Assembly: GCA_963737265.1 (NCBI GenBank)
Contig: CAVTRY010000017.1
Location: forward strand, 1-64,000
DNA from: an uncultured delta proteobacterium
GTDB lineage: Bacteria > Myxococcota_A > Polyangia > Fen-1088
Length of the DNA stretch: 64,000 nucleotides
Direction of reading: 5' to 3'
Shown: positions 1 to 64,000 of the stretch, piece by piece
Layout of the letters: every line of letters starts with the position of its first letter
Position numbering within the stretch: the first letter of the stretch is position 1
Made by a program: the position numbers and the translations under genes
The notes under the pieces: model-generated
What the model saw: the letters and a program-made list of their open reading frames with translations, nothing else
Told to the model about the DNA's origin: nothing
Database searches by the model: none

Positions 1-541
1 GATCTCGAAGGTGCTCAGGCAGACGCAGTTCTACGTAACCCTCAGACGGGTTTCGAATGCCCTGGAGTTAGCCAAGATCGATCCAGATACCGGCTTGCAG
101 GAGGTTGTTGGGCCTTCCCTCAACAAAGTCGTTGCCGTCTCCATGCAGAGGAATTTCTCGCGCGGGGCCATTTACATCTCTTATGCACAGGCGGATGCAC
201 GCGACAGGCAGACGGGCGAGCCGGTGCCGGAGGCGCCACGTTTGATCTGGGATGCCGTTGGCTCCCTGAGCAAACTTCCCTTGCGCCTGCAAGCCAGGGG
301 CGAGTTCGAATTTGTGAAGGCAAAGCCACTGGGCGATGGCTTTACCGGCGTCCCGGTCACAGAAGTTCGCGGCGCCGTCCTGCGGCCCTTTCTGGAAAAT
401 CGCATGTCCATTGGGGCGAACTTCCTGATTGCCGGCGGCTACACCGGCCAGACTACGGAGGTCCTCGTGCTACCGAACGACCCCGAGCCGTTCGAACGCG
501 TAGTAGGCGTGCCACTGAAGTCTTACGTAAGCCTGAGTTGA
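1..541 (+). CDS. C-terminal part of a TonB-dependent receptor-like outer-membrane protein (5'-truncated by window edge)
   Basis: Open frame from the window start; alternating beta-strand pattern (GAIYISYAQADARD...PVPEAPRLIWD) typical of barrel C-termini. Confidence 0.55.
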   Translation, partial: ISKVLRQTQFYVTLRRVSNALELAKIDPDTGLQEVVGPSLNKVVAVSMQRNFSRGAIYISYAQADARDRQTGEPVPEAPRLIWDAVGSLSKLPLRLQARGEFEFVKAKPLGDGFTGVPVTEVRGAVLRPFLENRMSIGANFLIAGGYTGQTTEVLVLPNDPEPFERVVGVPLKSYVSLS

Positions 542-576
542 ACCTACTACTTCAGGAAATAGGTTCAGCGGGCCGA

Positions 577-3480
577 TCAGAAAGCGGTGAGCCGGGCCGT
601 GAACTGGACCTGTCGAGCGCTGCCAAAGTGGTTGGTATCAGGCGCATAGAGCGGCTGTGCTGCGCTGAAGACAGGACTGGCCGACGAACCAAAGACGCTG
701 ATCGCCTCCGTTCCGAGGTTACGATTCCCTGCACCGGTGACGTTGAAGATGTCCATGAACAGATCGAGATGATGCCCCTCGCCCCGTAGGGCAAAGTCCT
801 TCACGAACCGAATATCCAGACTGAAAACCGCAGGCTGTCGGAGACTGTTCCGCGGCGCCACCGTCCCCCCAAGAATGGCGCGATCGTTCCAGTCGTTGCC
901 GTCGAGCTGAGTGTCGAACCCGATCACCGGATTGTAAGGTAGGCCGGAACGTGCAACGATGACAGGGTTAATCTTGAAACCGTAGGGAAGGTTCGTAATG
1001 GCGCTCAAGTTGAAGTTATTGCGAACGTCGAACGAGGAGTACGAGCCTTCGGCCGCCAGATCAAACGGGTTCAGCGCAGAAACGATGCTGAACGGTCCCA
1101 GGTTCGAGTTGTTGTCACGCGTGCGAGACAGCGTATAGTTTGCAGCCAACTGAGACCGTTTCGGAAGCTGCAGATTCGCGGTCACCAGAAATCCATCATA
1201 AGACGAGTGCGCTGAAGACTGATTGACCAGTAACTGCCCTACGCTGGAAAGCGGCCTCTCTGAGGGGAAGATCGGCATGCCAGAGGAATCATAGGTTGGA
1301 GGAAGCAGATTAGCATTCAGGAGCTGTTGCAAATCCCATGTACTGTTGCGCACGTAGCCAGCGGCAAGCGAGACCTTTGCCGAGACCTGCTGCTCAACTC
1401 CTGCTGCCACCTGGAAGGAACGCGGATTACGGAATTGCGGGTTTATCCCTACGACGAAGGCGGCGGGGACAGCCAGACCATGGGGCACGCTGGCGAGCGA
1501 GCGCAGAGCTTGACCCTGTCCTGATACGAGGCTCAGCAGCTGCGGATCATAGTAACTATCTACCGTTACGGTATTCACTCCGTTGTCGGTAAAGACCCGC
1601 TGAAAGAAAGTGGCTGGTGTCGGAGCGTCGTACAACCCGGAACTCAGCCTGACTATCGTCTTTGGAGTCGGATTCCAAGCAACGCCTAATCGCGGCTGCC
1701 ATTGGGCAAGGTCTGACGGGATATAGGTCGTCTGGGGAATTGCCGGATTCGCACGGTTGGGCTGAGGATTCCACTGGCCATCCCACCTGAGACCAGCCGT
1801 TATAGTTAGCTTCGCCGTGACCGGAAGCTTGATGTTTGCGTAGAGTCCAAGCGTGCGAATTGCGCCGCTATATGCCGCGCCCTGCTCGGCGAAGGTCTGT
1901 TGAAACCGGCGCGGTAAGCCATCGAGATAATCTGTCAGGGAATCGAAGTCGAAGCGGCCATTGAGGTTCGCCTCGTGTCGCTCTTGCGCGGGATCATAAG
2001 AGAAACCGCCACCAAAATGGAGAACCGTGCCGCCTCTAGTAACGACCAGGTCGTCGTTTACCCGGTTGATGTTGGAGGTGTAAGACTCGTTCTTCAGGCT
2101 GTTTCCACCCAGAATTCCGAAGCCGTTAATCACCATCTCTGGAGTGGTGGAGACCGGCGTGAGAGTGCGCTGATCCTGTGCCCACTGCGCAAGAACCTGA
2201 TTTACTTTCGTGGAGCCAATCACGGTCGTGAGACTGCCACGCAGCCAATAGCTATCTCCTGTGAGCTGCGCACTGTTGTCGATGGGTGCTGTGCTGCGGG
2301 TAGAGCCGTCGTCGATGTCCGTCGCATGCACGCGATTGAAGTTGAATTGCAAGTTAAGAGTGGTCGCCTGACTCAGCAATACATCGGTGCGAGCCGAGAC
2401 AGACGTCGGATCGTACTTGCTGACGATTTGCTGTTGCAGAGCAGACAAAGATGACGGAATTACGACGCCGGGGGCTTGCGGTTGAAATTCTGTCCAATAG
2501 GGGACGTCCAAGTAATCCTGCTCAGCACCTACATAGAAGAAAGCGCGGTTACGCTTAATTGGGCCGCCTATTGATCCGCCGAATTCATTTTGCGTGTTGT
2601 CAAGAGAATGACCGAATGTATCGCTGGAGGTCAGCGCAGAAGGGCGTCCTATATAAAACGCCTCACCCCGATACTTGTTGCTACCCTCCTTGGTGGAAAT
2701 GTTCAGAAAGCCTGCATTGGTGCCGCCCACCTCGGCTGATACCCCAGAATGCACAATTTGAAATTCGCGAACAACCGTCTGCGGAAAGAAGAGCGCTCCA
2801 TCTTGGGCACCGCGCTCTCCACCTTGCAGCGGATCGGTGAAGTCCGCGCCATCTACCGCGGCTGCCACGCTGTTAGGACGCTGACCATCGATCACGACTC
2901 CAGAGGAACCCGCGGCCGGCTGAACTCCGGCAGCCAGTTGGCCGAACTGGCTGAAGTCCCGGTCGCGATTCGGCAAGTACGTCACGGTGAGTCCCGCAAG
3001 AGTGTTGCTGACCGCCGGCTCTTCCTTATTGACAGCCGGAGGCAAAGTATTCCCTTCCAGGGTTGGTCCGTGAGCAGTCACGGTGACGTCGTGCGAAACC
3101 GCAGCGATACTCAACCTGATGGTGATCTGAACACTGCTACCCACCGCCAAAGTCACTCGCGTAGGCTTCTTCAGCGAGAATCCCGGCGCCTTCACCTCGA
3201 CTGTGTACAGTCCGGGAGTAAGCATCGCCGCGCTGAAGGTCCCGTTTTCGGTCGTAACCAAAGTGCGGGTCGAGGTGAAGTCGAGGTTGCGGAGAATGAC
3301 CTGGGCCCCGGCAACTGCATTTCCCTGCGGATCGCTGATCGTCCCGCCAATCGTACCTTTCGCCGCTGCCGACTGCGCAAATGCGGCACAATGGAAGACT
3401 GACAGGAGCAGGCAGGAGACGAGAAGCCACTTTGAGCCGAGGAAGTACGTCAGCAGAAAATCGTACCGGCGGACGGACAA
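577..3480 (-). CDS. TonB-dependent receptor, Oar-like, with N-terminal carboxypeptidase-regulatory-like domain
   Basis: GTIGGTISDPQG..VAGAQV domain, FGGSIGGPIK, LRWDGQ, ends ARQVQFTARLTAF. ORF extends to 3570, but TTG at 3480 has a GGAG RBS and is followed by a signal peptide. Confidence 0.85.
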   Translation of the reverse strand: MSVRRYDFLLTYFLGSKWLLVSCLLLSVFHCAAFAQSAAAKGTIGGTISDPQGNAVAGAQVILRNLDFTSTRTLVTTENGTFSAAMLTPGLYTVEVKAPGFSLKKPTRVTLAVGSSVQITIRLSIAAVSHDVTVTAHGPTLEGNTLPPAVNKEEPAVSNTLAGLTVTYLPNRDRDFSQFGQLAAGVQPAAGSSGVVIDGQRPNSVAAAVDGADFTDPLQGGERGAQDGALFFPQTVVREFQIVHSGVSAEVGGTNAGFLNISTKEGSNKYRGEAFYIGRPSALTSSDTFGHSLDNTQNEFGGSIGGPIKRNRAFFYVGAEQDYLDVPYWTEFQPQAPGVVIPSSLSALQQQIVSKYDPTSVSARTDVLLSQATTLNLQFNFNRVHATDIDDGSTRSTAPIDNSAQLTGDSYWLRGSLTTVIGSTKVNQVLAQWAQDQRTLTPVSTTPEMVINGFGILGGNSLKNESYTSNINRVNDDLVVTRGGTVLHFGGGFSYDPAQERHEANLNGRFDFDSLTDYLDGLPRRFQQTFAEQGAAYSGAIRTLGLYANIKLPVTAKLTITAGLRWDGQWNPQPNRANPAIPQTTYIPSDLAQWQPRLGVAWNPTPKTIVRLSSGLYDAPTPATFFQRVFTDNGVNTVTVDSYYDPQLLSLVSGQGQALRSLASVPHGLAVPAAFVVGINPQFRNPRSFQVAAGVEQQVSAKVSLAAGYVRNSTWDLQQLLNANLLPPTYDSSGMPIFPSERPLSSVGQLLVNQSSAHSSYDGFLVTANLQLPKRSQLAANYTLSRTRDNNSNLGPFSIVSALNPFDLAAEGSYSSFDVRNNFNLSAITNLPYGFKINPVIVARSGLPYNPVIGFDTQLDGNDWNDRAILGGTVAPRNSLRQPAVFSLDIRFVKDFALRGEGHHLDLFMDIFNVTGAGNRNLGTEAISVFGSSASPVFSAAQPLYAPDTNHFGSARQVQFTARLTAF

Positions 3481-3570
3481 TGAGACTCCAGAGGACAATG
3501 AGGTGCTCGATGGTGGCGGGCTTCCGCGTGCAGTTTCAGCAACACAGAAGCCCGCCTTGACCGCGGACAA

Positions 3571-6456
3571 TTAGAAGGTAATTCGAGCCATAAACTGCAT
3601 CTCGCGCGGCGGCCCGATGTTGGCCAGTCCGCCGACTGGCTGCCCAAACGTCGCAACTGGTGAGACAGCGTTGCCGTAGGTTCCGTTGCGGCCGAAATTG
3701 TTCTGGTGGTTGAAGACGTTGAACGCCTCGGCTCGCAGGATCAAACTCGTCCGCTCTTTGATCCGGAAAGACTTTTGCAGTGCGGTGTCAAAGTCGTAGA
3801 TCGCCGTACCTTGCCCCCAGTCGCGTGGGACCACCGCGCCGTTCACAAACGGCCGGTCCGAGTTATTGCCGTCGCCATTGTTATCGACACCGGTCGTGAC
3901 GTTATAAGGGAAGCCTGATCCCATCTGCGCCCAAACATCAAACGTGATACCCCATGGGAATTGGTACGTGCCACTCAGGGAGGCGCGGTTCGTCTGGTTA
4001 AGCAGACTGGTCGCCTTCTCGCACGTAACCAGGCAAGAGTAGTCGTTGGGATTCTGGCCGGTGCCGTCCCACTCGACGGTATTGATATCGTGCGACCATG
4101 TGTAGGTCAAAAGCAGCGACAGACGCCTGGACAGTTGCTTATTCAGCTTCACTTGCAGTCCGTCGTAATAAGCAGAGCCGAGGTTGGCGTAAGCCAGCAC
4201 CTGGCGATAGCCGTTCGCGACAGGCACGATCGGCCGGGTGGCATTGGCAGCGTTCGCTGAACGAGTTTGCCCCGCGGCAGTGCGAACAAAAGCGGAAGGT
4301 GAATTCAGGTCGACGGGCTGTTCGATGTGAATCGTGTGCGAGCCGATGTAATCCAGTGATAACAGCCAGCCCTTAGCGATCTCGTTCTCGATGCCGAAAT
4401 TCCATTGCTGGGTATACGGGTTATAGAACGTATTGGGACAGAAGCGCAATTGGGACACATTGAGGAACTGGTTCAGGTAGCCACACTGTCCGGGAAGAAT
4501 CGTAATGTCACGGGCGGGCAGGCTGGCCCCTGATGGGAACGCAGGGATCGGCGCGAATGACGTCGGAAACCCCAGCTGACCGGGAGCGGCAGTATATGTG
4601 AAGACTCCCTCTGGACCATTGAGAGCGGCGCTTGCTTCCAGGTTGGCGCGCTCCTCAGAGTAGTAAATGCCATAGCCGGCGCGGATCACGGTCGACTTGC
4701 CCGGCAAATTCCATGCCAGCCCAACACGGGGCGAGAAGTTAGTATTGGCGCCGGTAAACGTCTGCCCGTCGTACCGGAGTCCCAGGTTGACGGTCAGATT
4801 GGGTCGCACTGACCAGTTGTCCTGCACAAACAGGCCGTAGAGCGTTTCCTTGATGTTGTAGCTCGCATTGCCAAAGGACTGCGTGAAACTGCTTACGATC
4901 GGCGGAGACTTCTTGGGGTATCCGGGCGGCGGCAAGCCCGGGTTGTAGGTAATCAGCTCGTCAATCGGTATTGTCTGATACTTGGAATTCACCTGAAAAC
5001 GCCCGTCAATATAGCCGCTGCCGAATTCCTGGCCGTAGCCGCCCGATGACGAATAGATCACGTTAAATCCGGTCCTAAGCTGATGATGCCCGCGAACCAG
5101 GCTGACAGTGTCCGCCCACTCATACTGGTGATTCATTAACTGCGCCCAGCGCGAGTCGCCTGAGGTGTAGTAACCGGACACAAACTCCTGGGGCGCCGAA
5201 ACAACCGGCAGGAACTGGGTTATGGGCGATCCCACCTGCAACTGAAAACGAAATTGATTAAGCAGTGTCGGGCTGATGGTGGCCGTATCCGACAGAGCCG
5301 CCTCGTAGGTGTTGCGTGCAAATACCCGGGCGGCGCTGGGGAGAGTAACGCCGCTCACCGCGTCTTGAGGGTTCGTGTCCGAGAAGCGATCATAGTTGCC
5401 CCGCAGGGTAAGCAGGTTATTTTTCCCCAGTTGCTGATCGAGCCGGCCAAACAGCAGCGTCTGCCCAAAATTCCCGGTGTAGATAGAACCCGGCTGAACC
5501 GGCGAGGTAATCACGGCATCTCGATTCTGGCTGGAGTACTCCATTGAGAACAGAAAATAGGTTTTGTCTTTGACGATCGGTCCCGAAATTTCTCCACTAC
5601 CCTGGGCCAGCGTATTTACCGCCCTTTTGGTGGTAAGCGGGACATTCGCATCCGAGAAAGCCGGACGTCCCATCCCGATAAAATCGCCATGCCAGTCATT
5701 CGAACCCGATTTGGTAACGACGTTGACAGCGGTGCCCGCATTGCGTCCCCATTCCGACGACGTCGCATTGGTATAGACGGTGAACTCCTGCACCACCGAA
5801 AAGGGCACAGCAGCAAACATGGTTTGCCGGCCCCAACTGTCGTCAGCGTCGGTATTGTCGAGTTGATAGGTGGTCTGCCGACGTCCATTGCCGTTGATAA
5901 CGTACAGCGTCTCATTCAGGAACAGGTCGCCCGTCGTCTGCGCAGGACGTACTGAAGAGTTGAGCAAGGGAAGCGTCGTGATCTTGCGATTCAGAACTGG
6001 CGTGTCCTCGATTTTCGCCAGATCGAAGCGCGACGATACCTGATTCGACTCGGTCGGAACGGTGTTTGGAGTGCCAAAAACATCGATCACTGTCTTCTCA
6101 CCGGCAATACCGAGCGTGACGTTAATGGTCGCAGTACCGCCAGCGCGTAAATGGATGTCAGGCTGCTCGGCGGATTGGAAATGGGGTGCGCTGACTTTCA
6201 GGCCATAGGTACCCGTCAAAGGGATACCGATAAATGAGAAATTCCCGGCGGCATCGGTTGAGACCGTGCGTTCGAAAGCGGTATCTGGATTGCGGAGGGT
6301 CACCGAAGCGCCTGTTACTGCGCTGCCCTGCTGGTCCTGAATGTGTCCCTTTAGTGCTCCCAGATCGGTTTGAGACATAAGTGGCGTTGACAAAACCAGC
6401 CCTGTCCAGAAGATACAGGCCACGACAATGATTGGAGAAAGACGGTAGATGCGCAT
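3571..6456 (-). CDS. TonB-dependent receptor, Oar-like, with carboxypeptidase-regulatory-like domain
   Basis: Signal peptide, VVTKSGSNDWHG, QDNWSVRPNLTVNLGLRYD, NFSPRVGLAW, ends PREMQFMARITF. Confidence 0.88.
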   Translation of the reverse strand: MRIYRLSPIIVVACIFWTGLVLSTPLMSQTDLGALKGHIQDQQGSAVTGASVTLRNPDTAFERTVSTDAAGNFSFIGIPLTGTYGLKVSAPHFQSAEQPDIHLRAGGTATINVTLGIAGEKTVIDVFGTPNTVPTESNQVSSRFDLAKIEDTPVLNRKITTLPLLNSSVRPAQTTGDLFLNETLYVINGNGRRQTTYQLDNTDADDSWGRQTMFAAVPFSVVQEFTVYTNATSSEWGRNAGTAVNVVTKSGSNDWHGDFIGMGRPAFSDANVPLTTKRAVNTLAQGSGEISGPIVKDKTYFLFSMEYSSQNRDAVITSPVQPGSIYTGNFGQTLLFGRLDQQLGKNNLLTLRGNYDRFSDTNPQDAVSGVTLPSAARVFARNTYEAALSDTATISPTLLNQFRFQLQVGSPITQFLPVVSAPQEFVSGYYTSGDSRWAQLMNHQYEWADTVSLVRGHHQLRTGFNVIYSSSGGYGQEFGSGYIDGRFQVNSKYQTIPIDELITYNPGLPPPGYPKKSPPIVSSFTQSFGNASYNIKETLYGLFVQDNWSVRPNLTVNLGLRYDGQTFTGANTNFSPRVGLAWNLPGKSTVIRAGYGIYYSEERANLEASAALNGPEGVFTYTAAPGQLGFPTSFAPIPAFPSGASLPARDITILPGQCGYLNQFLNVSQLRFCPNTFYNPYTQQWNFGIENEIAKGWLLSLDYIGSHTIHIEQPVDLNSPSAFVRTAAGQTRSANAANATRPIVPVANGYRQVLAYANLGSAYYDGLQVKLNKQLSRRLSLLLTYTWSHDINTVEWDGTGQNPNDYSCLVTCEKATSLLNQTNRASLSGTYQFPWGITFDVWAQMGSGFPYNVTTGVDNNGDGNNSDRPFVNGAVVPRDWGQGTAIYDFDTALQKSFRIKERTSLILRAEAFNVFNHQNNFGRNGTYGNAVSPVATFGQPVGGLANIGPPREMQFMARITF

Positions 6457-6800
6457 GGCAAGCTAGACTAAAGGGCCACATGCACGTACTACCACTAGCA
6501 GTAGTTCTTAATTTACATTGGGTTGCTGAACGGTATACCACGCACATCAATTATTTGGGAAAACCCTGAGTACTCCAAAAAAAAGGCATAAGAAAAGGTG
6601 CCAAGGCGCGAAACGCCACACCGTGGATCCCTGCGGTTCGTTCACTTTTCAGCTCTGGAGAGACATTACGGCGGCATCTTTACACTGAAAAGATGTCGCA
6701 GGCGCCGTCGGGCAACTGATTGGCGACGCGTGCCCGGACAGCTGAAGTACACTGGCAAGACTTGCTCTGGTCGGAATCACGCAGTGCCGAGGACTTCTCG

Positions 6801-8109
6801 ATGCGAAACCTGGTTTTGTTAGTTGCGATTCTCGTCAGCACTTTCGCTTCAGCACAAAGTCAGGGCTCACCCGATGTAGCCCCCTTCATCAGCCTTCACG
6901 CTCCAACATTGGTCCTGGCGCACGTTCGCGTGATCGACGGCACCGGCGTCCAGCAAAAGAAGATCAGACCATCGTCATCGCCGGGGGCATGATCCAGGCA
7001 GTCGGGCCGGCGGGACGTCAATCACCATACCTGCCGGCGCTCAACAACTCGATCGCACGGGATAACAGTGATTCCCGGCCTGGTCGGCATGCACAATCAC
7101 CTCTACTACACCGACTCCACTTCGATGCAGCGCAATCCGACGGCAAGATCGACGAGCCCGGTTACGTCGTCAGGAGATGCCGTACACGCGCGCCGCGGCT
7201 GTATCTGGCGGCGGGCGTCACCACCATGCGCACTACCGGCAGCCTGGAGCCCTATACCGATATCAAGGTCAAGCAGCGCATTGACGCCGGCCTGATGCCG
7301 GGTCCCAAGATCGATCTGACCGCTCCTTATCTCGAAGGCAAGCCGACGTTCTTCGCGCAGATGCACGAGCTGACCGGCGCCTGACGATGCAAAGCGCATG
7401 GTGGACTACTGGGCCGACGAGGGCATGACCTCATACAAGGCCTACATGAACATCACGCGCGAGGAACTGGCCGCCGCCATCAGGCGGCGCACGCTCGCAC
7501 AAGCTCAAGCTGACTGGACATCTGTGCTCGGTGACCTGGCCGGAGGCGGTGGCGCTCGGCATCGACGATCTCGAACACGGACCGGTCTTCACCGACACTG
7601 AATTCGTCGCCGGCAAGAAGCCCGATGTGTGTCCGCGAGGCGGCGGCCAAGACCTGGATGAGCGTGGACATTAACGGCGCGCAGGTGACAGGCGACTGAT
7701 TCACGAATCTGATTTCGCATCATGTCGCGGTGACCTCGACTCTGCCGGTGTTCGAGGCCAGCGTGCCGGGGCGGCCCAAAGTTGCAGCGCGAGTGCTCGA
7801 CTGCCATGACCGCCGAGGCTATGCAAAGCTATCTGATGGCGCGTGCGCGCGTGGCCCTGGATTCGCCGATGACGGCGCTGTTCAAGAAGGAGCTGGAGTT
7901 TGAGTAGCGTTCGCGAAGGCGGGGGGCTTGCTGCTGGCCGGGCCGGATCCGACAGGCAACGGCGGGGTGCTGCCCGGCTTCGGCGATCAGCGCGAAGTGG
8001 AGTTGCTGGTCGAGGCGGGATTCAGCCGGTGGAAGCGATCCAGATCGCCACCAGAACGGCGCGGTCTATCTGGGTCAGCAGGACCATATAGGTACAATCG
8101 CCGCCGGTA
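6801..8109 (+). pseudogene. Secreted amidohydrolase family protein; many frameshifts, 3'-truncated
   Basis: Signal peptide MRNLVLL, VRVIDGTG, PGLVGMHNH (HxH), YLAAGVTTMR, LLAGPDP, IGTIAAG spread over several frames; stops at the junction at ~8109. Confidence 0.75.
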
Positions 8110-8453
8110 CGCTTCCAGTTTGGCCTCAGCCACCTCGACCTCGCCCGGGCGGTCTTGTCGTCCAGCTGCACCAGCACCGCTCCCGCCTGGACGACCTGGT
8201 TGACCGACACCGGCACCTCGCCAACAAGCCCCGGCGCCGCCGGACTCAGAGACAGGACGCCCCCCTCGACGTCGCCCTGTCCCAGAGCCACGACAATCGG
8301 CGAGGGAGAAGGCTTGCCAGGGACACGCAAAGCAGGCTCGCTCTCAATGGGCGTATTCTGGGCCCGCTCATCGCCTGGGGAGACTGCGGGCCGCAGCCGG
8401 CCAGGCTCCCGGCAGTCAGAGCCAGGACCACCAGATACAAGTCGCATTTCATG
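8110..8453 (-). pseudogene. N-terminal fragment of an HlyD/RND periplasmic adaptor lipoprotein
   Basis: MKCDLYLVVLALTAGSLAGC lipobox, then in a shifted frame IVVALGQGDVEGG...GLVGEVPVSVNQVVQAGAVLVQLDD (biotinyl-lipoyl-like); truncated. Confidence 0.6.
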
Positions 8454-8481
8454 GCACATCCCCCAGGCGCCCTGCTCCAGA

Positions 8482-8890
8482 GTTTCAGCAGTTTCCTCCT
8501 GCTTTCTGGCCGGTTTCCGACTCGTGGAGCCGGCCATCCTCCAGTTCGTAGACCCGATCCGCGCAGGAACGCACGCGGGGGTCGTGACTGACCAGCAAGA
8601 CACTCGTTTTCCTCCTGTGGGCTGCGTCGCACAGCAGGTCAACACGGGTGGCCGCGTCTCCAGTCGAGGGCCGCGGTCGGCTCGTCGGCGAAGAACAGGG
8701 TGGGCTTCTTGATCAGGGCCCGGGCGACGGCCACACGCTGCTGCTGCCCGCCGGACAGTTCATTGGGGCGGAGATGAACTTTGTTAGCCAGGCCGAGGAG
8801 GGCCAGCAGTTCCTCGGCACGCTTAGGGCCTGGTCCAGCGGCACCCCTTCGCCCATGCGAAGCACCATCTCCAGCTGTTGCCGGGCGGAC
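8482..8890 (-). pseudogene. C-terminal fragment of an ABC transporter ATP-binding protein (LolD/MacB-like), frameshifted
   Basis: Minus strand reads [32 protein letters not shown] and then [10 protein letters not shown]...RVYELEDG. Confidence 0.75.
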
Positions 8891-10251
8891 ATCTCACCCA
8901 GGACGAGGACGTGCTCGACACCTGGTTTTCGTCGTGGCTGTGGCCCTTCGCCACCCTCGGTTGGCCGGAGCAGACGCGCGAGTTGCGCACGTTCTATCCC
9001 ACCACCGTGATGGAGACCGGCTACGACATCCTGTTCTTCTGGGTGGCGCGCATGCTCATGGCCGGCCTGCACTTCATGAAGAAGGTTCCCTTTCGCACCG
9101 TGTACCTGCACACCATGGTCACCGACGACAAGGGTGACAAGATGTCCAAGGTCAAGGGCAACACCATCGATCCTCTCGACGTCGTACAGAAGCACGGCGC
9201 CGACGCCCTGCGCTTCGCTCTGGCCTGGCTGACCACGCAGGCGGCGCAAGGCAAGAACATCAAGTTTTCGTGGAGCAACGTCGAGGACGCGCGCCGCTTT
9301 GCCAACAAGATCTGGAACGCGACCCGCTTCGTGCTGATGAACCTGACCGACTACGATGCCGATCAGTTTTCGGATCGCACGGCCGAGGGACCGGACAGCG
9401 TCGAATTCGATCTGCCCGAGCGCTGGATTCTTTCCCGCACTCAGCGCGCCACCGAGGAGATCAACAACGCGCTCGAAGACTTCCGTTTCTCGGAAGCCGC
9501 GCAGCTGGTCTACCACTTCATCTGGGACGACATTTGCGACTGGTACATCGAGTTGGCCAAGGGGCGCCTGCAGGACCCAGCCAAGACCGGCGAGCGCTGG
9601 AAGATCCAGGGCACGCTCGTGACGATCCTCGACGCCGCCATGCGGCTGCTTCACCCCTTCATGCCCTTCATCACCGAGGAGCTCTGGCAGAAGCTGCCCA
9701 AGCCCCAGGGCGCTCCCCAGAGCATCATGATCACGCTTTACCCCATCGCCGATCCACGCTATGCGGACGACGCCACCGAAGTGTCGATGGCTCTCGTGCA
9801 GAAGGTGGTCACCGTGGTGCGGTCGCTGCGTACCGAGCACAACTTGCCGTCGTCGGCGCGGCCCAAGGTGATTCTCAACGTCAGCGACGACTACAAGAAA
9901 ACCATCCTCGACGGCTACCGCAACGTCGTGTCCGAGCAGTCGCGCCTGGGCGAACTTGTGGTTCGCCGTTCAGGCGATGCGCCGGAAGGCATGGTGATGA
10001 CCTCGATGGCCGGCGATGTCGAGGTGTTGCTGGTGGTGGAAGTCAAGGCCGACAGTGGCGCCGAGCGGGCAAAGCTGGAAAAGGATCAGGCGACCCTGAG
10101 CAAGGATCGCGACTACCTGGCCAAGAAACTGGCCAATCCCCAGTTCGTCGAAAAGGCGCCGCGGGCCGTGCTGGACAAAGACCGCGCTCGTTTGACCGAA
10201 ATCGAGGCCGCCCTGGCGCGGGTCGAATCGGCGCTCGGCCGGTTGAATTGA
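8890..10251 (+). CDS. valS: Valine--tRNA ligase, C-terminal half (5'-truncated at junction)
   Basis: [59 protein letters not shown]-terminal coiled coil; HIGH motif absent. Confidence 0.93.
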
Positions 10252-10331
10252 ACAGGCTGAGCACACATGTGACATGCATTCGCAGCTGCCACAGGCAAAC
10301 GAATCTCCTCCTTCACGCACCGTCGCCGCCG

Positions 10332-13300
10332 TCACCCGCTCGCCGCGCTTTGTGACGCGGACTCCGGGCTGGGCGATGCAACGGCTGGCTCGAGTGACGC
10401 GGCCGTCTTGGCCTGGCGGTGGTCGCGGGCCAGCAGGATGTAGATCGCCGGAACGAAGAACAGGGTGAAGGCGGTGCCGAGGGCCATGCCCGCGACCAGG
10501 ACCAGGCCGATGCTGTTGCGGGCGGAGGCGCCGGGGCCGCGCACCAGGGTCAGGGGAAAGTGGCCGCAGATGGTGGCCACGCTGGTCATGAGGATGGGGC
10601 GCAGGCGGGTCACGGCAGCTTCCTTGACAGCATCGATCTTGGTGTGACCCTTCTCTTGCAGCGTGTTGGCGAACTGGACGATGAGAATGCCGTTCTTGGA
10701 CACGAGACCCACCAGGGTCACGAGTCCCACCTGCGAATAGACATTGATGGTCGTGGTCCAGCCGTCGGTGAAGTAGCGCATGTTGGGGTTTGGCATCTTG
10801 AGGAAGGCCAGGGCCAGCGCGCCGAACATGCCGAGCGGAACCGACCCGGCCAGGATGACGAAGGGATCGCGGAAGCTGTTGAACTGCGCCGACAGCACCA
10901 GGAAGATCAGGACCACGGCCAGAATGAATGCGGGCAGGAACTTGTTGCCCTCGCTGCGTAGCTGACGCGACTCGCCGGTGTAGTCGATGGAGTAGGCCTT
11001 GGGCAGGATCTTGGCGGCTTCGGTTTCGAGGTACGTGAGCGCGTCGTCGAGCGGACGAATGGCGACGCCACTGAGCTTGACCGCATTGAGCTGCTGGAAG
11101 CGGTTGAGCGAACGGGGCACGACGGCATTGTGGATCTTGGCGATAGCGTCGAGGGCGATGAGCTGACCACCCGGCCCGGTGATGTAGATGTCGTTGAGCT
11201 GGCCCGCGTTCATGCGTTCTGCGCGCAGCAGCTGGGGAATGACCTTGTAGCTGCGCCCGGCGACGCTGAAGCGGTTGACGAAGTTGCCACCCAGGGCCGC
11301 CGCCAGATCTTGCGCGACGGTCTCCAGGTTGAGACCAAGCTCGGCCACCTTGTCGCGATCGATCTCGATCTGCGATTCGGGCTGGTCCACCTTCACGTCG
11401 ATGAGCGGGGGAAAGGCGAACATGCCACTGGTCGCGGCCTTTTGTTGCAGCGTCGTCGCGAAGCCCAAGATCTCCGCACTCTCGGCGGTGGAGGACAGCA
11501 CGATCTCGACGGGGAATTGACCGCCTCCCGGCAGCGCGGGCGGCAGGATGGGGAAGGTCTGAATCCCCGGAATGACCGCAACCCGCTTCTGCACCTCCGG
11601 CACGAGCTGAAAGGCCGAGCGCTTGCGCTCCTCCCAGGGTTTGAGGCCAAGTCCCCAGAAGCCGCCGGTGGGGAAAGTGATCTGAAAGGTGAAGCCCGCC
11701 TCGGGCATCTCCATGACGGTGCGATTCACCTCGCGAGTGGAATAGGTGACCTGGTCGAGGGTGGAATTGGAAGGGGTGTTGACCACGCCGAAGACCACGC
11801 CTTGGTCCTCGGCGGGCGCCAGCTCTTTGGGCGACTGCATGAACATCAGGAAAGCCAGCACGCTGACGACGATCCACGCGGTGTAGATTGCACCGCGGGC
11901 AGCCAGGGCCATGTCGAGGTGGCGCGCGTAGGTGAGCCGGATGTTGTCGAAGGCGCGGTTGACGATGCCCGAAAGGCCGCGGTCTTGGTGTCCGGCTTTC
12001 AGCATGTAGGCCGACATGACCGGCGACAACGTGAGCGCCACCACGCCCGAGATGGTCACGGCGCCCGCCAGGGTGAGCGCGAACTCGCGAAAGAGCGATC
12101 CAGTGAGCCCGCCCTGGAGCGCGATGGGCGTGTACACTGCCGCCAGGGTGATGGTCATGGCGATGATGGGGCCGACCAGCTCGCGCGCGCCCGCCAGTGC
12201 CGCTTCGAGCGACGTCATGCCCTCACGTAGGTGGCGCTCCACGTTCTCGACCACGACGATGGCGTCGTCGACCACCAAGCCGACGGAAAGAACGATGGCC
12301 AGCAGGGTGAGCAGGTTGATGGTGAACCCGAAGAGCTGCATCAGCGCCACCGCGCCGATGAGCGAGACCGGGATGGCCACGACCGGAACCAAGACGGAGC
12401 GCAACGAGCCGAGGAACAAGAAGATGACGAGCACCACGATGAGCAGGGTCTCGGCCAGCGTGTGCTCCACCTCGCGCACGGCATTCTTGATGTAATCCGT
12501 CCCGTCGTAGGCGATGGCCGCGGAGATCTGGTCGGGGATCTCCCGCTGCAAGTTGGTCATCTCGGCTCGCACGCGCCCAATTACGTCCAGCGCGTTCGCG
12601 TTGGGCAGCGCCCACACGCCGATGAACACGGCGGTCTTTCCGGTGAAGTTGACGGCCGTGTCGTAGTCCTCCGCGCCGAGCGCGATGTCGGCCACGTCGC
12701 CCAAACGAACCACGGCGCCGCCCTTTTGCCGCACCACCATTTGCTGAAACTCGCGCACCGTAGTGAGGTCGGTGTTGGCGGTGAGATTCACCTGCACCAG
12801 CGAGCCCTTGGTCTGGCCCACCGCCGCCAGGTAATTGTTCGCGGCCAGTGCCTGGCGGACTTGGCTCGGGCTCAGGCCGAACGCCGCCATCTTGTCCGCC
12901 TTCAGCCAGATGCGCATGGCGAAGGTGCGCGCCCCCAGGATATCCGCGCGCTGGACGCCTTCGATGGCCGAAAGCCGCGGCTGCACCACCCGAACCAAAT
13001 AGTCGGTGATTTCGTTCTGCTTGAGGAACTGCGACGAGAAGCTGAGGTAGGCGGAGGCGAACTGGCTGTCCACGGTCTCGATGTTGATGACCGGCAGCTC
13101 GGCCTCCGGGGGCAGGTCACCTCGTACTTGGTTCACCTTTGAGCTGATCTCGGACAGCGCGCGGTTGGAGTCGTAGTTGAGGCGCAGACGGGCGCGGATG
13201 ATCGAGGTGTTCTGCTGGCTTTGCGATTCGATGTAGTCGATGCCGTCGGCGGCGGCGATCGCTCGCTCGAGCGGCGTGGTGATGAAGCCGCGCACGAGAT

Positions 13301-13475
13301 CGGCGTTGGCGCCGACGTAGACGGTGGTGACCGTTATGGCGGCGTTCTCGTTGCGCGGATACTGCCGTACGTTGAGCGAGCGCGCGGCCTGCAGGCCGGC
13401 GATGAGGATGACCAGGTTGACGACGATCGCCAACACCGGCCGTCGGATGAAGAGATCGGTGATCTTCACGACCAA
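10332..13475 (-). CDS. Efflux RND transporter permease (AcrB/MexI-like)
   Basis: FIRRPVLA, GLVVDDAIVVVENV, GLVSKNGILIV, RLRPILMT. Confidence 0.95.
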   Translation of the reverse strand: MVVKITDLFIRRPVLAIVVNLVILIAGLQAARSLNVRQYPRNENAAITVTTVYVGANADLVRGFITTPLERAIAAADGIDYIESQSQQNTSIIRARLRLNYDSNRALSEISSKVNQVRGDLPPEAELPVINIETVDSQFASAYLSFSSQFLKQNEITDYLVRVVQPRLSAIEGVQRADILGARTFAMRIWLKADKMAAFGLSPSQVRQALAANNYLAAVGQTKGSLVQVNLTANTDLTTVREFQQMVVRQKGGAVVRLGDVADIALGAEDYDTAVNFTGKTAVFIGVWALPNANALDVIGRVRAEMTNLQREIPDQISAAIAYDGTDYIKNAVREVEHTLAETLLIVVLVIFLFLGSLRSVLVPVVAIPVSLIGAVALMQLFGFTINLLTLLAIVLSVGLVVDDAIVVVENVERHLREGMTSLEAALAGARELVGPIIAMTITLAAVYTPIALQGGLTGSLFREFALTLAGAVTISGVVALTLSPVMSAYMLKAGHQDRGLSGIVNRAFDNIRLTYARHLDMALAARGAIYTAWIVVSVLAFLMFMQSPKELAPAEDQGVVFGVVNTPSNSTLDQVTYSTREVNRTVMEMPEAGFTFQITFPTGGFWGLGLKPWEERKRSAFQLVPEVQKRVAVIPGIQTFPILPPALPGGGQFPVEIVLSSTAESAEILGFATTLQQKAATSGMFAFPPLIDVKVDQPESQIEIDRDKVAELGLNLETVAQDLAAALGGNFVNRFSVAGRSYKVIPQLLRAERMNAGQLNDIYITGPGGQLIALDAIAKIHNAVVPRSLNRFQQLNAVKLSGVAIRPLDDALTYLETEAAKILPKAYSIDYTGESRQLRSEGNKFLPAFILAVVLIFLVLSAQFNSFRDPFVILAGSVPLGMFGALALAFLKMPNPNMRYFTDGWTTTINVYSQVGLVTLVGLVSKNGILIVQFANTLQEKGHTKIDAVKEAAVTRLRPILMTSVATICGHFPLTLVRGPGASARNSIGLVLVAGMALGTAFTLFFVPAIYILLARDHRQAKTAASLEPAVASPSPESASQSAASG

Positions 13476-13490
13476 CCCATGTTGCTTGCC

Positions 13491-14630
13491 TCACTTGTCG
13501 GTCGGCTTGGGATCGAGCTCGACCGGCGGGGCGAGGGTATTGTTCACGATGACGGCGACGCCCTTGCGCAGCTTGAAGGCGCCGTTGCTGACCACCGTCT
13601 CGCCTTCCTTGAGCCCCGACACCACGGCGACCAGGTCGCCGCGCCGTTCTCCCAGGCGCACGAAGCGCGGCTGCGCCACAAGCGTGGCGGGGTCATCCTT
13701 TTTTTTGTCTAGAATGAAGACCGAGTCGCCGTAGGGCGCAAAGACCACCGCGGTGGCCGGAATCGTCAGCACGTCGTGCTCGTCCGCGGCGTTGACTTCA
13801 ACATTCACGAACAGCCCGGGGCGCAGAATGCCTTCCTTGTTGGGGAAAGTGGCACGCACGCGGACGTTGCGCGTGGCCGGGTCGACCTCGGAATTCACAG
13901 TGCTGATGGCTCCGCGCCAGGTCTTGCCGGGGAAAGAATCGACCCGCATGGTGGCGATCTGGCCGATCCGCAGATCGGCAAGCGCCTGTTGCGGCAGCGA
14001 GAACTCGGCGTAGATGGGATCGACAGACTGAAGCGTGGCGACCGGCGTTCCCGGCGACACCACCTGGCCGCGCTCGACCTGCTTCATCGCCACGCGACCA
14101 TCGAAAGGCGCGCGAATGGTTTTCTTCACGATGGTCGCCTGGATGTTCGCGGCGATGGCCTCGGTCTGCTTGGCGCGCGCTTCGGCGGCGTCGAGATCGG
14201 CGGGCGTGTTGGCCCCGCCTTTGCGCATCGCCCGCGCTCGTTCGAGCGTGACCTTGGCCAGCGCCGCATCGGCCTTGGCCGACGCGAGCTGGGCTTCTTC
14301 GTTGGTGGTGTCGAGCTTGACCAGCACCGCGCCTCGCTTCACCGTCTTGCCCGAATCGAAGTCCACCTCGCGAATGAGCCCCGGCAACTCGGCTCCCAGC
14401 GTGACATCGTGGATGGCGACCAGTGAGCCGATGGCGAAGCGCCTCGTCTGCCACGTGGCCGCCGCCACCTTGACCGATGTGACCGATTCGGGCGGCGGAA
14501 CGAACGCGTGTCCCGCGTCGATCATGGCGCGAATCTGTCCCACCTTGATTCCGACAAGCGCGACGACGACCACAATCAGGCCGACGATCGCAGCAATCCA
14601 AACTTTTCCTTTGGCCTTCATGAAAGACAT
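13491..14630 (-). CDS. Efflux RND periplasmic adaptor (MFP)
   Basis: IRAPFDG, VDPATRNVRVRA, LRPGLFV, SGLKEGETVV; directly upstream of the permease. Confidence 0.93.
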   Translation of the reverse strand: MSFMKAKGKVWIAAIVGLIVVVVALVGIKVGQIRAMIDAGHAFVPPPESVTSVKVAAATWQTRRFAIGSLVAIHDVTLGAELPGLIREVDFDSGKTVKRGAVLVKLDTTNEEAQLASAKADAALAKVTLERARAMRKGGANTPADLDAAEARAKQTEAIAANIQATIVKKTIRAPFDGRVAMKQVERGQVVSPGTPVATLQSVDPIYAEFSLPQQALADLRIGQIATMRVDSFPGKTWRGAISTVNSEVDPATRNVRVRATFPNKEGILRPGLFVNVEVNAADEHDVLTIPATAVVFAPYGDSVFILDKKKDDPATLVAQPRFVRLGERRGDLVAVVSGLKEGETVVSNGAFKLRKGVAVIVNNTLAPPVELDPKPTDK

Positions 14631-14896
14631 CCTTGGTTAGCACCCACATCCGGGCTTCTTCAGGTCTAGCCGAGAATTTGCAAAATCCACGGCCCAGAGC
14701 GCCAGCGGATAGCAAAAAGCGCTTAACAGATTGGTTACAAAACGGCGGGCCGCGGACTGGACGGGCTCATCCACGTCTTCGGGCCGAACCTGCGGAGAGC
14801 CGAGCGAGAGTTTTACTTGTCTTTAGGAAACCCGAGCCGCAGCGGCGCCATCCAATAGAGACGTGCGAATCATCGCACATGGACCGGCTGCACTGA

Positions 14897-15020
14897 AGCA
14901 GCCGAGCCAAGGGCTCGGCCGCAGGTGGGGTGAAGTCCGCGAATTTACTTTGCGGACGAGGGGAGGGCAGCGGCCCTCCCTTCAAAAATCTTCAAGACGG
15001 GTCCATTTATGGACACGTCT
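14897..15020. mobile_element. Truncated copy of a hairpin-rich MITE-like element (left ~29 bp missing)
   Basis: Matches 32621-32744 except for one base; flanked by TGA on both sides. Confidence 0.75.
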
Positions 15021-15029
15021 TGAGAGCCC

Positions 15030-15299
15030 ATGTGTAGAAACATCAGAACGCTGTTCAATTTCGATCCGCCGGTCACGCCCGAGGAGGTGCAGGCGGCTTC
15101 GCTGCAATTCGTGCGCAAGATCTGCGGCTTCACCCAGCCGTCGAAGGCCAACGAAGCCGCATTTCTGGCGGGGGTCGACGAAATCACCGGCATCGCCAGT
15201 CGGCTTCTCCGCTCGTTGGAAACGAGCGCGCCGCCTAAGAATCGCGAGGAGGAGGCTGCCAAGGCGAAGGCACGCGCAGCCGAGAGATACGGCAGCTGA
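15030..15299 (+). CDS. DUF2277 family protein
   Basis: MCRNIRTLFNFDPPVTPEEVQAASLQFVRK signature. Confidence 0.85.
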   Translation: MCRNIRTLFNFDPPVTPEEVQAASLQFVRKICGFTQPSKANEAAFLAGVDEITGIASRLLRSLETSAPPKNREEEAAKAKARAAERYGS

Positions 15300-15369
15300 A
15301 GAACTGTCCAAAAATTGATGAGCGCTTCGTCCGAGACGACGCGTCGTACATCGTGTAGATTTTGCCGAC

Positions 15370-17551
15370 ATGGCAACCGAGAAAAGGTCCCGCTACCGGT
15401 GGAGCTTCTATCGCGCGGGTGAAGTCGACCAGGTCGTGCTCGCCACCGGCGACGACTTGGCCAATCTGGAGCAATTGGATCAAAAGCTATGGCTGGCGCT
15501 GGCCTGTCCCACGCGCGGGCTGGAGTTTCCCTCGCGCACGCTGGATTTCCTCGACACCGACAAGGACCGTCGCATCCGCGTTCCCGAGATTCTCCAGGCG
15601 CTTCGCTTCGTGCGGGAAGTCTTCCGCGATTTGAACGACCTCTTCAAGGGCGACGGAACGCTGCCCATCGACGCCATCAGCGAGGCCACCCAGGCCGGCA
15701 AGGATCTGCGCGCCGGGGCCAAGCGCATCCTGGAAAACCTGGGCAAGGCCGACGCCAAGGCCATCTCTCTCGACGATGTGGCCGACACCGCGAAAATCTT
15801 CGCCGCCACCCGCTTCAACGGGGACGGCATCGTTCCCTCCAACGCGGCCGACGACGAAGCCACGCGACAGGCCATCGACGACATCGTGAGCACGCATGGA
15901 TCGTTGCTCGACCGAAGCGGCAAGCCGGGGGTTCACCAGTCCTTGGTAGACCGGTTTTTCGACGATGCGAAAACGTACGTCGAGTGGCTGGCGAAGGGCG
16001 AGGGGAGCGCTTCGCCCCGAACGCTGGGCGCCGCTACGGACGCGGCCGAGCTCGCCGTACGCGCGGTCAGAGCCAAGCTGGACGACTACTTCGTGCGCTG
16101 CCGGATGGCGGCGTTCGACGAGCGCGCGGCGGTATTGCTGAACGCTCCCGCGGACGACTTGGCCATGCTGAGCCCCAAGGATCTGAGCGCGGACGCGTGC
16201 GAGATCGCCAAGCTGCCGCTGGCACGTGTGGAAGCGGGGAAACCGCTGTCGCTAACCTCGGGGGTGAATCCCGCGTGGGAAGCGGCGCTCGCCACCTTCG
16301 TGACGGACGCGGTGACGCCGATCCTGGGGCCAGCAAAAGCCACGCTCAGCGAGGCGGATTGGACCGCGATCAAGTCGAAGCTGGCGCCGTTCGTCGCCTG
16401 GCTCGATGCCAAGCCGGCGACGAGGCTCGAAGCGCTGGGGCCGGCGCGCGTGCGCGAGCTTCTGGCTGGCACCGCGCGCCAGTCCATTTCCGATTCTGAT
16501 TGCCAGGGACGCCGCCCTGGCCACCGAGAGCAATCAGATCGAGATCGTGGAAAAGGCCATTCTGTATCGTCGCGACCTGGTTCTGCTGCTCAAGAACTTC
16601 GTGAGCTTCGCCGCGTTCTACGGCGAGGGGAAGGCGATCTTCCAGACCGGGACGCTGTATCTCGATGGCCGCAGTTGCGAGCTGTGCTTGCCGGTCGAGG
16701 ACGCCACCAAGCACGCCGCCCTGGCGGGGTTGGCCAAGGCCTATCTCGTCTATTGCGATTGCACCCGGCTCGACGGCGCAAAACGCGGCATCGTGGCGGC
16801 GTTCACCGGCGGCGACACCGACAATCTGCTGGTTGGGCGCAACGGCATCTTCTACGACCGGCAGGGCAACGACTGGGACGCGACCATCACCAAGATCGTC
16901 GAGAATCCCATCAGCATCCGTCAGGCCTTCTGGTCGCCCTACAAGAGCTTCGTGCGCATGATCGAAGCCCAGGTGGCCAAGCGGGCCGCGGCCGCCGACC
17001 AGGAAACGCGCGGCAAGTTGGAATCCACGGCGCTCGTCGTCGCCCAGGCGGACAAGAGCAAGGACGACGCGGCGGTGAAAAAGGCCGAAGCCAAGAAGAT
17101 CGACGTGGGCACGGTGGCAGCGATCGGCGTGGCCGTGGGTGGGATCGCCACCTTCCTGTCGAGCGTCTTGGCTACCTTCTTCGGGCTCGGCATGTGGATG
17201 CCTCTTGGAATCCTGGCCCTGATTCTGGCCATTTCCGGTCCATCCATGCTCATTGCCTGGCTGAAGTTACGCCAGCGCAATGTCGGCCCCATTCTCGACG
17301 CCAACGGCTGGGCGGTGAATGCGCTAGCCAAGATCAACGTGCCCTTTGGTGGCGCGCTAACCAAGGTGGCTGCGTTGCCGTTCGGGTCACGCCGCCAACT
17401 GCACGACCCCTTTGCGCGGAAACGCCGGCCGTATTGGCTCTATCTGCTCTTTGTCTTGGTGTTGGCGTCGGGCATGCTTTGGTGGCTGGGCAAGCTGGAT
17501 CGGCACCTGCCGTCTTGGGCCCGCATGGATACCGTTTTGAAACGGAACTGA
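15370..17551 (+). CDS. Conserved hypothetical membrane-anchored protein with EF-hand-like motif; one frameshift at ~16495
   Basis: LDQKLWLALACPTRGLEF..LDTDKDRRIR in ORF 15370 continues as LIARDAALA...RNGIFYDRQGNDWDA...GPILDANGWAVN in ORF 16406. Confidence 0.7.
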
Positions 17552-17564
17552 CGGCAGAGGGGCT

Positions 17565-18023
17565 CTACTCTCCAACCAGCGCACCATCGCGCGCCTGCAG
17601 GACAAAGGTCACAGGGCCGTCGTTGACCAACTCGACTCTCATGTCGGCGGCGAAGCGGCCGGTGGCGACAGCGATGCCCTCGGCGCGAATGCGCTCGGCC
17701 AACCGTTGGTAGAGCGCGCTGGCTAACGCCGGATCCTCGGCGCGATCGAAACTGGGCCGATTGCCCTTGCGGGTCGATCCCGCTAGGGTGAATTGGCTGA
17801 TGACCAGGCAGGCGCCGCCCACGTCCCTGACCGACAGGTCCATCGGCGTCAGGCCGGGGAATATGCGCAGGGCGCACAGCTTGCGCGCGAGCACATCGGC
17901 GTCGGCTGTGCCATCCCCGCGCTCGACGCCGACGAGGAGCGCCAGCCCGAGGTCGATTTTGCCGACGACTTCGCCGTCGACGCAAACCACGGCGCGCGAC
18001 ACGCGCTGAACGACGACGATCAT
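17565..18023 (-). CDS. dtd: D-aminoacyl-tRNA deacylase
   Basis: VVQRVSRA, ISQFTL, KGNRPSF, GRFAADMRVELVNDGPVT. Confidence 0.95.
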   Translation of the reverse strand: MIVVVQRVSRAVVCVDGEVVGKIDLGLALLVGVERGDGTADADVLARKLCALRIFPGLTPMDLSVRDVGGACLVISQFTLAGSTRKGNRPSFDRAEDPALASALYQRLAERIRAEGIAVATGRFAADMRVELVNDGPVTFVLQARDGALVGE

Positions 18024-18025
18024 CG

Positions 18026-18099
18026 TGACCCCGGCCTGATTCGAACAGGCGACCTACGGTTTAGGAAACCGTCGCTCTATCCACCTGAGCTACGGGGCC
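18026..18099 (-). tRNA. tRNA-Arg (anticodon CCT), CCA not encoded
   Basis: Minus strand GGCCCCG-TA-GCTC-AGGTGGATA-GAGC-G-ACGGT-TTCCTAA-ACCGT-AGGTC-GCCTG-TTCGAAT-CAGGC-CGGGGTC-A folds as a full cloverleaf. Confidence 0.95.
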
Positions 18100-18209
18100 A
18101 ATCGGTTTAGTTTCGAACAGTTTAAGGCTATTTTAGAAGTTGAGGATTCGGGGGCTGTGACCACAACGTAACCATGCGTACCGGATTCTAGCTTTTCTGT
18201 CGCCATCGA

Positions 18210-18400
18210 AACAACTTTGGCCGTCGGGGTGGAAAGATCCACATGGCGACTTCGTTTCGACAGCTTTTCTATGGTTCCACCGCTAAGGATGAACTGGGAA
18301 GCGAATGTATGCCGCGTCGCCTGGTACCACGTCAAGCACGGCAGTTGGAAGTTTCAAGGGCATCGTGTCGCTCAAGAGGCACCTCGGGTCGCATAAGCTC
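18210..18400 (-). pseudogene. Remnant of a tyrosine recombinase (integrase) catalytic C-terminus
   Basis: LPCLTWYQATRHTFASQFILSGGTIEKLSK..H resembles box II (RHTFAS...LGH); frame broken upstream, catalytic Tyr not seen, lower GC. Confidence 0.65.
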
Positions 18401-18407
18401 TATCTAG

Positions 18408-19184
18408 CTAGAAGGGACGATCCACGCTCCGAGCTCGGCTGAAATTCCTCCAGCCGCAAGCGGCATAGGTCGCGCGCACCTGGGTTGCCAGTTCTTGCGT
18501 CGTCAGCGCAGCGGCGTCGGCGGCGGGAATTTCGCCTAGGCGATGAACTGTGATGGGCTGGGCGGCGGCGATGTCGAAGGTCAAGCGGCCGGGAGCAAAG
18601 ACGCGGTCGGTGCCGGCGAGGCAGAGCACGACGATGGGGGCGGCGAGCTCGCGGGCGAGATAGAAGGCACCCTTCTTGAACGGGGCGAGTCGGCCGTCGC
18701 GGCTGCGGGTGCCTTCGGGGAAGACGAGCAGATTGCCGCCCGACCGGAGGTGGTGCGCGACTCTGTCGATCCACGCGCGGCCTTCGCTAAAGAGGTCAGG
18801 GCCGAGGAAGCCGGCGCCGCGGAGGAGCCAGCCGAAGACGGGAACGCGAAAGAAATCTGGGCGCACGATGGTGATGGTTCCGGGCAGCAGGGACAGCAGC
18901 AAGAGCGGATCGAGAAAGGATACGTGGTTGCACACCACCACGCTGCCACGCGTGTGGCGCAGGCGCGGGCGCTCGGGCACATCCAGATGCGCGCGAGGCA
19001 GGGCCATTAGGGTTACGGCGATGAAGCCGCGTGCGTAGCTGCGCAGGGCCCAGGAAATGCCCCGCCGGCCGCGTACAATGCCGGCGACGACGAACACCAG
19101 CCAGTAGCCGGCGACAAAGGCGCCAAGAAAGTAGCCCCATAGCGCGGCGGTCACGGCGATGGAGGCAAGACGGCCAGCCTTCAT
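18408..19184 (-). CDS. PlsC-like lysophospholipid acyltransferase
   Basis: CNHVSFLD (HX4D), VFPEGTRS, FKKGAF. Confidence 0.92.
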   Translation of the reverse strand: MKAGRLASIAVTAALWGYFLGAFVAGYWLVFVVAGIVRGRRGISWALRSYARGFIAVTLMALPRAHLDVPERPRLRHTRGSVVVCNHVSFLDPLLLLSLLPGTITIVRPDFFRVPVFGWLLRGAGFLGPDLFSEGRAWIDRVAHHLRSGGNLLVFPEGTRSRDGRLAPFKKGAFYLARELAAPIVVLCLAGTDRVFAPGRLTFDIAAAQPITVHRLGEIPAADAAALTTQELATQVRATYAACGWRNFSRARSVDRPF

Positions 19185-19978
19185 GCCGGTGGCTCCGAGC
19201 TAAGTGCCTCTGAAACCGAAACGCAGCGCAGGCCGCGGCGGGCCGCTTCCTGAAGAATCTCCGGCAGCGCCGCGACGCCGGCGGGTTCGTGCTCGCCGCG
19301 CTCGGCGGCGTCGTGCAATAGGATGATGGCGCCGGAGCGCAGGCCGCTGGCGATTCGGCGGATGGTCGTGGCGACAGTCGTGCGCGCAAGACCGTCACGG
19401 CCGCGAGCGCTCCAGCCCACGAGGGTCAATCCCAGCCGGTGCGCGGCCAGGGCGGTGCGCGGGCTTATGTGTCCGAGGGGCGGACGAAACAGTCGTGGTC
19501 GCAGCCCGGTGGCCGATTCAACCGCGCCCAAGGCGCGTTCGAGGTCGGCAACGATGCGGTCGGGGTGGCGAAGCGACAGCAGCCTGTCGTGATGATCGCC
19601 GTGGATGCCAAGCTCGTGGCCGGCGGCGGCGATTTCGCGCAACACTTCGGGCGTCGCGCGCGCCTTGGCGCCGAGCACGAAGAAGGTCGCGTGGGCGTTG
19701 CCGCGGGCGAGGCTGGCCAGAACCTTGCGGGTCGATATCGCGCTGGGGCCATCGTCGAATGTGAGGGCGACTTCCGCTCGGTTGCCCGAGACGCGGGAGA
19801 CAACCCGGGCGAACATGGCGAGCTGAGGGTTCATTACGCCGGCCAAGATCACGGCGAGATAGCCAACCAGAACGAGCGCCGCCGGCCAGACTGACGGCGG
19901 CGCGACAAACGCCCACGTCGATACCACGGCCGCGACGACCGCGGCTGAGCCAATCAAGACGTAGCGTCCCGTGGACAT
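19181..19978 (-). CDS. Polysaccharide deacetylase (NodB/CE4) with N-terminal TM segments
   Basis: ALTFDDGP, HATFFVLG, GHELGIHGDHH, FRPPLG, GAIILLHD. Confidence 0.92.
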   Translation of the reverse strand: MSTGRYVLIGSAAVVAAVVSTWAFVAPPSVWPAALVLVGYLAVILAGVMNPQLAMFARVVSRVSGNRAEVALTFDDGPSAISTRKVLASLARGNAHATFFVLGAKARATPEVLREIAAAGHELGIHGDHHDRLLSLRHPDRIVADLERALGAVESATGLRPRLFRPPLGHISPRTALAAHRLGLTLVGWSARGRDGLARTTVATTIRRIASGLRSGAIILLHDAAERGEHEPAGVAALPEILQEAARRGLRCVSVSEALSSEPPA

Positions 19979-20122
19979 GTCTAGCCCAGCATTCTATTTG
20001 AAAAGGGCGGGCTTGGCGGCGGACAGCCGACCTCGCCCGCATGGCGATGCCGAATTCCACGCGACCAGCCTGCCTGTCGCGAGCCTCCCGCCGGAGGCAA
20101 CGAGATGGGCCGGCCGAAGTGG

Positions 20123-20533
20123 CTATGGTGAGGCCGTTGGCACAGCTGCGGGCTGGGGTAACGGCGTCGCGCCTGGCGACCCGTCCGGAGCGCCGTAATT
20201 CGCTGGCGCGGTCGGCTGCGCTGGTCCGGGCCAGGCCTGTCCAGCAGGAGCGCCCCACGTCGGTGCGTACACCGGAGTCGGCGCACCGAGGGGGCGCCAG
20301 TTTCCGGAGTCGACGGAATATCGAACGGTGAGCCCGCAGCCTGTCGCAGTCGCCATGTGGCACTTGCCGTCGACACATCGGGTTACCACTTGATCCTCTG
20401 GGCAACGGAGAAGCCTCTCGGCGAGCGGCGCTACTTCGGTGCGAAGGTAAACCTCATTGCTCGCACACGCGCACAACCCGACTCCCCAAAAGGCATTGAC
20501 GGCAACAAACACCAGCCGCATGCGAGTCTTCAT
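20123..20533 (-). CDS. Hypothetical lipoprotein with Pro-rich tail
   Basis: Signal peptide with LCAC lipobox; ATGA overlap with the upstream gene. Confidence 0.55.
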   Translation of the reverse strand: MKTRMRLVFVAVNAFWGVGLCACASNEVYLRTEVAPLAERLLRCPEDQVVTRCVDGKCHMATATGCGLTVRYSVDSGNWRPLGAPTPVYAPTWGAPAGQAWPGPAQPTAPANYGAPDGSPGATPLPQPAAVPTASP

Positions 20534-22029
20534 GACGAAGGACTCTTAGGTGAGTTGGATTGGGCTGTCAATACGTTTGACCGTGTGCGAACCGAATTCA
20601 TCAGATCGCGGACCTCTCGGCGCCCGGCGACCGCGGCGGCCACGCGCAGAACGCCCATGCTTACCCCGAGCAATCCAGGCGCGAGCGCGCTCTGTCCCAC
20701 CAAGAACAGCCCATCGAGGGGCGGCCGGGACAGCACGAGGTATTCAAGTCCGTCGCGAATCGAGTGGCGTACGCCATAGGTGCCGCCACGCGGGGCGCCC
20801 GTCCAATCGCGCATGGTCAGCGGCGTCCACACGTCGATGATGCGCGGCTCGCGAAGCGGGCCGAGGGCGGTCGCGATTTCGCCCAGGGCTTGCCGAGCCC
20901 GGCGCAGCTTTTCGGCGCGGTATGCGGGACCACGTCGTCCGGTCTGTGTGTGTTGCCACTCGGCCCAGCTAGCGTAGTCGCTTTCGGCGAGAACGATCAG
21001 GCGCGTGGTGCCTGGCGGTCCAGCCGGACGCAGCTGCGCGTAGACGCCCGCCAAACTGCGGCCCGGTTCGCCGCGAACGCGGTAGACGTTGTGGTCGAGC
21101 GCCGGGTGGTGCTTTTCATCAACCAGGGCCACGACGCCGAGGGTGCCTCGGGTTTCCTCAAGCGCGCCGATTCTTGTCCAGTAGCCATCGTTCAGGGCGG
21201 CGGCCGGAATCATGTCGACGAGGGTCTTGGGGTGGATGCTCGCAACCACGTTGTCCGCGGCGAGGACTGTTCCTGAGCGCAGCCGAATCCCGCTCGCACG
21301 GCGGCCACTCACGTCGACAGCGACGGCGGGATCGCTCGCGACAATCGTCACGCCAGCGGCGATCGCCCGTTCCAACAGGGCGTCGGCCATCTCGGCGCCG
21401 GTGCAGCCAAGCTCCCACGCCGACTGCAGCAGCGACGCACTCGCCATCATGAGGAATGGAGCGGGGCAGACGGAAAGATTCACGCCAAGCAGGAAGCCCT
21501 GGAGCGCGACGATATCCACCAGGCGCCGTGGCAGGTTCTTTTCCGCAAGGACCTCGGCCGCCGTCTTGGTCATGGGGAGGGTTGACGGCGGGGCGCCGGA
21601 GCCATCGGTGCGCAAGCTGGCCATGGCGCCATGGCAGAGATTCATGACGTAGGCGACTGCCGCCGGCGTGTCTCCGAAACGCGCGGTCAGCGATGCCTCC
21701 AGTTTCTCCACCGTGTCGGGAAGGTCGAAGACGTCGTCGTCGAGCACGAAGCGATCGATGACACCGCTTCCGCCGAGGCGGCGCAACTTCAGCGCCGGCC
21801 GAATTTCGAGCACATCGAAGAAGTCGCCCAGCAACTGGCCGGGCAACGCCGAGCCGATGTAGTGCACGCCAACCGGACAGTCGACGCCTTCGCGGCTGTA
21901 GCTGCGCAGACATCCGCCTGGGCGCGCCGCTGCTTCGACCAGCGTGACGCGAAGGCCGAGGCGGGCGAGTACGATGGCTGTGGAAAGACCGCCAAAGCCG
22001 GCACCGACGACCGCGACGTGGGGGCTCAC
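20530..22029 (-). CDS. Phytoene-desaturase/retinol-saturase-like FAD oxidoreductase
   Basis: GTG start overlapping the upstream stop; VVGAGFGGL, PGGCLRSYSR, GVHYIG, TPLTMRDWTGAPRGGTYG, LFLVGQ. Confidence 0.88.
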   Translation of the reverse strand: MSPHVAVVGAGFGGLSTAIVLARLGLRVTLVEAAARPGGCLRSYSREGVDCPVGVHYIGSALPGQLLGDFFDVLEIRPALKLRRLGGSGVIDRFVLDDDVFDLPDTVEKLEASLTARFGDTPAAVAYVMNLCHGAMASLRTDGSGAPPSTLPMTKTAAEVLAEKNLPRRLVDIVALQGFLLGVNLSVCPAPFLMMASASLLQSAWELGCTGAEMADALLERAIAAGVTIVASDPAVAVDVSGRRASGIRLRSGTVLAADNVVASIHPKTLVDMIPAAALNDGYWTRIGALEETRGTLGVVALVDEKHHPALDHNVYRVRGEPGRSLAGVYAQLRPAGPPGTTRLIVLAESDYASWAEWQHTQTGRRGPAYRAEKLRRARQALGEIATALGPLREPRIIDVWTPLTMRDWTGAPRGGTYGVRHSIRDGLEYLVLSRPPLDGLFLVGQSALAPGLLGVSMGVLRVAAAVAGRREVRDLMNSVRTRSNVLTAQSNSPKSPSS

Positions 22030-24194
22030 GCGAAGACCTCGATGGCCGTGGCGTGACGGCCGAGCTGCAGGAGCAACAGGCGCTTGCGCGGCAGCGCGAG
22101 AGGTGTCGGTCCGAAGGGAAGGACTCCCGCGCAGACCGCGCGCGCCGCGATGGCGGTAGCCGTGGCGCTCGCGCTGGCGTGCTGGCCAAGGTCGTCGCGG
22201 TAGGGCACGAGCGGACAGTCGGGCAACGTGCCCGCCAGGCGCGCGAGCGTTCGGTTCGCGGCCGCGCCGAGGGCCGCAGGAACGCTCACCGCGATGGCGT
22301 CGTAGCGATCCCGAGCGACGATGCCGGCAAGAAGAGAAACTGCGCCCGCATCTTCGTCGTTGCCGCCGCCTTCGCCCAGCCATCGTACGCGCGCGCCGGG
22401 GACGTCGTCATCGGGCACGAGAACGAAGGCGGCGCCGCCTTCGGAGGCCAGCGGGCCGGTCGCCGCGGCAGCGTCGAGCAGGGGGGACAGCCGTGCATCG
22501 TACGCTTCGGCGGCCATCACCAAGGCGCGCTGCTCGCCAGTGGCCATGCCGAGCGAGGCGCACAGCAGGGCTTGCTCGAACGATCGATCGCCAGCCGAAC
22601 AGGTGAGGTTGGGCGCCTGCGCGGCGAGCAGAAGCGCAACCTGGCCCGCCGGGGCGTTGTGGACCGAACCGATGAAGTCCATGGGGCTCGAAAACTGGTC
22701 GCCCGTCTCGAACAGCTTGCGCAAGAAGTCCTGCGTTTCGGCGAGCGGTCCCCACGCCGTCCCGACGGCGAGCAGGTCGGGAGGCGTGCTTCTGCCGCTG
22801 GCGGTGTGCGCGGTTTGGGCGAGGGCGAGCATGAGGCGCGGCAGGCGCTTGAGGCGGCGGATGAAGGCGGCGGGCGCGGCTCCGGCGAAGCATGCGTCGG
22901 GCACGAAACCGGCTACCTTTTTCGCGGCGACCAGCGCGGCCCAAGTGTCGTCGAGTGTTCCGCGTGCGCTGAGACAGGCGGCGGCGGCGATGCGCAGGGC
23001 GGGCAGGGCACGCGTCCGATCTGGCCGGGCATCTGCGACGGAGTTTGCTTCGCCGGCCTGGCATAGAACGACGCAGGCGTTGTTGCCGCCGAAGCCGAAG
23101 GAATTCGACAGCACCGCGCGAACGCGGGAGCGCGTTGGCTGTCGGACCGGCGCAACGCCCAGCTTCGGATCCACGGTTTCAAGCCCCGTGTTCGCGGGCA
23201 ACAAACCGTCGGTCAGGGTGAGAACGGCAATCACTCCCTCGATGGCGCCCGCGGCGGCCAGGGTGTGGCCGGTGAGCCCCTTGGTGGATGACAGGGCCGG
23301 CACCTTGTCGCCAAAGACTTGCTTGATGGCCCGGGCCTCGGCGGCGTCGTTGTCGACGGTGCCGGTCCCGTGCAGGTTGATGTAGTCGATGGCCGACGGT
23401 TCAAGCCCGGCGTCGGCGAGGGCTCGCTGCATGGCCAGCGCGGCGCCTCTGCCCTCGGGGTGGGGGCTGGTGGCGTGATAGGCGTCGCAACTGAGGCCGG
23501 TGCCGGCAACCTGGGCCAGCATCGAGCGTCCGCCCGGCTCCGATTCGAGAAGCAGAAAACCCGCGCCTTCCCCAACTGTCATACCGTCTCGGTTGGCATC
23601 GAGTGGTTTCGCTCCTCGGGCCGCGACCAACTGAAGCTGGCGGAAGCCGTGGAAGGTGAGGCGGCACAGCGAGTCCGCGCCGCCGGCCAACACTCGCCGA
23701 GCGAGGCCAGCGCGGAGTAGGGCGTTGGCCACCGAGAGCGCGACGGCCGCACTCGAACACGCGGTCGAAAGGGTGAGCACCGGCCCGCGAACGCCGAGCG
23801 TTTCGGCCAGATGGTCCGCGACCGTGTCCAGGCCATGAAACCGGTAAGCGGCCGGGGATAGAGCACCGGCCTGCAGTGCGAATTCGGTGGCCAGAATGCC
23901 GCCGGTGGTGGTGCCGAGCACGATGGCGTCGGGGGCGGGGCCGTTTCCCACCGCCTGGCGCGCGGCCAGCATGGCCAGGCGGTGGGTTCGCGGCAGCACG
24001 TCGGCCTCGGCGAGATCGGGCGTGGAAACCTGGGCAACCGGCAAGGCTGCACTCTCGCCAGCGACTGGGAAAACCGTCGACGCCTGGAACCGGCGCGCGG
24101 GCGCAAGCAGAAGCCGCCGCAGCTCGGCGACGTCGTTGGCTCCGGCACAGATGACGCCGAGCCCGGAAACGAAGACCTTGGGCCGCGTGTTCAT
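22026..24194 (-). CDS. Fused ketosynthase + chain-length-factor-like domain
   Basis: KS triad STACSS / NLHGTGT / KGLTGHT, SNSFGFGG; C-terminal half RRLKRLPRL...SPMDFIGSVHNAPAG resembles aryl-polyene CLF. Confidence 0.85.
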   Translation of the reverse strand: MNTRPKVFVSGLGVICAGANDVAELRRLLLAPARRFQASTVFPVAGESAALPVAQVSTPDLAEADVLPRTHRLAMLAARQAVGNGPAPDAIVLGTTTGGILATEFALQAGALSPAAYRFHGLDTVADHLAETLGVRGPVLTLSTACSSAAVALSVANALLRAGLARRVLAGGADSLCRLTFHGFRQLQLVAARGAKPLDANRDGMTVGEGAGFLLLESEPGGRSMLAQVAGTGLSCDAYHATSPHPEGRGAALAMQRALADAGLEPSAIDYINLHGTGTVDNDAAEARAIKQVFGDKVPALSSTKGLTGHTLAAAGAIEGVIAVLTLTDGLLPANTGLETVDPKLGVAPVRQPTRSRVRAVLSNSFGFGGNNACVVLCQAGEANSVADARPDRTRALPALRIAAAACLSARGTLDDTWAALVAAKKVAGFVPDACFAGAAPAAFIRRLKRLPRLMLALAQTAHTASGRSTPPDLLAVGTAWGPLAETQDFLRKLFETGDQFSSPMDFIGSVHNAPAGQVALLLAAQAPNLTCSAGDRSFEQALLCASLGMATGEQRALVMAAEAYDARLSPLLDAAAATGPLASEGGAAFVLVPDDDVPGARVRWLGEGGGNDEDAGAVSLLAGIVARDRYDAIAVSVPAALGAAANRTLARLAGTLPDCPLVPYRDDLGQHASASATATAIAARAVCAGVLPFGPTPLALPRKRLLLLQLGRHATAIEVFA

Positions 24195-24466
24195 GGAGGC
24201 GAGGCTAGCCTGCGCCGGCGAATGAAGTCGGCCAGCGTGGCCAGGGAAGCGAAGGCCTCGATGCCAGCGGCACGGTTGTCGATTTTCACGCCGTAGTCCT
24301 TTTCGATCATGACCACGAGCTCGAGGGTATCGATGGAATCGATGCCCAGTCCCGCGCCGATGAGCGGCACCGCGGGATCGACGGCCTCCGCCGTCATGTC
24401 GAGGCCAAGGGTTTCCACCAGCTTGCGTGCAAGCTCGGCGACCAGAGGATCGGTTTGTTCAGTCAC
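24191..24466 (-). CDS. Acyl carrier protein
   Basis: GTG start with GGAG RBS; GLGIDSIDTLELVVMIEKDYGV. Confidence 0.92.
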   Translation of the reverse strand: MTEQTDPLVAELARKLVETLGLDMTAEAVDPAVPLIGAGLGIDSIDTLELVVMIEKDYGVKIDNRAAGIEAFASLATLADFIRRRRLASPP

Positions 24467-24498
24467 GGTGGCTCCTACCTCGGAGAGGATTTTGGATG

Positions 24499-25758
24499 TC
24501 AGGACAAACGTCGGAAGACCAGGCAAGTGTTGGTGCCGCCGAAGCCGAAGGCGTTCTTGAGCACGTATTCCTGGTCGCGGTGGGGGCGCGTGGTGGTCAC
24601 GATGTCGAGGCTGATTTCCGGGTCGGGGGTGAGATTGATGGTGGGAAGAAGCACGCCGTTTTGCATGCCCTCGATGGCGAGCATCGATTCGATCACGCTG
24701 GCCGCGCCCATGGCGTGGCCGAACTGCGACTTGTTGGCGCTGACCGGGGGCACCTTCGCGCCGAACACGTCGTGCAGCGCCTCGTCTTCGATCTTGTCGC
24801 CGAGGCGCGTGGACGACGCGTGGGCGTTCACAGCGGCGATGGCGTCGGGGCCGAGGTCGGCTGCCGCAATCGCCTCGGCCATGCACGTCGCGATGGTGGC
24901 GCGATTGGGGGCGACCGGGTGGTGCGCGTCGGAGGTCAACGACCAGCCAGCCAGCTGGCAAGCGGGACGCAGCCCATGCGCCCTGGCGAAGTCGGCCGAG
25001 ACCATGACCACGCAGCCGGCACCCTCGGAGATGACGAAGCCGCGCCGGTCGAGCGAGAACGGGCGGCTGGCCCGCTCGGGGTGTCGCGCGTCCTCCTCGG
25101 TCTTGGGCTTGAAGGCCCCGTTCATGGTGGAAAAACCCGCCACGATGGGCTCGACCAGGGGGAAGTCCACCGCGCCCGCAATCACCACGTCGGCCCTCCC
25201 GGCGCCGATGAGCATGGCGCCCATGGCCATGGATGTACTGCCGGTGGCGCACGCCGTGACGGTGGAGATGCAAGGCCCGGTAGCGCCCGACAGAATGGAG
25301 ATCTTTCCCGCGATCATGTTCACGCATGAATTCGGGTTCATGTAGGGCAGGGGAAGGGCGCCGGTGGCGACCAGCGTTCGGTCGGCATCCACCACGGCGT
25401 CGAGGCCGCCGATGGCGGTGCTGAAGGTGACGGCCACGCGCGGCGACAGGGCAGGGGTGATTTCCACGCCCGATTTGGCGAGCGCCCGATGCACGACCAG
25501 CATGCTGTAGCGAAAGACCGGCGACTTCCAATGCGCCATCTCGCGTGGGCGCAGGCAGAGCGGCAAGGGATCGATGGCGTCGGGGTCGAGGTTGACCTGG
25601 CCGGCGATGCGCACGGGAAAATCCGGTCGCAGGGGAAAGCGGGTGAGAGGGCCGATGCCGCTCTCGCCCCGCACCGCGCGCTGCCACGCCTGGGACCAGT
25701 CGAGCCCCATGGACGAAACGCCATCCCATCCCAGCAGCACCGGTCGCGACTGTGTCAT
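24499..25758 (-). CDS. FabF-like beta-ketoacyl-ACP synthase
   Basis: TACATG, ASRPF, GFVISEGAG, NAHASST, KSQFGH, NAFGFGG. Confidence 0.92.
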   Translation of the reverse strand: MTQSRPVLLGWDGVSSMGLDWSQAWQRAVRGESGIGPLTRFPLRPDFPVRIAGQVNLDPDAIDPLPLCLRPREMAHWKSPVFRYSMLVVHRALAKSGVEITPALSPRVAVTFSTAIGGLDAVVDADRTLVATGALPLPYMNPNSCVNMIAGKISILSGATGPCISTVTACATGSTSMAMGAMLIGAGRADVVIAGAVDFPLVEPIVAGFSTMNGAFKPKTEEDARHPERASRPFSLDRRGFVISEGAGCVVMVSADFARAHGLRPACQLAGWSLTSDAHHPVAPNRATIATCMAEAIAAADLGPDAIAAVNAHASSTRLGDKIEDEALHDVFGAKVPPVSANKSQFGHAMGAASVIESMLAIEGMQNGVLLPTINLTPDPEISLDIVTTTRPHRDQEYVLKNAFGFGGTNTCLVFRRLS

Positions 25759-25771
25759 GGCCGGCTTTCGG

Positions 25772-26767
25772 CTACCACGGGATGAAGCGGTACAGTTTGG
25801 CGAACATCTCGTAGACCTCGATCCAATTCTGAAGGTCTTGGGCGGTGCGAATGTGGGCCCGCTTGTTCACCATGATCCAGCTCATGTGGGCCGCGCCGTC
25901 CTTGCACGTGCTGCAATCGCGTGTGGCCGACGTGCAACAGCGGTGGGTTGTCTTGAGGTCGGCGGCCCAGCGGCGGAAGCGAATCAGCCGACGCGGCTGC
26001 GGATCGCGCGTGTCATGGGTTTCGGAAACCGCCGGGCATTCGCCCCAACCGAAACGGCGACCGAGCATGGTGCCCGAGGTCAGCACCTGGTGGTAGTAGT
26101 GCGACGAGATGACCGTCTCGGGATAGCGATCCATGAGCTCGTCCATTTCGCGGCGGACGTCTTCGAGCTGTTCCGCCTGCCAGGAAAAGCCGTCGGCATC
26201 TTCGTCGTTGGAAAGCAGCTGGAAGTGAACCTTGACGCCGATGTCGCGGATGCGGCGGACCATCGACTCGACGCGTCCGACCTGCTGCGAGGTGATGGTG
26301 TACAGATAGTAAGTGTAGAGATCGCCGGCGTAGTTCTTCGACGAGACGGCGAAGGCGTCTTTTCCGCGCAGGGACTTTTCGGTTTCGGCGTCGCCCCACA
26401 GGGAAATCCCAACCATCATCTGCGGGAAGCGATCGCGCGGCACTTTGATGAGTCCGTTGGTGGCGCAAAAGGTGGGCAGGCGCTGGAAGAAAGCCTCGAC
26501 GCGGTCGAGGTGCAGGCTGGGCTCGCCGCCGATGAGGATGGCCAGGTTGACCCCGCGTTGCATTTCGGCGTCGACGAAGAGTTCCCAGTCGTGGACATCC
26601 TTCGCTTCGCCCGTCAGGTGCTCGTCCGAGGAAAAGAAGAAGCAGCCGTTGCAGCGCAGGTTGCAGGCGTTGGTGACGTCGTAGATCGAGCTGCGGATGT
26701 TGAGGTTGCAGATCTTCTGGTAGCGGTCGTACCAGGCGTCGTCGAGCAGCGAGCGGACGGTGATCAT
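25772..26767 (-). CDS. Radical SAM protein with C-terminal Cys-rich motif
   Basis: CNLRCNGC, GGEP, C-terminal ECP...CCTSATRDCSTC; ATGA overlap with upstream paralog. Confidence 0.9.
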   Translation of the reverse strand: MITVRSLLDDAWYDRYQKICNLNIRSSIYDVTNACNLRCNGCFFFSSDEHLTGEAKDVHDWELFVDAEMQRGVNLAILIGGEPSLHLDRVEAFFQRLPTFCATNGLIKVPRDRFPQMMVGISLWGDAETEKSLRGKDAFAVSSKNYAGDLYTYYLYTITSQQVGRVESMVRRIRDIGVKVHFQLLSNDEDADGFSWQAEQLEDVRREMDELMDRYPETVISSHYYHQVLTSGTMLGRRFGWGECPAVSETHDTRDPQPRRLIRFRRWAADLKTTHRCCTSATRDCSTCKDGAAHMSWIMVNKRAHIRTAQDLQNWIEVYEMFAKLYRFIPW

Positions 26768-27882
26768 CGATCGGCTCCGGCGGCATCCGCGGGCGGCAGC
26801 GTGGCGCACAGGGTGTCGCCCTTGGCGTAGCCCGGAACCCACACCGCGAGGTAGGTATCGACGTAGTCGAGCCACGCCCGGAATTGGTCCGGGTTCGCCA
26901 CGTGGCGGTTCATGCGCGCGGTGACGATGGCGCTGCCCGCGGCATAGTGCCGGCAATCGGCGCAGTCGGTGTCGGGGACGCAGCAAGAGGATTCGCGGAC
27001 CCAGGTCAGGTCGGAGCGGTACTGGCGGAACGAACGGCCGAGACCGAATTGTCCCCGGTTCTGCCGTGGATATGGGCACGAAAAGAGCCCGTGCAGGGAG
27101 CGTGCGTCGGTGTGGACAGCGGCGCTGTAGGGCGAAAAGAGAACGTGGTCTGGGAAGTCGCGCAGCAGGCTCAGCATGGCCTGCCGCGTTTCCGCCAGCG
27201 ATATCGGCGAGTGCGCGAGCGCGCCCGAATAGCCGGTGGTGGCCGAGAAGACGTTGAAGGTCACGCGGCAGTCGCTCTTGGCCAGTTGCTGAACCACCCC
27301 GCGCGATTCGGCGATGTTGTCACGGGTGAAGGTGTAGACGAATACGGCGCGTGCATCGCCGGCGTAGTTCTCGATCTGGCGCGCAAGCATGCGCTTGGCT
27401 CGGCGGGTTCGTTCTGAGGTTGCGTCGTTGCCCCAGGCCGAGATGTGAATTCGATATTCCACCGACGTCGGAATGCGTACAAGCCCATTGCTGGCGATGG
27501 CGCCGAGCGGGATTTCGCCGAAGCAGATCCCAAGCAAGTCGGGGACGAGCGCCGGCTCCGCGCCGGCCAGCACGACGAAGGTAATGCCGCGCTCCTTTTC
27601 GGCCTGCATGAGCGCCCGCCAAGCGTCCGGGTCGACGTTGTCCCGCGCGTGCTGCTTGTCGCCTTCGAAGTAGTAGCAGCCCTCGCAGCGGGCGTTGCAG
27701 CGGCTGGTCATGTCGTAGGTCGACTCGCGCAGAAAGAAATGGCCGCGCACTTTGTGAAAACGAGCTGCGATGTCAGGGCTTCTGAGGATCTCCGAGAGGG
27801 TCCATGCCGTGGCCGCCGCCGCATTCGACGGCGTGGAAGCCTGTGCGCAGGCTGGGGCGCGAGCGACGATGTCCGTGGCCAT
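26764..27882 (-). CDS. Radical SAM protein, apparent paralog of the downstream gene
   Basis: CNARCEGC, GAEP, C-terminal SCP...CCVPDTDCADC. Confidence 0.9.
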   Translation of the reverse strand: MATDIVARAPACAQASTPSNAAAATAWTLSEILRSPDIAARFHKVRGHFFLRESTYDMTSRCNARCEGCYYFEGDKQHARDNVDPDAWRALMQAEKERGITFVVLAGAEPALVPDLLGICFGEIPLGAIASNGLVRIPTSVEYRIHISAWGNDATSERTRRAKRMLARQIENYAGDARAVFVYTFTRDNIAESRGVVQQLAKSDCRVTFNVFSATTGYSGALAHSPISLAETRQAMLSLLRDFPDHVLFSPYSAAVHTDARSLHGLFSCPYPRQNRGQFGLGRSFRQYRSDLTWVRESSCCVPDTDCADCRHYAAGSAIVTARMNRHVANPDQFRAWLDYVDTYLAVWVPGYAKGDTLCATLPPADAAGADR

Positions 27883-27913
27883 GTCGGTCTCTACACCCCC
27901 CCTGCAACGAGCG

Positions 27914-28183
27914 CTAGCCGGCTGCACCCTGAAGTTGCTGGACCTCAGCCGCGATGGCGCGAACCGTGGTCAGGGTTGGGTAGCTGTCCTCGTCGAACTT
28001 GACCTTGTACTCACCTTGCAGCACCAGGACCACCGTCGTCAGGTCCATGCTGTCGATGCCAAGCTCTTTGACCAGGTCGGTGGTCACATCGAAGGTATCC
28101 GGCGTGACGTTTTCGAGCTTGAGCTCCTGAATCAGAATCTCGGCGATACGCCGTTCCATCGAGCCGTTCTGCATCTGAGACAT
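27914..28183 (-). CDS. Acyl carrier protein
   Basis: ELGIDSMDLTTVVLVLQGEYKV. Confidence 0.9.
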   Translation of the reverse strand: MSQMQNGSMERRIAEILIQELKLENVTPDTFDVTTDLVKELGIDSMDLTTVVLVLQGEYKVKFDEDSYPTLTTVRAIAAEVQQLQGAAG

Positions 28184-28370
28184 CGGATTTCAACCACCCT
28201 CTGAAGGTGCCCCGCGCTTTAGCATGCTTTTTCATGGACAGTCAAGGTTGTGACCGGCAGTCCCGCCAGTCCATGCCAGGGCCGACCTTATCGCCGACGG
28301 CGTCTTGCGCTTCGCTGGTGGCACGTGCAAAATGGCGCGCGCTCAAGCAATCCGCTCGCTCTGCTGTCGC

Positions 28371-29933
28371 ATGTCGTACAAATCCTCTGAACCCTGTGTG
28401 GTGGGCATCGGCCCGGTCGGTATCGATGCGCTCATTCGGGTGGCTGTCCACGGCGCAGACGTGCGGCTATCCGAGGATGGAGACTGGTTGCGGCGCATGA
28501 CCGCTTGCCAGCAACGGCTCGCCGACGCGGTCGCGGACGGCACGCCCATCTATGCCGTGACGACCGGATTCGGCAGCAACTGCGGCGCGCGAATTTCGGC
28601 GGAGAACATCGCAGCCCTTGGCGCAGGACTCTTGCGTTTTCACGGCTGCGGAACCGGACCCGCGCTGCCCGTGCCGGCCGTGCGCGGTGCGATGCTATGT
28701 CGTGTGCTGTGTCTGCTGCGCGGTTATTCCGGTGTACGACCGGCGCTGGCGCGGCGGCTCATCGAGATCCTCAATCGTGGCATCACCCCGGTGGTGCCGG
28801 CGCAGGGATCCGTGGGCGCGTCGGGCGACCTCACGCCCATGTCCTATGTGGCCGCCGCGCTGGTCGGCGAACGCGAGGTCTTCTATCAGAACGACAGGAT
28901 GCCGGCGGCGCGTGCGCTCGATCTTGCCGGGCTTGCTCCGTTCGAATTCGCGGTGAAAGAGCCCATCGCCATGCTCAACGGCACGCCCATCATGACCGGT
29001 GTCGCCATCGTCGTGGTCGACCAGTGCCGACGCATCCTGGCTGCGGCCACGCGTGCGACCGCCCTGGCCGTACACGCCATGGCCGGGCACGAGCATCACT
29101 TGCACCCGGCGCTCTTCGAGGCCAAGCCGTTTCCAGGGCAACAGGCGGTCGCAACTCATTTGCGGGCGCTCCTGCGTTCCGAGGGAGCCGCGCCCGAAGC
29201 AGAGGTTCCGGAGACGCTGCAAGATCCCTACTCGTTGCGGTGCGCGCCGCACGTCCTCGGCGTACTGGCGGACGCCCTCGACTGGGTCGAGCGCTGGGTT
29301 GAAATCGAGGCCGGCTCGGCAACCGACAACCCGCTTTTCGATCCAGAGTCCGGCCGCCCGCTCATGGGCGGGAACTTCTACGGCGGGCACATCGCCTTCG
29401 CCATGGACGCCGTGAAGGCCGCCGTGGCCTCGGTCGCCGATCTGTGCGATCGCCAGGCGGCACTGCTGGTAGATACCCGATTCAATCGTGGCTTGCCGGC
29501 GCACCTGGCGGTGCCGTCGTCGCAGGGACTGGCGCCGCGCCATGGCTTCAAGGGGATGCAGATTACCTTGTCGGCCCTGACCGCCGAAGCGCTGCAGGCG
29601 TCCATGCCGGCGGCTTCGTTCTCGCGTTCGACGGAGTCGCACAATCAGGACAAGGTGAGCATGGGGACGCTCGCCGCGCGCGAGGCGTTGCGAGTTTGCG
29701 ATTTGGTCAGCCACGCGGTGGCGGTACACCTGCTTGCCGGCGCGCAAGCATGCGAGCTGCGCGGAGGGCTCGGTGCGCGCCCGGCGGTCGCGGCCTTGGT
29801 GCGCAGGGTGCGGGCGTCCAGTCCCGCGCTGCAAGACGACCGTTGCCTTGACGTCGACATCGAGGCCGTGCATCACGCCGTGGTCGCAGGTGATGTCGGC
29901 CTGGGGTTAGAAACAGGCGTGAGGGGCCGCTAG
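28371..29933 (+). CDS. MIO-dependent aromatic amino acid ammonia-lyase (HAL/PAL/TAL family)
   Basis: IYAVTTGFG, GSVGASGDL, QDPYSLRC, TDNP, GGNFYG, HNQDKVSMG; start uncertain. Confidence 0.93.
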   Translation: MSYKSSEPCVVGIGPVGIDALIRVAVHGADVRLSEDGDWLRRMTACQQRLADAVADGTPIYAVTTGFGSNCGARISAENIAALGAGLLRFHGCGTGPALPVPAVRGAMLCRVLCLLRGYSGVRPALARRLIEILNRGITPVVPAQGSVGASGDLTPMSYVAAALVGEREVFYQNDRMPAARALDLAGLAPFEFAVKEPIAMLNGTPIMTGVAIVVVDQCRRILAAATRATALAVHAMAGHEHHLHPALFEAKPFPGQQAVATHLRALLRSEGAAPEAEVPETLQDPYSLRCAPHVLGVLADALDWVERWVEIEAGSATDNPLFDPESGRPLMGGNFYGGHIAFAMDAVKAAVASVADLCDRQAALLVDTRFNRGLPAHLAVPSSQGLAPRHGFKGMQITLSALTAEALQASMPAASFSRSTESHNQDKVSMGTLAAREALRVCDLVSHAVAVHLLAGAQACELRGGLGARPAVAALVRRVRASSPALQDDRCLDVDIEAVHHAVVAGDVGLGLETGVRGR

Positions 29934-30361
29934 TGGACTCGCGCCGCCGCGCCACCGTGCGCCTGTGCATTCCGTTCTGCGACGTGGATGCGATGCAGGT
30001 GGTCTGGCACGGCAACTACTTCAAGTATTTCGACGCTGCGAGGGATCGCCTTTTCCGCGACGCTGGCCTCGATCTGTACCGCGGCTTCGAGGACGGCGGG
30101 CTGGTCTTTCCCATCACGCGCACCCAGACCAAGCACATTCGTCCGCTGCGCCTGCGCGATGAGGTCGACTGCACGGCCGTCCTGGTGGAGGCCGAGTGTC
30201 GGCTGGTGGTCGAGTTCGAAGTCCGCCTGGCGGCGACGGGCACGCTGTGCGCGAAGGGGCGGACCGAACAGGCCGCGGTTCGCCTGGCGGACGGAACGCT
30301 CGAGCTGCGCTTGCCGGAAACCATGCGGCGCGCGCTTGGCTGTGCCCGCGATGGCGGCTGA
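29933..30361 (+). CDS. Acyl-CoA/ACP thioesterase (YbgC/4HBT hot-dog fold)
   Basis: FCDVDAMQVVWHGNYFKYFD. Confidence 0.9.
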   Translation: MDSRRRATVRLCIPFCDVDAMQVVWHGNYFKYFDAARDRLFRDAGLDLYRGFEDGGLVFPITRTQTKHIRPLRLRDEVDCTAVLVEAECRLVVEFEVRLAATGTLCAKGRTEQAAVRLADGTLELRLPETMRRALGCARDGG

Positions 30362-32078
30362 TGACGGCTAAGGAGTTAACCGCCGGCGACTTGCGCGCAG
30401 CCTTGGTCGCCGGGTATGCGTGCACGGCGGCCTGGGCGGAGCTGCTCGATCGCATCAACGTGTTTCCCGTCGCCGATGGGGACACGGGTCGAAACATGGT
30501 GATCAGCCTGGCGCCGCTTCGCGATCGGGAGGCGAGTGGCGCCGTCGTCGCCGAACGCCTGTTGCTGTCGGCGCGGGGGAACTCGGGCAACATCGCCTGC
30601 GCTTTCGTGCGCGCCCTGCTCGATGGTGGCGCCGGCGAGAGTCTGGCCGCGCGCTGTGTGCGCGGGGCTGACCTTGCTCGCCGGGCGGTCGCCGTTCCCC
30701 AACTCGGGACCATGCTTACCGTTCTCGGCGCGCTTGCGCAGGCGGCGGAAACGGGCTTGTCCCGCGATGGGTTGGAGGAGCACCTGTTGCGCCTGGCCGA
30801 GGTCGTGAGCGAGACCATCCATGCGCAAGCTGCCTTACGGTCGTCCAACGTGGTGGACAGCGGTGCGCTCGGAATACTGGTTTTTCTCGACGGGATGTTG
30901 CGTCTGTACTTTGGCGTCGGCCAGGCTGGGGCCGTACTGGCCGAACGGTTCCGTTCCTTGATCTCGTTCGAGCGTGGTCGGACGCGAGACGAATCTGAAA
31001 CCGGATTCTGCGTCGATGCAGTCGTGCGCGGCCCGCGTCCGCCGGACGCTGCGCTGTCCCACATTGGCGGCGAGGTCGTGGTCCTGCACGAGGGCGATCT
31101 GTGGAAAATCCATCTGCACGCGCCCGACGTCGACGTGGCTAGGGCGGCGCTTGGCGAGCTGGGAGAGATCGTGCGCTGGTCGTGGGACGACCTGCACGAG
31201 CAGATGTCGATCCGGCCGGCCGCGGGCAACGGCGACGATGTCCACATCATGACGGACGGTGCGGCATCGCTGTCCCGCCGCGACGCCGAGGCGCTCGGGA
31301 TCACCCTGCTCGACAGCCACATCAACCTGGGCGATCTGTCGCTGCCCGAGACACGCCTGGCGCCCGATGATTTGTACCACGCCATGCGACGTGGGGTGCG
31401 CGTGTCGACTTCGCAGGCGTCGACCTTCGAACGTCACAAGCACTACGAACGGGTGACGTCCCAGTGGCCGAGCGCGCTCTATTTGTGCGTGGGATCGGTC
31501 TACACTGGAAACCACGCCGTGGCGCTCGATTGGCGATCGTCGCACCCCGCGGGCGCGCGCATGACCCTGCTCGAACTCGGGGGCGGCGTCCGGCAAGCTG
31601 GCGGTGGTGGCGCGCGCCACGGCGCTGGCGGCCCGAGGTGGCAGGCCCGTCGCAGCGCTGGCCGAGCTCGCCCGGGCGGCGCTGGCGCGCGCCGAAGAGT
31701 ACATCTTTCTCGATCGCCTCGAATACCTGGCGCGGGGAGGTCGCATGTCCAAGGCCGGCGCGCTTTTCGGGGACGCCTTGCACTTGGCACCGGTTGTTTC
31801 GCCCATGCCCGACGGCGCTCGCAAGATGGCGTTGCTGCGCAAACCGGAAGACAAGGTCGCTTTCGCGTGCGAGCGCGCTCGGCAAGCGCTTGAAGCAACG
31901 GCCGGTCGGGGCTACCTACTCGTCGAGCACTCCGACAACCGCCCGTGGGTTGCCGAAAACGTGTTGCCACGTCTGCGGGCGGCGCTGCCAGACGCGGAGA
32001 TTGCGGTCGGGGCGCTGTCGCTCACCACCGGCGCCCACACCGGCCCCGGCACATGGGCGCTTGCCATCCTGCCCGGGC
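30264..32078. repeat. 1.8 kb direct repeat, copy 1
   Basis: Near-identical to 37140-38953 (about five differences seen). Confidence 0.95.
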
Positions 32079-32089
32079 TGCGCCCTTGA
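30361..32089 (+). pseudogene. DAK2-DegV fusion (FakA/FakB-like), copy 1, frameshifted at ~31575
   Basis: INVFPVADGDTG, ARGNSG, VVDSGA, KIHLH, STSQ; one extra A versus copy 2; 3' end altered at a junction. Confidence 0.8.
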
Positions 32090-32109
32090 CCGCTGCCTTG
32101 CACCGGCTA

Positions 32110-32375
32110 GCGCCCCGAGCTCTACCGCCGACTTGCCCAAGCCGCCAACGAGGACGATGTGCGCCCCATCGGGGCCGAGCTCGAAGATCGCTACGGCCGT
32201 CTGCCCGAGGAGGCGCGGCTCCTGCGCGAAGTCATGATCGACAAGACCCTCGTGCGCAAGATCGGCGCGCGCGCCTACGAGCTCGGCCCCGCGCGCATGG
32301 TGATTTCCATTAGCGCCGATCCACGCCTGGATCCAGCCAAGGTGATGAAGCTCATCCAGCGCAAAGACAGTCGCT
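32110..32375 (+). pseudogene. Fragment of the Mfd C-terminal (TRCF) domain
   Basis: ELYRRLAQAANEDD...ELEDRYGRLPEEARLL. Confidence 0.65.
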
Positions 32376-32767
32376 GCGGCTGGGGAACGAAATATGCGTC
32401 CGTATTTGCGCAAGGCACGGCAAGGGTGGTGGACGACGACCACCAGCGGCGCCATGGCATCGACGTGCTCATGGCCCACTACGAGCGGCTGTGGGGCGCC
32501 CCCGAAGGCGTCGAGCCCGGCGTCGCCTTGCCCATCGACGAGAATCTACTCGGGTGCACGCAGGTGTTTTGCATGGACGTGGAACACCTGAAGAACTGTC
32601 CAAAAATTGGACAGGTCATCAGCAGCCGAGCCAAGGGCTCGGCCGCAGGTGGGGTGAAGTCCGCGAATTTACTTCGCGGACGAGGGGAGGGCAGCGGCCC
32701 TCCCTTCAAAAATCTTCAAGACGGGTCCATTTATGGACACGTCTTGAGCGCAAAGCGGAGGGCGTAA
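32375..32767 (+). pseudogene. 3' fragment of a pyridoxamine-5'-phosphate-oxidase/NimA-like gene with in-frame MITE insert
   Basis: CGWGTKYASVFAQGTARVV...LMAHY...VFCMDVEHL[insert]SAKRRA*. Confidence 0.6.
32592..32744. mobile_element. 153-bp MITE-like element with imperfect TIRs and TGA target duplication
   Basis: TIRs AGAACTGTCCAAAAAT / rc AGACGTGTCCATAAAT; TGA at 32589 and 32745; partial copies at 14897 and 15300. Confidence 0.8.
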
Positions 32768-32809
32768 GAACGTGTGGTAGAAATCCCAGGTAGCCGGAGC
32801 TTGTCGTCC

Positions 32810-33919
32810 ATGCCCACGAAGTCCAAAGTCGCGATCCTACGCACCCGCCCCGAAACCGTTCTTGCCGACTATCAACGTCTGTTCGAACTCGCCGGAGGAC
32901 CGCAGGCGCTGGCGCCAAACATGCCCACGATTCTCAAGGACAACATCTCGTGGCACTTCCCGATGCCGAGCGCCAACACGACGCCGTGGCAACTCGAAGG
33001 GACAGTACTCGCGCTTCGCAAGGCAGGCTACACCGATCTGATCTGCGTGCAGAACAAGACGGTGGTCATCGACGTCTTCAAGGGCGAGGACCTCAACGGG
33101 TACCTGCCCATCTTCAAGCACTACGGGATCCCGGTGAAGTACAACTTCAAGCCGGAGGACATGAAGTGGATCCCCTTTCATCCAAAGGGCGAGCTGCTTG
33201 CCCTGCACAAGATCTTTCCCGAGGGGCTGCACATTCCAGACTTCTTCGCCGGTAAGAACATCGTCCATCTGCCCACGACCAAGTGCCACCTGTACACGAC
33301 CACAACGGGCGCGATGAAGAACGCCTTCGGGGGACTTCTCAACACCCACCGGCACTACACGCACACCTGGATTCACGAGACGCTCGTGGACCTGCTCACG
33401 ATCCAGAAGGAGATCCACACCGGACTCTTCGCGGTGATGGACGGCACGACCGCGGGCAACGGGCCCGGTCCCCGCACCATGCATCCGGAGGTCAAGAACG
33501 TCATATTAGCGTCGGCCGACCAGGTCGCTATCGATGCGATCGCAGCCAAGATCATGGGCATGGATCCCCTCAGCATCGCGTACATCCGACTCGCGCATGA
33601 GCGCGGCCTCGGTGTGGGCGACCCGCGCGATATCGAGATCGTGGGTGACGTCGACGCTGCCCAAGAGAACTGGGGCTTCAAGGTTGGTAGCAACTTCCAC
33701 GGGTTCCTCGCCTGGCTGGCCTGGTTCGGTCCGACCAAGTTCTTGCAACCGCTCATCATGCGAACCCCGCTGGTCAAGTTCCCGATCTTCGTGTCCGAGT
33801 TCAACCACGACTACGTCCAATGGCCTGCGCGATACAAGCGCATTGCCCAAGAATGGCAAGCTGGAACTCCCTGGGGCCAGCTTTTCACGTGCTATCAGAA
33901 AGAGGGCCATCTGGGCTAG
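32810..33919 (+). CDS. DUF362 domain protein
   Basis: ILKDNISW, NTTPWQLEG, LPTTKCH.YTTTTGAMKNAFG, SADQVAIDA. Confidence 0.8.
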   Translation: MPTKSKVAILRTRPETVLADYQRLFELAGGPQALAPNMPTILKDNISWHFPMPSANTTPWQLEGTVLALRKAGYTDLICVQNKTVVIDVFKGEDLNGYLPIFKHYGIPVKYNFKPEDMKWIPFHPKGELLALHKIFPEGLHIPDFFAGKNIVHLPTTKCHLYTTTTGAMKNAFGGLLNTHRHYTHTWIHETLVDLLTIQKEIHTGLFAVMDGTTAGNGPGPRTMHPEVKNVILASADQVAIDAIAAKIMGMDPLSIAYIRLAHERGLGVGDPRDIEIVGDVDAAQENWGFKVGSNFHGFLAWLAWFGPTKFLQPLIMRTPLVKFPIFVSEFNHDYVQWPARYKRIAQEWQAGTPWGQLFTCYQKEGHLG

Positions 33920-34006
33920 CAACCCTGTGGCACTCGCCTTCGATTTCCACCTGCCATTCGCGGTTCGCAAACGTGGCGGAGGTGTTGGCCGAAGGCATGG
34001 CGTTGT

Positions 34007-35953
34007 TCAGGGACTAGTATTCCCGGAAGGCCCCAGAATGCGTGCGAGATCCGGCCTGTCGATGGTTTCGTGTGCCAGCAGCTCGACGACCAGACTGTCC
34101 AGGGCCGAGCGATGGTCTGCGATGACCTTTCGAGCTTCCTCCTGGGCTTTCACCAAGATCTTGCGCGCTTCTTGCTCGATCATGTGAACGGTGGCGTCAC
34201 TCGTGCCGCCGTCCGCTGCGAGCGTCTGTCCAAGAAAGGGATGCTCCGTCCTGTGCTCGTAGAAAACCGGACCGACGCTCTCCGACATTCCGAAGTGCGC
34301 GACCATCTTGAGGGCGAGATCCGTGGCTGTCTTGAGGTCGCTTTCCGCTCCGGACGACGGAGTGCCAAAAACCACGGTCTCGGCTGCGTGGCCGCCCATG
34401 AGCACGCGCAGGCGCGCCTCGATCTCGGGAAGGGTCATGAGGTGCTTGTCCGCGGAAGGAGTCTGGTGCGTAACTCCGAGAGCCATTCCGCGTGGCAGGA
34501 TGCTGACTCGATCGAGCGGCTCAGCGTGCTCGGTGAAGTGGGCGAGCACCGCGTGCCCCGACTCGTGAACGGCAACCCGGCGTTTTTCCACGACGTCGAG
34601 CCGTGTCTCCCGAACGTCACCGAGTACGATTTTGTCGTAAGCTTCGGCAAAGTCATCGGCGCGAATCATCTCGGCGTGGCGCCTGGTTGCGGAAAGAGCG
34701 GCTTCGTTGACCAGATTGGCCAGGTCGGCACCCGAGAAACCGGGCGTATTGTCGGCCAGGGAGTCCAGATCGACATCGGCGGCGAGCGGCTTGTTACGAC
34801 CGTGAACGTCCAGGATGGCCCGCCGTGCGGCGCGCTCGGGTCGGTCGACGAGGACTCGGCGATCGAATCGCCCCGGACGCAGAAGCGCGGGATCGAGCAC
34901 GTCGGGGCGGTTGGTCGCCGCCAGCACGATGGTCAGCTCGTTGCGAACGAAGCCGTCCATCTCCGACAGTAGTTGGTTGAGGGTTTGTTCCCGCTCGTCG
35001 TGGCCTCCACCGAAGCCTGTTCCGCGCGAGCGGCCTACAGCGTCGATCTCGTCGATGAACACGATCGATGGCGCCACCTTCTTGGCCTCTTCAAAAAGCG
35101 AGCGCACACGCGATGCCCCTACGCCGACGAAAAGCTCGATAAATTCCGAGGCGCTGATAGAGAAGAATGGGACTCCAGCCTCGCCCGCCACGGCGCGCGC
35201 CAACATGGTCTTTCCCGTTCCGGGTGGCCCCACCAGCAGGACCCCGCGCGGCACTTTCACGCCGAGGCGCTGAAAGCGCTCCGGCTCCTTGAGAAACTCG
35301 ACGATCTCGCCAAGGTCCTGTTTCGCAGCCTTGAGTCCGGCGACATCGTCGAACCTGATGGCAACCTGAGCTTCTTTTTCGTAGCGGCGCATGCGCCCCT
35401 TGGTGATCGCCGCCAGCGGGCCCTTTGACAGCATGCCTTGGGCACGGCGCGAGATCCAAAACCATGCGCCAAGGATCATGATCCAGGGCAACGCCCCCAG
35501 CAGAAGCTGAACGGCCAGCGGCTGTTCTTCGCTCTGGACGGTGAGCCTCACACCTTTTTGGCGCAAGAGCGGCAGCAGGTCGCGATCTTCCTGGGAAGGT
35601 AGCACTGTCGCAAAGCCGGTGATGGACTTCCCTTCGACGGTCTCGCGACCCTTGAGCGTGCCGGTAAGGGCTTGCCCCTTGAGCGTGGCGTTCACAACCT
35701 TACCGTCCGAGACGAAACGGTAGAAGTCGGAGTAAGCGATGTTGGGGCGTTTCTCTTCCCGGGAAGAGAAGTACTGGACCCACATCAAACCGGCGAGAAT
35801 CACGAACGGAATGACCCAGCTTCTCCAGGACACTCCCGGCACCTTGGGACCGGTTGGGGTGCCTGATGGCGGTGATTCTGGCGGGCTAGGGTTCGCCATG
35901 TTCGCACCAACGATAGCCCGGGTTGTGGTCGGGATCATGTCCTTTCGGGTCAT
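34007..35953 (-). CDS. ftsH: ATP-dependent zinc metalloprotease FtsH (paralog)
   Basis: [41 protein letters not shown]; start may be 35899. Confidence 0.95.
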
Positions 35954-35992
35954 GAGGTCTTCCTGCCAGCGCCTGGCGGAAGCGTTCGAAGC

Positions 35993-37145
35993 TCAGAAGA
36001 AGCTCGAAAGAGCGAGGTAGTAAAGCCCACCCACAGAGCCGAATTCGCTGCGCAGATCGGGCGTGGCATCGACAAGGAGGATTCTGCCCAAGCCTTGGAA
36101 CGCCCCGAGCGAAAGCGCGGTCTCTTGTGCGATCTGGTAGGCTAAAGCACTGGCGAGCACCACGCTTGGATCCTGCAAATTTCCCAGCGTGGTGAACGAG
36201 AGCTGGAACAGCTCCGAAATCTTCCAGGCCGCGGCGGCACCGGCGTACCAGCGGCCGAGCAGGTAGCTCTCGCCGCGCGCGATCGCCGGCGACGTGGTGA
36301 GATGCGCGACGTAGTCCGAGGCGTGCCCTACGCCGGTCCCGTTGTAGCTCGCTTCCAAGGTCAGTGTGAGCTGGCCGTGCAGCCAGTCCGCTCCGATGGA
36401 GCCGCGCGGACGCAAGAGGTCGCGGCCGTCGAGGTCGTAAGGTCCGCGACCTCGGCGCGCAGCTTGAAGCTGCCAACGACGGCACCGGCTCCCCCGAAGG
36501 CAATAATCTCGCGCCACTGTTTGGTCAGGGCAAAGTAGACATCCACGGCGCGCAGGTAGGCGATGGCGCGCAGGCCGGCAGACAGATCCCCCAGCGTGCC
36601 CCGGTCGGCCACCACGCCCTCGAATTCGAGCGAGGACGAATGGGAGTAGAGAAGGCGAAGCGCATCGACGCCGCGCTTTTGCGAGGTATCGAGCTCGAAC
36701 GGGCTGAAGGTGGTCCACAGATCCGCGATGGGGAACAGCGAGGCGAAGCCCCAGGTGATGGCCTGGCGGCCCAGGCTAAGGTCGAAATTCCCTAGCTCGG
36801 CACGCATGGCCATGCGATCGATGTCGTGCTCGAGCAGCAGGCGATCCTCGTCGTAGGCCACCGAGCGGAGGTTGACCGTCCGCCGTGGCACGGCGCTGGC
36901 ACCGATGCCCAGCTTCTGGCCGCCGAGCACGAGCGCTTCGCTGCTGACACGCAAGAAGAGGCGTTGGTGGAGCTCAGCCGTGACGTGCTCGCCGATGTCT
37001 GCCTTCCATTCCAAACGCAGCAGGGTCTCGGAAAGCCCGAGATGATCGGGCGGGGCCGGCGACGGTGCACCAGGCCCGAGGTCGAACCTCAACTGTTGCA
37101 ACCCGCCGAGCGTGAACGCATACCCGCCGAGAGACAGCTCCGAAC
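35993..37145 (-). pseudogene. Hypothetical outer-membrane beta-barrel-like protein; 5'-truncated, frameshift at ~36410
   Basis: DIDRM...LGRQAITWG...KRGVDALR continues in a second frame to GGLYYLALSSFF. Confidence 0.55.
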
Positions 37146-38953
37146 AGGCCGGGGTTCGCCTGGCGGACGGAACGCTCGAGCTGCGCTTGCCGGAAACCAT
37201 GCGACGCGCGCTTGGCTGTGCCCGCGATGGCGGCTGATGACGGCTAAGGAGTTAACCGCCGGCGACTTGCGCGCAGCCTTGGTCGCCGGGTATGCGTGCA
37301 CGGCGGCCTGGGCGGAGCTGCTCGATCGCATCAACGTGTTTCTCGTCGCCGATGGGGACACGGGTCGAAACATGGTGATCAGCCTGGCGCCGCTTCGCGA
37401 TCGGGAGGCGAGTGGCGCCGTCGTCGCCGAACGCCTGTTGCTGTCGGCGCGGGGGAACTCGGGCAACATCGCCTGCGCTTTCGTGCGCGCCCTGCTCGAT
37501 GGTGGCGCCGGCGAGAGTCTGGCCGCGCGCTGTGTGCGCGGGGCTGACCTTGCTCGCCGGGCGGTCGCCGTTCCCCAACTCGGGACCATGCTTACCGTTC
37601 TCGGCGCGCTTGCGCAGGCGGCGGAAACGGGCTTGTCCCGCGATGGGTTGGAGGAGCACCTGTTGCGCCTGGCCGAGGTCGTGAGCGAGACCGTCCATGC
37701 GCAAGCTGCCTTACGGTCGTCCAACGTGGTGGACAGCGGTGCGCTCGGAATACTGGTTTTTCTCGACGGGATGTTGCGTCTGTACTTTGGCGTCGGCCAG
37801 GCTGGGGCCGTACTGGCCGAACGGTTCCGTTCCTTGATCTCGTTCGAGCGTGGTCGGACGCGAGACGAATCTGAAACCGGATTCTGCGTCGATGCAGTCG
37901 TGCGCGGCCCGCGTCCGCCGGACGCTGCGCTGTCCCACATTGGCGGCGAGGTCGTGGTCCTGCACGAGGGCGATCTGTGGAAAATCCATCTGCACGCGCC
38001 CGACGTCGACGTGGCTAGGGCGGCGCTTGGCGAGCTGGGAGAGATCGTGCGCTGGTCGTGGGACGACCTGCACGAGCAGATGTCGATCCGGCCGGCCGCG
38101 GGCAACGGCGACGATGTCCACATCATGACGGACGGTGCGGCATCGCTGTCCCGCCGCGACGCCGAGGCGCTCGGGATCACCCTGCTCGACAGCCACATCA
38201 ACCTGGGCGATCTGTCGCTGCCCGAGACACGCCTGGCGCCCGATGATTTGTACCACGCCATGCGACGTGGGGTGCGCGTGTCGACTTCGCAGGCGTCGAC
38301 CTTCGAACGTCACAAGCACTACGAACGGGTGACGTCCCAGTGGCCGAGCGCGCTCTATTTGTGCGTGGGATCGGTCTACACTGGAAACCACGCCGTGGCG
38401 CTCGATTGGCGATCGTCGCACCCCGCGGGCGCGCGCATGACCCTGCTCGACTCGGGGGCGGCGTCCGGCAAGCTGGCGGTGGTGGCGCGCGCCACGGCGC
38501 TGGCGGCCCGAGGTGGCAGGCCCGTCGCAGCGCTGGCCGAGCTCGCCCGGGCGGCGCTGGCGCGCGCCGAAGAGTACATCTTTCTCGATCGCCTCGAATA
38601 CCTGGCGCGGGGAGGTCGCATGTCCAAGGCCGGCGCGCTTTTCGGGGACGCCTTGCACTTGGCACCGGTTGTTTCGCCCATGCCCGACGGCGCTCGCAAG
38701 ATGGCGTTGCTGCGCAAACCGGAAGACAAGGTCGCTTTCGCGTGCGAGCGCGCTCGGCAAGCGCTTGAAGCAACGGCCGGTCGGGGCTACCTACTCGTCG
38801 AGCACTCCGACAACCGCCCGTGGGTTGCCGAAAACGTGTTGCCACGTCTGCGGGCGGCGCTGCCAGACGCGGAGATTGCGGTCGGGGCGCTGTCGCTCAC
38901 CACCGGCGCCCACACCGGCCCCGGCACATGGGCGCTTGCCATCCTGCCCGGGC
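37140..38953. repeat. 1.8 kb direct repeat, copy 2
   Basis: Near-identical to 30264-32078. Confidence 0.95.
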
Positions 38954-38970
38954 CCCTGCAAGGCGCGTGA
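37237..38970 (+). CDS. DAK2-DegV fusion protein, copy 2, full-length
   Basis: Intact frame; DAK2 motif reads NVFLVADGDTG (P>L versus copy 1); DegV motifs STSQ, DS.AASG, YLARGGR, GAHTGPG. Confidence 0.85.
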   Translation: MTAKELTAGDLRAALVAGYACTAAWAELLDRINVFLVADGDTGRNMVISLAPLRDREASGAVVAERLLLSARGNSGNIACAFVRALLDGGAGESLAARCVRGADLARRAVAVPQLGTMLTVLGALAQAAETGLSRDGLEEHLLRLAEVVSETVHAQAALRSSNVVDSGALGILVFLDGMLRLYFGVGQAGAVLAERFRSLISFERGRTRDESETGFCVDAVVRGPRPPDAALSHIGGEVVVLHEGDLWKIHLHAPDVDVARAALGELGEIVRWSWDDLHEQMSIRPAAGNGDDVHIMTDGAASLSRRDAEALGITLLDSHINLGDLSLPETRLAPDDLYHAMRRGVRVSTSQASTFERHKHYERVTSQWPSALYLCVGSVYTGNHAVALDWRSSHPAGARMTLLDSGAASGKLAVVARATALAARGGRPVAALAELARAALARAEEYIFLDRLEYLARGGRMSKAGALFGDALHLAPVVSPMPDGARKMALLRKPEDKVAFACERARQALEATAGRGYLLVEHSDNRPWVAENVLPRLRAALPDAEIAVGALSLTTGAHTGPGTWALAILPGPLQGA

Positions 38971-39006
38971 CAGGGGCACCCAACCCCTGGCATTCTCGGC
39001 GGGCAC

Positions 39007-40242
39007 ATGACCAGAGGAAATCGCGTCGTGGTTACGGGAATGGGCCTGCGCTCGCCACTCGGGCACACGCCGGCAGCCCTGCGCGTGGGGTTGCTTGAAG
39101 GACGCAGCGGTGTGCGCGCCATGCCCGAATGGGCGGCGCTCGAAGGCCTGCGCACGCGCGTCGGCGCGGCCTGCGACGGCGTCGATGCCAACGAAATTCC
39201 CCGCAAGTTCAGCCGCACCATGGGGCGGGTCGGAATCTTGGCGGCGCTTTCCGTACGCGATGCCATCGCGGATGCAGGATTGCCAGCCGATCTAGTCGCA
39301 TCGCCCTCGTGCGGAGTTGCCTTCGGCTCGACCGCGGGCGGCTCTGCGGCCCAAGAGGATTTCCTGCGACCCATCCTTCAGGACAAGTCGATTCGCGGCC
39401 TTCTCGCCTCGTCCTACTTGCAGTTCATGAGCCATACCTGTGCGGCCAACATCGCCCTCATGTTCGGCTGCAAAGGGCCGGTCATCGCATCGTGCACGGC
39501 GTGCACATCGGGATCGCAGGGCATCGGTATAGGTTACGAACAGGTCCGCTTTGGCCGCGTGCCCGTCTGTGTCGCCGGCGGCGCGGAAGAGCTGCACATC
39601 CTTCACGCGGGGATCTTCGACATCATGCGGGCGACGTCGGCCGGCTTCACCGCGACCCCCGACCAAACCCCGCGACCGTTCGACCGCCGGCGCGATGGCT
39701 TGGTCGTCGGCGAAGGCGCGGGCTGCCTGGTGCTCGAGCAATACGAGCACGCGCGTCGTCGCGGTGCCGTCGTCCACGCCGAGATCATCGGCTACGGCTC
39801 GGGCTGCAACGGCACGCACCCGACCAATTCCGATCCGGAAGGGATCTGCATCGCGGTAAACGCAGCCCTGCGCGACGCCGAGCTGACAGCGACCGACGTT
39901 CAGCATATCAATGCGCACGCCACGGGGACCGACATCGGCGACGCCGCCGAGGCAGAAGCTATGCACCGCATCTTCGGCGCCAAGGTGCCGGTGAGCGCGC
40001 TCAAGGGTTACCTCGGCCACACCTTGGGCGCGAGTGGCGCGCTCGAGTCGATAGCGACGATCTTAATGATGAAGAACGGATTCATGGCGGTGTCGAAGAA
40101 CCTCACTGAACCGGATCCGCAATTGCCGCCGCTCGACCACGTGCTCGGCAGTCCCAGGCAGGCTGAGATCAAGATCGCCATGAACAACAACTTCGCGTTT
40201 GGCGGGATCAACACGTCTCTCGTCTTTCGCGCGCTTTCCTGA
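39007..40242 (+). CDS. FabF/FabB-like beta-ketoacyl synthase
   Basis: FMSHTCAAN, TACTSG, GLVVGEGAG, NAHATGT, KGYLGHTLG, NNFAFGG. Confidence 0.93.
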   Translation: MTRGNRVVVTGMGLRSPLGHTPAALRVGLLEGRSGVRAMPEWAALEGLRTRVGAACDGVDANEIPRKFSRTMGRVGILAALSVRDAIADAGLPADLVASPSCGVAFGSTAGGSAAQEDFLRPILQDKSIRGLLASSYLQFMSHTCAANIALMFGCKGPVIASCTACTSGSQGIGIGYEQVRFGRVPVCVAGGAEELHILHAGIFDIMRATSAGFTATPDQTPRPFDRRRDGLVVGEGAGCLVLEQYEHARRRGAVVHAEIIGYGSGCNGTHPTNSDPEGICIAVNAALRDAELTATDVQHINAHATGTDIGDAAEAEAMHRIFGAKVPVSALKGYLGHTLGASGALESIATILMMKNGFMAVSKNLTEPDPQLPPLDHVLGSPRQAEIKIAMNNNFAFGGINTSLVFRALS

Positions 40243-41048
40243 TGCCCACCCCGGCGCCTTCGTGGGACGTTCTGCGTGCTCGCTTCAACGACTGCGGGGC
40301 GCCGTTTGCGTTCGTGATCCCGGTCTACAATCACGCGCACAACGTTCGCTCCGTCGTTCTGGCGGCCGTCGCAAGCGGCGTGCCGGTGGTCGTCGTCGAC
40401 GATGGCTCGACCGACGGCACCGCGCAGGCGCTTGCCGAACCTACCGGCGCGCTGGTTGTGCGCCATGACAGCAATCACGGGAAAGGCGCCGCCATACTCT
40501 CCGGGTTGACCGCTGCCGCTTCGCCTCCCATAGGTGCGCGTTTCGCAGTGACTGTAGATGCCGACGGACAGCACCGTCCCGACGATGCCCGCGACTTGCT
40601 CGCGGCGATTGAAGCGGGCGCCGCACCCTGTCTCGTGCTCGGCTCACGCGTGGGTATGCGCGGGCGCGCGGTACCGTGGAGCAGCCGTTTCGGGCGCGGT
40701 TTTTCGGGCTTCTGGGTTTGGGCTTCGGGCGGACCGTCGGTGTCGGATTCGCAGACCGGCTTTCGCATCTACCCGTTGCCCGAAACGCTGGCACTGGCGA
40801 CGCGGGCGCGCCGATTCGAGTTTGAAGTCGAAGTGCTGGTGCTCGCCCATCGGGCTCGCATCCCGATCTACGAGGTACCGGTGGGCGTGGCCTACGATCC
40901 ACCCGGCGGCCGCGTGTCGCACTTTCGGCCGTGGCGCGATTTTGCCCGCAACGCCGCCACTTTCACGCGCCTGATAGCGACCAGATTTCTGCCCCGTTCG
41001 CTTCTTCGCTCGCCCGTGATGGGCAAGGATGACCGCCATGGCGCGTGA
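40242..41048 (+). CDS. Family 2 glycosyltransferase
   Basis: VIPVYNH, VDDGSTDG, NHGKG, VDADGQH, DSQTGFRIYP, RVSHFRP. Confidence 0.92.
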   Translation: MPTPAPSWDVLRARFNDCGAPFAFVIPVYNHAHNVRSVVLAAVASGVPVVVVDDGSTDGTAQALAEPTGALVVRHDSNHGKGAAILSGLTAAASPPIGARFAVTVDADGQHRPDDARDLLAAIEAGAAPCLVLGSRVGMRGRAVPWSSRFGRGFSGFWVWASGGPSVSDSQTGFRIYPLPETLALATRARRFEFEVEVLVLAHRARIPIYEVPVGVAYDPPGGRVSHFRPWRDFARNAATFTRLIATRFLPRSLLRSPVMGKDDRHGA

Positions 41049-44000
41049 GGCGACCATCCGCTGGCCAGTGTTGATTGTCGCCTGCGTGGCGACCGGTTTT
41101 CTGGCGTGGGCTGGACAGTACCGTCTGCGCATCGACACCGACATCACGTCCGCGGTTCCGACCGGCAACATCGCCTTCGCCAGCGCTCGCCAGGTTCTCG
41201 CCCGCCATCCTTCGCTCGATCGTCTGGTGGTGAATCTGTCGTTTCGCGACGGTCACGCCGAGCCCGACGCCCTCATAGCGGCGGGCGACCTGGTGGTGGC
41301 CGAGCTCGATCGATCAGGGCTTTTTTCGAGCGTGGGCACGGCGGCGGCGGCGCGCGGGATCACCGCGATCTACGCCAATATGTCGGCGCAGTTGCCGCTG
41401 CTCTTCTCCCAGGCGGAGCTGGAACGCGACGTGGCACCCCGTCTAGAGCCCGCCGCCGTCAGCGCAAGGCTCGCGTCGCTCGCCGCGGATGTTTCGGATC
41501 TGGCGGGAATCGGGGGCGCCGCGCGCGCGGCCGAGGATCCGCTGGGCCTGGGCGAGATCGCTCTGGCGCGCCTGGCGGATCTGGTGCCGTCGCAGCAGGG
41601 CCGCATCGAGCGCGGACATATTCTCGACACCGAGGGCAAGAACCTTCTCGTCTCCGCTATCCCGCGCGCAGCCACCAGCGACACGCGTATTTCTCATGCC
41701 ATCGACGACGCGATTCGCGCCCTGGCCCAGCGTCTTAGCTCGGCCAAGGCGGGCGAGGTTGGCGCGGGCGTGGTGCTGACGTCGGTGGGAGGCTACCGCG
41801 CCGCCATCGACAACGAGAGCCTGGTCATGCGCGATGCCAATCTGGCCATGCTGGCGTCGACTATCGGCATTGCCCTCTTGCTGCTGGCCTGCTTTCCCCG
41901 CCCGTGGCTTGGCCTGTTCGCCTTGCTTCCGGCCCTGGCCGGCGGTTGCCTCGCGCTGTTCGTGTACAGCCTGTTCGAGTCCGACATCTCGGCCCTCGCT
42001 CTCGGCTTCGGCGGCGCGCTGGTATCCATCACAGTCGATCAGGGCGCGGTGTATCTGCTCTTCGTCGACCGTCAGAAAAAGACCGCCGGTCATCGCGCCG
42101 CGCACGAGGTGTTCTCGATTGGCTCGCTGTCGACGGTCATCAACATCGGCTCGTTCCTCTCGCTGCGACTGACCGGCTTCCACGTGCTCGGACAGATCGG
42201 TCTCTTCGCCGCGCTTGGCATCGCATTTTCCTACCTGTTCGTGCATCTCGTCTTCCCGCACATCTTTCCCACCGTGCCCGCGGCCTCGCGCCGGGCGTGG
42301 GTGCCGGTCGACAGCTGGCTGCGGCGGCTGACGGTCGGGCGAGGGTTCCGCGCCCTGACGGTCGGGGCCGTGCTCTTCGCCATCGCCCTGGTGTTCGCCC
42401 GCCCCACGTTTGTCGTGGATCTCGAGGCCATGAACACCATCCGAGCGGAAACCGCGCGCGACGAGGCGCATGTGCGCACCGTGTGGGGCGACATCTTTCA
42501 CCGTGTGTACGTGCTCATCGACGCCAAGAATGACGCCGATTTTCGCCGCCAATCCGATATTTGGCTGGCGCTGGTAGAACGGGAGAAATCCGCCGGCGTT
42601 CTCGCTCACGCCTTCTCCCCATCGGCGCTCAGTCCAGGACCGGCCGTGGCGGCCGAGCATGCGGCGGCGTGGACGCGGTTTTGGACTAACGAGCGCCTAG
42701 CGCAGGTATCGGCCGCCCTGCATCAAGGGGCCGCGCGGGTTGGTTTTGCCTCGGACGCCTTCGCGCCCTTTCTCGGTCGACTGTCGTCGCCGGCTGTCGC
42801 CGTGCCGGCAATATCCGATGGTATCCGCGCTCTTTACGGCGTGGGGCCCGGGCGCGATGGCCGCGGCGTCGTCTGGCTCGGTAGCGTGGTGCCCGGTCCG
42901 AAGTACTCTCCTTCGGCGTTCGCAGAGGAGATTCACGAAGCCGGGCTCTATGTTTTCGACGGCGGGAATTTCTCGCAGACCCTGGCGGACTTTCTCGCCC
43001 AGTCATTCCGCTCCATGTTCGTGGTGGTGGTTTGTTTCGTGGCCGGATCGGTGCTGCTGTTCTTCCTCGATATCCGCGTCGCCGCCATCGCACTCGCTCC
43101 CATGACCTTTTCCTTCGTGCTCACCATCGCGACCCTTCATCTCATCGGGCGGCCCATCGACATCGTTGGCCTCATTCTGTCCGTGCTCATCTTCGGCATG
43201 GGCGTCGACTATTCGTTTTCCTTCGTACGCGTCTACCAGCGCTGCCTCGACGAACACCATCCATCCCACGGCCCGGTGCGGACCAGCATCTTTCTTTCCG
43301 CCAGCGCGACCTTGGTTGGCATGGCGACCATGTCCACCGCCAAACACGCCGTGACTCGCAGCGCGGGCATCATGGCGACCCTGGCCATTGGCTACTGCGT
43401 GGCGGGGGCGTACCTGTTTCTGCCGCCGCTGCTTCGTCATATGTATTTGCCGCGGCCGCTGCCGCCGCCGGACCGGGCCCGTCCAGATCGTTGGGTGATG
43501 AAGCGCTTTCGTCGCCTCAGCGCCTATCCGCGTCTCTTCGCGTGGTTCAAGATGCGCCTGGATCCAATGTTTCCTCGCCTAGGCGACTTTCTGCCTGAAA
43601 CCGGCACGGTACTCGATATCGGCTGTGGCTTCGGCGTGGCCGCCGCGTGGATGTTGGCTCGCTCCGATGGGCTGCGCGTGGTAGCCGTCGAGCCGGATGA
43701 GGATCGCGTTGTCACCGCGCGTTTCGTGCTCGGCGACCGCGGCGTGGTGCACGAGGGCGCGGCGCCGGAAGGATTGCCGATGGTCGATGCCGCCGCGGTG
43801 GCTTGCCTCGACGTCATTCATCATCTCGACGACAGCAAGCTGGCGGCGACGCTGGCACATGTTCGCAAGTGCCTTTCGCCCGGAGGCCGGGTGATTCTGC
43901 GTACCACGTTGCCCGGGCCAGGGCGGATCCCGTTCCACCGCTGGTACGAAACTCGGCGACTCGCTATGGCAGGTCAAGCCGCGCACTACCGCGATCGAAG

Positions 44001-44130
44001 CTCGGTCGTAGAGGCCTTGGAAAGTGTAGGCATGGACGTTCTCGCCGTCGAGCCGACCGCGCCCGGCCGCGAAGAGACCTGGTTCATCGCCGCCGCTGTC
44101 GACGGCAAGGGCACCACCCGCGGAGCGTGA
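41038..44130 (+). CDS. MMPL-family exporter fused to a class I SAM methyltransferase
   Basis: Two TM bundles (ITVDQ / GMGVDY); C-terminal FAWFKMRLDP...VLDIGCGFG...DVIHH. Confidence 0.85.
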   Translation: MAREATIRWPVLIVACVATGFLAWAGQYRLRIDTDITSAVPTGNIAFASARQVLARHPSLDRLVVNLSFRDGHAEPDALIAAGDLVVAELDRSGLFSSVGTAAAARGITAIYANMSAQLPLLFSQAELERDVAPRLEPAAVSARLASLAADVSDLAGIGGAARAAEDPLGLGEIALARLADLVPSQQGRIERGHILDTEGKNLLVSAIPRAATSDTRISHAIDDAIRALAQRLSSAKAGEVGAGVVLTSVGGYRAAIDNESLVMRDANLAMLASTIGIALLLLACFPRPWLGLFALLPALAGGCLALFVYSLFESDISALALGFGGALVSITVDQGAVYLLFVDRQKKTAGHRAAHEVFSIGSLSTVINIGSFLSLRLTGFHVLGQIGLFAALGIAFSYLFVHLVFPHIFPTVPAASRRAWVPVDSWLRRLTVGRGFRALTVGAVLFAIALVFARPTFVVDLEAMNTIRAETARDEAHVRTVWGDIFHRVYVLIDAKNDADFRRQSDIWLALVEREKSAGVLAHAFSPSALSPGPAVAAEHAAAWTRFWTNERLAQVSAALHQGAARVGFASDAFAPFLGRLSSPAVAVPAISDGIRALYGVGPGRDGRGVVWLGSVVPGPKYSPSAFAEEIHEAGLYVFDGGNFSQTLADFLAQSFRSMFVVVVCFVAGSVLLFFLDIRVAAIALAPMTFSFVLTIATLHLIGRPIDIVGLILSVLIFGMGVDYSFSFVRVYQRCLDEHHPSHGPVRTSIFLSASATLVGMATMSTAKHAVTRSAGIMATLAIGYCVAGAYLFLPPLLRHMYLPRPLPPPDRARPDRWVMKRFRRLSAYPRLFAWFKMRLDPMFPRLGDFLPETGTVLDIGCGFGVAAAWMLARSDGLRVVAVEPDEDRVVTARFVLGDRGVVHEGAAPEGLPMVDAAAVACLDVIHHLDDSKLAATLAHVRKCLSPGGRVILRTTLPGPGRIPFHRWYETRRLAMAGQAAHYRDRSSVVEALESVGMDVLAVEPTAPGREETWFIAAAVDGKGTTRGA

Positions 44131-44993
44131 GCGTGCTGTTCTACCGAGCCCTTGCCCAATTATCCCGCATGGTGGGGCTGTGGATCGTGAAAGTCGTCGC
44201 CGCTGTTATTGCCACGGGCTACTTTTTGTGTCTTCCCACGCGCCTCGGGCATAGCGTGCGTTTCTATCGTGCACTCTTCCCCGCGCGGTCATCGCTTCAT
44301 GCGCTCTGGCTGGCCTGGCGGCAGTACCAGGACTTCGCTCGCCTCTACAGCGAACGGCTCGAGATCGAACGCCGCCCGGACATCACTTTCGAGAACGAGG
44401 GCGACGAGCATGTCGGGCAAGCGCGCGATGCCGGCCGAGGTGCGATTCTGGTCATGTCTCACTTTGGCCGCTGGGAAATTGGGGCGCGTTTGCTCGCCGG
44501 CCGGCAAGAGAAGCTGACGCTGGTGATGGGCGGGCACGCCAGCGGTGGCGCCCGCGCAGGCGTGGACAACGATTTGCGCCACGCTGGCGTCGGCGTCGTC
44601 ACCATTCCGGACGGTCAGGGACATGCCTTCGACATCCTCGAAGCACTCCAAATCCTTCGCCAGGGCGGTATCGTCTCGCTCGCCGCGGATCGGGCCTGGG
44701 GCGACGCGCGCGTACTACGCCTGCCTTTCCTCGGTCACACCGTCGCCGTCGCGATGGCACCCTTCGCGCTAGCCCTCGTGAGCGGTGCTCCTCTTCTCAC
44801 CGTGTTTGCGCTGCGGATCGGCCGACGCCACTATCGCTTCGTCAGCGATCCTCCCGTCATCCTCGCTGCCGGGGGCCGTCGCGACCGCCAGACCGTCCTC
44901 GAACAGGCCGCCGCCGCGTATTTGCGGCGCCTGCAGGTCATGGCCGAGTCCCACCCCGAGCAATGGCAGACCTTCGGGCGGTTCTTTCAATAG
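44127..44993 (+). CDS. LpxL-like lipid acyltransferase
   Basis: GTG start overlapping the upstream stop; GRGAILVMSHFGRWE, LAADR, HPEQW. Confidence 0.88.
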   Translation: MSVLFYRALAQLSRMVGLWIVKVVAAVIATGYFLCLPTRLGHSVRFYRALFPARSSLHALWLAWRQYQDFARLYSERLEIERRPDITFENEGDEHVGQARDAGRGAILVMSHFGRWEIGARLLAGRQEKLTLVMGGHASGGARAGVDNDLRHAGVGVVTIPDGQGHAFDILEALQILRQGGIVSLAADRAWGDARVLRLPFLGHTVAVAMAPFALALVSGAPLLTVFALRIGRRHYRFVSDPPVILAAGGRRDRQTVLEQAAAAYLRRLQVMAESHPEQWQTFGRFFQ

Positions 44994-45017
44994 TCACTCG
45001 GAGAGCGAAGTTCCAAG

Positions 45018-45821
45018 ATGCCCAAAATCAAAGTCAAAGACGCAAGGATTCATTATCAAGCTCACGGTCACGGCGAACCGGTCCTGCTTATTCCGGGGCT
45101 AGCCAGCGACCTTTCGACCTGGAAGAAGGCCGTGCCTCAACTTGGGAAACATCACAAGGTCATCGCCCTCGACAATCGCGGCGCGGGGCTGACCGAGGCG
45201 CCCGGGACGGCGTTCACGATGAAGATGCTAAGCGACGACGCCGTCGGGCTGCTCGACGCATTGGAAATCGGCCGGGCGCACGTTATCGGCTGGTCCATGG
45301 GTGGCAGCGTGGCGCAGGAGCTTGCCCTTCGCTACCCTGAACGGCTGGGCGCGCTCGTGCTCATGTCGACATTCATGAGGACACCCGACCGCTCGCGGGT
45401 TGCCATCGACGCCATGATTCACTCGGGTCGGGAGGGAGCAAGCGTCCATGCGTTTTTGGCCATGATGCAGACCTGGTGTTCGACCCACGCGGCGTTTAAA
45501 GGCAGAAGCCTGTTGCTGGGCGCCGAGGCAAGCGCCGATCTGCCTGCGTCGCACAGTCTTGCCATCGAGGGGTTTGCCCGTCAAAAGCACGCCCTGGACG
45601 GCTTCGACACGCGAAGCCGGGCGAAAGAACTGTCGTGTCCGACCCTGGTGGTCCACGGAACCCACGACATCATGGTTCCGCCGAGTTTTGGCCAAGAGCT
45701 CGCCGCGCAGATCCGGGGCGCGGAGTTTTGCTGGGTCGAAGGCGCGGGGCACTTCCTGCCATCGTCGGGTTGGCTGGCGCCGGTGCTCAGTTTCCTCGCC
45801 CGGCATCCCTTGCCGGTCTGA
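45018..45821 (+). CDS. Alpha/beta hydrolase
   Basis: DNRGAG, GWSMGG, PTLVVHG..D, GAGH. Confidence 0.9.
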   Translation: MPKIKVKDARIHYQAHGHGEPVLLIPGLASDLSTWKKAVPQLGKHHKVIALDNRGAGLTEAPGTAFTMKMLSDDAVGLLDALEIGRAHVIGWSMGGSVAQELALRYPERLGALVLMSTFMRTPDRSRVAIDAMIHSGREGASVHAFLAMMQTWCSTHAAFKGRSLLLGAEASADLPASHSLAIEGFARQKHALDGFDTRSRAKELSCPTLVVHGTHDIMVPPSFGQELAAQIRGAEFCWVEGAGHFLPSSGWLAPVLSFLARHPLPV

Positions 45822-45824
45822 GCG

Positions 45825-47462
45825 TCACGGTGCTTCTTCCGTCGCGTTGTCGGGCGCGTCGTTTTCCGCCGGCTTTTCCAGCACACCTTCTTCGTTGACG
45901 ACGGGTGCTGCCTTCTCGAATTTGAAGGCGAACGATAGCCCAAGGTTGACCTCGGTCAGCGCCATGAACGTGGGTGCGGTCGCGATCTCGTTGACGTCGA
46001 GGAACAGGCCCACGGTCCGGTTCAGGTGATAGATCGCGCCAGCGCCGATTAGGATGCCGACCGGGCCGCCGTGAATGGTGTCGCTGTGGGTGAGCACGCA
46101 ACTGTTGGTGTCGTTGCACTGCTTGGCGATGACAATGAGGAAGTTGTTGCCGCCACCTACGCCTGCCGAGGCATAGGTTTGCAGCGCGCCGCTAGTAAAG
46201 AACGTGTACCTAGCGCGCAAGTAGGCGGCAACGGCAGAAGTCAGCAGCGGCTTTCCGGTGTAACCGCTCGAGTCCGCCGTCGCATGCTGGTAGCGGCCCA
46301 TGGCCGACAGCGAAAGATTCGTGTCCCACTGGTAGCCAAGCTCGAACTCGAGTTGATAGGGCGTGGCCACGGTAAATCCCGACACCGAGTGGAGGCCGGA
46401 GTCGCCGTCGAGGGGCTCCGTGGTGTGGAAGCCGACGATGCCGCTGCCTCCGGCCAAGGAGAACCAGATGGCGCCGGGCTCGCGACGGTGGTTGCGACGG
46501 GCGTCCTCTTCATCCGCGGTCCTGGTCTTGAGGGTGTCGAGAATGTTCTCGTTGTCGGCCCTGGCCACGGTGTCGCCGCCCTTGATCATGAAGACGTTGG
46601 GCGAGTCCGAGCGCCCGAGCATCAGCGCCTCGCTTCCGCCGGGCAGGTGCGCCTCGATGTAGTACTCGAGCGACTTGCCCTTGATGGTGTCGCCTGGAAT
46701 GGAAGCCTGTAGCCAGCCCTTGATATTCCGCCGCATTGCCGCCGCGGTGAAATTCGCGCTCTTTCCGCCCTCGGGACGATAGTGGAGAACCGCGGTGGCC
46801 TTCTTTGGCTGCTTCTGCGTAACACAGCTAACGACGAGGTCCTGGCCGGGCGGAATCTCGAAGGGCAGGGGACAATAGAGCGGTGATGGCACCTTGGCCG
46901 GAAGGTCAGGATCGACGGCGTCGATCGCAATCTCGCGCGTGCCAAGGCCGCGTTCGCTGCTGGCGGATGATGGTTCAGTCGGTGAAGGCGCGGGCGCGTG
47001 CGCCGAAGCTGCCGAAGCGGTCATCTGTCGGCGCGCCAGCAGAAGGGCCGACTTGAGCGCCGGCGTCTCCACTTGTGGGGTGATGGCGATGTCGGGATCG
47101 ATCTTCAGGGCGAGCATGAACTGGCTCACGCCCTTGTCCCGATTCTTCTCGCCCGTCACGTACACCGCGGCGAGGTGAACATAGGTGCGCGCCATCATCT
47201 CGCCGCTTTCGATCTTGGCGTTCTTGGCCACCACCATCGCCTCGAGCAGGACATCCTTGGCCTCGCTGAACTTGCGTCCTCGGATGAGAGCGATGGCCTT
47301 CTGGTTGAGCTCGATCATCTGCGCCCACGCCTGGTCGCCTTGCTCGGCGTCCGCCTTGCCGGCTGCCAAGGTAACACGCGCCGGACCAAGGACCGCGCAC
47401 AAGGTGGTCGACGAGACAAGCAAGAACGTCAGCGAAAACTGGGACACCCGGGGCTGCTTCAT
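45825..47462 (-). CDS. Hypothetical exported protein (TPR-like N-terminus, beta-barrel-like C-terminus)
   Basis: Signal peptide from ATG 47462; MARTYVHLAAVY...ALKIDP; LEYYIEA; aromatic beta-strand C-terminus. Confidence 0.6.
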   Translation of the reverse strand: MKQPRVSQFSLTFLLVSSTTLCAVLGPARVTLAAGKADAEQGDQAWAQMIELNQKAIALIRGRKFSEAKDVLLEAMVVAKNAKIESGEMMARTYVHLAAVYVTGEKNRDKGVSQFMLALKIDPDIAITPQVETPALKSALLLARRQMTASAASAHAPAPSPTEPSSASSERGLGTREIAIDAVDPDLPAKVPSPLYCPLPFEIPPGQDLVVSCVTQKQPKKATAVLHYRPEGGKSANFTAAAMRRNIKGWLQASIPGDTIKGKSLEYYIEAHLPGGSEALMLGRSDSPNVFMIKGGDTVARADNENILDTLKTRTADEEDARRNHRREPGAIWFSLAGGSGIVGFHTTEPLDGDSGLHSVSGFTVATPYQLEFELGYQWDTNLSLSAMGRYQHATADSSGYTGKPLLTSAVAAYLRARYTFFTSGALQTYASAGVGGGNNFLIVIAKQCNDTNSCVLTHSDTIHGGPVGILIGAGAIYHLNRTVGLFLDVNEIATAPTFMALTEVNLGLSFAFKFEKAAPVVNEEGVLEKPAENDAPDNATEEAP

Positions 47463-47669
47463 GATGGACGGATCCTCCGCGCGCAGTATAGTCGCTGCGT
47501 CCAATTTGGGGAGTCGTCTTGCACGATCCGCAGTCGAGACCATCGCGGTCAGGCCGGGCGTGGTGGAATTCGTTGCTCCTCGGTTACCTACGTCCAGGTT
47601 GCGCCCTCGTCGCGCCTCGCCGGCCGGGCGCCTCGGTGGCCGAAACATGGCCGCTCTTCTGCCGGGCTG

Positions 47670-49003
<1,334 letters not shown>

Positions 49004-49029
49004 GGGGGCGGATTTCTAATAACTGGACA

Positions 49030-51888
49030 TCAGTAGCTCGAGATCGGCGGGCACGCACAGATGAATTGGCGGTCGCCGAGGACATTGTCGAGGCGGCCCA
49101 CGGGCGGCCAGTATTTGTGCGTGCGCAGATAGGGCAGGGGATAGGCGGCGCGCTCGCGCGGGTAGGGATGGGGCCACTCGGCGGCGAGCAGCACCTCGGC
49201 GGTGTGGGGCGCATTCTTGAGCAGATTGCCCTCGCGCGGCTGCGCCTCGCTCTCGATCTCGCGGATCTCTTGCCGAATGGCGACCATGGCGTCGCAAAAA
49301 CGGTCGAGCTCGGTGCGCGATTCGCTTTCGGTCGGTTCGATCATCAGCGTCCCGGGAATGGGGAACGACATGGTCGGGGCGTGGAAGCCGTAGTCCATGA
49401 GCCGCTTGGCCACGTCTTCCGCCTCGATGCCGGCGGACTTCTTCAGCGGACGCAGATCGACAATGCACTCGTGGGCGACGCGGCCCTGCTTGCCGCGATA
49501 GACGACCGGGTAGTGTTCGTCCAAGCGCTCGGCGATGTAATTCGCGTTCAGAATAGCGATCTTGGTCGCCTGGGTCAGCCCAGCGGCGCCCATCATGCGG
49601 GTATATGCCCATGCGACGAGCAGGATGTTGGCATTGCCCCACGGCGCCGCCGACACCGCGCCGATGGCTTGTTCGGAGCCGACTTGGATCACGGGGTGAC
49701 CGGGCAGGAAGGGCACGAGGTGCTGAGCCACGGCGATGGGGCCGGCGCCGGGACCGCCACCGCCGTGGGGACTGGCGAAGGTCTTGTGCAGGTTGATGTG
49801 GCAGACGTCGGCGCCAAGCTCGGCCGGCCGGCACAGTCCGACCTGACCGTTCATGTTGGCGCCGTCCATGTACACCTGGCCGCCGTGCTCGTGGATGACC
49901 GCGCACAGCTTCTGCACGTCTTCCTCGAACACCCCGTGGGTCGACGGGTAGGTCAGCATCAAGGCCGCCAGGCGATCGGAATGCAGGGTGGCCTTGGCGG
50001 TGAGATCGGCCAGATCCACGTTGCCGCCGTCGTCGCACGCCACGACCACGACTTTGCATCCCGCCATCGTCGCCGAGGCCGGGTTGGTTCCGTGGGCCGA
50101 CGACGGAATCAAGCACACGTCGCGCTGGCCCTGGCCGAGGCTCGCCTGGTACTTGCGGATGACCAGCAAGCCGGCGTATTCGCCCTGCGAGCCGGCATTG
50201 GGCTGAAGCGAAACGCCGTCGAATCCGGTAATTTCGCCCAAGAACATTTCCAAGTCCGTCACGATGGCAACGTAGCCCTCGGCGTACTTGCACGGAACGA
50301 AGGGATGGATGCCGTTCCATTCGGGCCAGGTCAGCGGCAGCATTTCAGCCGCAGCGTTGAGCTTCATCGTACACGAGCCGAGGGGAATCATGGAGTCGGC
50401 AAGCGACAAATCCTTGGCCTGCAAGCGGTGCATGTAGCGCAACATCTCGGTTTCCGAGCGGTAGGCCGAAAAGATCGGGTGCTGCAAGAATGCGCTCGCG
50501 CGCGCGAACGCGGGCGGGATGGCCGGCGCGGCTTCGTCGAGCTTGGCCGAGGCCGCGTTGGCGGGCGCCACCACGCGCACGATGGCTTCGACCTCCGCGG
50601 GCGTGGTGGTTTCGTCAAGGGTGATGGTGAGCGCCGTGTGAGAAAGCTGGCGCAGGCAAATGCCCGAGGCTTCGGCGCGCGCGTGGCAGGCCGCGATGGC
50701 CGGGGCCGTCGCATCGACGCGAACGGTGTCGAAGAGCGACGTCGTCGCGATCCGGACGCCGGCACTGCTCAGCGCCTGTGCGAGGGTGGCCGCTCGGGTG
50801 GCAATCCTGGTCGCGATAGTCCGGATGCCCTCAGCGCCGTGGTAGATGGCGAACATGCTCGCCATGACGGCGGGTAGGACCTGCGAGGTGCAGATGTTGC
50901 TGGTGGCCTTCTCGCGCCGGATGTGTTGCTCCCGCGTTTGCAAGGCCAGACGGAAGGCGGTGCGACCGTGTGAATCGCGCGAGACGCCGACGAGGCGGCC
51001 GGGCATTTTGCGGGTGTATTCCTTGCGCGTGGCAAAGAACGCCGCGTGCGGACCGCCGTAGCCCGGTGGCAAGCCAAACCGCTGCACGCTGCCGAGCGCG
51101 ACGTCGGCGCCGAATTCTCCCGGCGGCACCAGCAGCGCGAGCGCGAGCAGATCGGCAGCCACGGCCACACGAGCACCCGCCGCGTGCGCATTGTCGCAGA
51201 ACCCGCGGTAATCGAACAGCTTGCCGTCGGTGGTCGGGTATTGCACTAGTGCCCCGAACACCTTGGCGGAAAATTCGGAAAACTCGAATGTGGCGTGGTC
51301 GCCGACCACGACTTCGATCCCGCACGATTGGGCGCGCGTGCGCACCACCGCGATGGTCTGCGGGTGGCACAGCTCCGAAATGAAAAAAGTGTTGGCCTCG
51401 TCGTGCTCCGCCAGTCCGGCGAACATGTGCATGGCCTCGGCGGCCGCCGTCGCTTCGTCGAGCAGCGAGGCACCTGCGACATCGAGCCCGCACAGACCCA
51501 TCACCATGGTTTGGAAGTTGAGCAGCGCCTCGAGGCGGCCTTGAGAGATCTCGGCCTGGTAGGGCGTGTAGGCGGTGTACCAGCCCGGATTCTCCAGGAT
51601 GTTGCGCTGGATCACCGGCGGCAGGATGGCGTCGGTGTAGCCCATGCCGATGTAGGCGCGCACGCGCCGGTTGCGGCTGCCGAGGCGGCGCAGTTCGGTA
51701 AGGGCTTCGTGCTCGGACAGGGCGGGCGGCAGGTCGAGCGGATGGCGTGTGCGAATCGACTCGGGCACGGCCTGCCCGATCATCTCGTCGAGCGAGGCGG
51801 CGCGCACCACGCGCAACATCTCGGCCAGATCCGCTGGTCTCGGGCCGATGTGGCGAAGGATGAACTCGTCCTGGGTTGTATCGGCCAT
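49030..51888 (-). CDS. gcvP: Glycine dehydrogenase (decarboxylating)
   Basis: [44 protein letters not shown]. Confidence 0.97.
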
Positions 51889-51898
51889 CGTGCGGCTA

Positions 51899-52294
51899 TT
51901 AGTCCTCGTTCTCTTTGAGAAAGGCTTCGTAGGTCGTACTGTCCATGAGCTTTTTCAGCTCGTCGGGGTTGGACAGCTCGATCTGGATCATCCATCCGCC
52001 ATCGTAGGGATCTTCATTTACATACTCGGGCGAGTCCTGCAGGGTCGTGTTCGCCTTCACGACCTTGCCCGAGACGGGCGCAAAGAGATCCGACACTGCC
52101 TTGACCGACTCGACCGAACCAAAGGCGTCGTGCTGCTTGAGGATTTCGCCCTCGCGCGGAAGGTCGACCTGGGTTACGTCCCCGAGCTGTCCCACGGCGA
52201 ATTGCGAGACGCCCACGGTTACCAGGTTGCCTTCCAGGCGTGCCCACTCGTGGTCCTCCGTGTAGAGAAGATCGTTCGGATACGTGTCGCTCAT
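51899..52294 (-). CDS. gcvH: Glycine cleavage system H protein
   Basis: [24 protein letters not shown]. Confidence 0.97.
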
Positions 52295-52309
52295 GTTCGT
52301 TGCTGGCTC

Positions 52310-53434
52310 CTACGTGTTTTGCCGTCGGTAGAACGGCCCTTGGATGACTTCTGCTTGCGCGGGCTTGCCGCGACAGTCGATGACGATGCGCGTGCCGGGT
52401 TTGGAGTGGCTGGTAGGCAGGTAGCCCATGCCGATGTTCTTGCCGACCGTGGGGCCGACGGTGCCCGAGGTGACTTCGCCCAGGCGCGCACCGCTTTGCA
52501 CGTCGGTAATGGCATAGCCGTGTCGGGCGATGCCACGCTCGCGCATCTCGAATCCAACTAGTTTGCGCGCGAGCCCGGCGGCCTGTTGGCGCAGCAGCGC
52601 CGGCTTGCCGATGAAATCCCCAGCGTCGAACTTGACGACCCAGCCGAGCCCGGCCTCGAGCGGCGTCGTGGTGTCGGAGAGATCGTTGCCGTACAGGCTT
52701 AGCCGCGCTTCCAGGCGAAGGGTGTCGCGCGCGCCGAGGCCGACCGGGCGGCCACCGACGGATCCGGCGGCCGCGACGAGCGCGTCCCACAGAAACACCG
52801 CGTCGTCCGGCGAGCCGAAGATTTCAAAACCGTCCTCGCCGGTGTATCCCGTGCGTGCAATCCAAGAGGGTTTCCCCGCCACGTGCTTGCCGGTGACGAA
52901 GTAAAATGGGGGCAGCGCCGCGAGGTCGGCATCGGTCAGGCCCGCCAAGACCGCCGCGGCCTTGGGGCCTTGAAATGCAATGAGCGAGGTCGCGTCGGAC
53001 TCGTTGCTGATCTGGCAGACCGCACCGACATTGTCCACGAAATGCCTGTAGTCTTTGTCGATGTTGGAGGCGTTGACGACGATGAGGAAGTGGTCGTCGG
53101 CAACGCGGTAGACGATGAGGTCGTCCACGATGCCGCCCTCCGGATGGCAGGCGACTGCGTACATGGCGCGGCCGTCGCGCATGCTGCCGACGTTGTTGGT
53201 GACCAAGCGCTGCACCGCTTCAGCAGCGCGCTGGCCTCGAAAATGGATTTCGCCCATGTGGCAGACGTCGAAGACGCCGACCGCGGCGCGCGTGGCCTTG
53301 TGTTCGTCGATGATGCCGGCGGGGTAGTTGACCGGCATCAGCCACCCGCCGAAGTCGATCAGTTTTGCGCCGAGACGCTGATGAGCGCCGTAGAGCGGCG
53401 TTTTCCTAGCTGGACTGCTGCTGGGGGTCCCCAT
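52310..53434 (-). CDS. gcvT: Glycine cleavage aminomethyltransferase
   Basis: FGGWLMP, FDVCHMGE, RTGYTGEDGFE, GLGARDTLRLE. Confidence 0.97.
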   Translation of the reverse strand: MGTPSSSPARKTPLYGAHQRLGAKLIDFGGWLMPVNYPAGIIDEHKATRAAVGVFDVCHMGEIHFRGQRAAEAVQRLVTNNVGSMRDGRAMYAVACHPEGGIVDDLIVYRVADDHFLIVVNASNIDKDYRHFVDNVGAVCQISNESDATSLIAFQGPKAAAVLAGLTDADLAALPPFYFVTGKHVAGKPSWIARTGYTGEDGFEIFGSPDDAVFLWDALVAAAGSVGGRPVGLGARDTLRLEARLSLYGNDLSDTTTPLEAGLGWVVKFDAGDFIGKPALLRQQAAGLARKLVGFEMRERGIARHGYAITDVQSGARLGEVTSGTVGPTVGKNIGMGYLPTSHSKPGTRIVIDCRGKPAQAEVIQGPFYRRQNT

Positions 53435-53644
53435 GGGCGGACGCGATCATGCGGAAAAGCGCCGCCAGGCACAAGCGAAAGTACAGGAAGTTGAAGAAAG
53501 TTGGGCGAGGCGCGCGATAACTTGCCAGTCGCGGTTGACGGCCGTTGGCGCGGCCCCTATTGTCAGGCAAAAGTTGATGGTTGCGGTGTCGAGGCTAGCC
53601 CTTAGTTGCTTAGGACCGTCATGCACGGAGGCTATGCGGAGGTA

Positions 53645-56626
53645 ATGATGACCGGCGAAGATCCCGAAAACCAGGCTGACCAGGCGCAGATGACCGCCGA
53701 AGAGTATCGGCAGGTGGGTCACGCGCTCGCGCGTGAAGGGAAGTGGGAGGATCTGGCCGCGCTGTTCATCGAACGCGCGGAAAGCTCAGGCAACGTCGGC
53801 GATCGCGTGCGCTACCTGGTGGACGCCGCCCAGGTGTTCGAGAAAAACCTGGGAGACACCGATCGTGCGTACATTACCTTGCTGGCTGCGTTCCAGGATG
53901 ATCCGTCGAGCGAGGAAGCCGCCACGGAGCTGGCGCGCGTGACCGCGGCGCTTGGCCGTTTTCCCGATCTGCTGGCGGATTGCATGGCGGTGGCGGCGCA
54001 GTTGTCGCCGTCCGAAAAGCAGGCGGCGATGTACGTCGTCATGGCCAACTGGTATCGGGACCACGTCGGTGACCCGGCTTCGTCCGAGCAGGCCATGGAG
54101 GCGGCGCTGGCGGCCGATCCGACCAATCTCGCCGCCTTGCGCTCGCTGGTTGATAGCCGCAAGCTGGCCGGCGACCACCCGCGCGCGGCGGCCTACCTGG
54201 CGAACGCAGCCGGCGCCATGCGCGATGTCGAGCTGCGCGTCCAGCTTGGGCTCGAAGCGGCGGAGATCTACCGTTCGCATCTTGCGGACCGCGACGCGGC
54301 CGGCGAACAGTACCGCCGCGTGCTGGAAGTGGCGCCGGAGAATCGCGCCGCCGCGGAAGCCCTGGGGGAAATCGGCTGGGAACGCAAGGACTGGTCGACG
54401 GTGCTTCCCCTGTTCGAGATGCTGGCGGTAAGTGGAGAGGGTGGGGCGCCAGCGGCGCGCATGTTCCAACGGGCAGGTTGGGCGGCGCAGATGCTGGGTG
54501 ACAACGAACGCGCACGTGCCAACTATCGCAACGCCCACGCGGCGGATGCCAGCTACCTGCCGGCGCTTCTTCGCTGGGCGGCGCTGGCCTTGGCTGAAAA
54601 GTGGTGGCAGGACGCGATCGTGGCGGTGCCGGCGGTTCTGGCCCGCTCGGATGCTGGTCTGACGGCGGAGGAACAAGTCGAGCACCTCGAAGGTCTCGGC
54701 CAGGCGCGGTTGGCGCTTGGCGATGCGGCGGCCGCCGCCGCGGCGTTCACTCAGGCGTTGGCCAGCGCGCCTGACAACACCGCGTGCCGGGAGGGCCTGG
54801 CGCACGCCCACGAGAGGCTCTCGGACGCCGGGCCGGACGCCGCCCGGGCCGTGATCGAACAGCAACGACTGCTGATCGAGGGCGCCGCCAAGCCGGAAGA
54901 GAAGCTCGAGATTCTGGCCGGGATCGCCCGCAGCCAACGCGATTCGCTCGGCGACGTGAACGCGGCGCTGCGGACCTACTTCGAGATGTTGGCGCTCAAG
55001 ACCGACGATCCGGTCACGTTGCACGAGGTGCTGGAGATCCACACCAACGCGCGCGAGTGGCCGCGGGCGGTGGAAATCTTGGAGCGCATGGTGCGCGTCG
55101 AAACCGGCAAGCCGAGGGCGCGCTATCTCGTGGCCATGGGCAACATCCTCAACTACGAGATGGGAGCCACCGAGCGAGCGATCGAGGTCTACAATCTTGT
55201 CCTCGACGAGGATCTGGACGACGAGCGTACCTTCGGGCGCATCGAGCGGCTTCTGACGGCGCAGAACGCCTGGCGCGAGCTGGCGCGCAACTACCGGCGC
55301 ATGATCAAGCGCTTGGGTGCAACGCCGCCGGCGGCGAAGAAAGCCCAGCTGCTCGCCTTGTGGCGGAAGCTCGGCGACGTCTGCCGGCGCCGGCTGCACG
55401 AGCGAGAGTCGGCCGTGGCTGCCTATGAGGTTTGCGCCCAACTGGACCCGGACGACCGCCGCTATCAAGAGGTCCTGGCGGAAACCTACGAGGTGCTGGG
55501 GGCGCCCAAGCTGAACCAGGCCATCAAGGCGCGCGAAGCGCTACTCGAGTCTTCGCCCGACTTCGAGGAAATGGCGAAGCACATCCGTGCGCTGGCGCGC
55601 CTGTTCGGCAAGCACAAGATGTACGACCGGCTGCACTGCACGAGCGCCGCCTTGGTGGCCATGGGGCATGCCATTCCCCAAGAGCAGGCGTTCTACGAGC
55701 GGACGGCAACGCCGGAGATTCCACACGCCTCGGTGCCGTTGGCCGAAAACATGTGGCAGCGTTTCGTGTCGAGCCCACGGCAAGAATGGTGCGTTTCTCA
55801 TGTGCTGGCCCTGGTCAGCGCCGGCGTGGCGATGGCGCGCGCCAAGGACGCGGCGACGCTCGGGCTTAACCCCGCCGAAAAAGTCGATCTGGCGAGCGAT
55901 CAGTCCTCGGTGGGAAAGCTGATAGGCTATGCCAGTCGATTGCTCGGCGTCGCGCTGCCGCCGGTGTACGTATCGTCCCAATTCCAGGGCGAGCTAGAGC
56001 TGCGCATCGTGCTGGAAGGGCAGCAGGTGGTGCCGTCATTCTTGCTTGGGCAGAATCTGCTGGCCGACCGCACGGAAAAGGATCTGGCCTTCTTCCTCGC
56101 CCGGCGCCTGGTTCGCCTGCGCGCCGACCAATTCCTGCTTTCGCCCGAAGCTGTACCGTCGCTCGAGGAGCTGCGCGTGATCGTCGCCGCCGCCGTACAG
56201 CTGGTTCACCCCGAATTCACGCTGGCGGGAACGGACGGGGCATCGGTACGACAATACGTCGGCTACCTTCGCCGGACGGTGCAGCCGCTGACCGTCGCGT
56301 CGGCGACGGCGGCCATCGAACAAATCGTGGTCGAGCCCGGTCGGGTCGATTTGCGCGCGTGGGCCGACGGCGCCAACCAAAGTGCCGACAGAGCCGCGCT
56401 TCTCCTGTGTGGCGACGTCGTCTCCGGGGTTCGAGAGCTGCTGCGTTCGGCGGACGTCCAGAGCCGGGATGTGGAATCGGCGGTCAAGGACCTCATCCGT
56501 TGGAGCGTGTCCGCCGATCACCTCGATCTGCGCGAACAGCTTGGCCTTTCGACCGAGGTGGGCGACGCCCCGCCGGTTCGGCAAGTCGAGCCATTTCCGC
56601 GTCGGCCGGTGCGGCCAGCGGAGTAG
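53645..56626 (+). CDS. Large TPR-repeat protein (myxobacterial type)
   Basis: GGAGG RBS; repeated helical TPR units; C-terminal ADRAALLLCGD domain. Confidence 0.75.
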   Translation: MMTGEDPENQADQAQMTAEEYRQVGHALAREGKWEDLAALFIERAESSGNVGDRVRYLVDAAQVFEKNLGDTDRAYITLLAAFQDDPSSEEAATELARVTAALGRFPDLLADCMAVAAQLSPSEKQAAMYVVMANWYRDHVGDPASSEQAMEAALAADPTNLAALRSLVDSRKLAGDHPRAAAYLANAAGAMRDVELRVQLGLEAAEIYRSHLADRDAAGEQYRRVLEVAPENRAAAEALGEIGWERKDWSTVLPLFEMLAVSGEGGAPAARMFQRAGWAAQMLGDNERARANYRNAHAADASYLPALLRWAALALAEKWWQDAIVAVPAVLARSDAGLTAEEQVEHLEGLGQARLALGDAAAAAAAFTQALASAPDNTACREGLAHAHERLSDAGPDAARAVIEQQRLLIEGAAKPEEKLEILAGIARSQRDSLGDVNAALRTYFEMLALKTDDPVTLHEVLEIHTNAREWPRAVEILERMVRVETGKPRARYLVAMGNILNYEMGATERAIEVYNLVLDEDLDDERTFGRIERLLTAQNAWRELARNYRRMIKRLGATPPAAKKAQLLALWRKLGDVCRRRLHERESAVAAYEVCAQLDPDDRRYQEVLAETYEVLGAPKLNQAIKAREALLESSPDFEEMAKHIRALARLFGKHKMYDRLHCTSAALVAMGHAIPQEQAFYERTATPEIPHASVPLAENMWQRFVSSPRQEWCVSHVLALVSAGVAMARAKDAATLGLNPAEKVDLASDQSSVGKLIGYASRLLGVALPPVYVSSQFQGELELRIVLEGQQVVPSFLLGQNLLADRTEKDLAFFLARRLVRLRADQFLLSPEAVPSLEELRVIVAAAVQLVHPEFTLAGTDGASVRQYVGYLRRTVQPLTVASATAAIEQIVVEPGRVDLRAWADGANQSADRAALLLCGDVVSGVRELLRSADVQSRDVESAVKDLIRWSVSADHLDLREQLGLSTEVGDAPPVRQVEPFPRRPVRPAE

Positions 56627-56689
56627 TGGCAGTCGGTCTGGCGCGGGAAATGGACGCCGGCTCGTGCGGCGGCTAAGGTCGACGCTAAA

Positions 56690-58300
56690 GTGGCCGGCAC
56701 GCTCCGTTCATCCGCCAACGTCAGCTTGGCGATCCTCGCATCGCGGGTGCTCGGCGTTGCGCGCGATTCCATCTTCGCGCGCGTCTTCGGGGTGAGCGCC
56801 CTGACCGACGCGTACGTGGCGGCGTTTCGAATTCCCAACCTGCTGCGCGACTTGTTCGCGGAAGGAGCGCTGTCGAGCGCCTTCGTGCCGACCTTCAGCG
56901 ACGCCATGGCCAAGGGCGGGCGAGAGCGGGCCTATCGGCTCGGCAACCTCGTTTTGGGCGGTATCCTGCTGGTCACGGGGACGATCACTCTGGCCGGCTT
57001 GGTCTGGGCCGATGCCATCATCTCGCTCATTACGCGCGGCTTCGCTGGCAACGCCAGCCAAGTGGCGACGGGCGGCCTCCTAGCCCAGATCATGATGCCG
57101 ATCCTGACCTTCGTCAGCGTCAGCGCCGTGTGGATGGGCATGCTGAACGCCCAGCAGCGCTATCTCGCCCCGGCCTACGCGCCCGCCATGTTCAACGTCA
57201 CCAGCATCGCCTGCGGTGTGGTGCTGCTCGTTCTCCATTGCTCCGAGCGCACCGGAATCATCGTCTGGAGCTCTGGCACCGCGGTGGCGGGCCTGGTTCA
57301 AGCCGTGGTGCAACTTCCCAGCCTCCGCCGGCTCGGCTACCGCGTGCGGCCCACCTTGGCTGGGTTGCTACGCGACGTGGACGTCCGGCGCATCGTGCGC
57401 TTGATGGGTCCCGCCACGGTCGGCCTGGCCGCGATTCAGATCAATGTTTTCGTCAACACCCAGTACGCGGCGGCCCTGGGCAGCGGGCCGCTGACCTATT
57501 TGCAGAACGCTTTTCGTCTGTTCTATCTCCCCGTCGGCCTGTTTGGCGTCGCGCTCGCCACGGTGACGACGGCGCGGGCATCCGCCGAGGCGGCGCGTGG
57601 CGACCGTGAGGCATTGATCGACCGCGTGTCCGACGGCGCGCGCGGCGTGTGGCTTTTGGCTTTGCCCTCGGCGGTGGGGCTGGTGGTGCTTGCCAAGCCG
57701 GTCGTGCAGCTGCTTTTTCAAGGCGGCAAGTTTCTGCCCGTGCACACAGCGGCAACCGTGCCGATCGTTCAGGCCTACATGCTGGGGGTGTTGCCCTACA
57801 GCCTGGTGAAGGTTTTCGCGCCGGCTTTCTTCGCCGTCGACCGGCCGCGCATTCCCATGATCGCGTCGCTGTCGGCCGTCGTCGCCAATCTCATCTTCAA
57901 CAGCTTGACCTACCGCCTGCTGGGTGCGGCCGGGCTGGCGCTGGGCACAACCGTGGCCGCGCTGGTAAACCTTTGCATTTTGCGCTTGTGGTTTGGCCGC
58001 GTGCTGGGACGGCCGGGCAAGCCCGGGTGGCTGCGCGATATCGCGCTGATGGTTGTGGCAAACGCCGTGCTCGCGCTCGTGGCCCTGGGGGTGTGGGCAG
58101 GCGCCATGCGCGCGCTGGCGGCACTTCCCGTGGTTTGGCCGAGAGGCACCTTTCGCATCGTCCACGGCATCGTGCTGCTGGCCACGATTGGCATCGGTTT
58201 CTCGACCTACGTCGCCTGTCTTCGCCTCTTCCGGCTGCGCGGGGCGGATGAGCTGTGGAATCTGCCCCGCAAGGCGCTGCGGCGCCTCGTCTCTCGCTAG
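56690..58300 (+). CDS. murJ: Lipid II flippase MurJ
   Basis: SRVLGVARD, AFRIPNLLRDLFAEGALSSAFVP, LPVGLFG. Confidence 0.95.
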   Translation: MAGTLRSSANVSLAILASRVLGVARDSIFARVFGVSALTDAYVAAFRIPNLLRDLFAEGALSSAFVPTFSDAMAKGGRERAYRLGNLVLGGILLVTGTITLAGLVWADAIISLITRGFAGNASQVATGGLLAQIMMPILTFVSVSAVWMGMLNAQQRYLAPAYAPAMFNVTSIACGVVLLVLHCSERTGIIVWSSGTAVAGLVQAVVQLPSLRRLGYRVRPTLAGLLRDVDVRRIVRLMGPATVGLAAIQINVFVNTQYAAALGSGPLTYLQNAFRLFYLPVGLFGVALATVTTARASAEAARGDREALIDRVSDGARGVWLLALPSAVGLVVLAKPVVQLLFQGGKFLPVHTAATVPIVQAYMLGVLPYSLVKVFAPAFFAVDRPRIPMIASLSAVVANLIFNSLTYRLLGAAGLALGTTVAALVNLCILRLWFGRVLGRPGKPGWLRDIALMVVANAVLALVALGVWAGAMRALAALPVVWPRGTFRIVHGIVLLATIGIGFSTYVACLRLFRLRGADELWNLPRKALRRLVSR

Positions 58301-58366
58301 CCGGTCTCCTCTCTCCCTGCGAACAGGGCGCCTGGTTGCCCAACTCGCAGCATCTCTGACGAGCCC

Positions 58367-59011
58367 TTACTTCCGCTTCTGGCGCGGTCCTGGCCGGGCA
58401 AAAAAGGCCACCTTTTCCAAGGCAACGGTCATGTCGATGTTTTCGATGTGAATTCTTTCGTGCATTCGTAAACAAACCGGGGCGAAATTCAAGATGCCGG
58501 TGACTCCCGCGGCGACCAGGTGCTCGGCCGCCTGCTGGGCCTGCTCCGCGGGCACCGTGATGATGGCGACGTCGATGCCCTTTTCCTCGATCACATCCGG
58601 CATCTGGCGAACCGAGTAGCAGTGCACGTCGCTGAAACTAAGACCAATTTTGTCCAGATCGACGTCGAACGCCGCCACGAGGTGGATCTTGGGCGAACGG
58701 TTGGCGAGGAAGGCCGCGATGGCGCGGCCGAGGTATCCCATGCCGACGATGGCGACCGCGCGGGCTTCTTGCGGATCGAGAAATGCCGCGAGGGAAGTCA
58801 GCAGCCGCTTGACGTCGTAGCCGCTGTTTGGGTTTCCGCTGTAGCCGATGGCCATCAGATCGCGGCGCACTTGCGCCGCCGTCAGCTGGCAAGCATGCGC
58901 AAGTTGATGAGAGAAGACACTTGGACCAAAGTCTTGTCGGCCCTGCAAAAGCGCGCGCCGGTAGATGCTCAGACGCTCGACACTGCGAGTGGAGATTCTT
59001 CGTTTCTTCAT
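58367..59011 (-). CDS. rex: Redox-sensing transcriptional repressor Rex
   Basis: RLSIYRR, QVRRDL, GY.V, VGMGYLG, GILNFAP. Confidence 0.93.
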   Translation of the reverse strand: MKKRRISTRSVERLSIYRRALLQGRQDFGPSVFSHQLAHACQLTAAQVRRDLMAIGYSGNPNSGYDVKRLLTSLAAFLDPQEARAVAIVGMGYLGRAIAAFLANRSPKIHLVAAFDVDLDKIGLSFSDVHCYSVRQMPDVIEEKGIDVAIITVPAEQAQQAAEHLVAAGVTGILNFAPVCLRMHERIHIENIDMTVALEKVAFFARPGPRQKRK

Positions 59012-59195
59012 CGTTCGAGTCGTGCCTCAAGACCCGCCGGATCAGGCGGAAAGTGACAGGGGATATATCGTACCTGGCTCCTCTGCTGAGCGACAATTAC
59101 ATCTCCCCAAAGACGACAGCTACGTCGCCCCGCTTTGAGGCGCGACGGTGACCGTGAGGTAGACCTCCAAGCCCGCAAGCGGGCAGGAGGCACCT

Positions 59196-60695
59196 TTGAA
59201 GCCGGTCACCGACGCCCAAGTGAGGCGTTTGATGGAAGAGATGAGCAAGATTGGAAAAGTAGGCCAGGCCGCCATGAAGGCGGGCATGGACCGGAAGACA
59301 GGGCGGCGATACATCGCCGCGGGCAAGCTACCGTCGGAGCTACGGCAGCCGCGGTGGTGGCGGACGCGCCCTGACGCGTTCGCCGAGGACTGGCCAGCCG
59401 TGGCCAAGTTGCTGGAGGAAACGCCTGGGCTGGAGGCTCAGACGGTGCTGGAGCTGCTGGAGGCGAAGCAGCCAGGGCGGTACAACGAGAGCCATCTTCG
59501 GACAATGCAGCGGCGAATCCGTCGCTGGCGGGCCGAGCATGGTCCTGCGCGTGAGATTTGGTTCACGCAGGCGCATCGGCCCGGTGAAGCCGCGCAAACC
59601 GACTTCACGTCGACGGCGGAGCTTGGTGTGACGATCGTGGGCCAGCTATTTGTGCACCTTTTGTGCGTGACGGTGCTGCCGTACTCGAACTGGCAATGGG
59701 CGACCGCGTGTCTGTCGGAGTCTCTGGCAGCGCTTCGGCGAGGGATCCAGTCGGCGCTGTTCCAGCTTGGGCGGGTGCCGCGATACCACCAAACCGACCA
59801 CTCGACGGCGGCGACACATCAGATCGCTCGCGATGCGGAAGATCGCACTTTCAACGATGAATACAAGGCGGTCATGCGGCACCTCGGAATGGAGCCACGA
59901 ACTACAGCCGTCGGGGCCAAGGAACAAAACGGCGATGTGGAGGCCAGCAACGGCGCGCTCAAGCGTCGGCTTGAACAAGCGTTGCTGGTGCGTGGCAGCC
60001 GCGACTTCGCGGACCAAGACGACTACGAACGCTTCGTAGCCAAGGTGGTCCGCAAAGCCAACGCTTCGCGAGGCCCGCGCGTCGCCGAGGAGATCGAAGC
60101 CATGCGGCCGCTGGTGGTGGAGCGTTTGCCGGAGTACGCAGAAATGACGGCACCTGTGGCGTCGACGAGCACCATCCGGGTCAAGTCGTGCGCCTACTCG
60201 GTGCCGTCGAGGCTGATCGGCGCACGGGTGAGAGTCCGCGTGTTCGAGCACCGAATCGAGGTGTACTACGCCGACAACTTGGAATTGGCCTGCGACAGGC
60301 TGCGAGGCAAGACCGCGCGCATCGACTACCGGCACGTCATCTGGTCTTTGGTGCGCAAGCCGGGCGCGTTTTCTCGCTACGTCTACCGAGAAGAGCTGTT
60401 TCCAAGCGTGACTTTCAGGCGGGCATACGACGCGATCCAGGCGACCAAGCCTGGAATCAAAGGCGACGTTGAATACCTGCGCATTCTTCACCTGGCCGCC
60501 AGCACGATGGAAGCCGATGTCGAGCAAGCGCTCACGACTCTGCTTGCCGATGGGACCATCTTGACGGCGGATGCAACCAAGAAGAGATGCACACAGGCGA
60601 CGGACAGTACCTATCCACCGAGCGTCCCCGCGCTCGAAGCACCGCTGGTCGATCTCGCGTCCTACGACCTGCTCCTCGAACAGGTGGCATCATGA
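59196..60695 (+). CDS. istA: IS21 DDE transposase
   Basis: RTRPDAF, QTDFT, QTDH, GDVEASN, YSVPSRLIG. Confidence 0.95.
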   Translation: MKPVTDAQVRRLMEEMSKIGKVGQAAMKAGMDRKTGRRYIAAGKLPSELRQPRWWRTRPDAFAEDWPAVAKLLEETPGLEAQTVLELLEAKQPGRYNESHLRTMQRRIRRWRAEHGPAREIWFTQAHRPGEAAQTDFTSTAELGVTIVGQLFVHLLCVTVLPYSNWQWATACLSESLAALRRGIQSALFQLGRVPRYHQTDHSTAATHQIARDAEDRTFNDEYKAVMRHLGMEPRTTAVGAKEQNGDVEASNGALKRRLEQALLVRGSRDFADQDDYERFVAKVVRKANASRGPRVAEEIEAMRPLVVERLPEYAEMTAPVASTSTIRVKSCAYSVPSRLIGARVRVRVFEHRIEVYYADNLELACDRLRGKTARIDYRHVIWSLVRKPGAFSRYVYREELFPSVTFRRAYDAIQATKPGIKGDVEYLRILHLAASTMEADVEQALTTLLADGTILTADATKKRCTQATDSTYPPSVPALEAPLVDLASYDLLLEQVAS

Positions 60696-61540
60696 CCAAC
60701 GTCTCCGTAGACACGGTCAAGCCGAGCGCGCTCGACGCTCTGCTGGTGCTTCTGCGCGCGCTCAAGCTGCCTGCCTTCACCCGGCACGCCGAGGAGATCG
60801 CGATCAAGGCCAGCCGCGAGGGGTGGACCTTCAGCCAATACCTCCAGCACCTGGCCGAACTGGAAATCGAAGAGCGCCGAACCCGTCGCATCGATCGCGC
60901 GCTTCGCGATTCGGACCTTCCCACGGAGAAAACCCTGGCCACCCTGGAACGTGGTCGGCTGTCACCCAAGGTGATGAAGCAGATGGCGAGCCTGTGTGAG
61001 GGTGGCTTTGTCGAACGTGGGGAGAACCTGCTCGTCTTCGGACTGCCCGGCCGAGGCAAAAGTCACGTTGTGGCTGCCATCGGCCACGAACTCATCCGGC
61101 GCGGCTACCGGGTCCTCTTCACGCCGACCTTCGCGCTTGTCCAGAGGCTGCTGGCCGCCAAGCGCGACCTTCGCCTGGAACGAGAACTGGCCGCGCTCGA
61201 CATCTATCACGCCGTGATCCTCGACGACATCGGCTACGTCCAGCAGAGCCGCGATGAAATGGAGGTCCTTTTCACCTTCCTGGCCGAGCGGTACGAACGC
61301 AAGAGCGTCCTCATCACCAGCAACCTGGTCTTCAGCGATTGGATCCGCATTTTCAAGGATCCCATGACCACCGCCGCCGCCATCGACCGACTGGTCCACC
61401 ACGCGGTCATCCTTGAGATGACCGGCCCCAGCTACCGCAGCGAAGAAGCACGAAAGAGAGGCGTCACCACCCCAGCGACAACTACGACAACTACCGATCA
61501 ACCAACGACAACTACCCCCGACAACAATGGGGCGATGTAA
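60692..61540 (+). CDS. istB: IS21 helper AAA+ ATPase
   Basis: GLPGRGKSH, ILDDIGY, ITSNL, AAAIDRLVHH; ATGA overlap with istA. Confidence 0.95.
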   Translation: MTNVSVDTVKPSALDALLVLLRALKLPAFTRHAEEIAIKASREGWTFSQYLQHLAELEIEERRTRRIDRALRDSDLPTEKTLATLERGRLSPKVMKQMASLCEGGFVERGENLLVFGLPGRGKSHVVAAIGHELIRRGYRVLFTPTFALVQRLLAAKRDLRLERELAALDIYHAVILDDIGYVQQSRDEMEVLFTFLAERYERKSVLITSNLVFSDWIRIFKDPMTTAAAIDRLVHHAVILEMTGPSYRSEEARKRGVTTPATTTTTTDQPTTTTPDNNGAM

Positions 61541-61706
61541 TTGACGTCACCGGGTGAATGTAGTTGACGTCCAGCACTCCTCCGATTTTACAAAACCGGA
61601 AGACAGTTGCGGCCAGGTTAGGCGCCGCAAGCGTTCCCGCGCTGGGCCTCCGACACGACCGCTGGTGAAATCGTCGCGCTACGCGAAGAATCTCGGAAGC
61701 AGTAGA

Positions 61707-62300
61707 TCAGCGCCGCAGGCCGAGGAGGCGCGGAAGATCCGACAAAGCAGTCTCGAGGGTGACGGCTTCTTCGAATTCCCGCACCCGCAAGGCTTCGACG
61801 TCCTCGGTCCGGCTGGCTAGCAGGCGGGCCCTGTCCACGGCCTGGCGCATGGTGGAGTCGTCGATCCAGTTGCTCGGATCTCCGTCGAGCTGAATCGCAG
61901 CGGGCGTCTCGGCCAGAGCGGGCTCCGTGCGCGGCGCGGTCATTGGGACGCCGCTTACCGGGGTGAAGCGCGCCGGGGTCGCCTTGCGTCCTAGCAGCGT
62001 TTCGAGGGTGTTTCGGCATTCCGGGGCCACCTGAAGAAATTGCACGCCCATGCCGTGCGCGCGCTGAGGTTCCTCTGGATTGAACTCGCGGACCCACGTC
62101 ACCCGGCCGGTGCCCCACAGCAGCGGCGGTCCTTTGATGATGGCGATTTCGAAGCGGATGACTGCGCCGACCGCATGGGGATTGCGGCTGGAAAGGAAGA
62201 TTCCCCCGCGGGTCACGTTGGGGGCGAAGCGCTGGATGAAGGTGTCTTCATCGGGATAGCGAAGATGGATGCGGACGAGCGGGGCGTCTGGGGTCGACAC
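61707..62300 (-). CDS. TIGR02266-family PilZ-like protein
   Basis: F...NVTRGGIFL...GRVTWVR...GMGVQF. Confidence 0.8.
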   Translation of the reverse strand: MSTPDAPLVRIHLRYPDEDTFIQRFAPNVTRGGIFLSSRNPHAVGAVIRFEIAIIKGPPLLWGTGRVTWVREFNPEEPQRAHGMGVQFLQVAPECRNTLETLLGRKATPARFTPVSGVPMTAPRTEPALAETPAAIQLDGDPSNWIDDSTMRQAVDRARLLASRTEDVEALRVREFEEAVTLETALSDLPRLLGLRR

Positions 62301-62850
62301 GGCGAGGGAGTATCGGACGGTCGGGGGCGTGGGTCAACCCACGACCGTGGCGCGGGTGCTTCCCTGAAATGGGGGCTGGGGCTTCACCTCGCCCCGCGCA
62401 GGTGGGATCGGAGGGAAAAACAGGGAGGAACGGAGGACCAGAGGGATCACGGGTTGGGTTGACGAGGCGGCGGAGACCCTCGCGAAGTACGGGGACGTGG
62501 AAATTGACGAGCAGGCCAACCGGCAGTCGTAGGAGCTTGAGATAGGTAATGACCTGTGCCAAGTGGACAGGAAGCAACTGCTCTACCGCCTTGACTTCGA
62601 CGACCAAACGGCCTTCCACCATGAGGTCGAGGCGATAGCCGCAGTCGAGGTCAATGCCTTTGTACTGCAGAGGAATCGCGACCTGACGTTGCGTGCGAAA
62701 TCCACGCAGGCCTAGCTCGCGCGCCAGGCAGTGCTCGTAGGCCGACTCAAGCAGCCCGGGACCGAGGTGACGGTGGACTTCGATGCAGGCGGCGATAATT
62801 TGCCCAGTAAAGTCATGCTGTCTCTGATTCTCCGTTCCTCGCTGTTCCAT
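62248..62850 (-). CDS. GxxExxY protein (PD-(D/E)XK nuclease fold); reads through the element end
   Basis: [47 protein letters not shown]. Confidence 0.9.
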   Translation of the reverse strand: MEQRGTENQRQHDFTGQIIAACIEVHRHLGPGLLESAYEHCLARELGLRGFRTQRQVAIPLQYKGIDLDCGYRLDLMVEGRLVVEVKAVEQLLPVHLAQVITYLKLLRLPVGLLVNFHVPVLREGLRRLVNPTRDPSGPPFLPVFPSDPTCAGRGEAPAPISGKHPRHGRGLTHAPDRPILPRRVDPRRPARPHPSSLSR

Positions 62851-62931
62851 ATCTGCGTTTTCGGCGGCACTCCGCCAAAAGTTGCTACCTCACCGAGCCG
62901 CCGGCTGGGCCCCCGTTTCAGGGATGCACCC
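62354..62931. mobile_element. TIR-bounded GxxExxY element, copy A (578 bp)
   Basis: 23-bp TIRs (21/23 match); CCGTGGCGC at 62345 and 62932. Confidence 0.85.
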
Positions 62932-62940
62932 CCGTGGCGC

Positions 62941-63520
62941 GGGTGCTTCCCTGAAATGGGGGCTGGGGCTTCACCTCGCCCCGCGCAGGTGGGATCGGAG
63001 GGAAAAACAGGGAGGAACGGAGGACCAGAGGAATCACGGGTTGGGTTGACGAGGCGGCGGAGACCCTCGCGAAGTACGGGGACGTGGAAATTGACGAGCA
63101 GGCCCACCGGCAGTCGTAGGAGCTTGAGATAGGTAATGACCTGCGCCAAGTGGACAGGAAGCAACTGCTCTACCGCCTTGACTTCGACGACCAAACGGCC
63201 TTCCACCATGAGGTCGAGGCGATAGCCGCAGTCGAGGTCAATGCCTTTGTACTGCAGAGGAATCGCGACCCTGACGTTGCGTGCGAAATCCACGCAGGCC
63301 TAGCTCGCGCGCCAGGCAGTGCTCGTAGGCCGACTCAAGCAGCCCGGGACCGAGGTGACGGTGGACTTCGATGCAGGCGGCGATAATTTGCCCAGTAAAG
63401 TCATCCTGTCTCTGTTTCTCCGTTCCTCGCTGTTCCAGATCTGCGTTTTCGGCGGCACTCCGCCAGAAGTTGCTACCTCACCGAGCCCCCGGCTGGGGCC
63501 CCCGTTTCAGGGAGGCACCC
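62941..63520. mobile_element. TIR-bounded GxxExxY element, copy B (580 bp); gene has a +1 frameshift at ~63270 and ATG>CTG
   Basis: About 98% identical to copy A; CCGTGGCGC at 62932 and 63521. Confidence 0.85.
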
Positions 63521-64000
63521 CCGTGGCGCTCGCGATGGACAGGCTGAAAAGGCGACGTGCGTTCGCCGTGGTCGCCTCGGCAGCGAGACTCGCAGGAATT
63601 CCTCGGACGTGTGCGAGGGTTTCGAGGGTGCTGACCACGAAGGCCGGTTCGTTGCGGCGGCCGCGATGGGGGACCGGCGCCAGATAGGGAGCGTCAGTTT
63701 CGACCAGGATGCGATCGAGAGGTGCATAGGCTGCCGCCGCCCGCAGGTCGTCCGATTTCTTGAATGTGAGCACGCCTGAAAAGGAGAGATACAGCCCCAG
63801 ATCGAGGTAGCGCTTGGCGTCATTGACGTTTCCGGAAAAACAATGGATGACGCCGCCAGCGTCGGGGATCGCGCCGGCGCCGAGGATGCCGATCGCGTCC
63901 TCATGGGCATCGCGCACGTGGCAGATCACGGGGCGCCCAACCGACGTCGAGAGCGCCAGGAAGCGCTGAAAAACCTCGCGCTGAACCTGGCGCGGCGAGT
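63507..64000 (-). CDS. tatD: TatD family DNase (5' part outside window)
   Basis: ICHVRDAHED, IHCFSG, LVETDAPYLAPVPHRGRRNEP. Confidence 0.92.
   Translation of the reverse strand, partial: SPRQVQREVFQRFLALSTSVGRPVICHVRDAHEDAIGILGAGAIPDAGGVIHCFSGNVNDAKRYLDLGLYLSFSGVLTFKKSDDLRAAAAYAPLDRILVETDAPYLAPVPHRGRRNEPAFVVSTLETLAHVRGIPASLAAEATTANARRLFSLSIASATGVPP

Follow-up and report, generated by a model that had tools for sequence, protein, structure and literature searches.

The cassette and its setting

The window is the whole 64,000-nucleotide stretch of DNA that was analysed, from an uncultured delta proteobacterium. Within it four genes, ACP1, RS1, RS2 and FabF, run head to tail on the minus strand from 24499 to 28183 (Table 1), just where an earlier sequence-only reading had placed them. 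ACP1 is a third ACP, beyond the ApeE-like and ApeF-like ACPs of the genome; it is 32% identical to ApeE (E 3e-7), has no match to ApeF and contains no cysteine. RS1 carries its CxxxCxxC motif at C62/C66/C69, with GAE where the GGE motif would stand, and has an alternative GTG start codon at 27927; RS2 has both CxxxCxxC and GGEP. The FabF-type ketosynthase shares 28% identity with ApeR and 31% with ApeO, and by sequence comparison it is the ortholog of no Ape ketosynthase. A putative partner, the second extra ketosynthase of this genome, also keeps the Cys-His-His triad.

Table 1. Coordinates of the cassette and of other genes in the window
Feature	Position	Strand	Details
PlsC/ApeD-like lysophospholipid acyltransferase	18408..19184	-	PF01553; 28% to ApeD, E 1e-20
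Polysaccharide deacetylase family protein	19181..19978	-	PF01522, E 7e-30; homolog in 24/42 neighbourhoods
FAD oxidoreductase, phytoene-desaturase/CrtD type	20530..22041	-	PF13450, PF01593; start codon approximate
KS-CLF fusion	22026..24194	-	722 aa; PF00109, PF02801, PF13723; 39% to ApeO, 33% to ApeC
ACP2, ApeE-like	24191..24463	-	PF00550; 40% to E. coli ApeE, E 2.6e-15
FabF-type ketosynthase	24499..25758	-	419 aa; PF00109, PF02801; Cys-His-His triad intact
RS2	25772..26767	-	331-aa radical SAM protein, RS1 paralog
RS1	26764..27882	-	372-aa radical SAM protein, ATG start; PF04055
ACP1	27914..28183	-	89 aa, DSM serine motif; PF00550, E 2.4e-9
Aromatic amino acid ammonia-lyase (HAL/TAL type)	28305..29933	+	PF00221, E 4e-152; divergent from ACP1
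4HBT thioesterase, ApeK-like	29933..30361	+	PF13279; 37% to ApeK
DAK2-DegV fusion	36826..38970	+	PF02734, PF21645, PF02645; ORF start probably over-extended
KS3, ApeR ortholog	39007..40242	+	43% to ApeR, E 5e-113
GT2 glycosyltransferase	40242..41048	+	PF00535; 37% to ApeJ residues 10-251 (N-terminal half)
Large membrane protein, C-terminal methyltransferase	41029..44130	+	methyltransferase domain at residues 848-1006
Lipid A-type (LpxL-like) acyltransferase	43803..44993	+	PF03279; 28% to ApeJ residues 332-550 (C-terminal half)

Pfam matches and coordinates also bear out the genes that had been read downstream on the same strand: ACP2, KS-CLF, the FAD oxidoreductase, the deacetylase and PlsC. 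KS-CLF joins an ApeO-like ketosynthase to an ApeC-like chain length factor. Besides the one within the cassette, ATGA overlaps link ACP2 with KS-CLF and the deacetylase with PlsC. For the FAD oxidoreductase, assignment to the curated CrtD family was rejected (TIGR02733, 87 bits against a cut-off of 550). On the other strand, the DAK2-DegV fusion resembles the fatty acid kinase FakA joined to FakB, and in the close relatives L004 and L005 its ortholog (72-78%) lies between TE and KS3. The large membrane protein is a fusion of an ApeM-like exporter, whose match to ApeM is weak, with a methyltransferase; its orthologs in L056 and L015 also have MMPL domains.

Conservation of the cassette

At least 591 related stretches were found in a data set with one genome per species, and synteny was counted in the best 80 of these. 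The order ACP1>RS1>RS2>FabF is kept, on one strand, in 68 of the best 80, and the cassette is therefore beyond chance. It persists even in a divergent ortholog whose RS2 is 53% identical. Both RS genes are present in all of the best 80 genomes; RS1 stands directly upstream of RS2 in 78 loci, and the other two genomes have RS1 elsewhere. A dedicated ACP directly upstream on the same strand (73 of the best 80 of at least 591; orthologs of ACP1, 53-95% identical) and a ketosynthase directly downstream (72 of the same 80; orthologs of the cassette FabF, 55-87% identical, 3' of RS2) uphold the view of the pair as part of a lipid pathway based on carrier proteins. The gene-neighbourhood analysis that the sequence-only reading had proposed thus found the homologs in these best 80 mostly ACP/KS-linked. 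The carriers, among the matches listed, are Myxococcota, Desulfobacterota and Spirochaetota; culturable ones include Desulfosarcina widdelii (L015), Desulfogranum japonicum (L056) and Desulfofustis glycolicus (L057).

Some loci depart from this layout. In L012, L036 and L039 (3 of the best 80) the RS pair is followed by GT2, MMPL-methyltransferase and LpxL-like genes instead of FabF, and one genome has ACP1-RS1 on one contig and RS2-FabF on another; both observations count against the role proposed below.

Across 42 neighbourhoods, the commonest genes encode a KS (40), a PKS-type dehydratase (33), an ACP (31), an ApeI-like dehydratase (27), a 4HBT thioesterase (27), a deacetylase (24) and a B12-rSAM protein (22), with FabG (18), LolA (14) and PlsY (13) less frequent. 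That PlsY occurs in just 13 of the 42, and a Fak-like gene at more than half coverage in 4 of the best 80 of at least 591 loci, also speaks against the proposed role. A SPASM-type and B12-type radical SAM pair accompanies the twin RS pair in only 3 of the best 80, and its SPASM-type gene is absent from the studied genome.

The RS family is not uniformly ACP-linked, since in a distant single-copy branch 21 of 30 loci have no ACP within 6 kb and 18 of 30 have a PaaA/PaaC-like ferritin-type gene nearby. An ACP does lie within 6 kb in the other nine, and in the two annotated cases it touches the RS gene, upstream in L093 and downstream in L102. One distant relative carries a fused TubC_N docking domain and thioesterase; this protein and the nine loci extend the carrier link beyond the orthologs, whereas the 21 loci weigh against the role proposed below.

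RS1 and RS2: one enzyme or two

An alignment of RS1 with RS2 spans about 318 residues, with 27% identity (E 7e-38), and the RS1 stop and RS2 start overlap as ATGA, in agreement with their earlier description as translationally coupled paralogs. The motifs quoted at that time were recovered as well: STYDMTSRCNARCEGC and SIYDVTNACNLRCNGC near the N-termini, and at the C-termini CP...CC-x5-C-xx-C in RS1 and CP...CC-x6-C-xx-C in RS2. Within every locus the two proteins are only 25-30% identical, against 57-90% among orthologs (57-79% for RS1, and 70-90% for RS2 across Myxococcota, Desulfobacterota and Spirochaetota among the matches listed), so the duplication is ancient. Invariant cysteines include C120, C269, C300, C301, C307 and C310 in RS1, and C245, C278, C279, C286 and C289 in the numbering of the RS2 alignment. 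Because the SAM-cluster and C-terminal cysteines are invariant in the alignments (12 of 12 RS1 and 11 of 11 RS2-type sequences), RS1 and RS2 each look catalytic.

Such a pair could be an obligate heterodimer, a single two-subunit radical SAM enzyme rather than separate enzymes acting in turn. Among the best 80 of at least 591, the co-occurrence in 80 of 80 genomes and adjacency in 78 of 80 loci point this way, as do the ATGA coupling, found here and in nine loci with a gap of -4, and the single 706-aa RS1-RS2 fusion, free of internal stops, in L019. However, this is the only fusion in 80 loci, it comes from a MAG and may be a sequencing error; a search for longer proteins gave no true RS1-RS2 fusion, its sole match (P0272) reading as a frameshifted run-on into FabF. 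In most phyla the genes are separated by 2-150 bases, and in one genome they are on different contigs. The complete catalytic motifs of both proteins fit two independent enzymes, and paralogous radical SAM pairs of independent enzymes are familiar from NirJ1/NirJ2, AhbC/AhbD and CofG/CofH. An obligate heterodimer is thus a tentative reading, and we put its chances at somewhat less than even.

Neither protein matches a B12-binding domain in Pfam, which agrees with the sequence-only reading that there is room for none. Their sole Pfam matches are PF04055 and a weak Fer4_12, both under the curated cut-offs; the Pfam SPASM domain (PF13186) has no match, and no curated family is reached. All NCBIfam matches are of SPASM, twitch or MoaA type. 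The RS2 structure model (pLDDT 69, pTM 0.75) has a low-confidence auxiliary region (pLDDT <50 at residues 241-288), and its best solved match in Foldseek is SkfB (E 2e-5, TM 0.45). Together, Foldseek and HMM searches of the RS proteins gave as best matches the twitch/SPASM structures of SkfB (6efn), anSME (4k36-4k39), CteB (5why/5wgg), BlsE (7vob), PqqE (6c8v) and SuiB (5v1q), with which RS1 and RS2 have in common a partial TIM-barrel core, CxxxCxxC and a C-terminal cysteine-rich extension. The relation is remote (E 2e-5 to 1e-3, TM 0.38-0.45): the HMM match spans just the first ~150 core residues, and the pattern C-x33-CC-x5/6-C-xx-C is neither SPASM nor any named twitch motif. The closest of these structures (SkfB, anSME, CteB, BlsE and PqqE) are auxiliary-cluster enzymes that cross-link or oxidise, a point in favour of the role proposed below. 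The substrates of known twitch/SPASM members are peptides, sugars and cofactors, not acyl-ACPs; the action of these nearest solved relatives on peptides or small molecules, like the weakness of the similarity, the low confidence of the auxiliary region in the model and the missing match to Pfam SPASM, weighs against the role we favour.

The best solved matches SkfB, CteB and SuiB are peptide maturases, and with anSME they raise the idea of a protein or peptide substrate, which could be ACP1 or some other protein of the pathway. Yet ACP1 lacks cysteine, the pair has no conserved neighbour resembling a short precursor gene, a Pfam search detected no RiPP recognition element, and every conserved neighbour is a lipid or polyketide enzyme, which makes a protein substrate very improbable.

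Comparison with aryl-polyene and ladderane clusters

Among the closest known systems are the aryl polyene clusters of E. coli CFT073 and Xenorhabdus doucetiae, whose products are aryl-polyene-lipids (APELs). The ApeA-ApeR cluster of E. coli CFT073 comprises 18 annotated genes, none of them radical SAM, and the claim that canonical aryl-polyene clusters lack an RS pair holds for this cluster; the word "radical" is likewise absent from the text of PMC8253772. The genome studied here has counterparts to ApeC, D, E, F, H, I, J, K, L, M, O, P, Q and R, divided between the window and another locus, on contig C11. The C11 locus has an ACP 38% identical to ApeF and a FabG 49% identical to ApeQ, and the two loci also match ApeH, ApeI, ApeP, ApeK, ApeL and ApeD, and ApeM weakly. 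ApeJ is split here into GT2 and an LpxL-like protein, while ApeO and ApeC are fused. Comparison with the E. coli Ape proteins gave no ortholog of ACP1, RS1, RS2 or FabF. As almost the whole Ape cluster is matched elsewhere and contains no radical SAM gene, these four genes appear to be an add-on. In all, the extras relative to E. coli are the third ACP, the two radical SAM enzymes, two additional ketosynthases, a PKS-type dehydratase, a second 4HBT thioesterase, the CrtD-like flavoprotein, the deacetylase, a B12-binding-domain protein on C11, the ammonia-lyase and the Fak-like kinase. The second extra ketosynthase, the PKS-type dehydratase and the thioesterase are on C11 here, and beside the cassette in other genomes.

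The gene order allows another substrate in place of a long acyl or polyene chain: an aromatic head group or starter unit, for instance an aryl starter made or modified on ACP1 and then extended by FabF. ACP1 heads the cassette and a ketosynthase directly follows the RS genes, as modification before extension would have it; in the studied lineage the gene diverging from ACP1 encodes a tyrosine/histidine ammonia-lyase, and other loci have aryl-acid-type AMP ligases close by. However, the ammonia-lyase, itself under all curated cut-offs, has a homolog in only 5 of the best 80 of at least 591 loci, four of these being from the nearest Myxococcales relatives. For an aryl starter the genome is already equipped with the standard route, through its ApeH ligase and ApeE/ApeF ACPs, and the NCBIfam matches show no similarity to radical SAM tyrosine lyases. 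Action on the starter is accordingly unlikely.

Since the neighbourhood has polyene-type dehydratases and no enoyl reductase, the substrates are expected to be enoyl- or polyenoyl-ACPs. The same gene content would suit enzymes that, without abstracting hydrogen, attach the 5'-deoxyadenosyl radical to a double bond of an ACP-bound polyene; HpnH and MqnE are established cases of radical addition to alkenes. But no HpnH/MqnE relation is found among the NCBIfam matches, and the conserved auxiliary-cluster cysteines, superfluous for adenosylation, argue for a redox role. We therefore hold adenosylation to be improbable.

The sequence-only reading had likened the locus to the candidate ladderane clusters of anammox bacteria. 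The "ladderane-like" FASII and radical-SAM clusters (Rattray 2009; Javidpour 2016) are kuste3335-3352 of Kuenenia stuttgartiensis and DP185x of Desulfotalea psychrophila. Like them, the locus combines multiple ACPs and FabF homologs with radical SAM genes, a flavoprotein resembling phytoene desaturase, a glycosyltransferase, an aryl-CoA-type ligase and a protein resembling deacetylases. This content, as given for kuste3335-3352 in parts of PMC4790861 and PMC2649909, would favour the proposal made for the anammox clusters, with the cassette producing cyclobutane lipids of the ladderane type or the immediate precursors of these, and the antiSMASH "ladderane" class itself rests on anammox-cluster work, according to an excerpt of PMC4489286. 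Against it, an extract of PMC9902471 has ladderanes known from anammox bacteria only, with "ladderane" clusters called in many other phyla; the carriers of the cassette among the matches listed are Myxococcota, Desulfobacterota and Spirochaetota; and no ladderanes were found in Desulfotalea, which has a similar cluster, according to the abstract of PMC2649909. The analogy thus holds for gene content and cluster type and goes no further, and a ladderane product is hardly credible.

Proposed role

With slightly better than even confidence, we regard ACP1-RS1-RS2-FabF as a conserved add-on in an Ape-type pathway, in which the RS pair tailors the ACP1-bound chain without oxygen. FabF and the partner ketosynthase would build an acyl or polyenoyl chain on ACP1. 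RS1 and RS2, each predicted to have its own SAM cluster along with one or more auxiliary Fe-S clusters, would then abstract hydrogen from the tethered chain, acting together in a complex or one after the other, the auxiliary cluster serving as an electron sink for an oxygen-independent oxidative change. As to the chemistry, be it desaturation, ring formation or coupling, we purely infer it; the likeliest change would be a C=C bond, or a ring or cross-link made onto the unsaturated system through a C-C bond. Jaw5 and C10P are radical SAM cyclopropanases, HemN-like enzymes that use SAM as methylene donor and have carrier-bound polyketide chains as substrates. They set a precedent for radical SAM tailoring of a carrier-bound ketoacyl chain during elongation, as described in PMC13459092. 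They are, however, single enzymes of another radical SAM subfamily working on an iterative PKS, and neither showed a sequence relation to RS1/RS2.

After tailoring, the 4HBT thioesterase would release the finished chain, which the Fak-like kinase may reactivate here, and PlsC, together with PlsY in other genomes, would esterify it to glycerol-3-phosphate, giving an envelope glycerolipid similar to the aryl-polyene-lipids, for which a two-chain model exists (bioRxiv 10.1101/2020.12.19.423268). The RS1/RS2 family is unnamed and unstudied, and no description of the pair was found in the literature searched. The cassette recurs in hundreds of bacteria, mostly anaerobic, and by analogy with the APELs its product is probably an envelope glycerolipid.

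Anatomy of the radical SAM cassette

The cassette consists of four genes on one strand, in which the two radical SAM genes RS1 and RS2 lie between a gene for the dedicated acyl carrier protein ACP1 and a FabF gene (see the table). The RS1 stop codon and the RS2 start codon share an ATGA overlap. Downstream come ACP2, then a 722-aa KS-CLF fusion, a CrtD-like flavoprotein, a polysaccharide deacetylase and a PlsC-type acyltransferase, and the gene order and anatomy previously read from the sequence alone are right in every particular. RS1 and RS2 share 27% identity across ~318 residues (E 7e-38) and are thus paralogs. As that reading also held, both have the CxxxCxxC motif near the N-terminus and a C-terminal CP...CC-x5/6-C-xx-C motif, whose cysteines are invariant in the alignments, and neither has an N-terminal B12-binding domain. 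PF02310 matches neither protein, which places both outside the cobalamin-dependent (class B) radical SAM enzymes, and CxxxCxxC starts at residue 62 in RS1 and at residue 35 in RS2, leaving no space for such a domain.

Locations of features in the window and in related loci
Feature	Location	Strand
ACP1	28183-27914	minus
RS1	27882-26764	minus
RS2	26767-25772	minus
FabF	25758-24499	minus
Region of lower GC content	1-8000	
Direct repeat, first copy	30264-32068	
Frame break in first repeat copy	near 31575	
Direct repeat, second copy	37140-38945	
Fused DAK2-DegV (Fak-like) gene	36826-38970	
ApeR-like ketosynthase	39007-40242	
IS21-type pair	59196-61540	
Second half of the lipid system (locus L171)	C11:366001-379000	
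RS1-RS2 fusion	L019:8879-10999	
Example locus of the distant branch	L126:3804-7011	
KS-ACP-RS trio, distant branch	L093:4348-7035	

Elsewhere in the window lies a direct repeat of ~1.8 kb (99-100% identity) that spans the 3' end of a thioesterase gene and most of the DAK2-DegV gene; in its first copy a one-base length difference breaks the frame. The ~5 kb between the copies hold a TRCF-domain fragment, a DUF362 gene and an FtsH paralog, with other genomic copies only 64% and 45% identical. In L004, the locus of a close relative, TAL-TE-Fak-like-KS-GT2-MT are contiguous, without the ~5-kb insert. The repeat and insert may have arisen by a genuine duplication and insertion, or they may stem from misassembly. 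The DAK2-DegV protein joins the catalytic part of a fatty acid kinase to a fatty-acid-binding part in a single chain; the same fusion recurs in two close relatives (L004 and L005, 72-78%) and in the Desulfobacterota-type loci L018 and L025, where it is 42% identical and lies beside an LpxL-like gene. The IS21-type pair is a transposase (rve and Mu-transposase C-terminal domains) with an IstB-like ATPase. GC content is 0.56-0.59 at the start of the window and 0.62-0.71 elsewhere in it.

Conservation and distribution

RS2 has 1970 relatives among the scored candidates of a 5.8-billion-protein set, and the best 120 of these are 72-87% identical and stem from Myxococcales, Desulfobacterota and Spirochaetota records. 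After clustering at 50%, a single full-length representative stands for essentially all the orthologs, and the family in its entirety comprises 429 representatives at E <=0.001. In one-genome-per-species data, at least 591 stretches encode a relative (591 of 599 pattern matches listed), the closest among the matches listed being Myxococcales MAGs (87-90%). Within the phylum of the window its distribution is patchy: 7 of 401 sampled genomes carry the cassette, this one included.

Locus counts rest on the 80 best of these at least 591 stretches: ACP1 lies upstream on the same strand in 73 loci and FabF downstream in 72. RS1 is immediately ahead of RS2 in 78, and the full order ACP1>RS1>RS2>FabF is kept on one strand in 68, several of the misses being contig ends. 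In the two loci that lack an adjacent RS1, the gene is on another contig of the same genome (at a contig break in one case, beside ACP1 in the other), so both RS genes are present in all 80 genomes. The two RS proteins of a locus share 25-30% identity, whereas orthologs across phyla share 57-90%, and the duplication therefore predates the spread of the cassette. The cassette is real, strongly conserved and uncharacterised. In three Myxococcales-labelled loci (L012, L036 and L039), RS1-RS2 is followed directly by GT2, MMPL-methyltransferase and LpxL-like acyltransferase genes, with no FabF there; in L089, the GT2, MMPL-methyltransferase and LpxL-like genes diverge from the pair.

The possibility that RS1 and RS2 form a heterodimer draws on their strict co-occurrence and adjacency, on their ATGA coupling in the Myxococcales clade and on one natural fusion in L019, where a single 706-aa frame encodes RS1, a linker of ~25 residues and RS2. 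That fusion, however, is the only one among the 80 loci and a single MAG case, from a delta-proteobacterial genome in which the cassette occurs a second time without the fusion (L016), and the search for longer proteins yielded no further one. Outside the Myxococcales clade, gaps of 2-150 bases between the two genes are the rule, and both proteins keep what look like full catalytic motifs. Prediction of the complex gave an ipSAE of 0.00 in both runs, which were made without controls, and weighs neither way. We hold the heterodimer to be possible but rather doubtful. The sole match among longer RS2 relatives, the protein P0272, is best read as RS2 running on into FabF after a frameshift, rather than as a true fusion.

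RS1 and RS2 as radical SAM proteins

Both proteins have the CxxxCxxC motif that marks the radical SAM superfamily, and it does not vary among their orthologs; their PF04055 scores (25.8 and 26.9 bits) fall slightly below the cut-off of 29.5. Where the superfamily has a GGE-type motif for SAM binding, RS2 has GGEP and RS1 an invariant GAEP (12/12 sequences), a variant that may bind SAM. The AlphaFold model of RS2 (mean pLDDT 69, pTM 0.75, cluster-binding loops of low confidence) has the beta/alpha core, with radical SAM enzymes as its top structural matches, and is nearest to SkfB, anSME, CteB, BlsE and TigE (Foldseek E 2e-5 to 8e-4, TM 0.38-0.45). PDB profile searches with the two alignments both put SkfB on top (E 3e-8 and 1e-8), covering only the first ~150 core residues.

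SPASM proteins have a seven-cysteine motif (PF13186), of which the twitch domain is a shortened version binding one auxiliary cluster. RS1 and RS2 each have five invariant C-terminal cysteines, in a region that PF13186 leaves unmatched and that has a pLDDT <50 in the RS2 model; even so, twitch and SPASM enzymes head the fold matches. Neither protein reaches the cut-off of any curated NCBIfam family, the top matches being TIGR03961 for RS2 (37.5 bits against a cut-off of 306) and archaeal MoaA for RS1 (25.7 against 325). Because no curated family is reached while structure and profile matches are of the SkfB type, RS1 and RS2 probably form a separate branch, as yet without a name, among the auxiliary-cluster (twitch/SPASM-like) radical SAM enzymes. 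An ESM Atlas look-up returned only the RS protein's own unnamed radical SAM clusters. Kinship with HpnH, Tes/GDGT-MAS and tyrosine lyases was rejected, the matches being weak and confined to N-terminal motifs (NF045702 E 1.3e-3; 7tol E 0.1-0.2) or nonexistent.

Scanning metagenomes with distant relatives (30-38% identical to RS2) gave 37 loci of at least 7 kb. The twin cassette recurs in seven, always with ACP1 and in six followed by FabF, and the other 30 (among L090-L146) carry a single RS gene of a distant branch, ~32% identical to RS2. In this branch a PaaA/PaaC-like ferritin-type gene is nearby in 18 of the 30 loci, a ketosynthase in 10 and an ACP within 6 kb in 9; five have none of the three. 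The order is KS-ACP-RS in L093, an ACP directly follows the RS gene in L102, and in P0136 (724 aa) a family member with 30% identity to RS2 is fused to two further domains, an assembly-line docking domain (TubC_N) and a type II thioesterase. From these ACPs and this fusion it follows that the link to carrier-bound or thioester substrates recurs outside the orthologs, though it is not universal. The distant branch has two contexts, one with RS directly after the ferritin-type gene and often with thiolase, AMP-ligase, aminotransferase or P450 genes, the other with the KS-ACP-RS trio (7/30 loci). Cluster members of 10 distant representatives come from Blastocatellia, Pyrinomonadaceae, Alphaproteobacteria and other groups, and include neither anammox bacteria nor functional names.

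An aryl-polyene-type pathway with a probable add-on

Neighbours of the cassette were counted by unbiased clustering in 42 loci of moderate GC content. Ketosynthases occur in 40 of them, a PKS-type dehydratase in 33, ACPs in 31, an ApeI/FabA-like dehydratase and a 4HBT thioesterase in 27 each, a polysaccharide deacetylase in 24, a B12-binding radical SAM enzyme in 22, FabG in 18, LolA in 14, PlsY in 13 and an MMPL-methyltransferase fusion in 10. Since this set resembles an aryl polyene cluster, the system was compared directly with the annotated cluster of E. coli CFT073. Among the window's proteins, the KS-CLF fusion is similar to ApeO (39%) and ApeC (33%), ACP2 to ApeE (40%) and a ketosynthase to ApeR (43%, E 5e-113); the thioesterase resembles ApeK and the PlsC-type acyltransferase ApeD, while GT2 and the LpxL-like protein correspond to the two halves of ApeJ. 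The second half of the lipid system is on C11, another contig of this genome. It encodes an ApeF-like ACP (38%), an ApeI-ApeH fusion, an ApeQ-like FabG (49% to ApeQ), an ApeP-like dehydratase, an ApeL counterpart, a partner ketosynthase 40% identical to the window's FabF, a second 4HBT thioesterase, a PKS-type dehydratase, LolA, a 216-aa protein without assigned function and a 425-aa protein with a B12-binding domain.

The Ape core set comprises the ketosynthases ApeO/ApeR, the carrier proteins ApeE/ApeF, the chain length factor ApeC, the dehydratases ApeI/ApeP, the ketoreductase ApeQ and the transporter ApeM (bioRxiv 10.1101/2020.12.19.423268, Figure 1 legend). Each has a counterpart in the window or at 366-379 kb of C11, split over the two contigs, that of ApeM being weak (22% identity, E 1e-5). 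The Cys-His-His triad is kept in all ketosynthases. The 18 annotated genes of the E. coli cluster include no radical SAM enzyme, whereas this system has RS1 and RS2; the term "radical" is absent from the text of a paper on the genetics of that cluster (PMC8253772). By its gene content, the system thus combines a complete Ape-type pathway with an add-on. This predicted add-on is made up of ACP1, RS1, RS2 and FabF with the partner ketosynthase, dehydratase and thioesterase; for all of these, the Ape cluster lacks an ortholog. ACP1 does not replace ApeF, a role ruled out by the ApeF-like ACP on C11, and is a third carrier protein.

Kuenenia (kuste3335-3352) and Desulfotalea share FASII-like clusters that include "SAM radical" genes, according to PMC2649909 and PMC4790861; heterologous expression of the kuste3342/3343 proteins is reported to have given none. 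Anammox bacteria are absent from the best 80 of the at least 591 related loci. A SPASM-plus-B12 radical SAM pair stands beside the twin cassette in 3 of the 80, all of Desulfocapsaceae type, and the SPASM gene of that pair has no homolog in this genome. The analogy with ladderane clusters, drawn from the sequence alone, is weaker than stated. Where genome miners apply the label "ladderane" outside anammox bacteria, the cluster is, in this case at least, an aryl-polyene-lipid system carrying a radical add-on. Our full-text literature search of main texts found no paper describing or characterising the RS1-RS2 pair, and the cassette is a variant within two known groups, the aryl-polyene or "ladderane-like" lipid clusters and the auxiliary-cluster radical SAM enzymes.

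Proposed mechanism

Judged from the encoded proteins, co-inheritance inside the aryl-polyene-lipid pathway is strict, and it unites a dedicated ACP, two paralogous radical SAM proteins with apparently complete catalytic motifs and a triad-intact ketosynthase. In the aryl-polyene lipid of Xenorhabdus, a glycerol-phosphate-GalNAc backbone carries an aryl polyene chain assembled on ApeE, one ordinary saturated chain and a conjugated C26:5 fatty acyl, for which ApeF is the presumed carrier during synthesis and ApeD the presumed acyltransferase (bioRxiv 10.1101/2020.12.19.423268). Besides its ApeE-like and ApeF-like ACPs, this genome has ACP1 and a set of ketosynthases, a dehydratase and a thioesterase to go with it, so that one more, specialised chain is the most likely product of the add-on. 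RS1 and RS2 would abstract hydrogen from the ACP1-bound chain, with the auxiliary cluster serving as an electron sink as in the nearest structural relatives, and a ring, cross-link or double bond would form without oxygen. The chain would then be released, phosphorylated and esterified to glycerol-3-phosphate. Such a route fits the PlsY beside the cassette in 13 of 42 loci, the FakA/FakB-like fusion in the window and the PlsC at the end of the operon; the fusion and the neighbourhoods with PlsY hint at an acyl-phosphate route into the lipid.

The earlier functional reading, a radical enzyme acting on ACP-bound acyl chains, is plausible. The substrate of RS1 and RS2 is probably bound to ACP1 and we lean slightly towards the model as a whole, while any particular reaction class can be put forward only tentatively. 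Unlikely, on our reckoning, is a reaction new to radical SAM enzymes, in which ACP-tethered polyenoyl chains would be closed into rings or cross-linked, internally or to one another, by radical chemistry without oxygen. It would give undescribed cyclised or cross-linked envelope lipids in hundreds of anaerobic Desulfobacterota, Spirochaetota and Myxococcota species. If true, this would be the first auxiliary-cluster (twitch-like) radical SAM enzyme with an acyl carrier protein thioester as substrate.

The cassette is widespread, with at least 591 stretches encoding a relative, and its partner proteins, a dedicated ACP and a ketosynthase, are clearly defined. Culturable carriers exist, among them Desulfosarcina widdelii, Desulfogranum japonicum and Desulfofustis glycolicus, so that the question is directly testable. 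The product may prove to be a lipid of anoxic sediments, peat and soils that has so far escaped recognition, and possibly a biomarker for them.

Follow-up and report, generated by a model that had tools for sequence, protein, structure and literature searches.

MICs and MITEs, as treated in ISfinder/ISsaga, are presumed to be activated by a cognate transposase, supplied by an intact relative among the ISs of their own genome (PMC3129680). Within the Mutator-like DDE superfamily, inverted repeats measure 18-39 bp and direct repeats 8-9 bp, and in the ISKra4 group insertions fall 13-17 bp from predicted sigma-A promoters, with such targeting in more than 20% of sites being a trait of some members of the group (PMC3942029). 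The main text of that paper makes no mention of a MITE or MIC. For the protein encoded at the present locus, a survey gives the function of PF13366/GxxExxY as 'Unknown' (PMC3424549), and a literature search found no published link between this family and repeats.

The window, which is the whole 64,000-nucleotide stretch of DNA analysed, carries two adjacent elements between a PilZ gene and a tatD gene. The ~579-bp unit is read here, with a probability of about 0.78, as a non-autonomous mobile insertion cassette (a MITE with a passenger gene) that has ISKra4-type ends, is moved in trans by the transposase of a 2120-bp IS, and reached this site through a promoter-guided double insertion. The original prediction had described tandem TIR elements at a shared 9-mer, and this architecture was recovered in full, with elements of 578 and 580 bp, 23-nt TIRs, and GxxExxY as the sole ORF. 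The features of the tandem are as follows.

62345-62353, no strand: TSD copy 1 (CCGTGGCGC), on the promoter side (sequence and repeat search).
62354-62931, minus strand: element A, 578 bp, with an intact GxxExxY ORF (sequence, copy alignment).
62354-62376, no strand: T-end TIR of element A (GGGTGCTTCCCTGAAATGGGGGC), the end that faces targeted promoters (repeat search, promoter flank analysis).
62909-62931, no strand: C-end TIR of element A (repeat search).
62932-62940, no strand: TSD copy 2, at the A/B boundary (sequence).
62941-63520, minus strand: element B, 580 bp, a pseudogene copy (sequence, copy alignment).
63521-63529, no strand: TSD copy 3, on the tatD side (sequence).

Elements A and B lie head to tail, with the 9-mer CCGTGGCGC between them and on both outer sides. 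The TIRs, 23 nt long and complementary at 21/23 positions in A (GGGTGCTTCCCTGAAATGGGGGC vs GGGTGCATCCC.../GGGTGCCTCCC...), are lengthened by the repeat search to 26 nt at 88%. A comparison of the two elements gave 11 differing alignment columns, 7 A-specific and 4 B-specific, in agreement with the earlier count of about 11 sites; the two synonymous differences reported then are present as GTG/GTT at consensus position 415 and GCA/GCG at 376. Copy B had not previously been recognised as a pseudogene. Its ORF is disabled by a start codon change, ATG>CTG, at 63438 and by a +1 frameshift arising from a 1-base insertion near 63269-63271.

The tandem arrangement is known from the assembly, a metagenome bin with an estimated contamination of 7.6%. 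An assembly artefact, with a single copy lying between PilZ and tatD, would fit the presence of about 40 near-identical repeats in such a bin, and the A/B junction is bridged by no contig of the short-read runs examined (four soil-metagenome runs). However, the 11 A/B differences are spread along the length of the elements, a single contig links both copies to unique flanks, and B-type sequence ending at 63520 is reproduced by short-read contigs in three of the four runs, which may themselves be the source sample, so that an artefact is considered very unlikely.

The host locus comprises two genes and the promoter faced by the T end of element A.

61707-62300, minus strand: PilZ / TIGR02266-like gene, downstream of the targeted promoter (ORFs, profile matches).
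62309-62337, minus strand: predicted sigma-70-type promoter of the PilZ gene (sequence, conservation in seven sister species).
63507-63998, minus strand: tatD-family gene, cut by the window end (ORF, profile match).

The predicted PilZ promoter consists of a -35 box TTGACC (62332-62337), a 17-nt spacer and a -10 box GATACT (62309-62314), with 16 bp separating the -35 box from the TIR of A. On the opposite side, the last codons of tatD are supplied by the element (...ATGVPP*), and removal of both elements yields ...ATVVG*. The tatD genes of sister species end in ...VG* (or ...AG*), with the TGA falling within the conserved TTGACC box. Seven same-genus loci allowed alignment of both flanks, and in all seven PilZ lies next to tatD and the site is empty, which bears out the earlier claim that a natural tatD 3' end reappears once the elements are removed.

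The gene carried by the elements was characterised in copy A.

62460-62850, minus strand: GxxExxY / PDDEXK_3 ORF of copy A, with its ATG at 62850 (ORF and profile matches).

This is the only ORF in A, matching PF13366 with 139.3 bits (cut-off 22, E 9.5e-41) and TIGR04256 GxxExxY with 141.3 bits (cut-off 35, E 1.6e-41), the Pfam match spanning 62467-62814. The ORF contains no stop codon inside the element, a point that was also overlooked earlier, and the frame of copy A therefore continues, open to 62248. Residues G32, E35, Y38, D75, E85 and K87 are invariant across 29 aligned sequences including copy A, and dN/dS values of 0.11-0.26 indicate purifying selection. An AF2 model of the protein reached pLDDT 90.7, and a PD-(D/E)XK nuclease fold is predicted. 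The top Foldseek matches are all PD-(D/E)XK nucleases but weak (best E 0.035, TM 0.27-0.47), with none at E <=0.001, and no sequence match to any PDB chain was obtained. Three complete genomes hold 1, 2 and 2 GxxExxY genes, at odds with the description of the family as often multicopy.

A BLASTN search for further copies had been proposed as a check, and it returned 43 pieces in the source genome, resolving into 31 full-length copies (94-100% identity) and 8 partial or interrupted loci. TIRs were found on all 31 full copies. Perfect 9/9 TSDs flank 29 of them and are site-specific, except for the one common to A and B; the remaining two copies have a TSD offset by one base and an imperfect one (7/9), respectively. 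Many copies are young, lying 0-4 sites from the consensus. The ORF is intact in 13 of the 31 full copies and disabled in 15, the disabling mutations being 379delG (nine copies), 470delG (five), 366insC (three) and ATG>CTG (three), each at different loci. The occurrence of an identical frameshift or lost start codon in copies at different loci suggests that the ORF is unnecessary in cis, although gene conversion could partly account for the common mutations, since the copy haplotypes are reticulate and mosaic, with A holding older-subfamily alleles at six sites. Two of the element copies have a 1430-bp IS sitting inside them.

The full TIR element was absent from the 60 relatives searched, 12 of which contained internal parts only, and sister species carry cassette homologues of 81-91% DNA identity without these TIRs. 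A lone 23/23 TIR match in genome G018 was rejected, having no second arm and no transposase nearby.

The flanks of the copies reveal a positional preference. In 11 of 35 flanks the T end of the element has a sigma-70-type -35 box exactly 16 bp downstream of it, and positions 17-19 from the TIR read T, T and G in 19, 15 and 25 of the 35, respectively. A promoter score >=8 was reached by 11/35 T-end flanks, 3/34 C-end flanks and 0.79% of random sites (n=20,000), and a score >=9 by 7/35, 0/34 and 0.11% (n=20,000), a clear promoter being present in only about a third of T-end flanks. Insertion in one orientation at a fixed distance is the published targeting habit of ISKra4/TnGBS. Promoter targeting upstream of PilZ would explain two insertions at one 9-mer, and the earlier proposal that the same site was hit twice stands as plausible, now with a promoter-guided mechanism attached to it.

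The same arrangement could also result if a single element had inserted and its 9-bp duplications had then undergone unequal crossing-over or slippage, with A and B diverging later by mutation and gene conversion. Direct-repeat recombination would give exactly the order 9-mer/X/9-mer/X/9-mer, and both the mosaic haplotypes of the copy family and the older-subfamily alleles of A accord with such a history. Yet A and B belong to different haplotype groups and differ at more sites than most young copy pairs, a 9-bp repeat offers recombination very little length to act on, and promoter targeting accounts directly for the second insertion, leaving this course of events improbable.

A scan for IS with the element 23-mer TIR, allowing <=5 substitutions, recovered the element alone. 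The candidate partner, which differs at 6/23 positions, was found by a scan for any 9-bp duplication together with a terminal inverted repeat, in which the element TIR was not used. It is a 2120-bp IS, present in one copy in the genome, at G000:C20:66979-69098, with TSD GGAAAGCGG and TIRs GGGTGCCTAACCGAAACGGGGG / GGGTGCCTACCTAAACCGGGGG. Its 466-aa ORF matches the NF033572 ISKra4 family transposase with 256.9 bits (cut-off 205) over profile positions 24-422/422, and both its inverted repeat length and its direct repeats fall within the ISKra4 ranges (18-39 bp and 8-9 bp). Its TIR is identical to the element C-end TIR at 19/22 positions, with the similarity fading after about 29 nt; the three mismatches and the early fade mean that a different or now-lost enzyme could be the true partner. 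Sixteen repeat families from a self-megablast were also considered as TIR partners and discarded, their ends being unlike the element TIR; one of them is the 1430-bp IS that sits inside two element copies. A second ISKra4-like family, with 11 copies of 1782 bp and a 9-bp duplication, has only GGGTG in common with the TIR, and the TTG signal at 16 bp in its flanks is weak at most.

These data bear on the boldest claim of the original prediction, a new element class in which the GxxExxY PD-(D/E)XK nuclease recognises the outer 23-bp TIRs and acts as its own transposase. The nuclease gene is indeed the sole ORF of the element, copy A retains the catalytic D/E/K and the GxxExxY motif, neither of which varies among the 29 aligned homologues, and the gene is under purifying selection with 13 of 31 full copies intact. 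Against this, the same genome has a DDE IS with the same 9-bp duplication and TIRs 19/22 identical, the kind of observation that had been named in advance as refuting self-mobilisation; promoter-distance targeting is already published for the ISKra4 transposase family; 15 of the 31 ORFs are disabled, with common mutations in copies at separate loci; the sister-species cassettes lack these TIRs; and the three complete genomes have only 1-2 gene copies. Self-mobilisation is accordingly judged highly improbable, and the alternative offered alongside it, a non-autonomous cargo MITE, is upheld by the many copies, their differing 9-bp TSDs, the empty sites and the DDE IS with near-identical TIRs.

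On sequence evidence, mobilisation in trans by an ISKra4 transposase is most likely. The element would consist of a ~495-bp GxxExxY nuclease cassette enclosed by some 40 bp of either end of an ISKra4-family IS. The probable source of the enzyme is the single 2120-bp IS, whose Mutator-like DDE transposase would move the element in trans with 9-bp duplications, picking sites 16 bp upstream of sigma-70-type -35 boxes in a single orientation. Element B would have inserted first at tatD/PilZ; the promoter-proximal 9-mer would then stay at the same distance from the -35 box, allowing A to insert into exactly the same 9 bp and to produce 9-mer/A/9-mer/B/9-mer. Under this promoter-targeting model A would be the younger of the two insertions. 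The nuclease gene would be passive cargo as far as movement of the element is concerned, although its purifying selection, together with the intact ORF in 13 of 31 copies, is compatible with some contribution of the protein to the success of the element. The 'new class' candidate thus becomes a well-documented case of a known mechanism, a cargo-bearing ISKra4 miniature element that appears to have kept the promoter-distance targeting of its parent. Such targeting would explain why a single 9-mer was re-used to the base and why about 40 insertions are placed close upstream of host promoters.

The cargo with its conserved inverted repeats is a more unusual part than the TIR element. In copy A these repeats are placed as follows.

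62419-62443, no strand: arm of the inner inverted repeat past the domain end, pairing with 62822-62846.
62822-62846, no strand: arm of the inner inverted repeat directly after the start codon, encoding N-terminal residues (repeat search).

The arm at 62419-62443 is a degenerate version of a family-wide triple-unit arm. Bracketing inverted repeats were found at 56 of 80 GxxExxY loci from many phyla, with arms made of three 8-9-nt units. ORF-less hairpins whose arms resemble those of the gene are plentiful almost exclusively where the gene is present: in a sample of 150 genomes, at least 20 matches to the hairpin pattern occurred in 8/16 genomes with the gene vs 4/134 without it, and the unit type of the hairpins equals that of the gene's arms in three genomes (G004, G052 and G019). 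An RNA stem is unsupported on either strand, since the arm mismatches display no RNA-strand bias (G.U-type 44 vs A.C-type 50, p 0.61), and an Rfam search with the palindromic junction gave just two sub-threshold matches to miRNA models. A blastn-short search with one mini-hairpin of the source genome (G000) retrieved almost no further ones; this limited cross-matching suggests that they are old and diverged, with no recent burst. ORF-deleted derivatives in G003 and G004 have heterogeneous left boundaries with no duplication resolved, as do the mini-hairpins of G004.

Tentatively, GxxExxY may be the protein part of a widespread, undescribed REPIN/RAYT-like system. The low-copy nuclease gene of such a system would be set in inverted repeats that combine (T)TSAACC with three 8-9-nt CRCNRAG units, and its protein would propagate or maintain from dozens to roughly 100 ORF-less palindromic hairpins that have these arms in the host genome; in the present genome, ISKra4 ends would have trapped a copy of the cassette, and the DDE route would then have multiplied it about 40-fold. 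The triple-unit repeats and the hairpin co-occurrence give this possibility a definite form that can be tested, for a family whose members occur in many phyla.

Comparison with known systems places the parts of the element in different company. The predicted fold of the cargo protein and its D...ExK arrangement resemble those of Cas4 SSO0001 (4ic1), AF1548 (1y88) and lambda exonuclease (3slp), although with about 130 aa the cargo protein falls far short of them in size, and the structural matches are weak. With the MICs and MITEs of the ISfinder/ISsaga account the element shares TIRs, a TSD, many copies and the lack of a transposase, its passenger gene being MIC-like; it differs in its parent family, ISKra4, in a passenger that is itself bounded by inverted repeats, and in the promoter-distance targeting that it appears to have inherited. 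The likeness to ISKra4/ISLre2/TnGBS elements as described in PMC3942029 extends to IR length, 9-bp direct repeats, the G/C terminal base, insertion 13-17 bp from sigma-A promoters, preferred orientation and occasional extra genes of unknown function, whereas the tandem units are without a transposase and the separate 2120-bp IS alone has one. For the cargo only, published descriptions of REPIN-RAYT systems offer a parallel in a low-copy gene lying in inverted repeats, many ORF-less palindromes with the same arms, gene and repeats that tend to be present together, and a locus that different species have inherited vertically. In contrast to those systems, the arms of the cargo are three 8-9-nt units and not REP sequences, and its gene encodes a predicted PD-(D/E)XK nuclease and not an HUH tyrosine transposase, so that the cassette is best regarded as an analogue of REPIN-RAYT and not as a member.

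The source genome, G000, is a 6.55-Mb metagenome bin of 25 contigs (99.5% complete, 7.6% contamination). Within the window (G000:C17:1-64000), two ~580-bp units lie between a PilZ-type and a tatD-family gene.

61707-62300, minus strand: PilZ/TIGR02266-type gene, flank of the tandem
62345-62353, 62932-62940 and 63521-63529: 9-mer CCGTGGCGC, three occurrences around A and B
62354-62931: element A, head to tail with B
62941-63520: element B, head to tail with A
63507-63998, minus strand: tatD-family gene, other flank, cut by the window end

Each unit has terminal inverted repeats (TIRs) of 23-26 nt and a sole ORF on the minus strand, matching PF13366 PDDEXK_3 (E 9.5e-41) and TIGR04256 GxxExxY (E 1.6e-41), with no stop codon within the element; in copy B the start codon is gone and a +1 frameshift is present. 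The original prediction of tandem elements is confirmed, A and B being real copies of a mobile element. Its reconstruction, in which taking both elements out restores a natural tatD end, is also right, since seven same-genus species have PilZ and tatD directly adjacent with nothing inserted, and their tatD genes end in ...VG-stop or ...AG-stop, the TGA overlapping a conserved TTGACC box. The window also holds an IS21-family element at 59077-61587 (istA 59196-60695; istB 60587-61540, PF01695 E 4e-56) with ~22 near-identical 2.5-kb copies genome-wide, and G000 is dense in IS families (~1450, 1430, 1782, 1508 and 1295 bp).

BLAST of element A against the whole genome returned 43 pieces. Assembled into loci, these represent 31 full-length copies, 94-100% identical, plus another 8 that are partial or interrupted. 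Perfect 9-bp direct repeats flank 29 of the 31 full copies and vary from site to site, A and B alone sharing one; the proposed check for further copies with different duplications was thus positive. Of the remaining two, one has a direct repeat shifted by a base and one matches at 7/9. The ~580-bp unit is a genuine transposable element that has been active recently. The stretches C14:364347-365233 and 367115-367967 form a segmental duplication that takes in one element copy together with its identical flank, so the two do not count as independent insertions. Two interrupted loci (C20:14118-16133 and C23:162554-164571) are split by the same 1430-bp IS, which has the TIR CATAGGCATTAACCCAA, a 9-bp duplication and 9 TSD-flanked copies among the matches listed. 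The ORF is disabled in 15/31 full copies. Copies at separate loci carry identical lesions (379delG in 9, 470delG in 5, 366insC in 3, ATG>CTG in 3), indicating that the ORF is dispensable in cis; gene conversion may contribute to this recurrence.

A partner scan of G000, requiring a 9-bp duplication and at least 17/22 matches between ends and not using the element TIR as query, recovered besides the element two multi-copy IS families, two isolated hits at the 17/22 threshold and one single-copy IS.

G000 C20:66979-69098: single-copy 2120-bp IS, 9-bp duplication and matching ends

Its ends, GGGTGCCTAACCGAAACGGGGG and GGGTGCCTACCTAAACCGGGGG, show 19/22 identity to the element's GGGTGCCTCCCTGAAACGGGGG, and its 466-aa ORF, single-copy in G000, encodes an ISKra4-family transposase (NF033572, 256.9 bits, cut-off 205). 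A candidate for the autonomous IS that had been sought is present, its TIR matching at 19/22 rather than identically. With a DDE IS of such ends present and the ORF dispensable in cis, a new class moved by its own GxxExxY protein is unsupported for these TIRs. Downstream of the transposase, the IS carries a 141-aa ORF (2058-2483 of locus L126, G000:C20), possibly a passenger or accessory gene, with no match in Pfam or NCBIfam. A 1782-bp IS family (11 copies in G000, e.g. C2:48037-49818) has the TIR GGGTGGGTTGCACGGG, a 9-bp duplication, a transposase that shares 33% identity with the ISKra4-family enzyme across residues 239-451 and, in some copies, TTG/TGG at 16 bp from one end. Locus L042 (G018:C51), from another genus, holds at 4563-4585 a single exact 23-nt counterpart of the TIR at the element's T end (the end adjoining the 3' side of the ORF), with neither a second arm nor a transposase nearby.

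Likeness to the 2120-bp IS is limited to the outer ~40 bp at each element end. The module at positions ~41-536 of the element consensus is also found, free of these TIRs, in sister species (91% identity in G005, 81-84% in G009) and comprises the GxxExxY ORF within its own inverted repeat, with arms at 62822-62846, right after the ATG, and 62419-62443, after the domain. Purifying selection has acted on the protein: dN/dS is 0.11-0.26 among four lineages and 0.15 between the two element subfamilies. Residues G32/E35/Y38 and D75/E85/K87 do not vary across 29 homologues. The AF2 model is confident (pLDDT 90.7) but matches solved PD-(D/E)XK nucleases only weakly. Genomes G003, G004 and G009 hold multi-copy ~330-360-bp derivatives of this cassette (e.g. 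L044 1806-2172; L129-L158) from which consensus positions 181-454 are deleted, removing most of the ORF. A different outer inverted repeat of 35 nt, ACGGGACCCTCTCAGGGCAGCCCTTTCAAGGTCTT, is seen in some of them; their boundaries are heterogeneous, no duplication being resolved.

The architecture was surveyed at 80 loci, the best of 200 relatives that a homology search gave, including a few near-duplicates, from Myxococcota, Cyanobacteria, Planctomycetota, Verrucomicrobiota, Acidobacteriota, Chloroflexota, Alpha-/Zetaproteobacteria and others. An ORF-bracketing inverted repeat exceeded the maximum of 432 shifted controls at 56/80 loci and their 95th percentile at 64/80. Common to the arms is (T)TSAACC, then three CRCNRAG units at a spacing of 8-9 nt; at least three units occur upstream at 51/80 loci, downstream at 52/80 and on both sides at 41/80, compared with 6/601 control windows. 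Mismatches between arms lack a G.U bias (44 G.U vs 50), which fits a DNA-level repeat better than an RNA stem.

G000 itself contains a second, canonical cassette and ORF-less palindromes with the same arms.

C22:198321-198790 (L173 ~1021-1490): GxxExxY cassette with ~45-nt triple-unit arms, directly after the comM-like stop codon, before recA
C7:138521, C7:193539, C11:141998, C11:175583, C11:208579, C12:153559, C13:201943, C14:208072, C16:281189 and others: ORF-less palindromes

The comM-like/recA site is occupied by a cassette in G003, G004 and G005 and empty in G006, with remnants left in G011, G007 and G001; it follows that this cassette is old and has been passed on vertically. The ~12 palindromes (~110-150 bp; a strict pattern matches both arms in 5) have arms of TTCACCAC plus three CRCNRAG units and, in most, an inner hairpin GGGTTCCGGATC...GATCCGAACCC; they have diverged from each other, and several lie directly behind stop codons.

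Among 150 genomes of the phylum at least 90% complete, the median number of triple-unit hits was 20 in the 16 with a GxxExxY gene and 2 in the 134 without. At least 20 hits were found in 8/16 vs 4/134 (Fisher p 1e-6, related genomes not being independent) and at least 70 in 6/16 vs 0/134. Within the window's genus, gene-bearing species had 18-176 hits and those without the gene, or with a fragment only, 0-9. In G004, G052 and G019, the gene's own arms and the hairpins of the genome are of one unit type. Exceptions are G139, with 7 GxxExxY genes and 1 hit, and G044 and G058, with >100 hits each and no PF13366 match (assemblies 91% and 96% complete), which are either counter-examples to a strict link or cases of a gene missed or lost. 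The gene-hairpin link is hypothetical, since related genomes are not independent and descent of the hairpins from the cassette would yield the same pattern. Literature searches found no published description of a GxxExxY cassette with conserved triple-unit repeats and hairpin populations, and this is the part deserving follow-up.

In 35 non-redundant T-end flanks, positions 17-19 from the TIR are T (19/35), T (15/35) and G (25/35), with a -10-like A/T pattern ~17 nt beyond. On a simple -35/-10 score, 11/35 T-end flanks attain at least 8, as do 3/34 C-end (opposite-end) flanks and 0.79% of random genomic sites (n=20,000); for at least 9 the figures are 7/35, 0/34 and 0.11%, respectively. From the T end of A, the sequence runs through the 9-mer, 7 bases, TTGACC, a 17-nt spacer and GATACT to the PilZ start, and this promoter is kept in seven sister species. 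Supposing that the transposase takes its distance from the promoter, the 9-mer nearest the promoter would still qualify as a target once one copy had inserted, and a second insertion there would give 9-mer/A/9-mer/B/9-mer, as observed. B would then be older and A younger, an order that fits the two private mutations and dead ORF of B.

The tandem unit is genuinely a mobile element, but its kind is known: it is a non-autonomous cassette of the ISKra4 family that shows promoter-distance targeting. Passages of PMC3942029 describe a Mutator-like DDE superfamily, including ISKra4, with 18-39-bp inverted repeats and 8-9-bp direct repeats, and ISKra4-group members inserted 13-17 bp from predicted sigma-A promoters; by that account, the element's 23-26-nt TIRs and 9-bp duplications lie within the family ranges.
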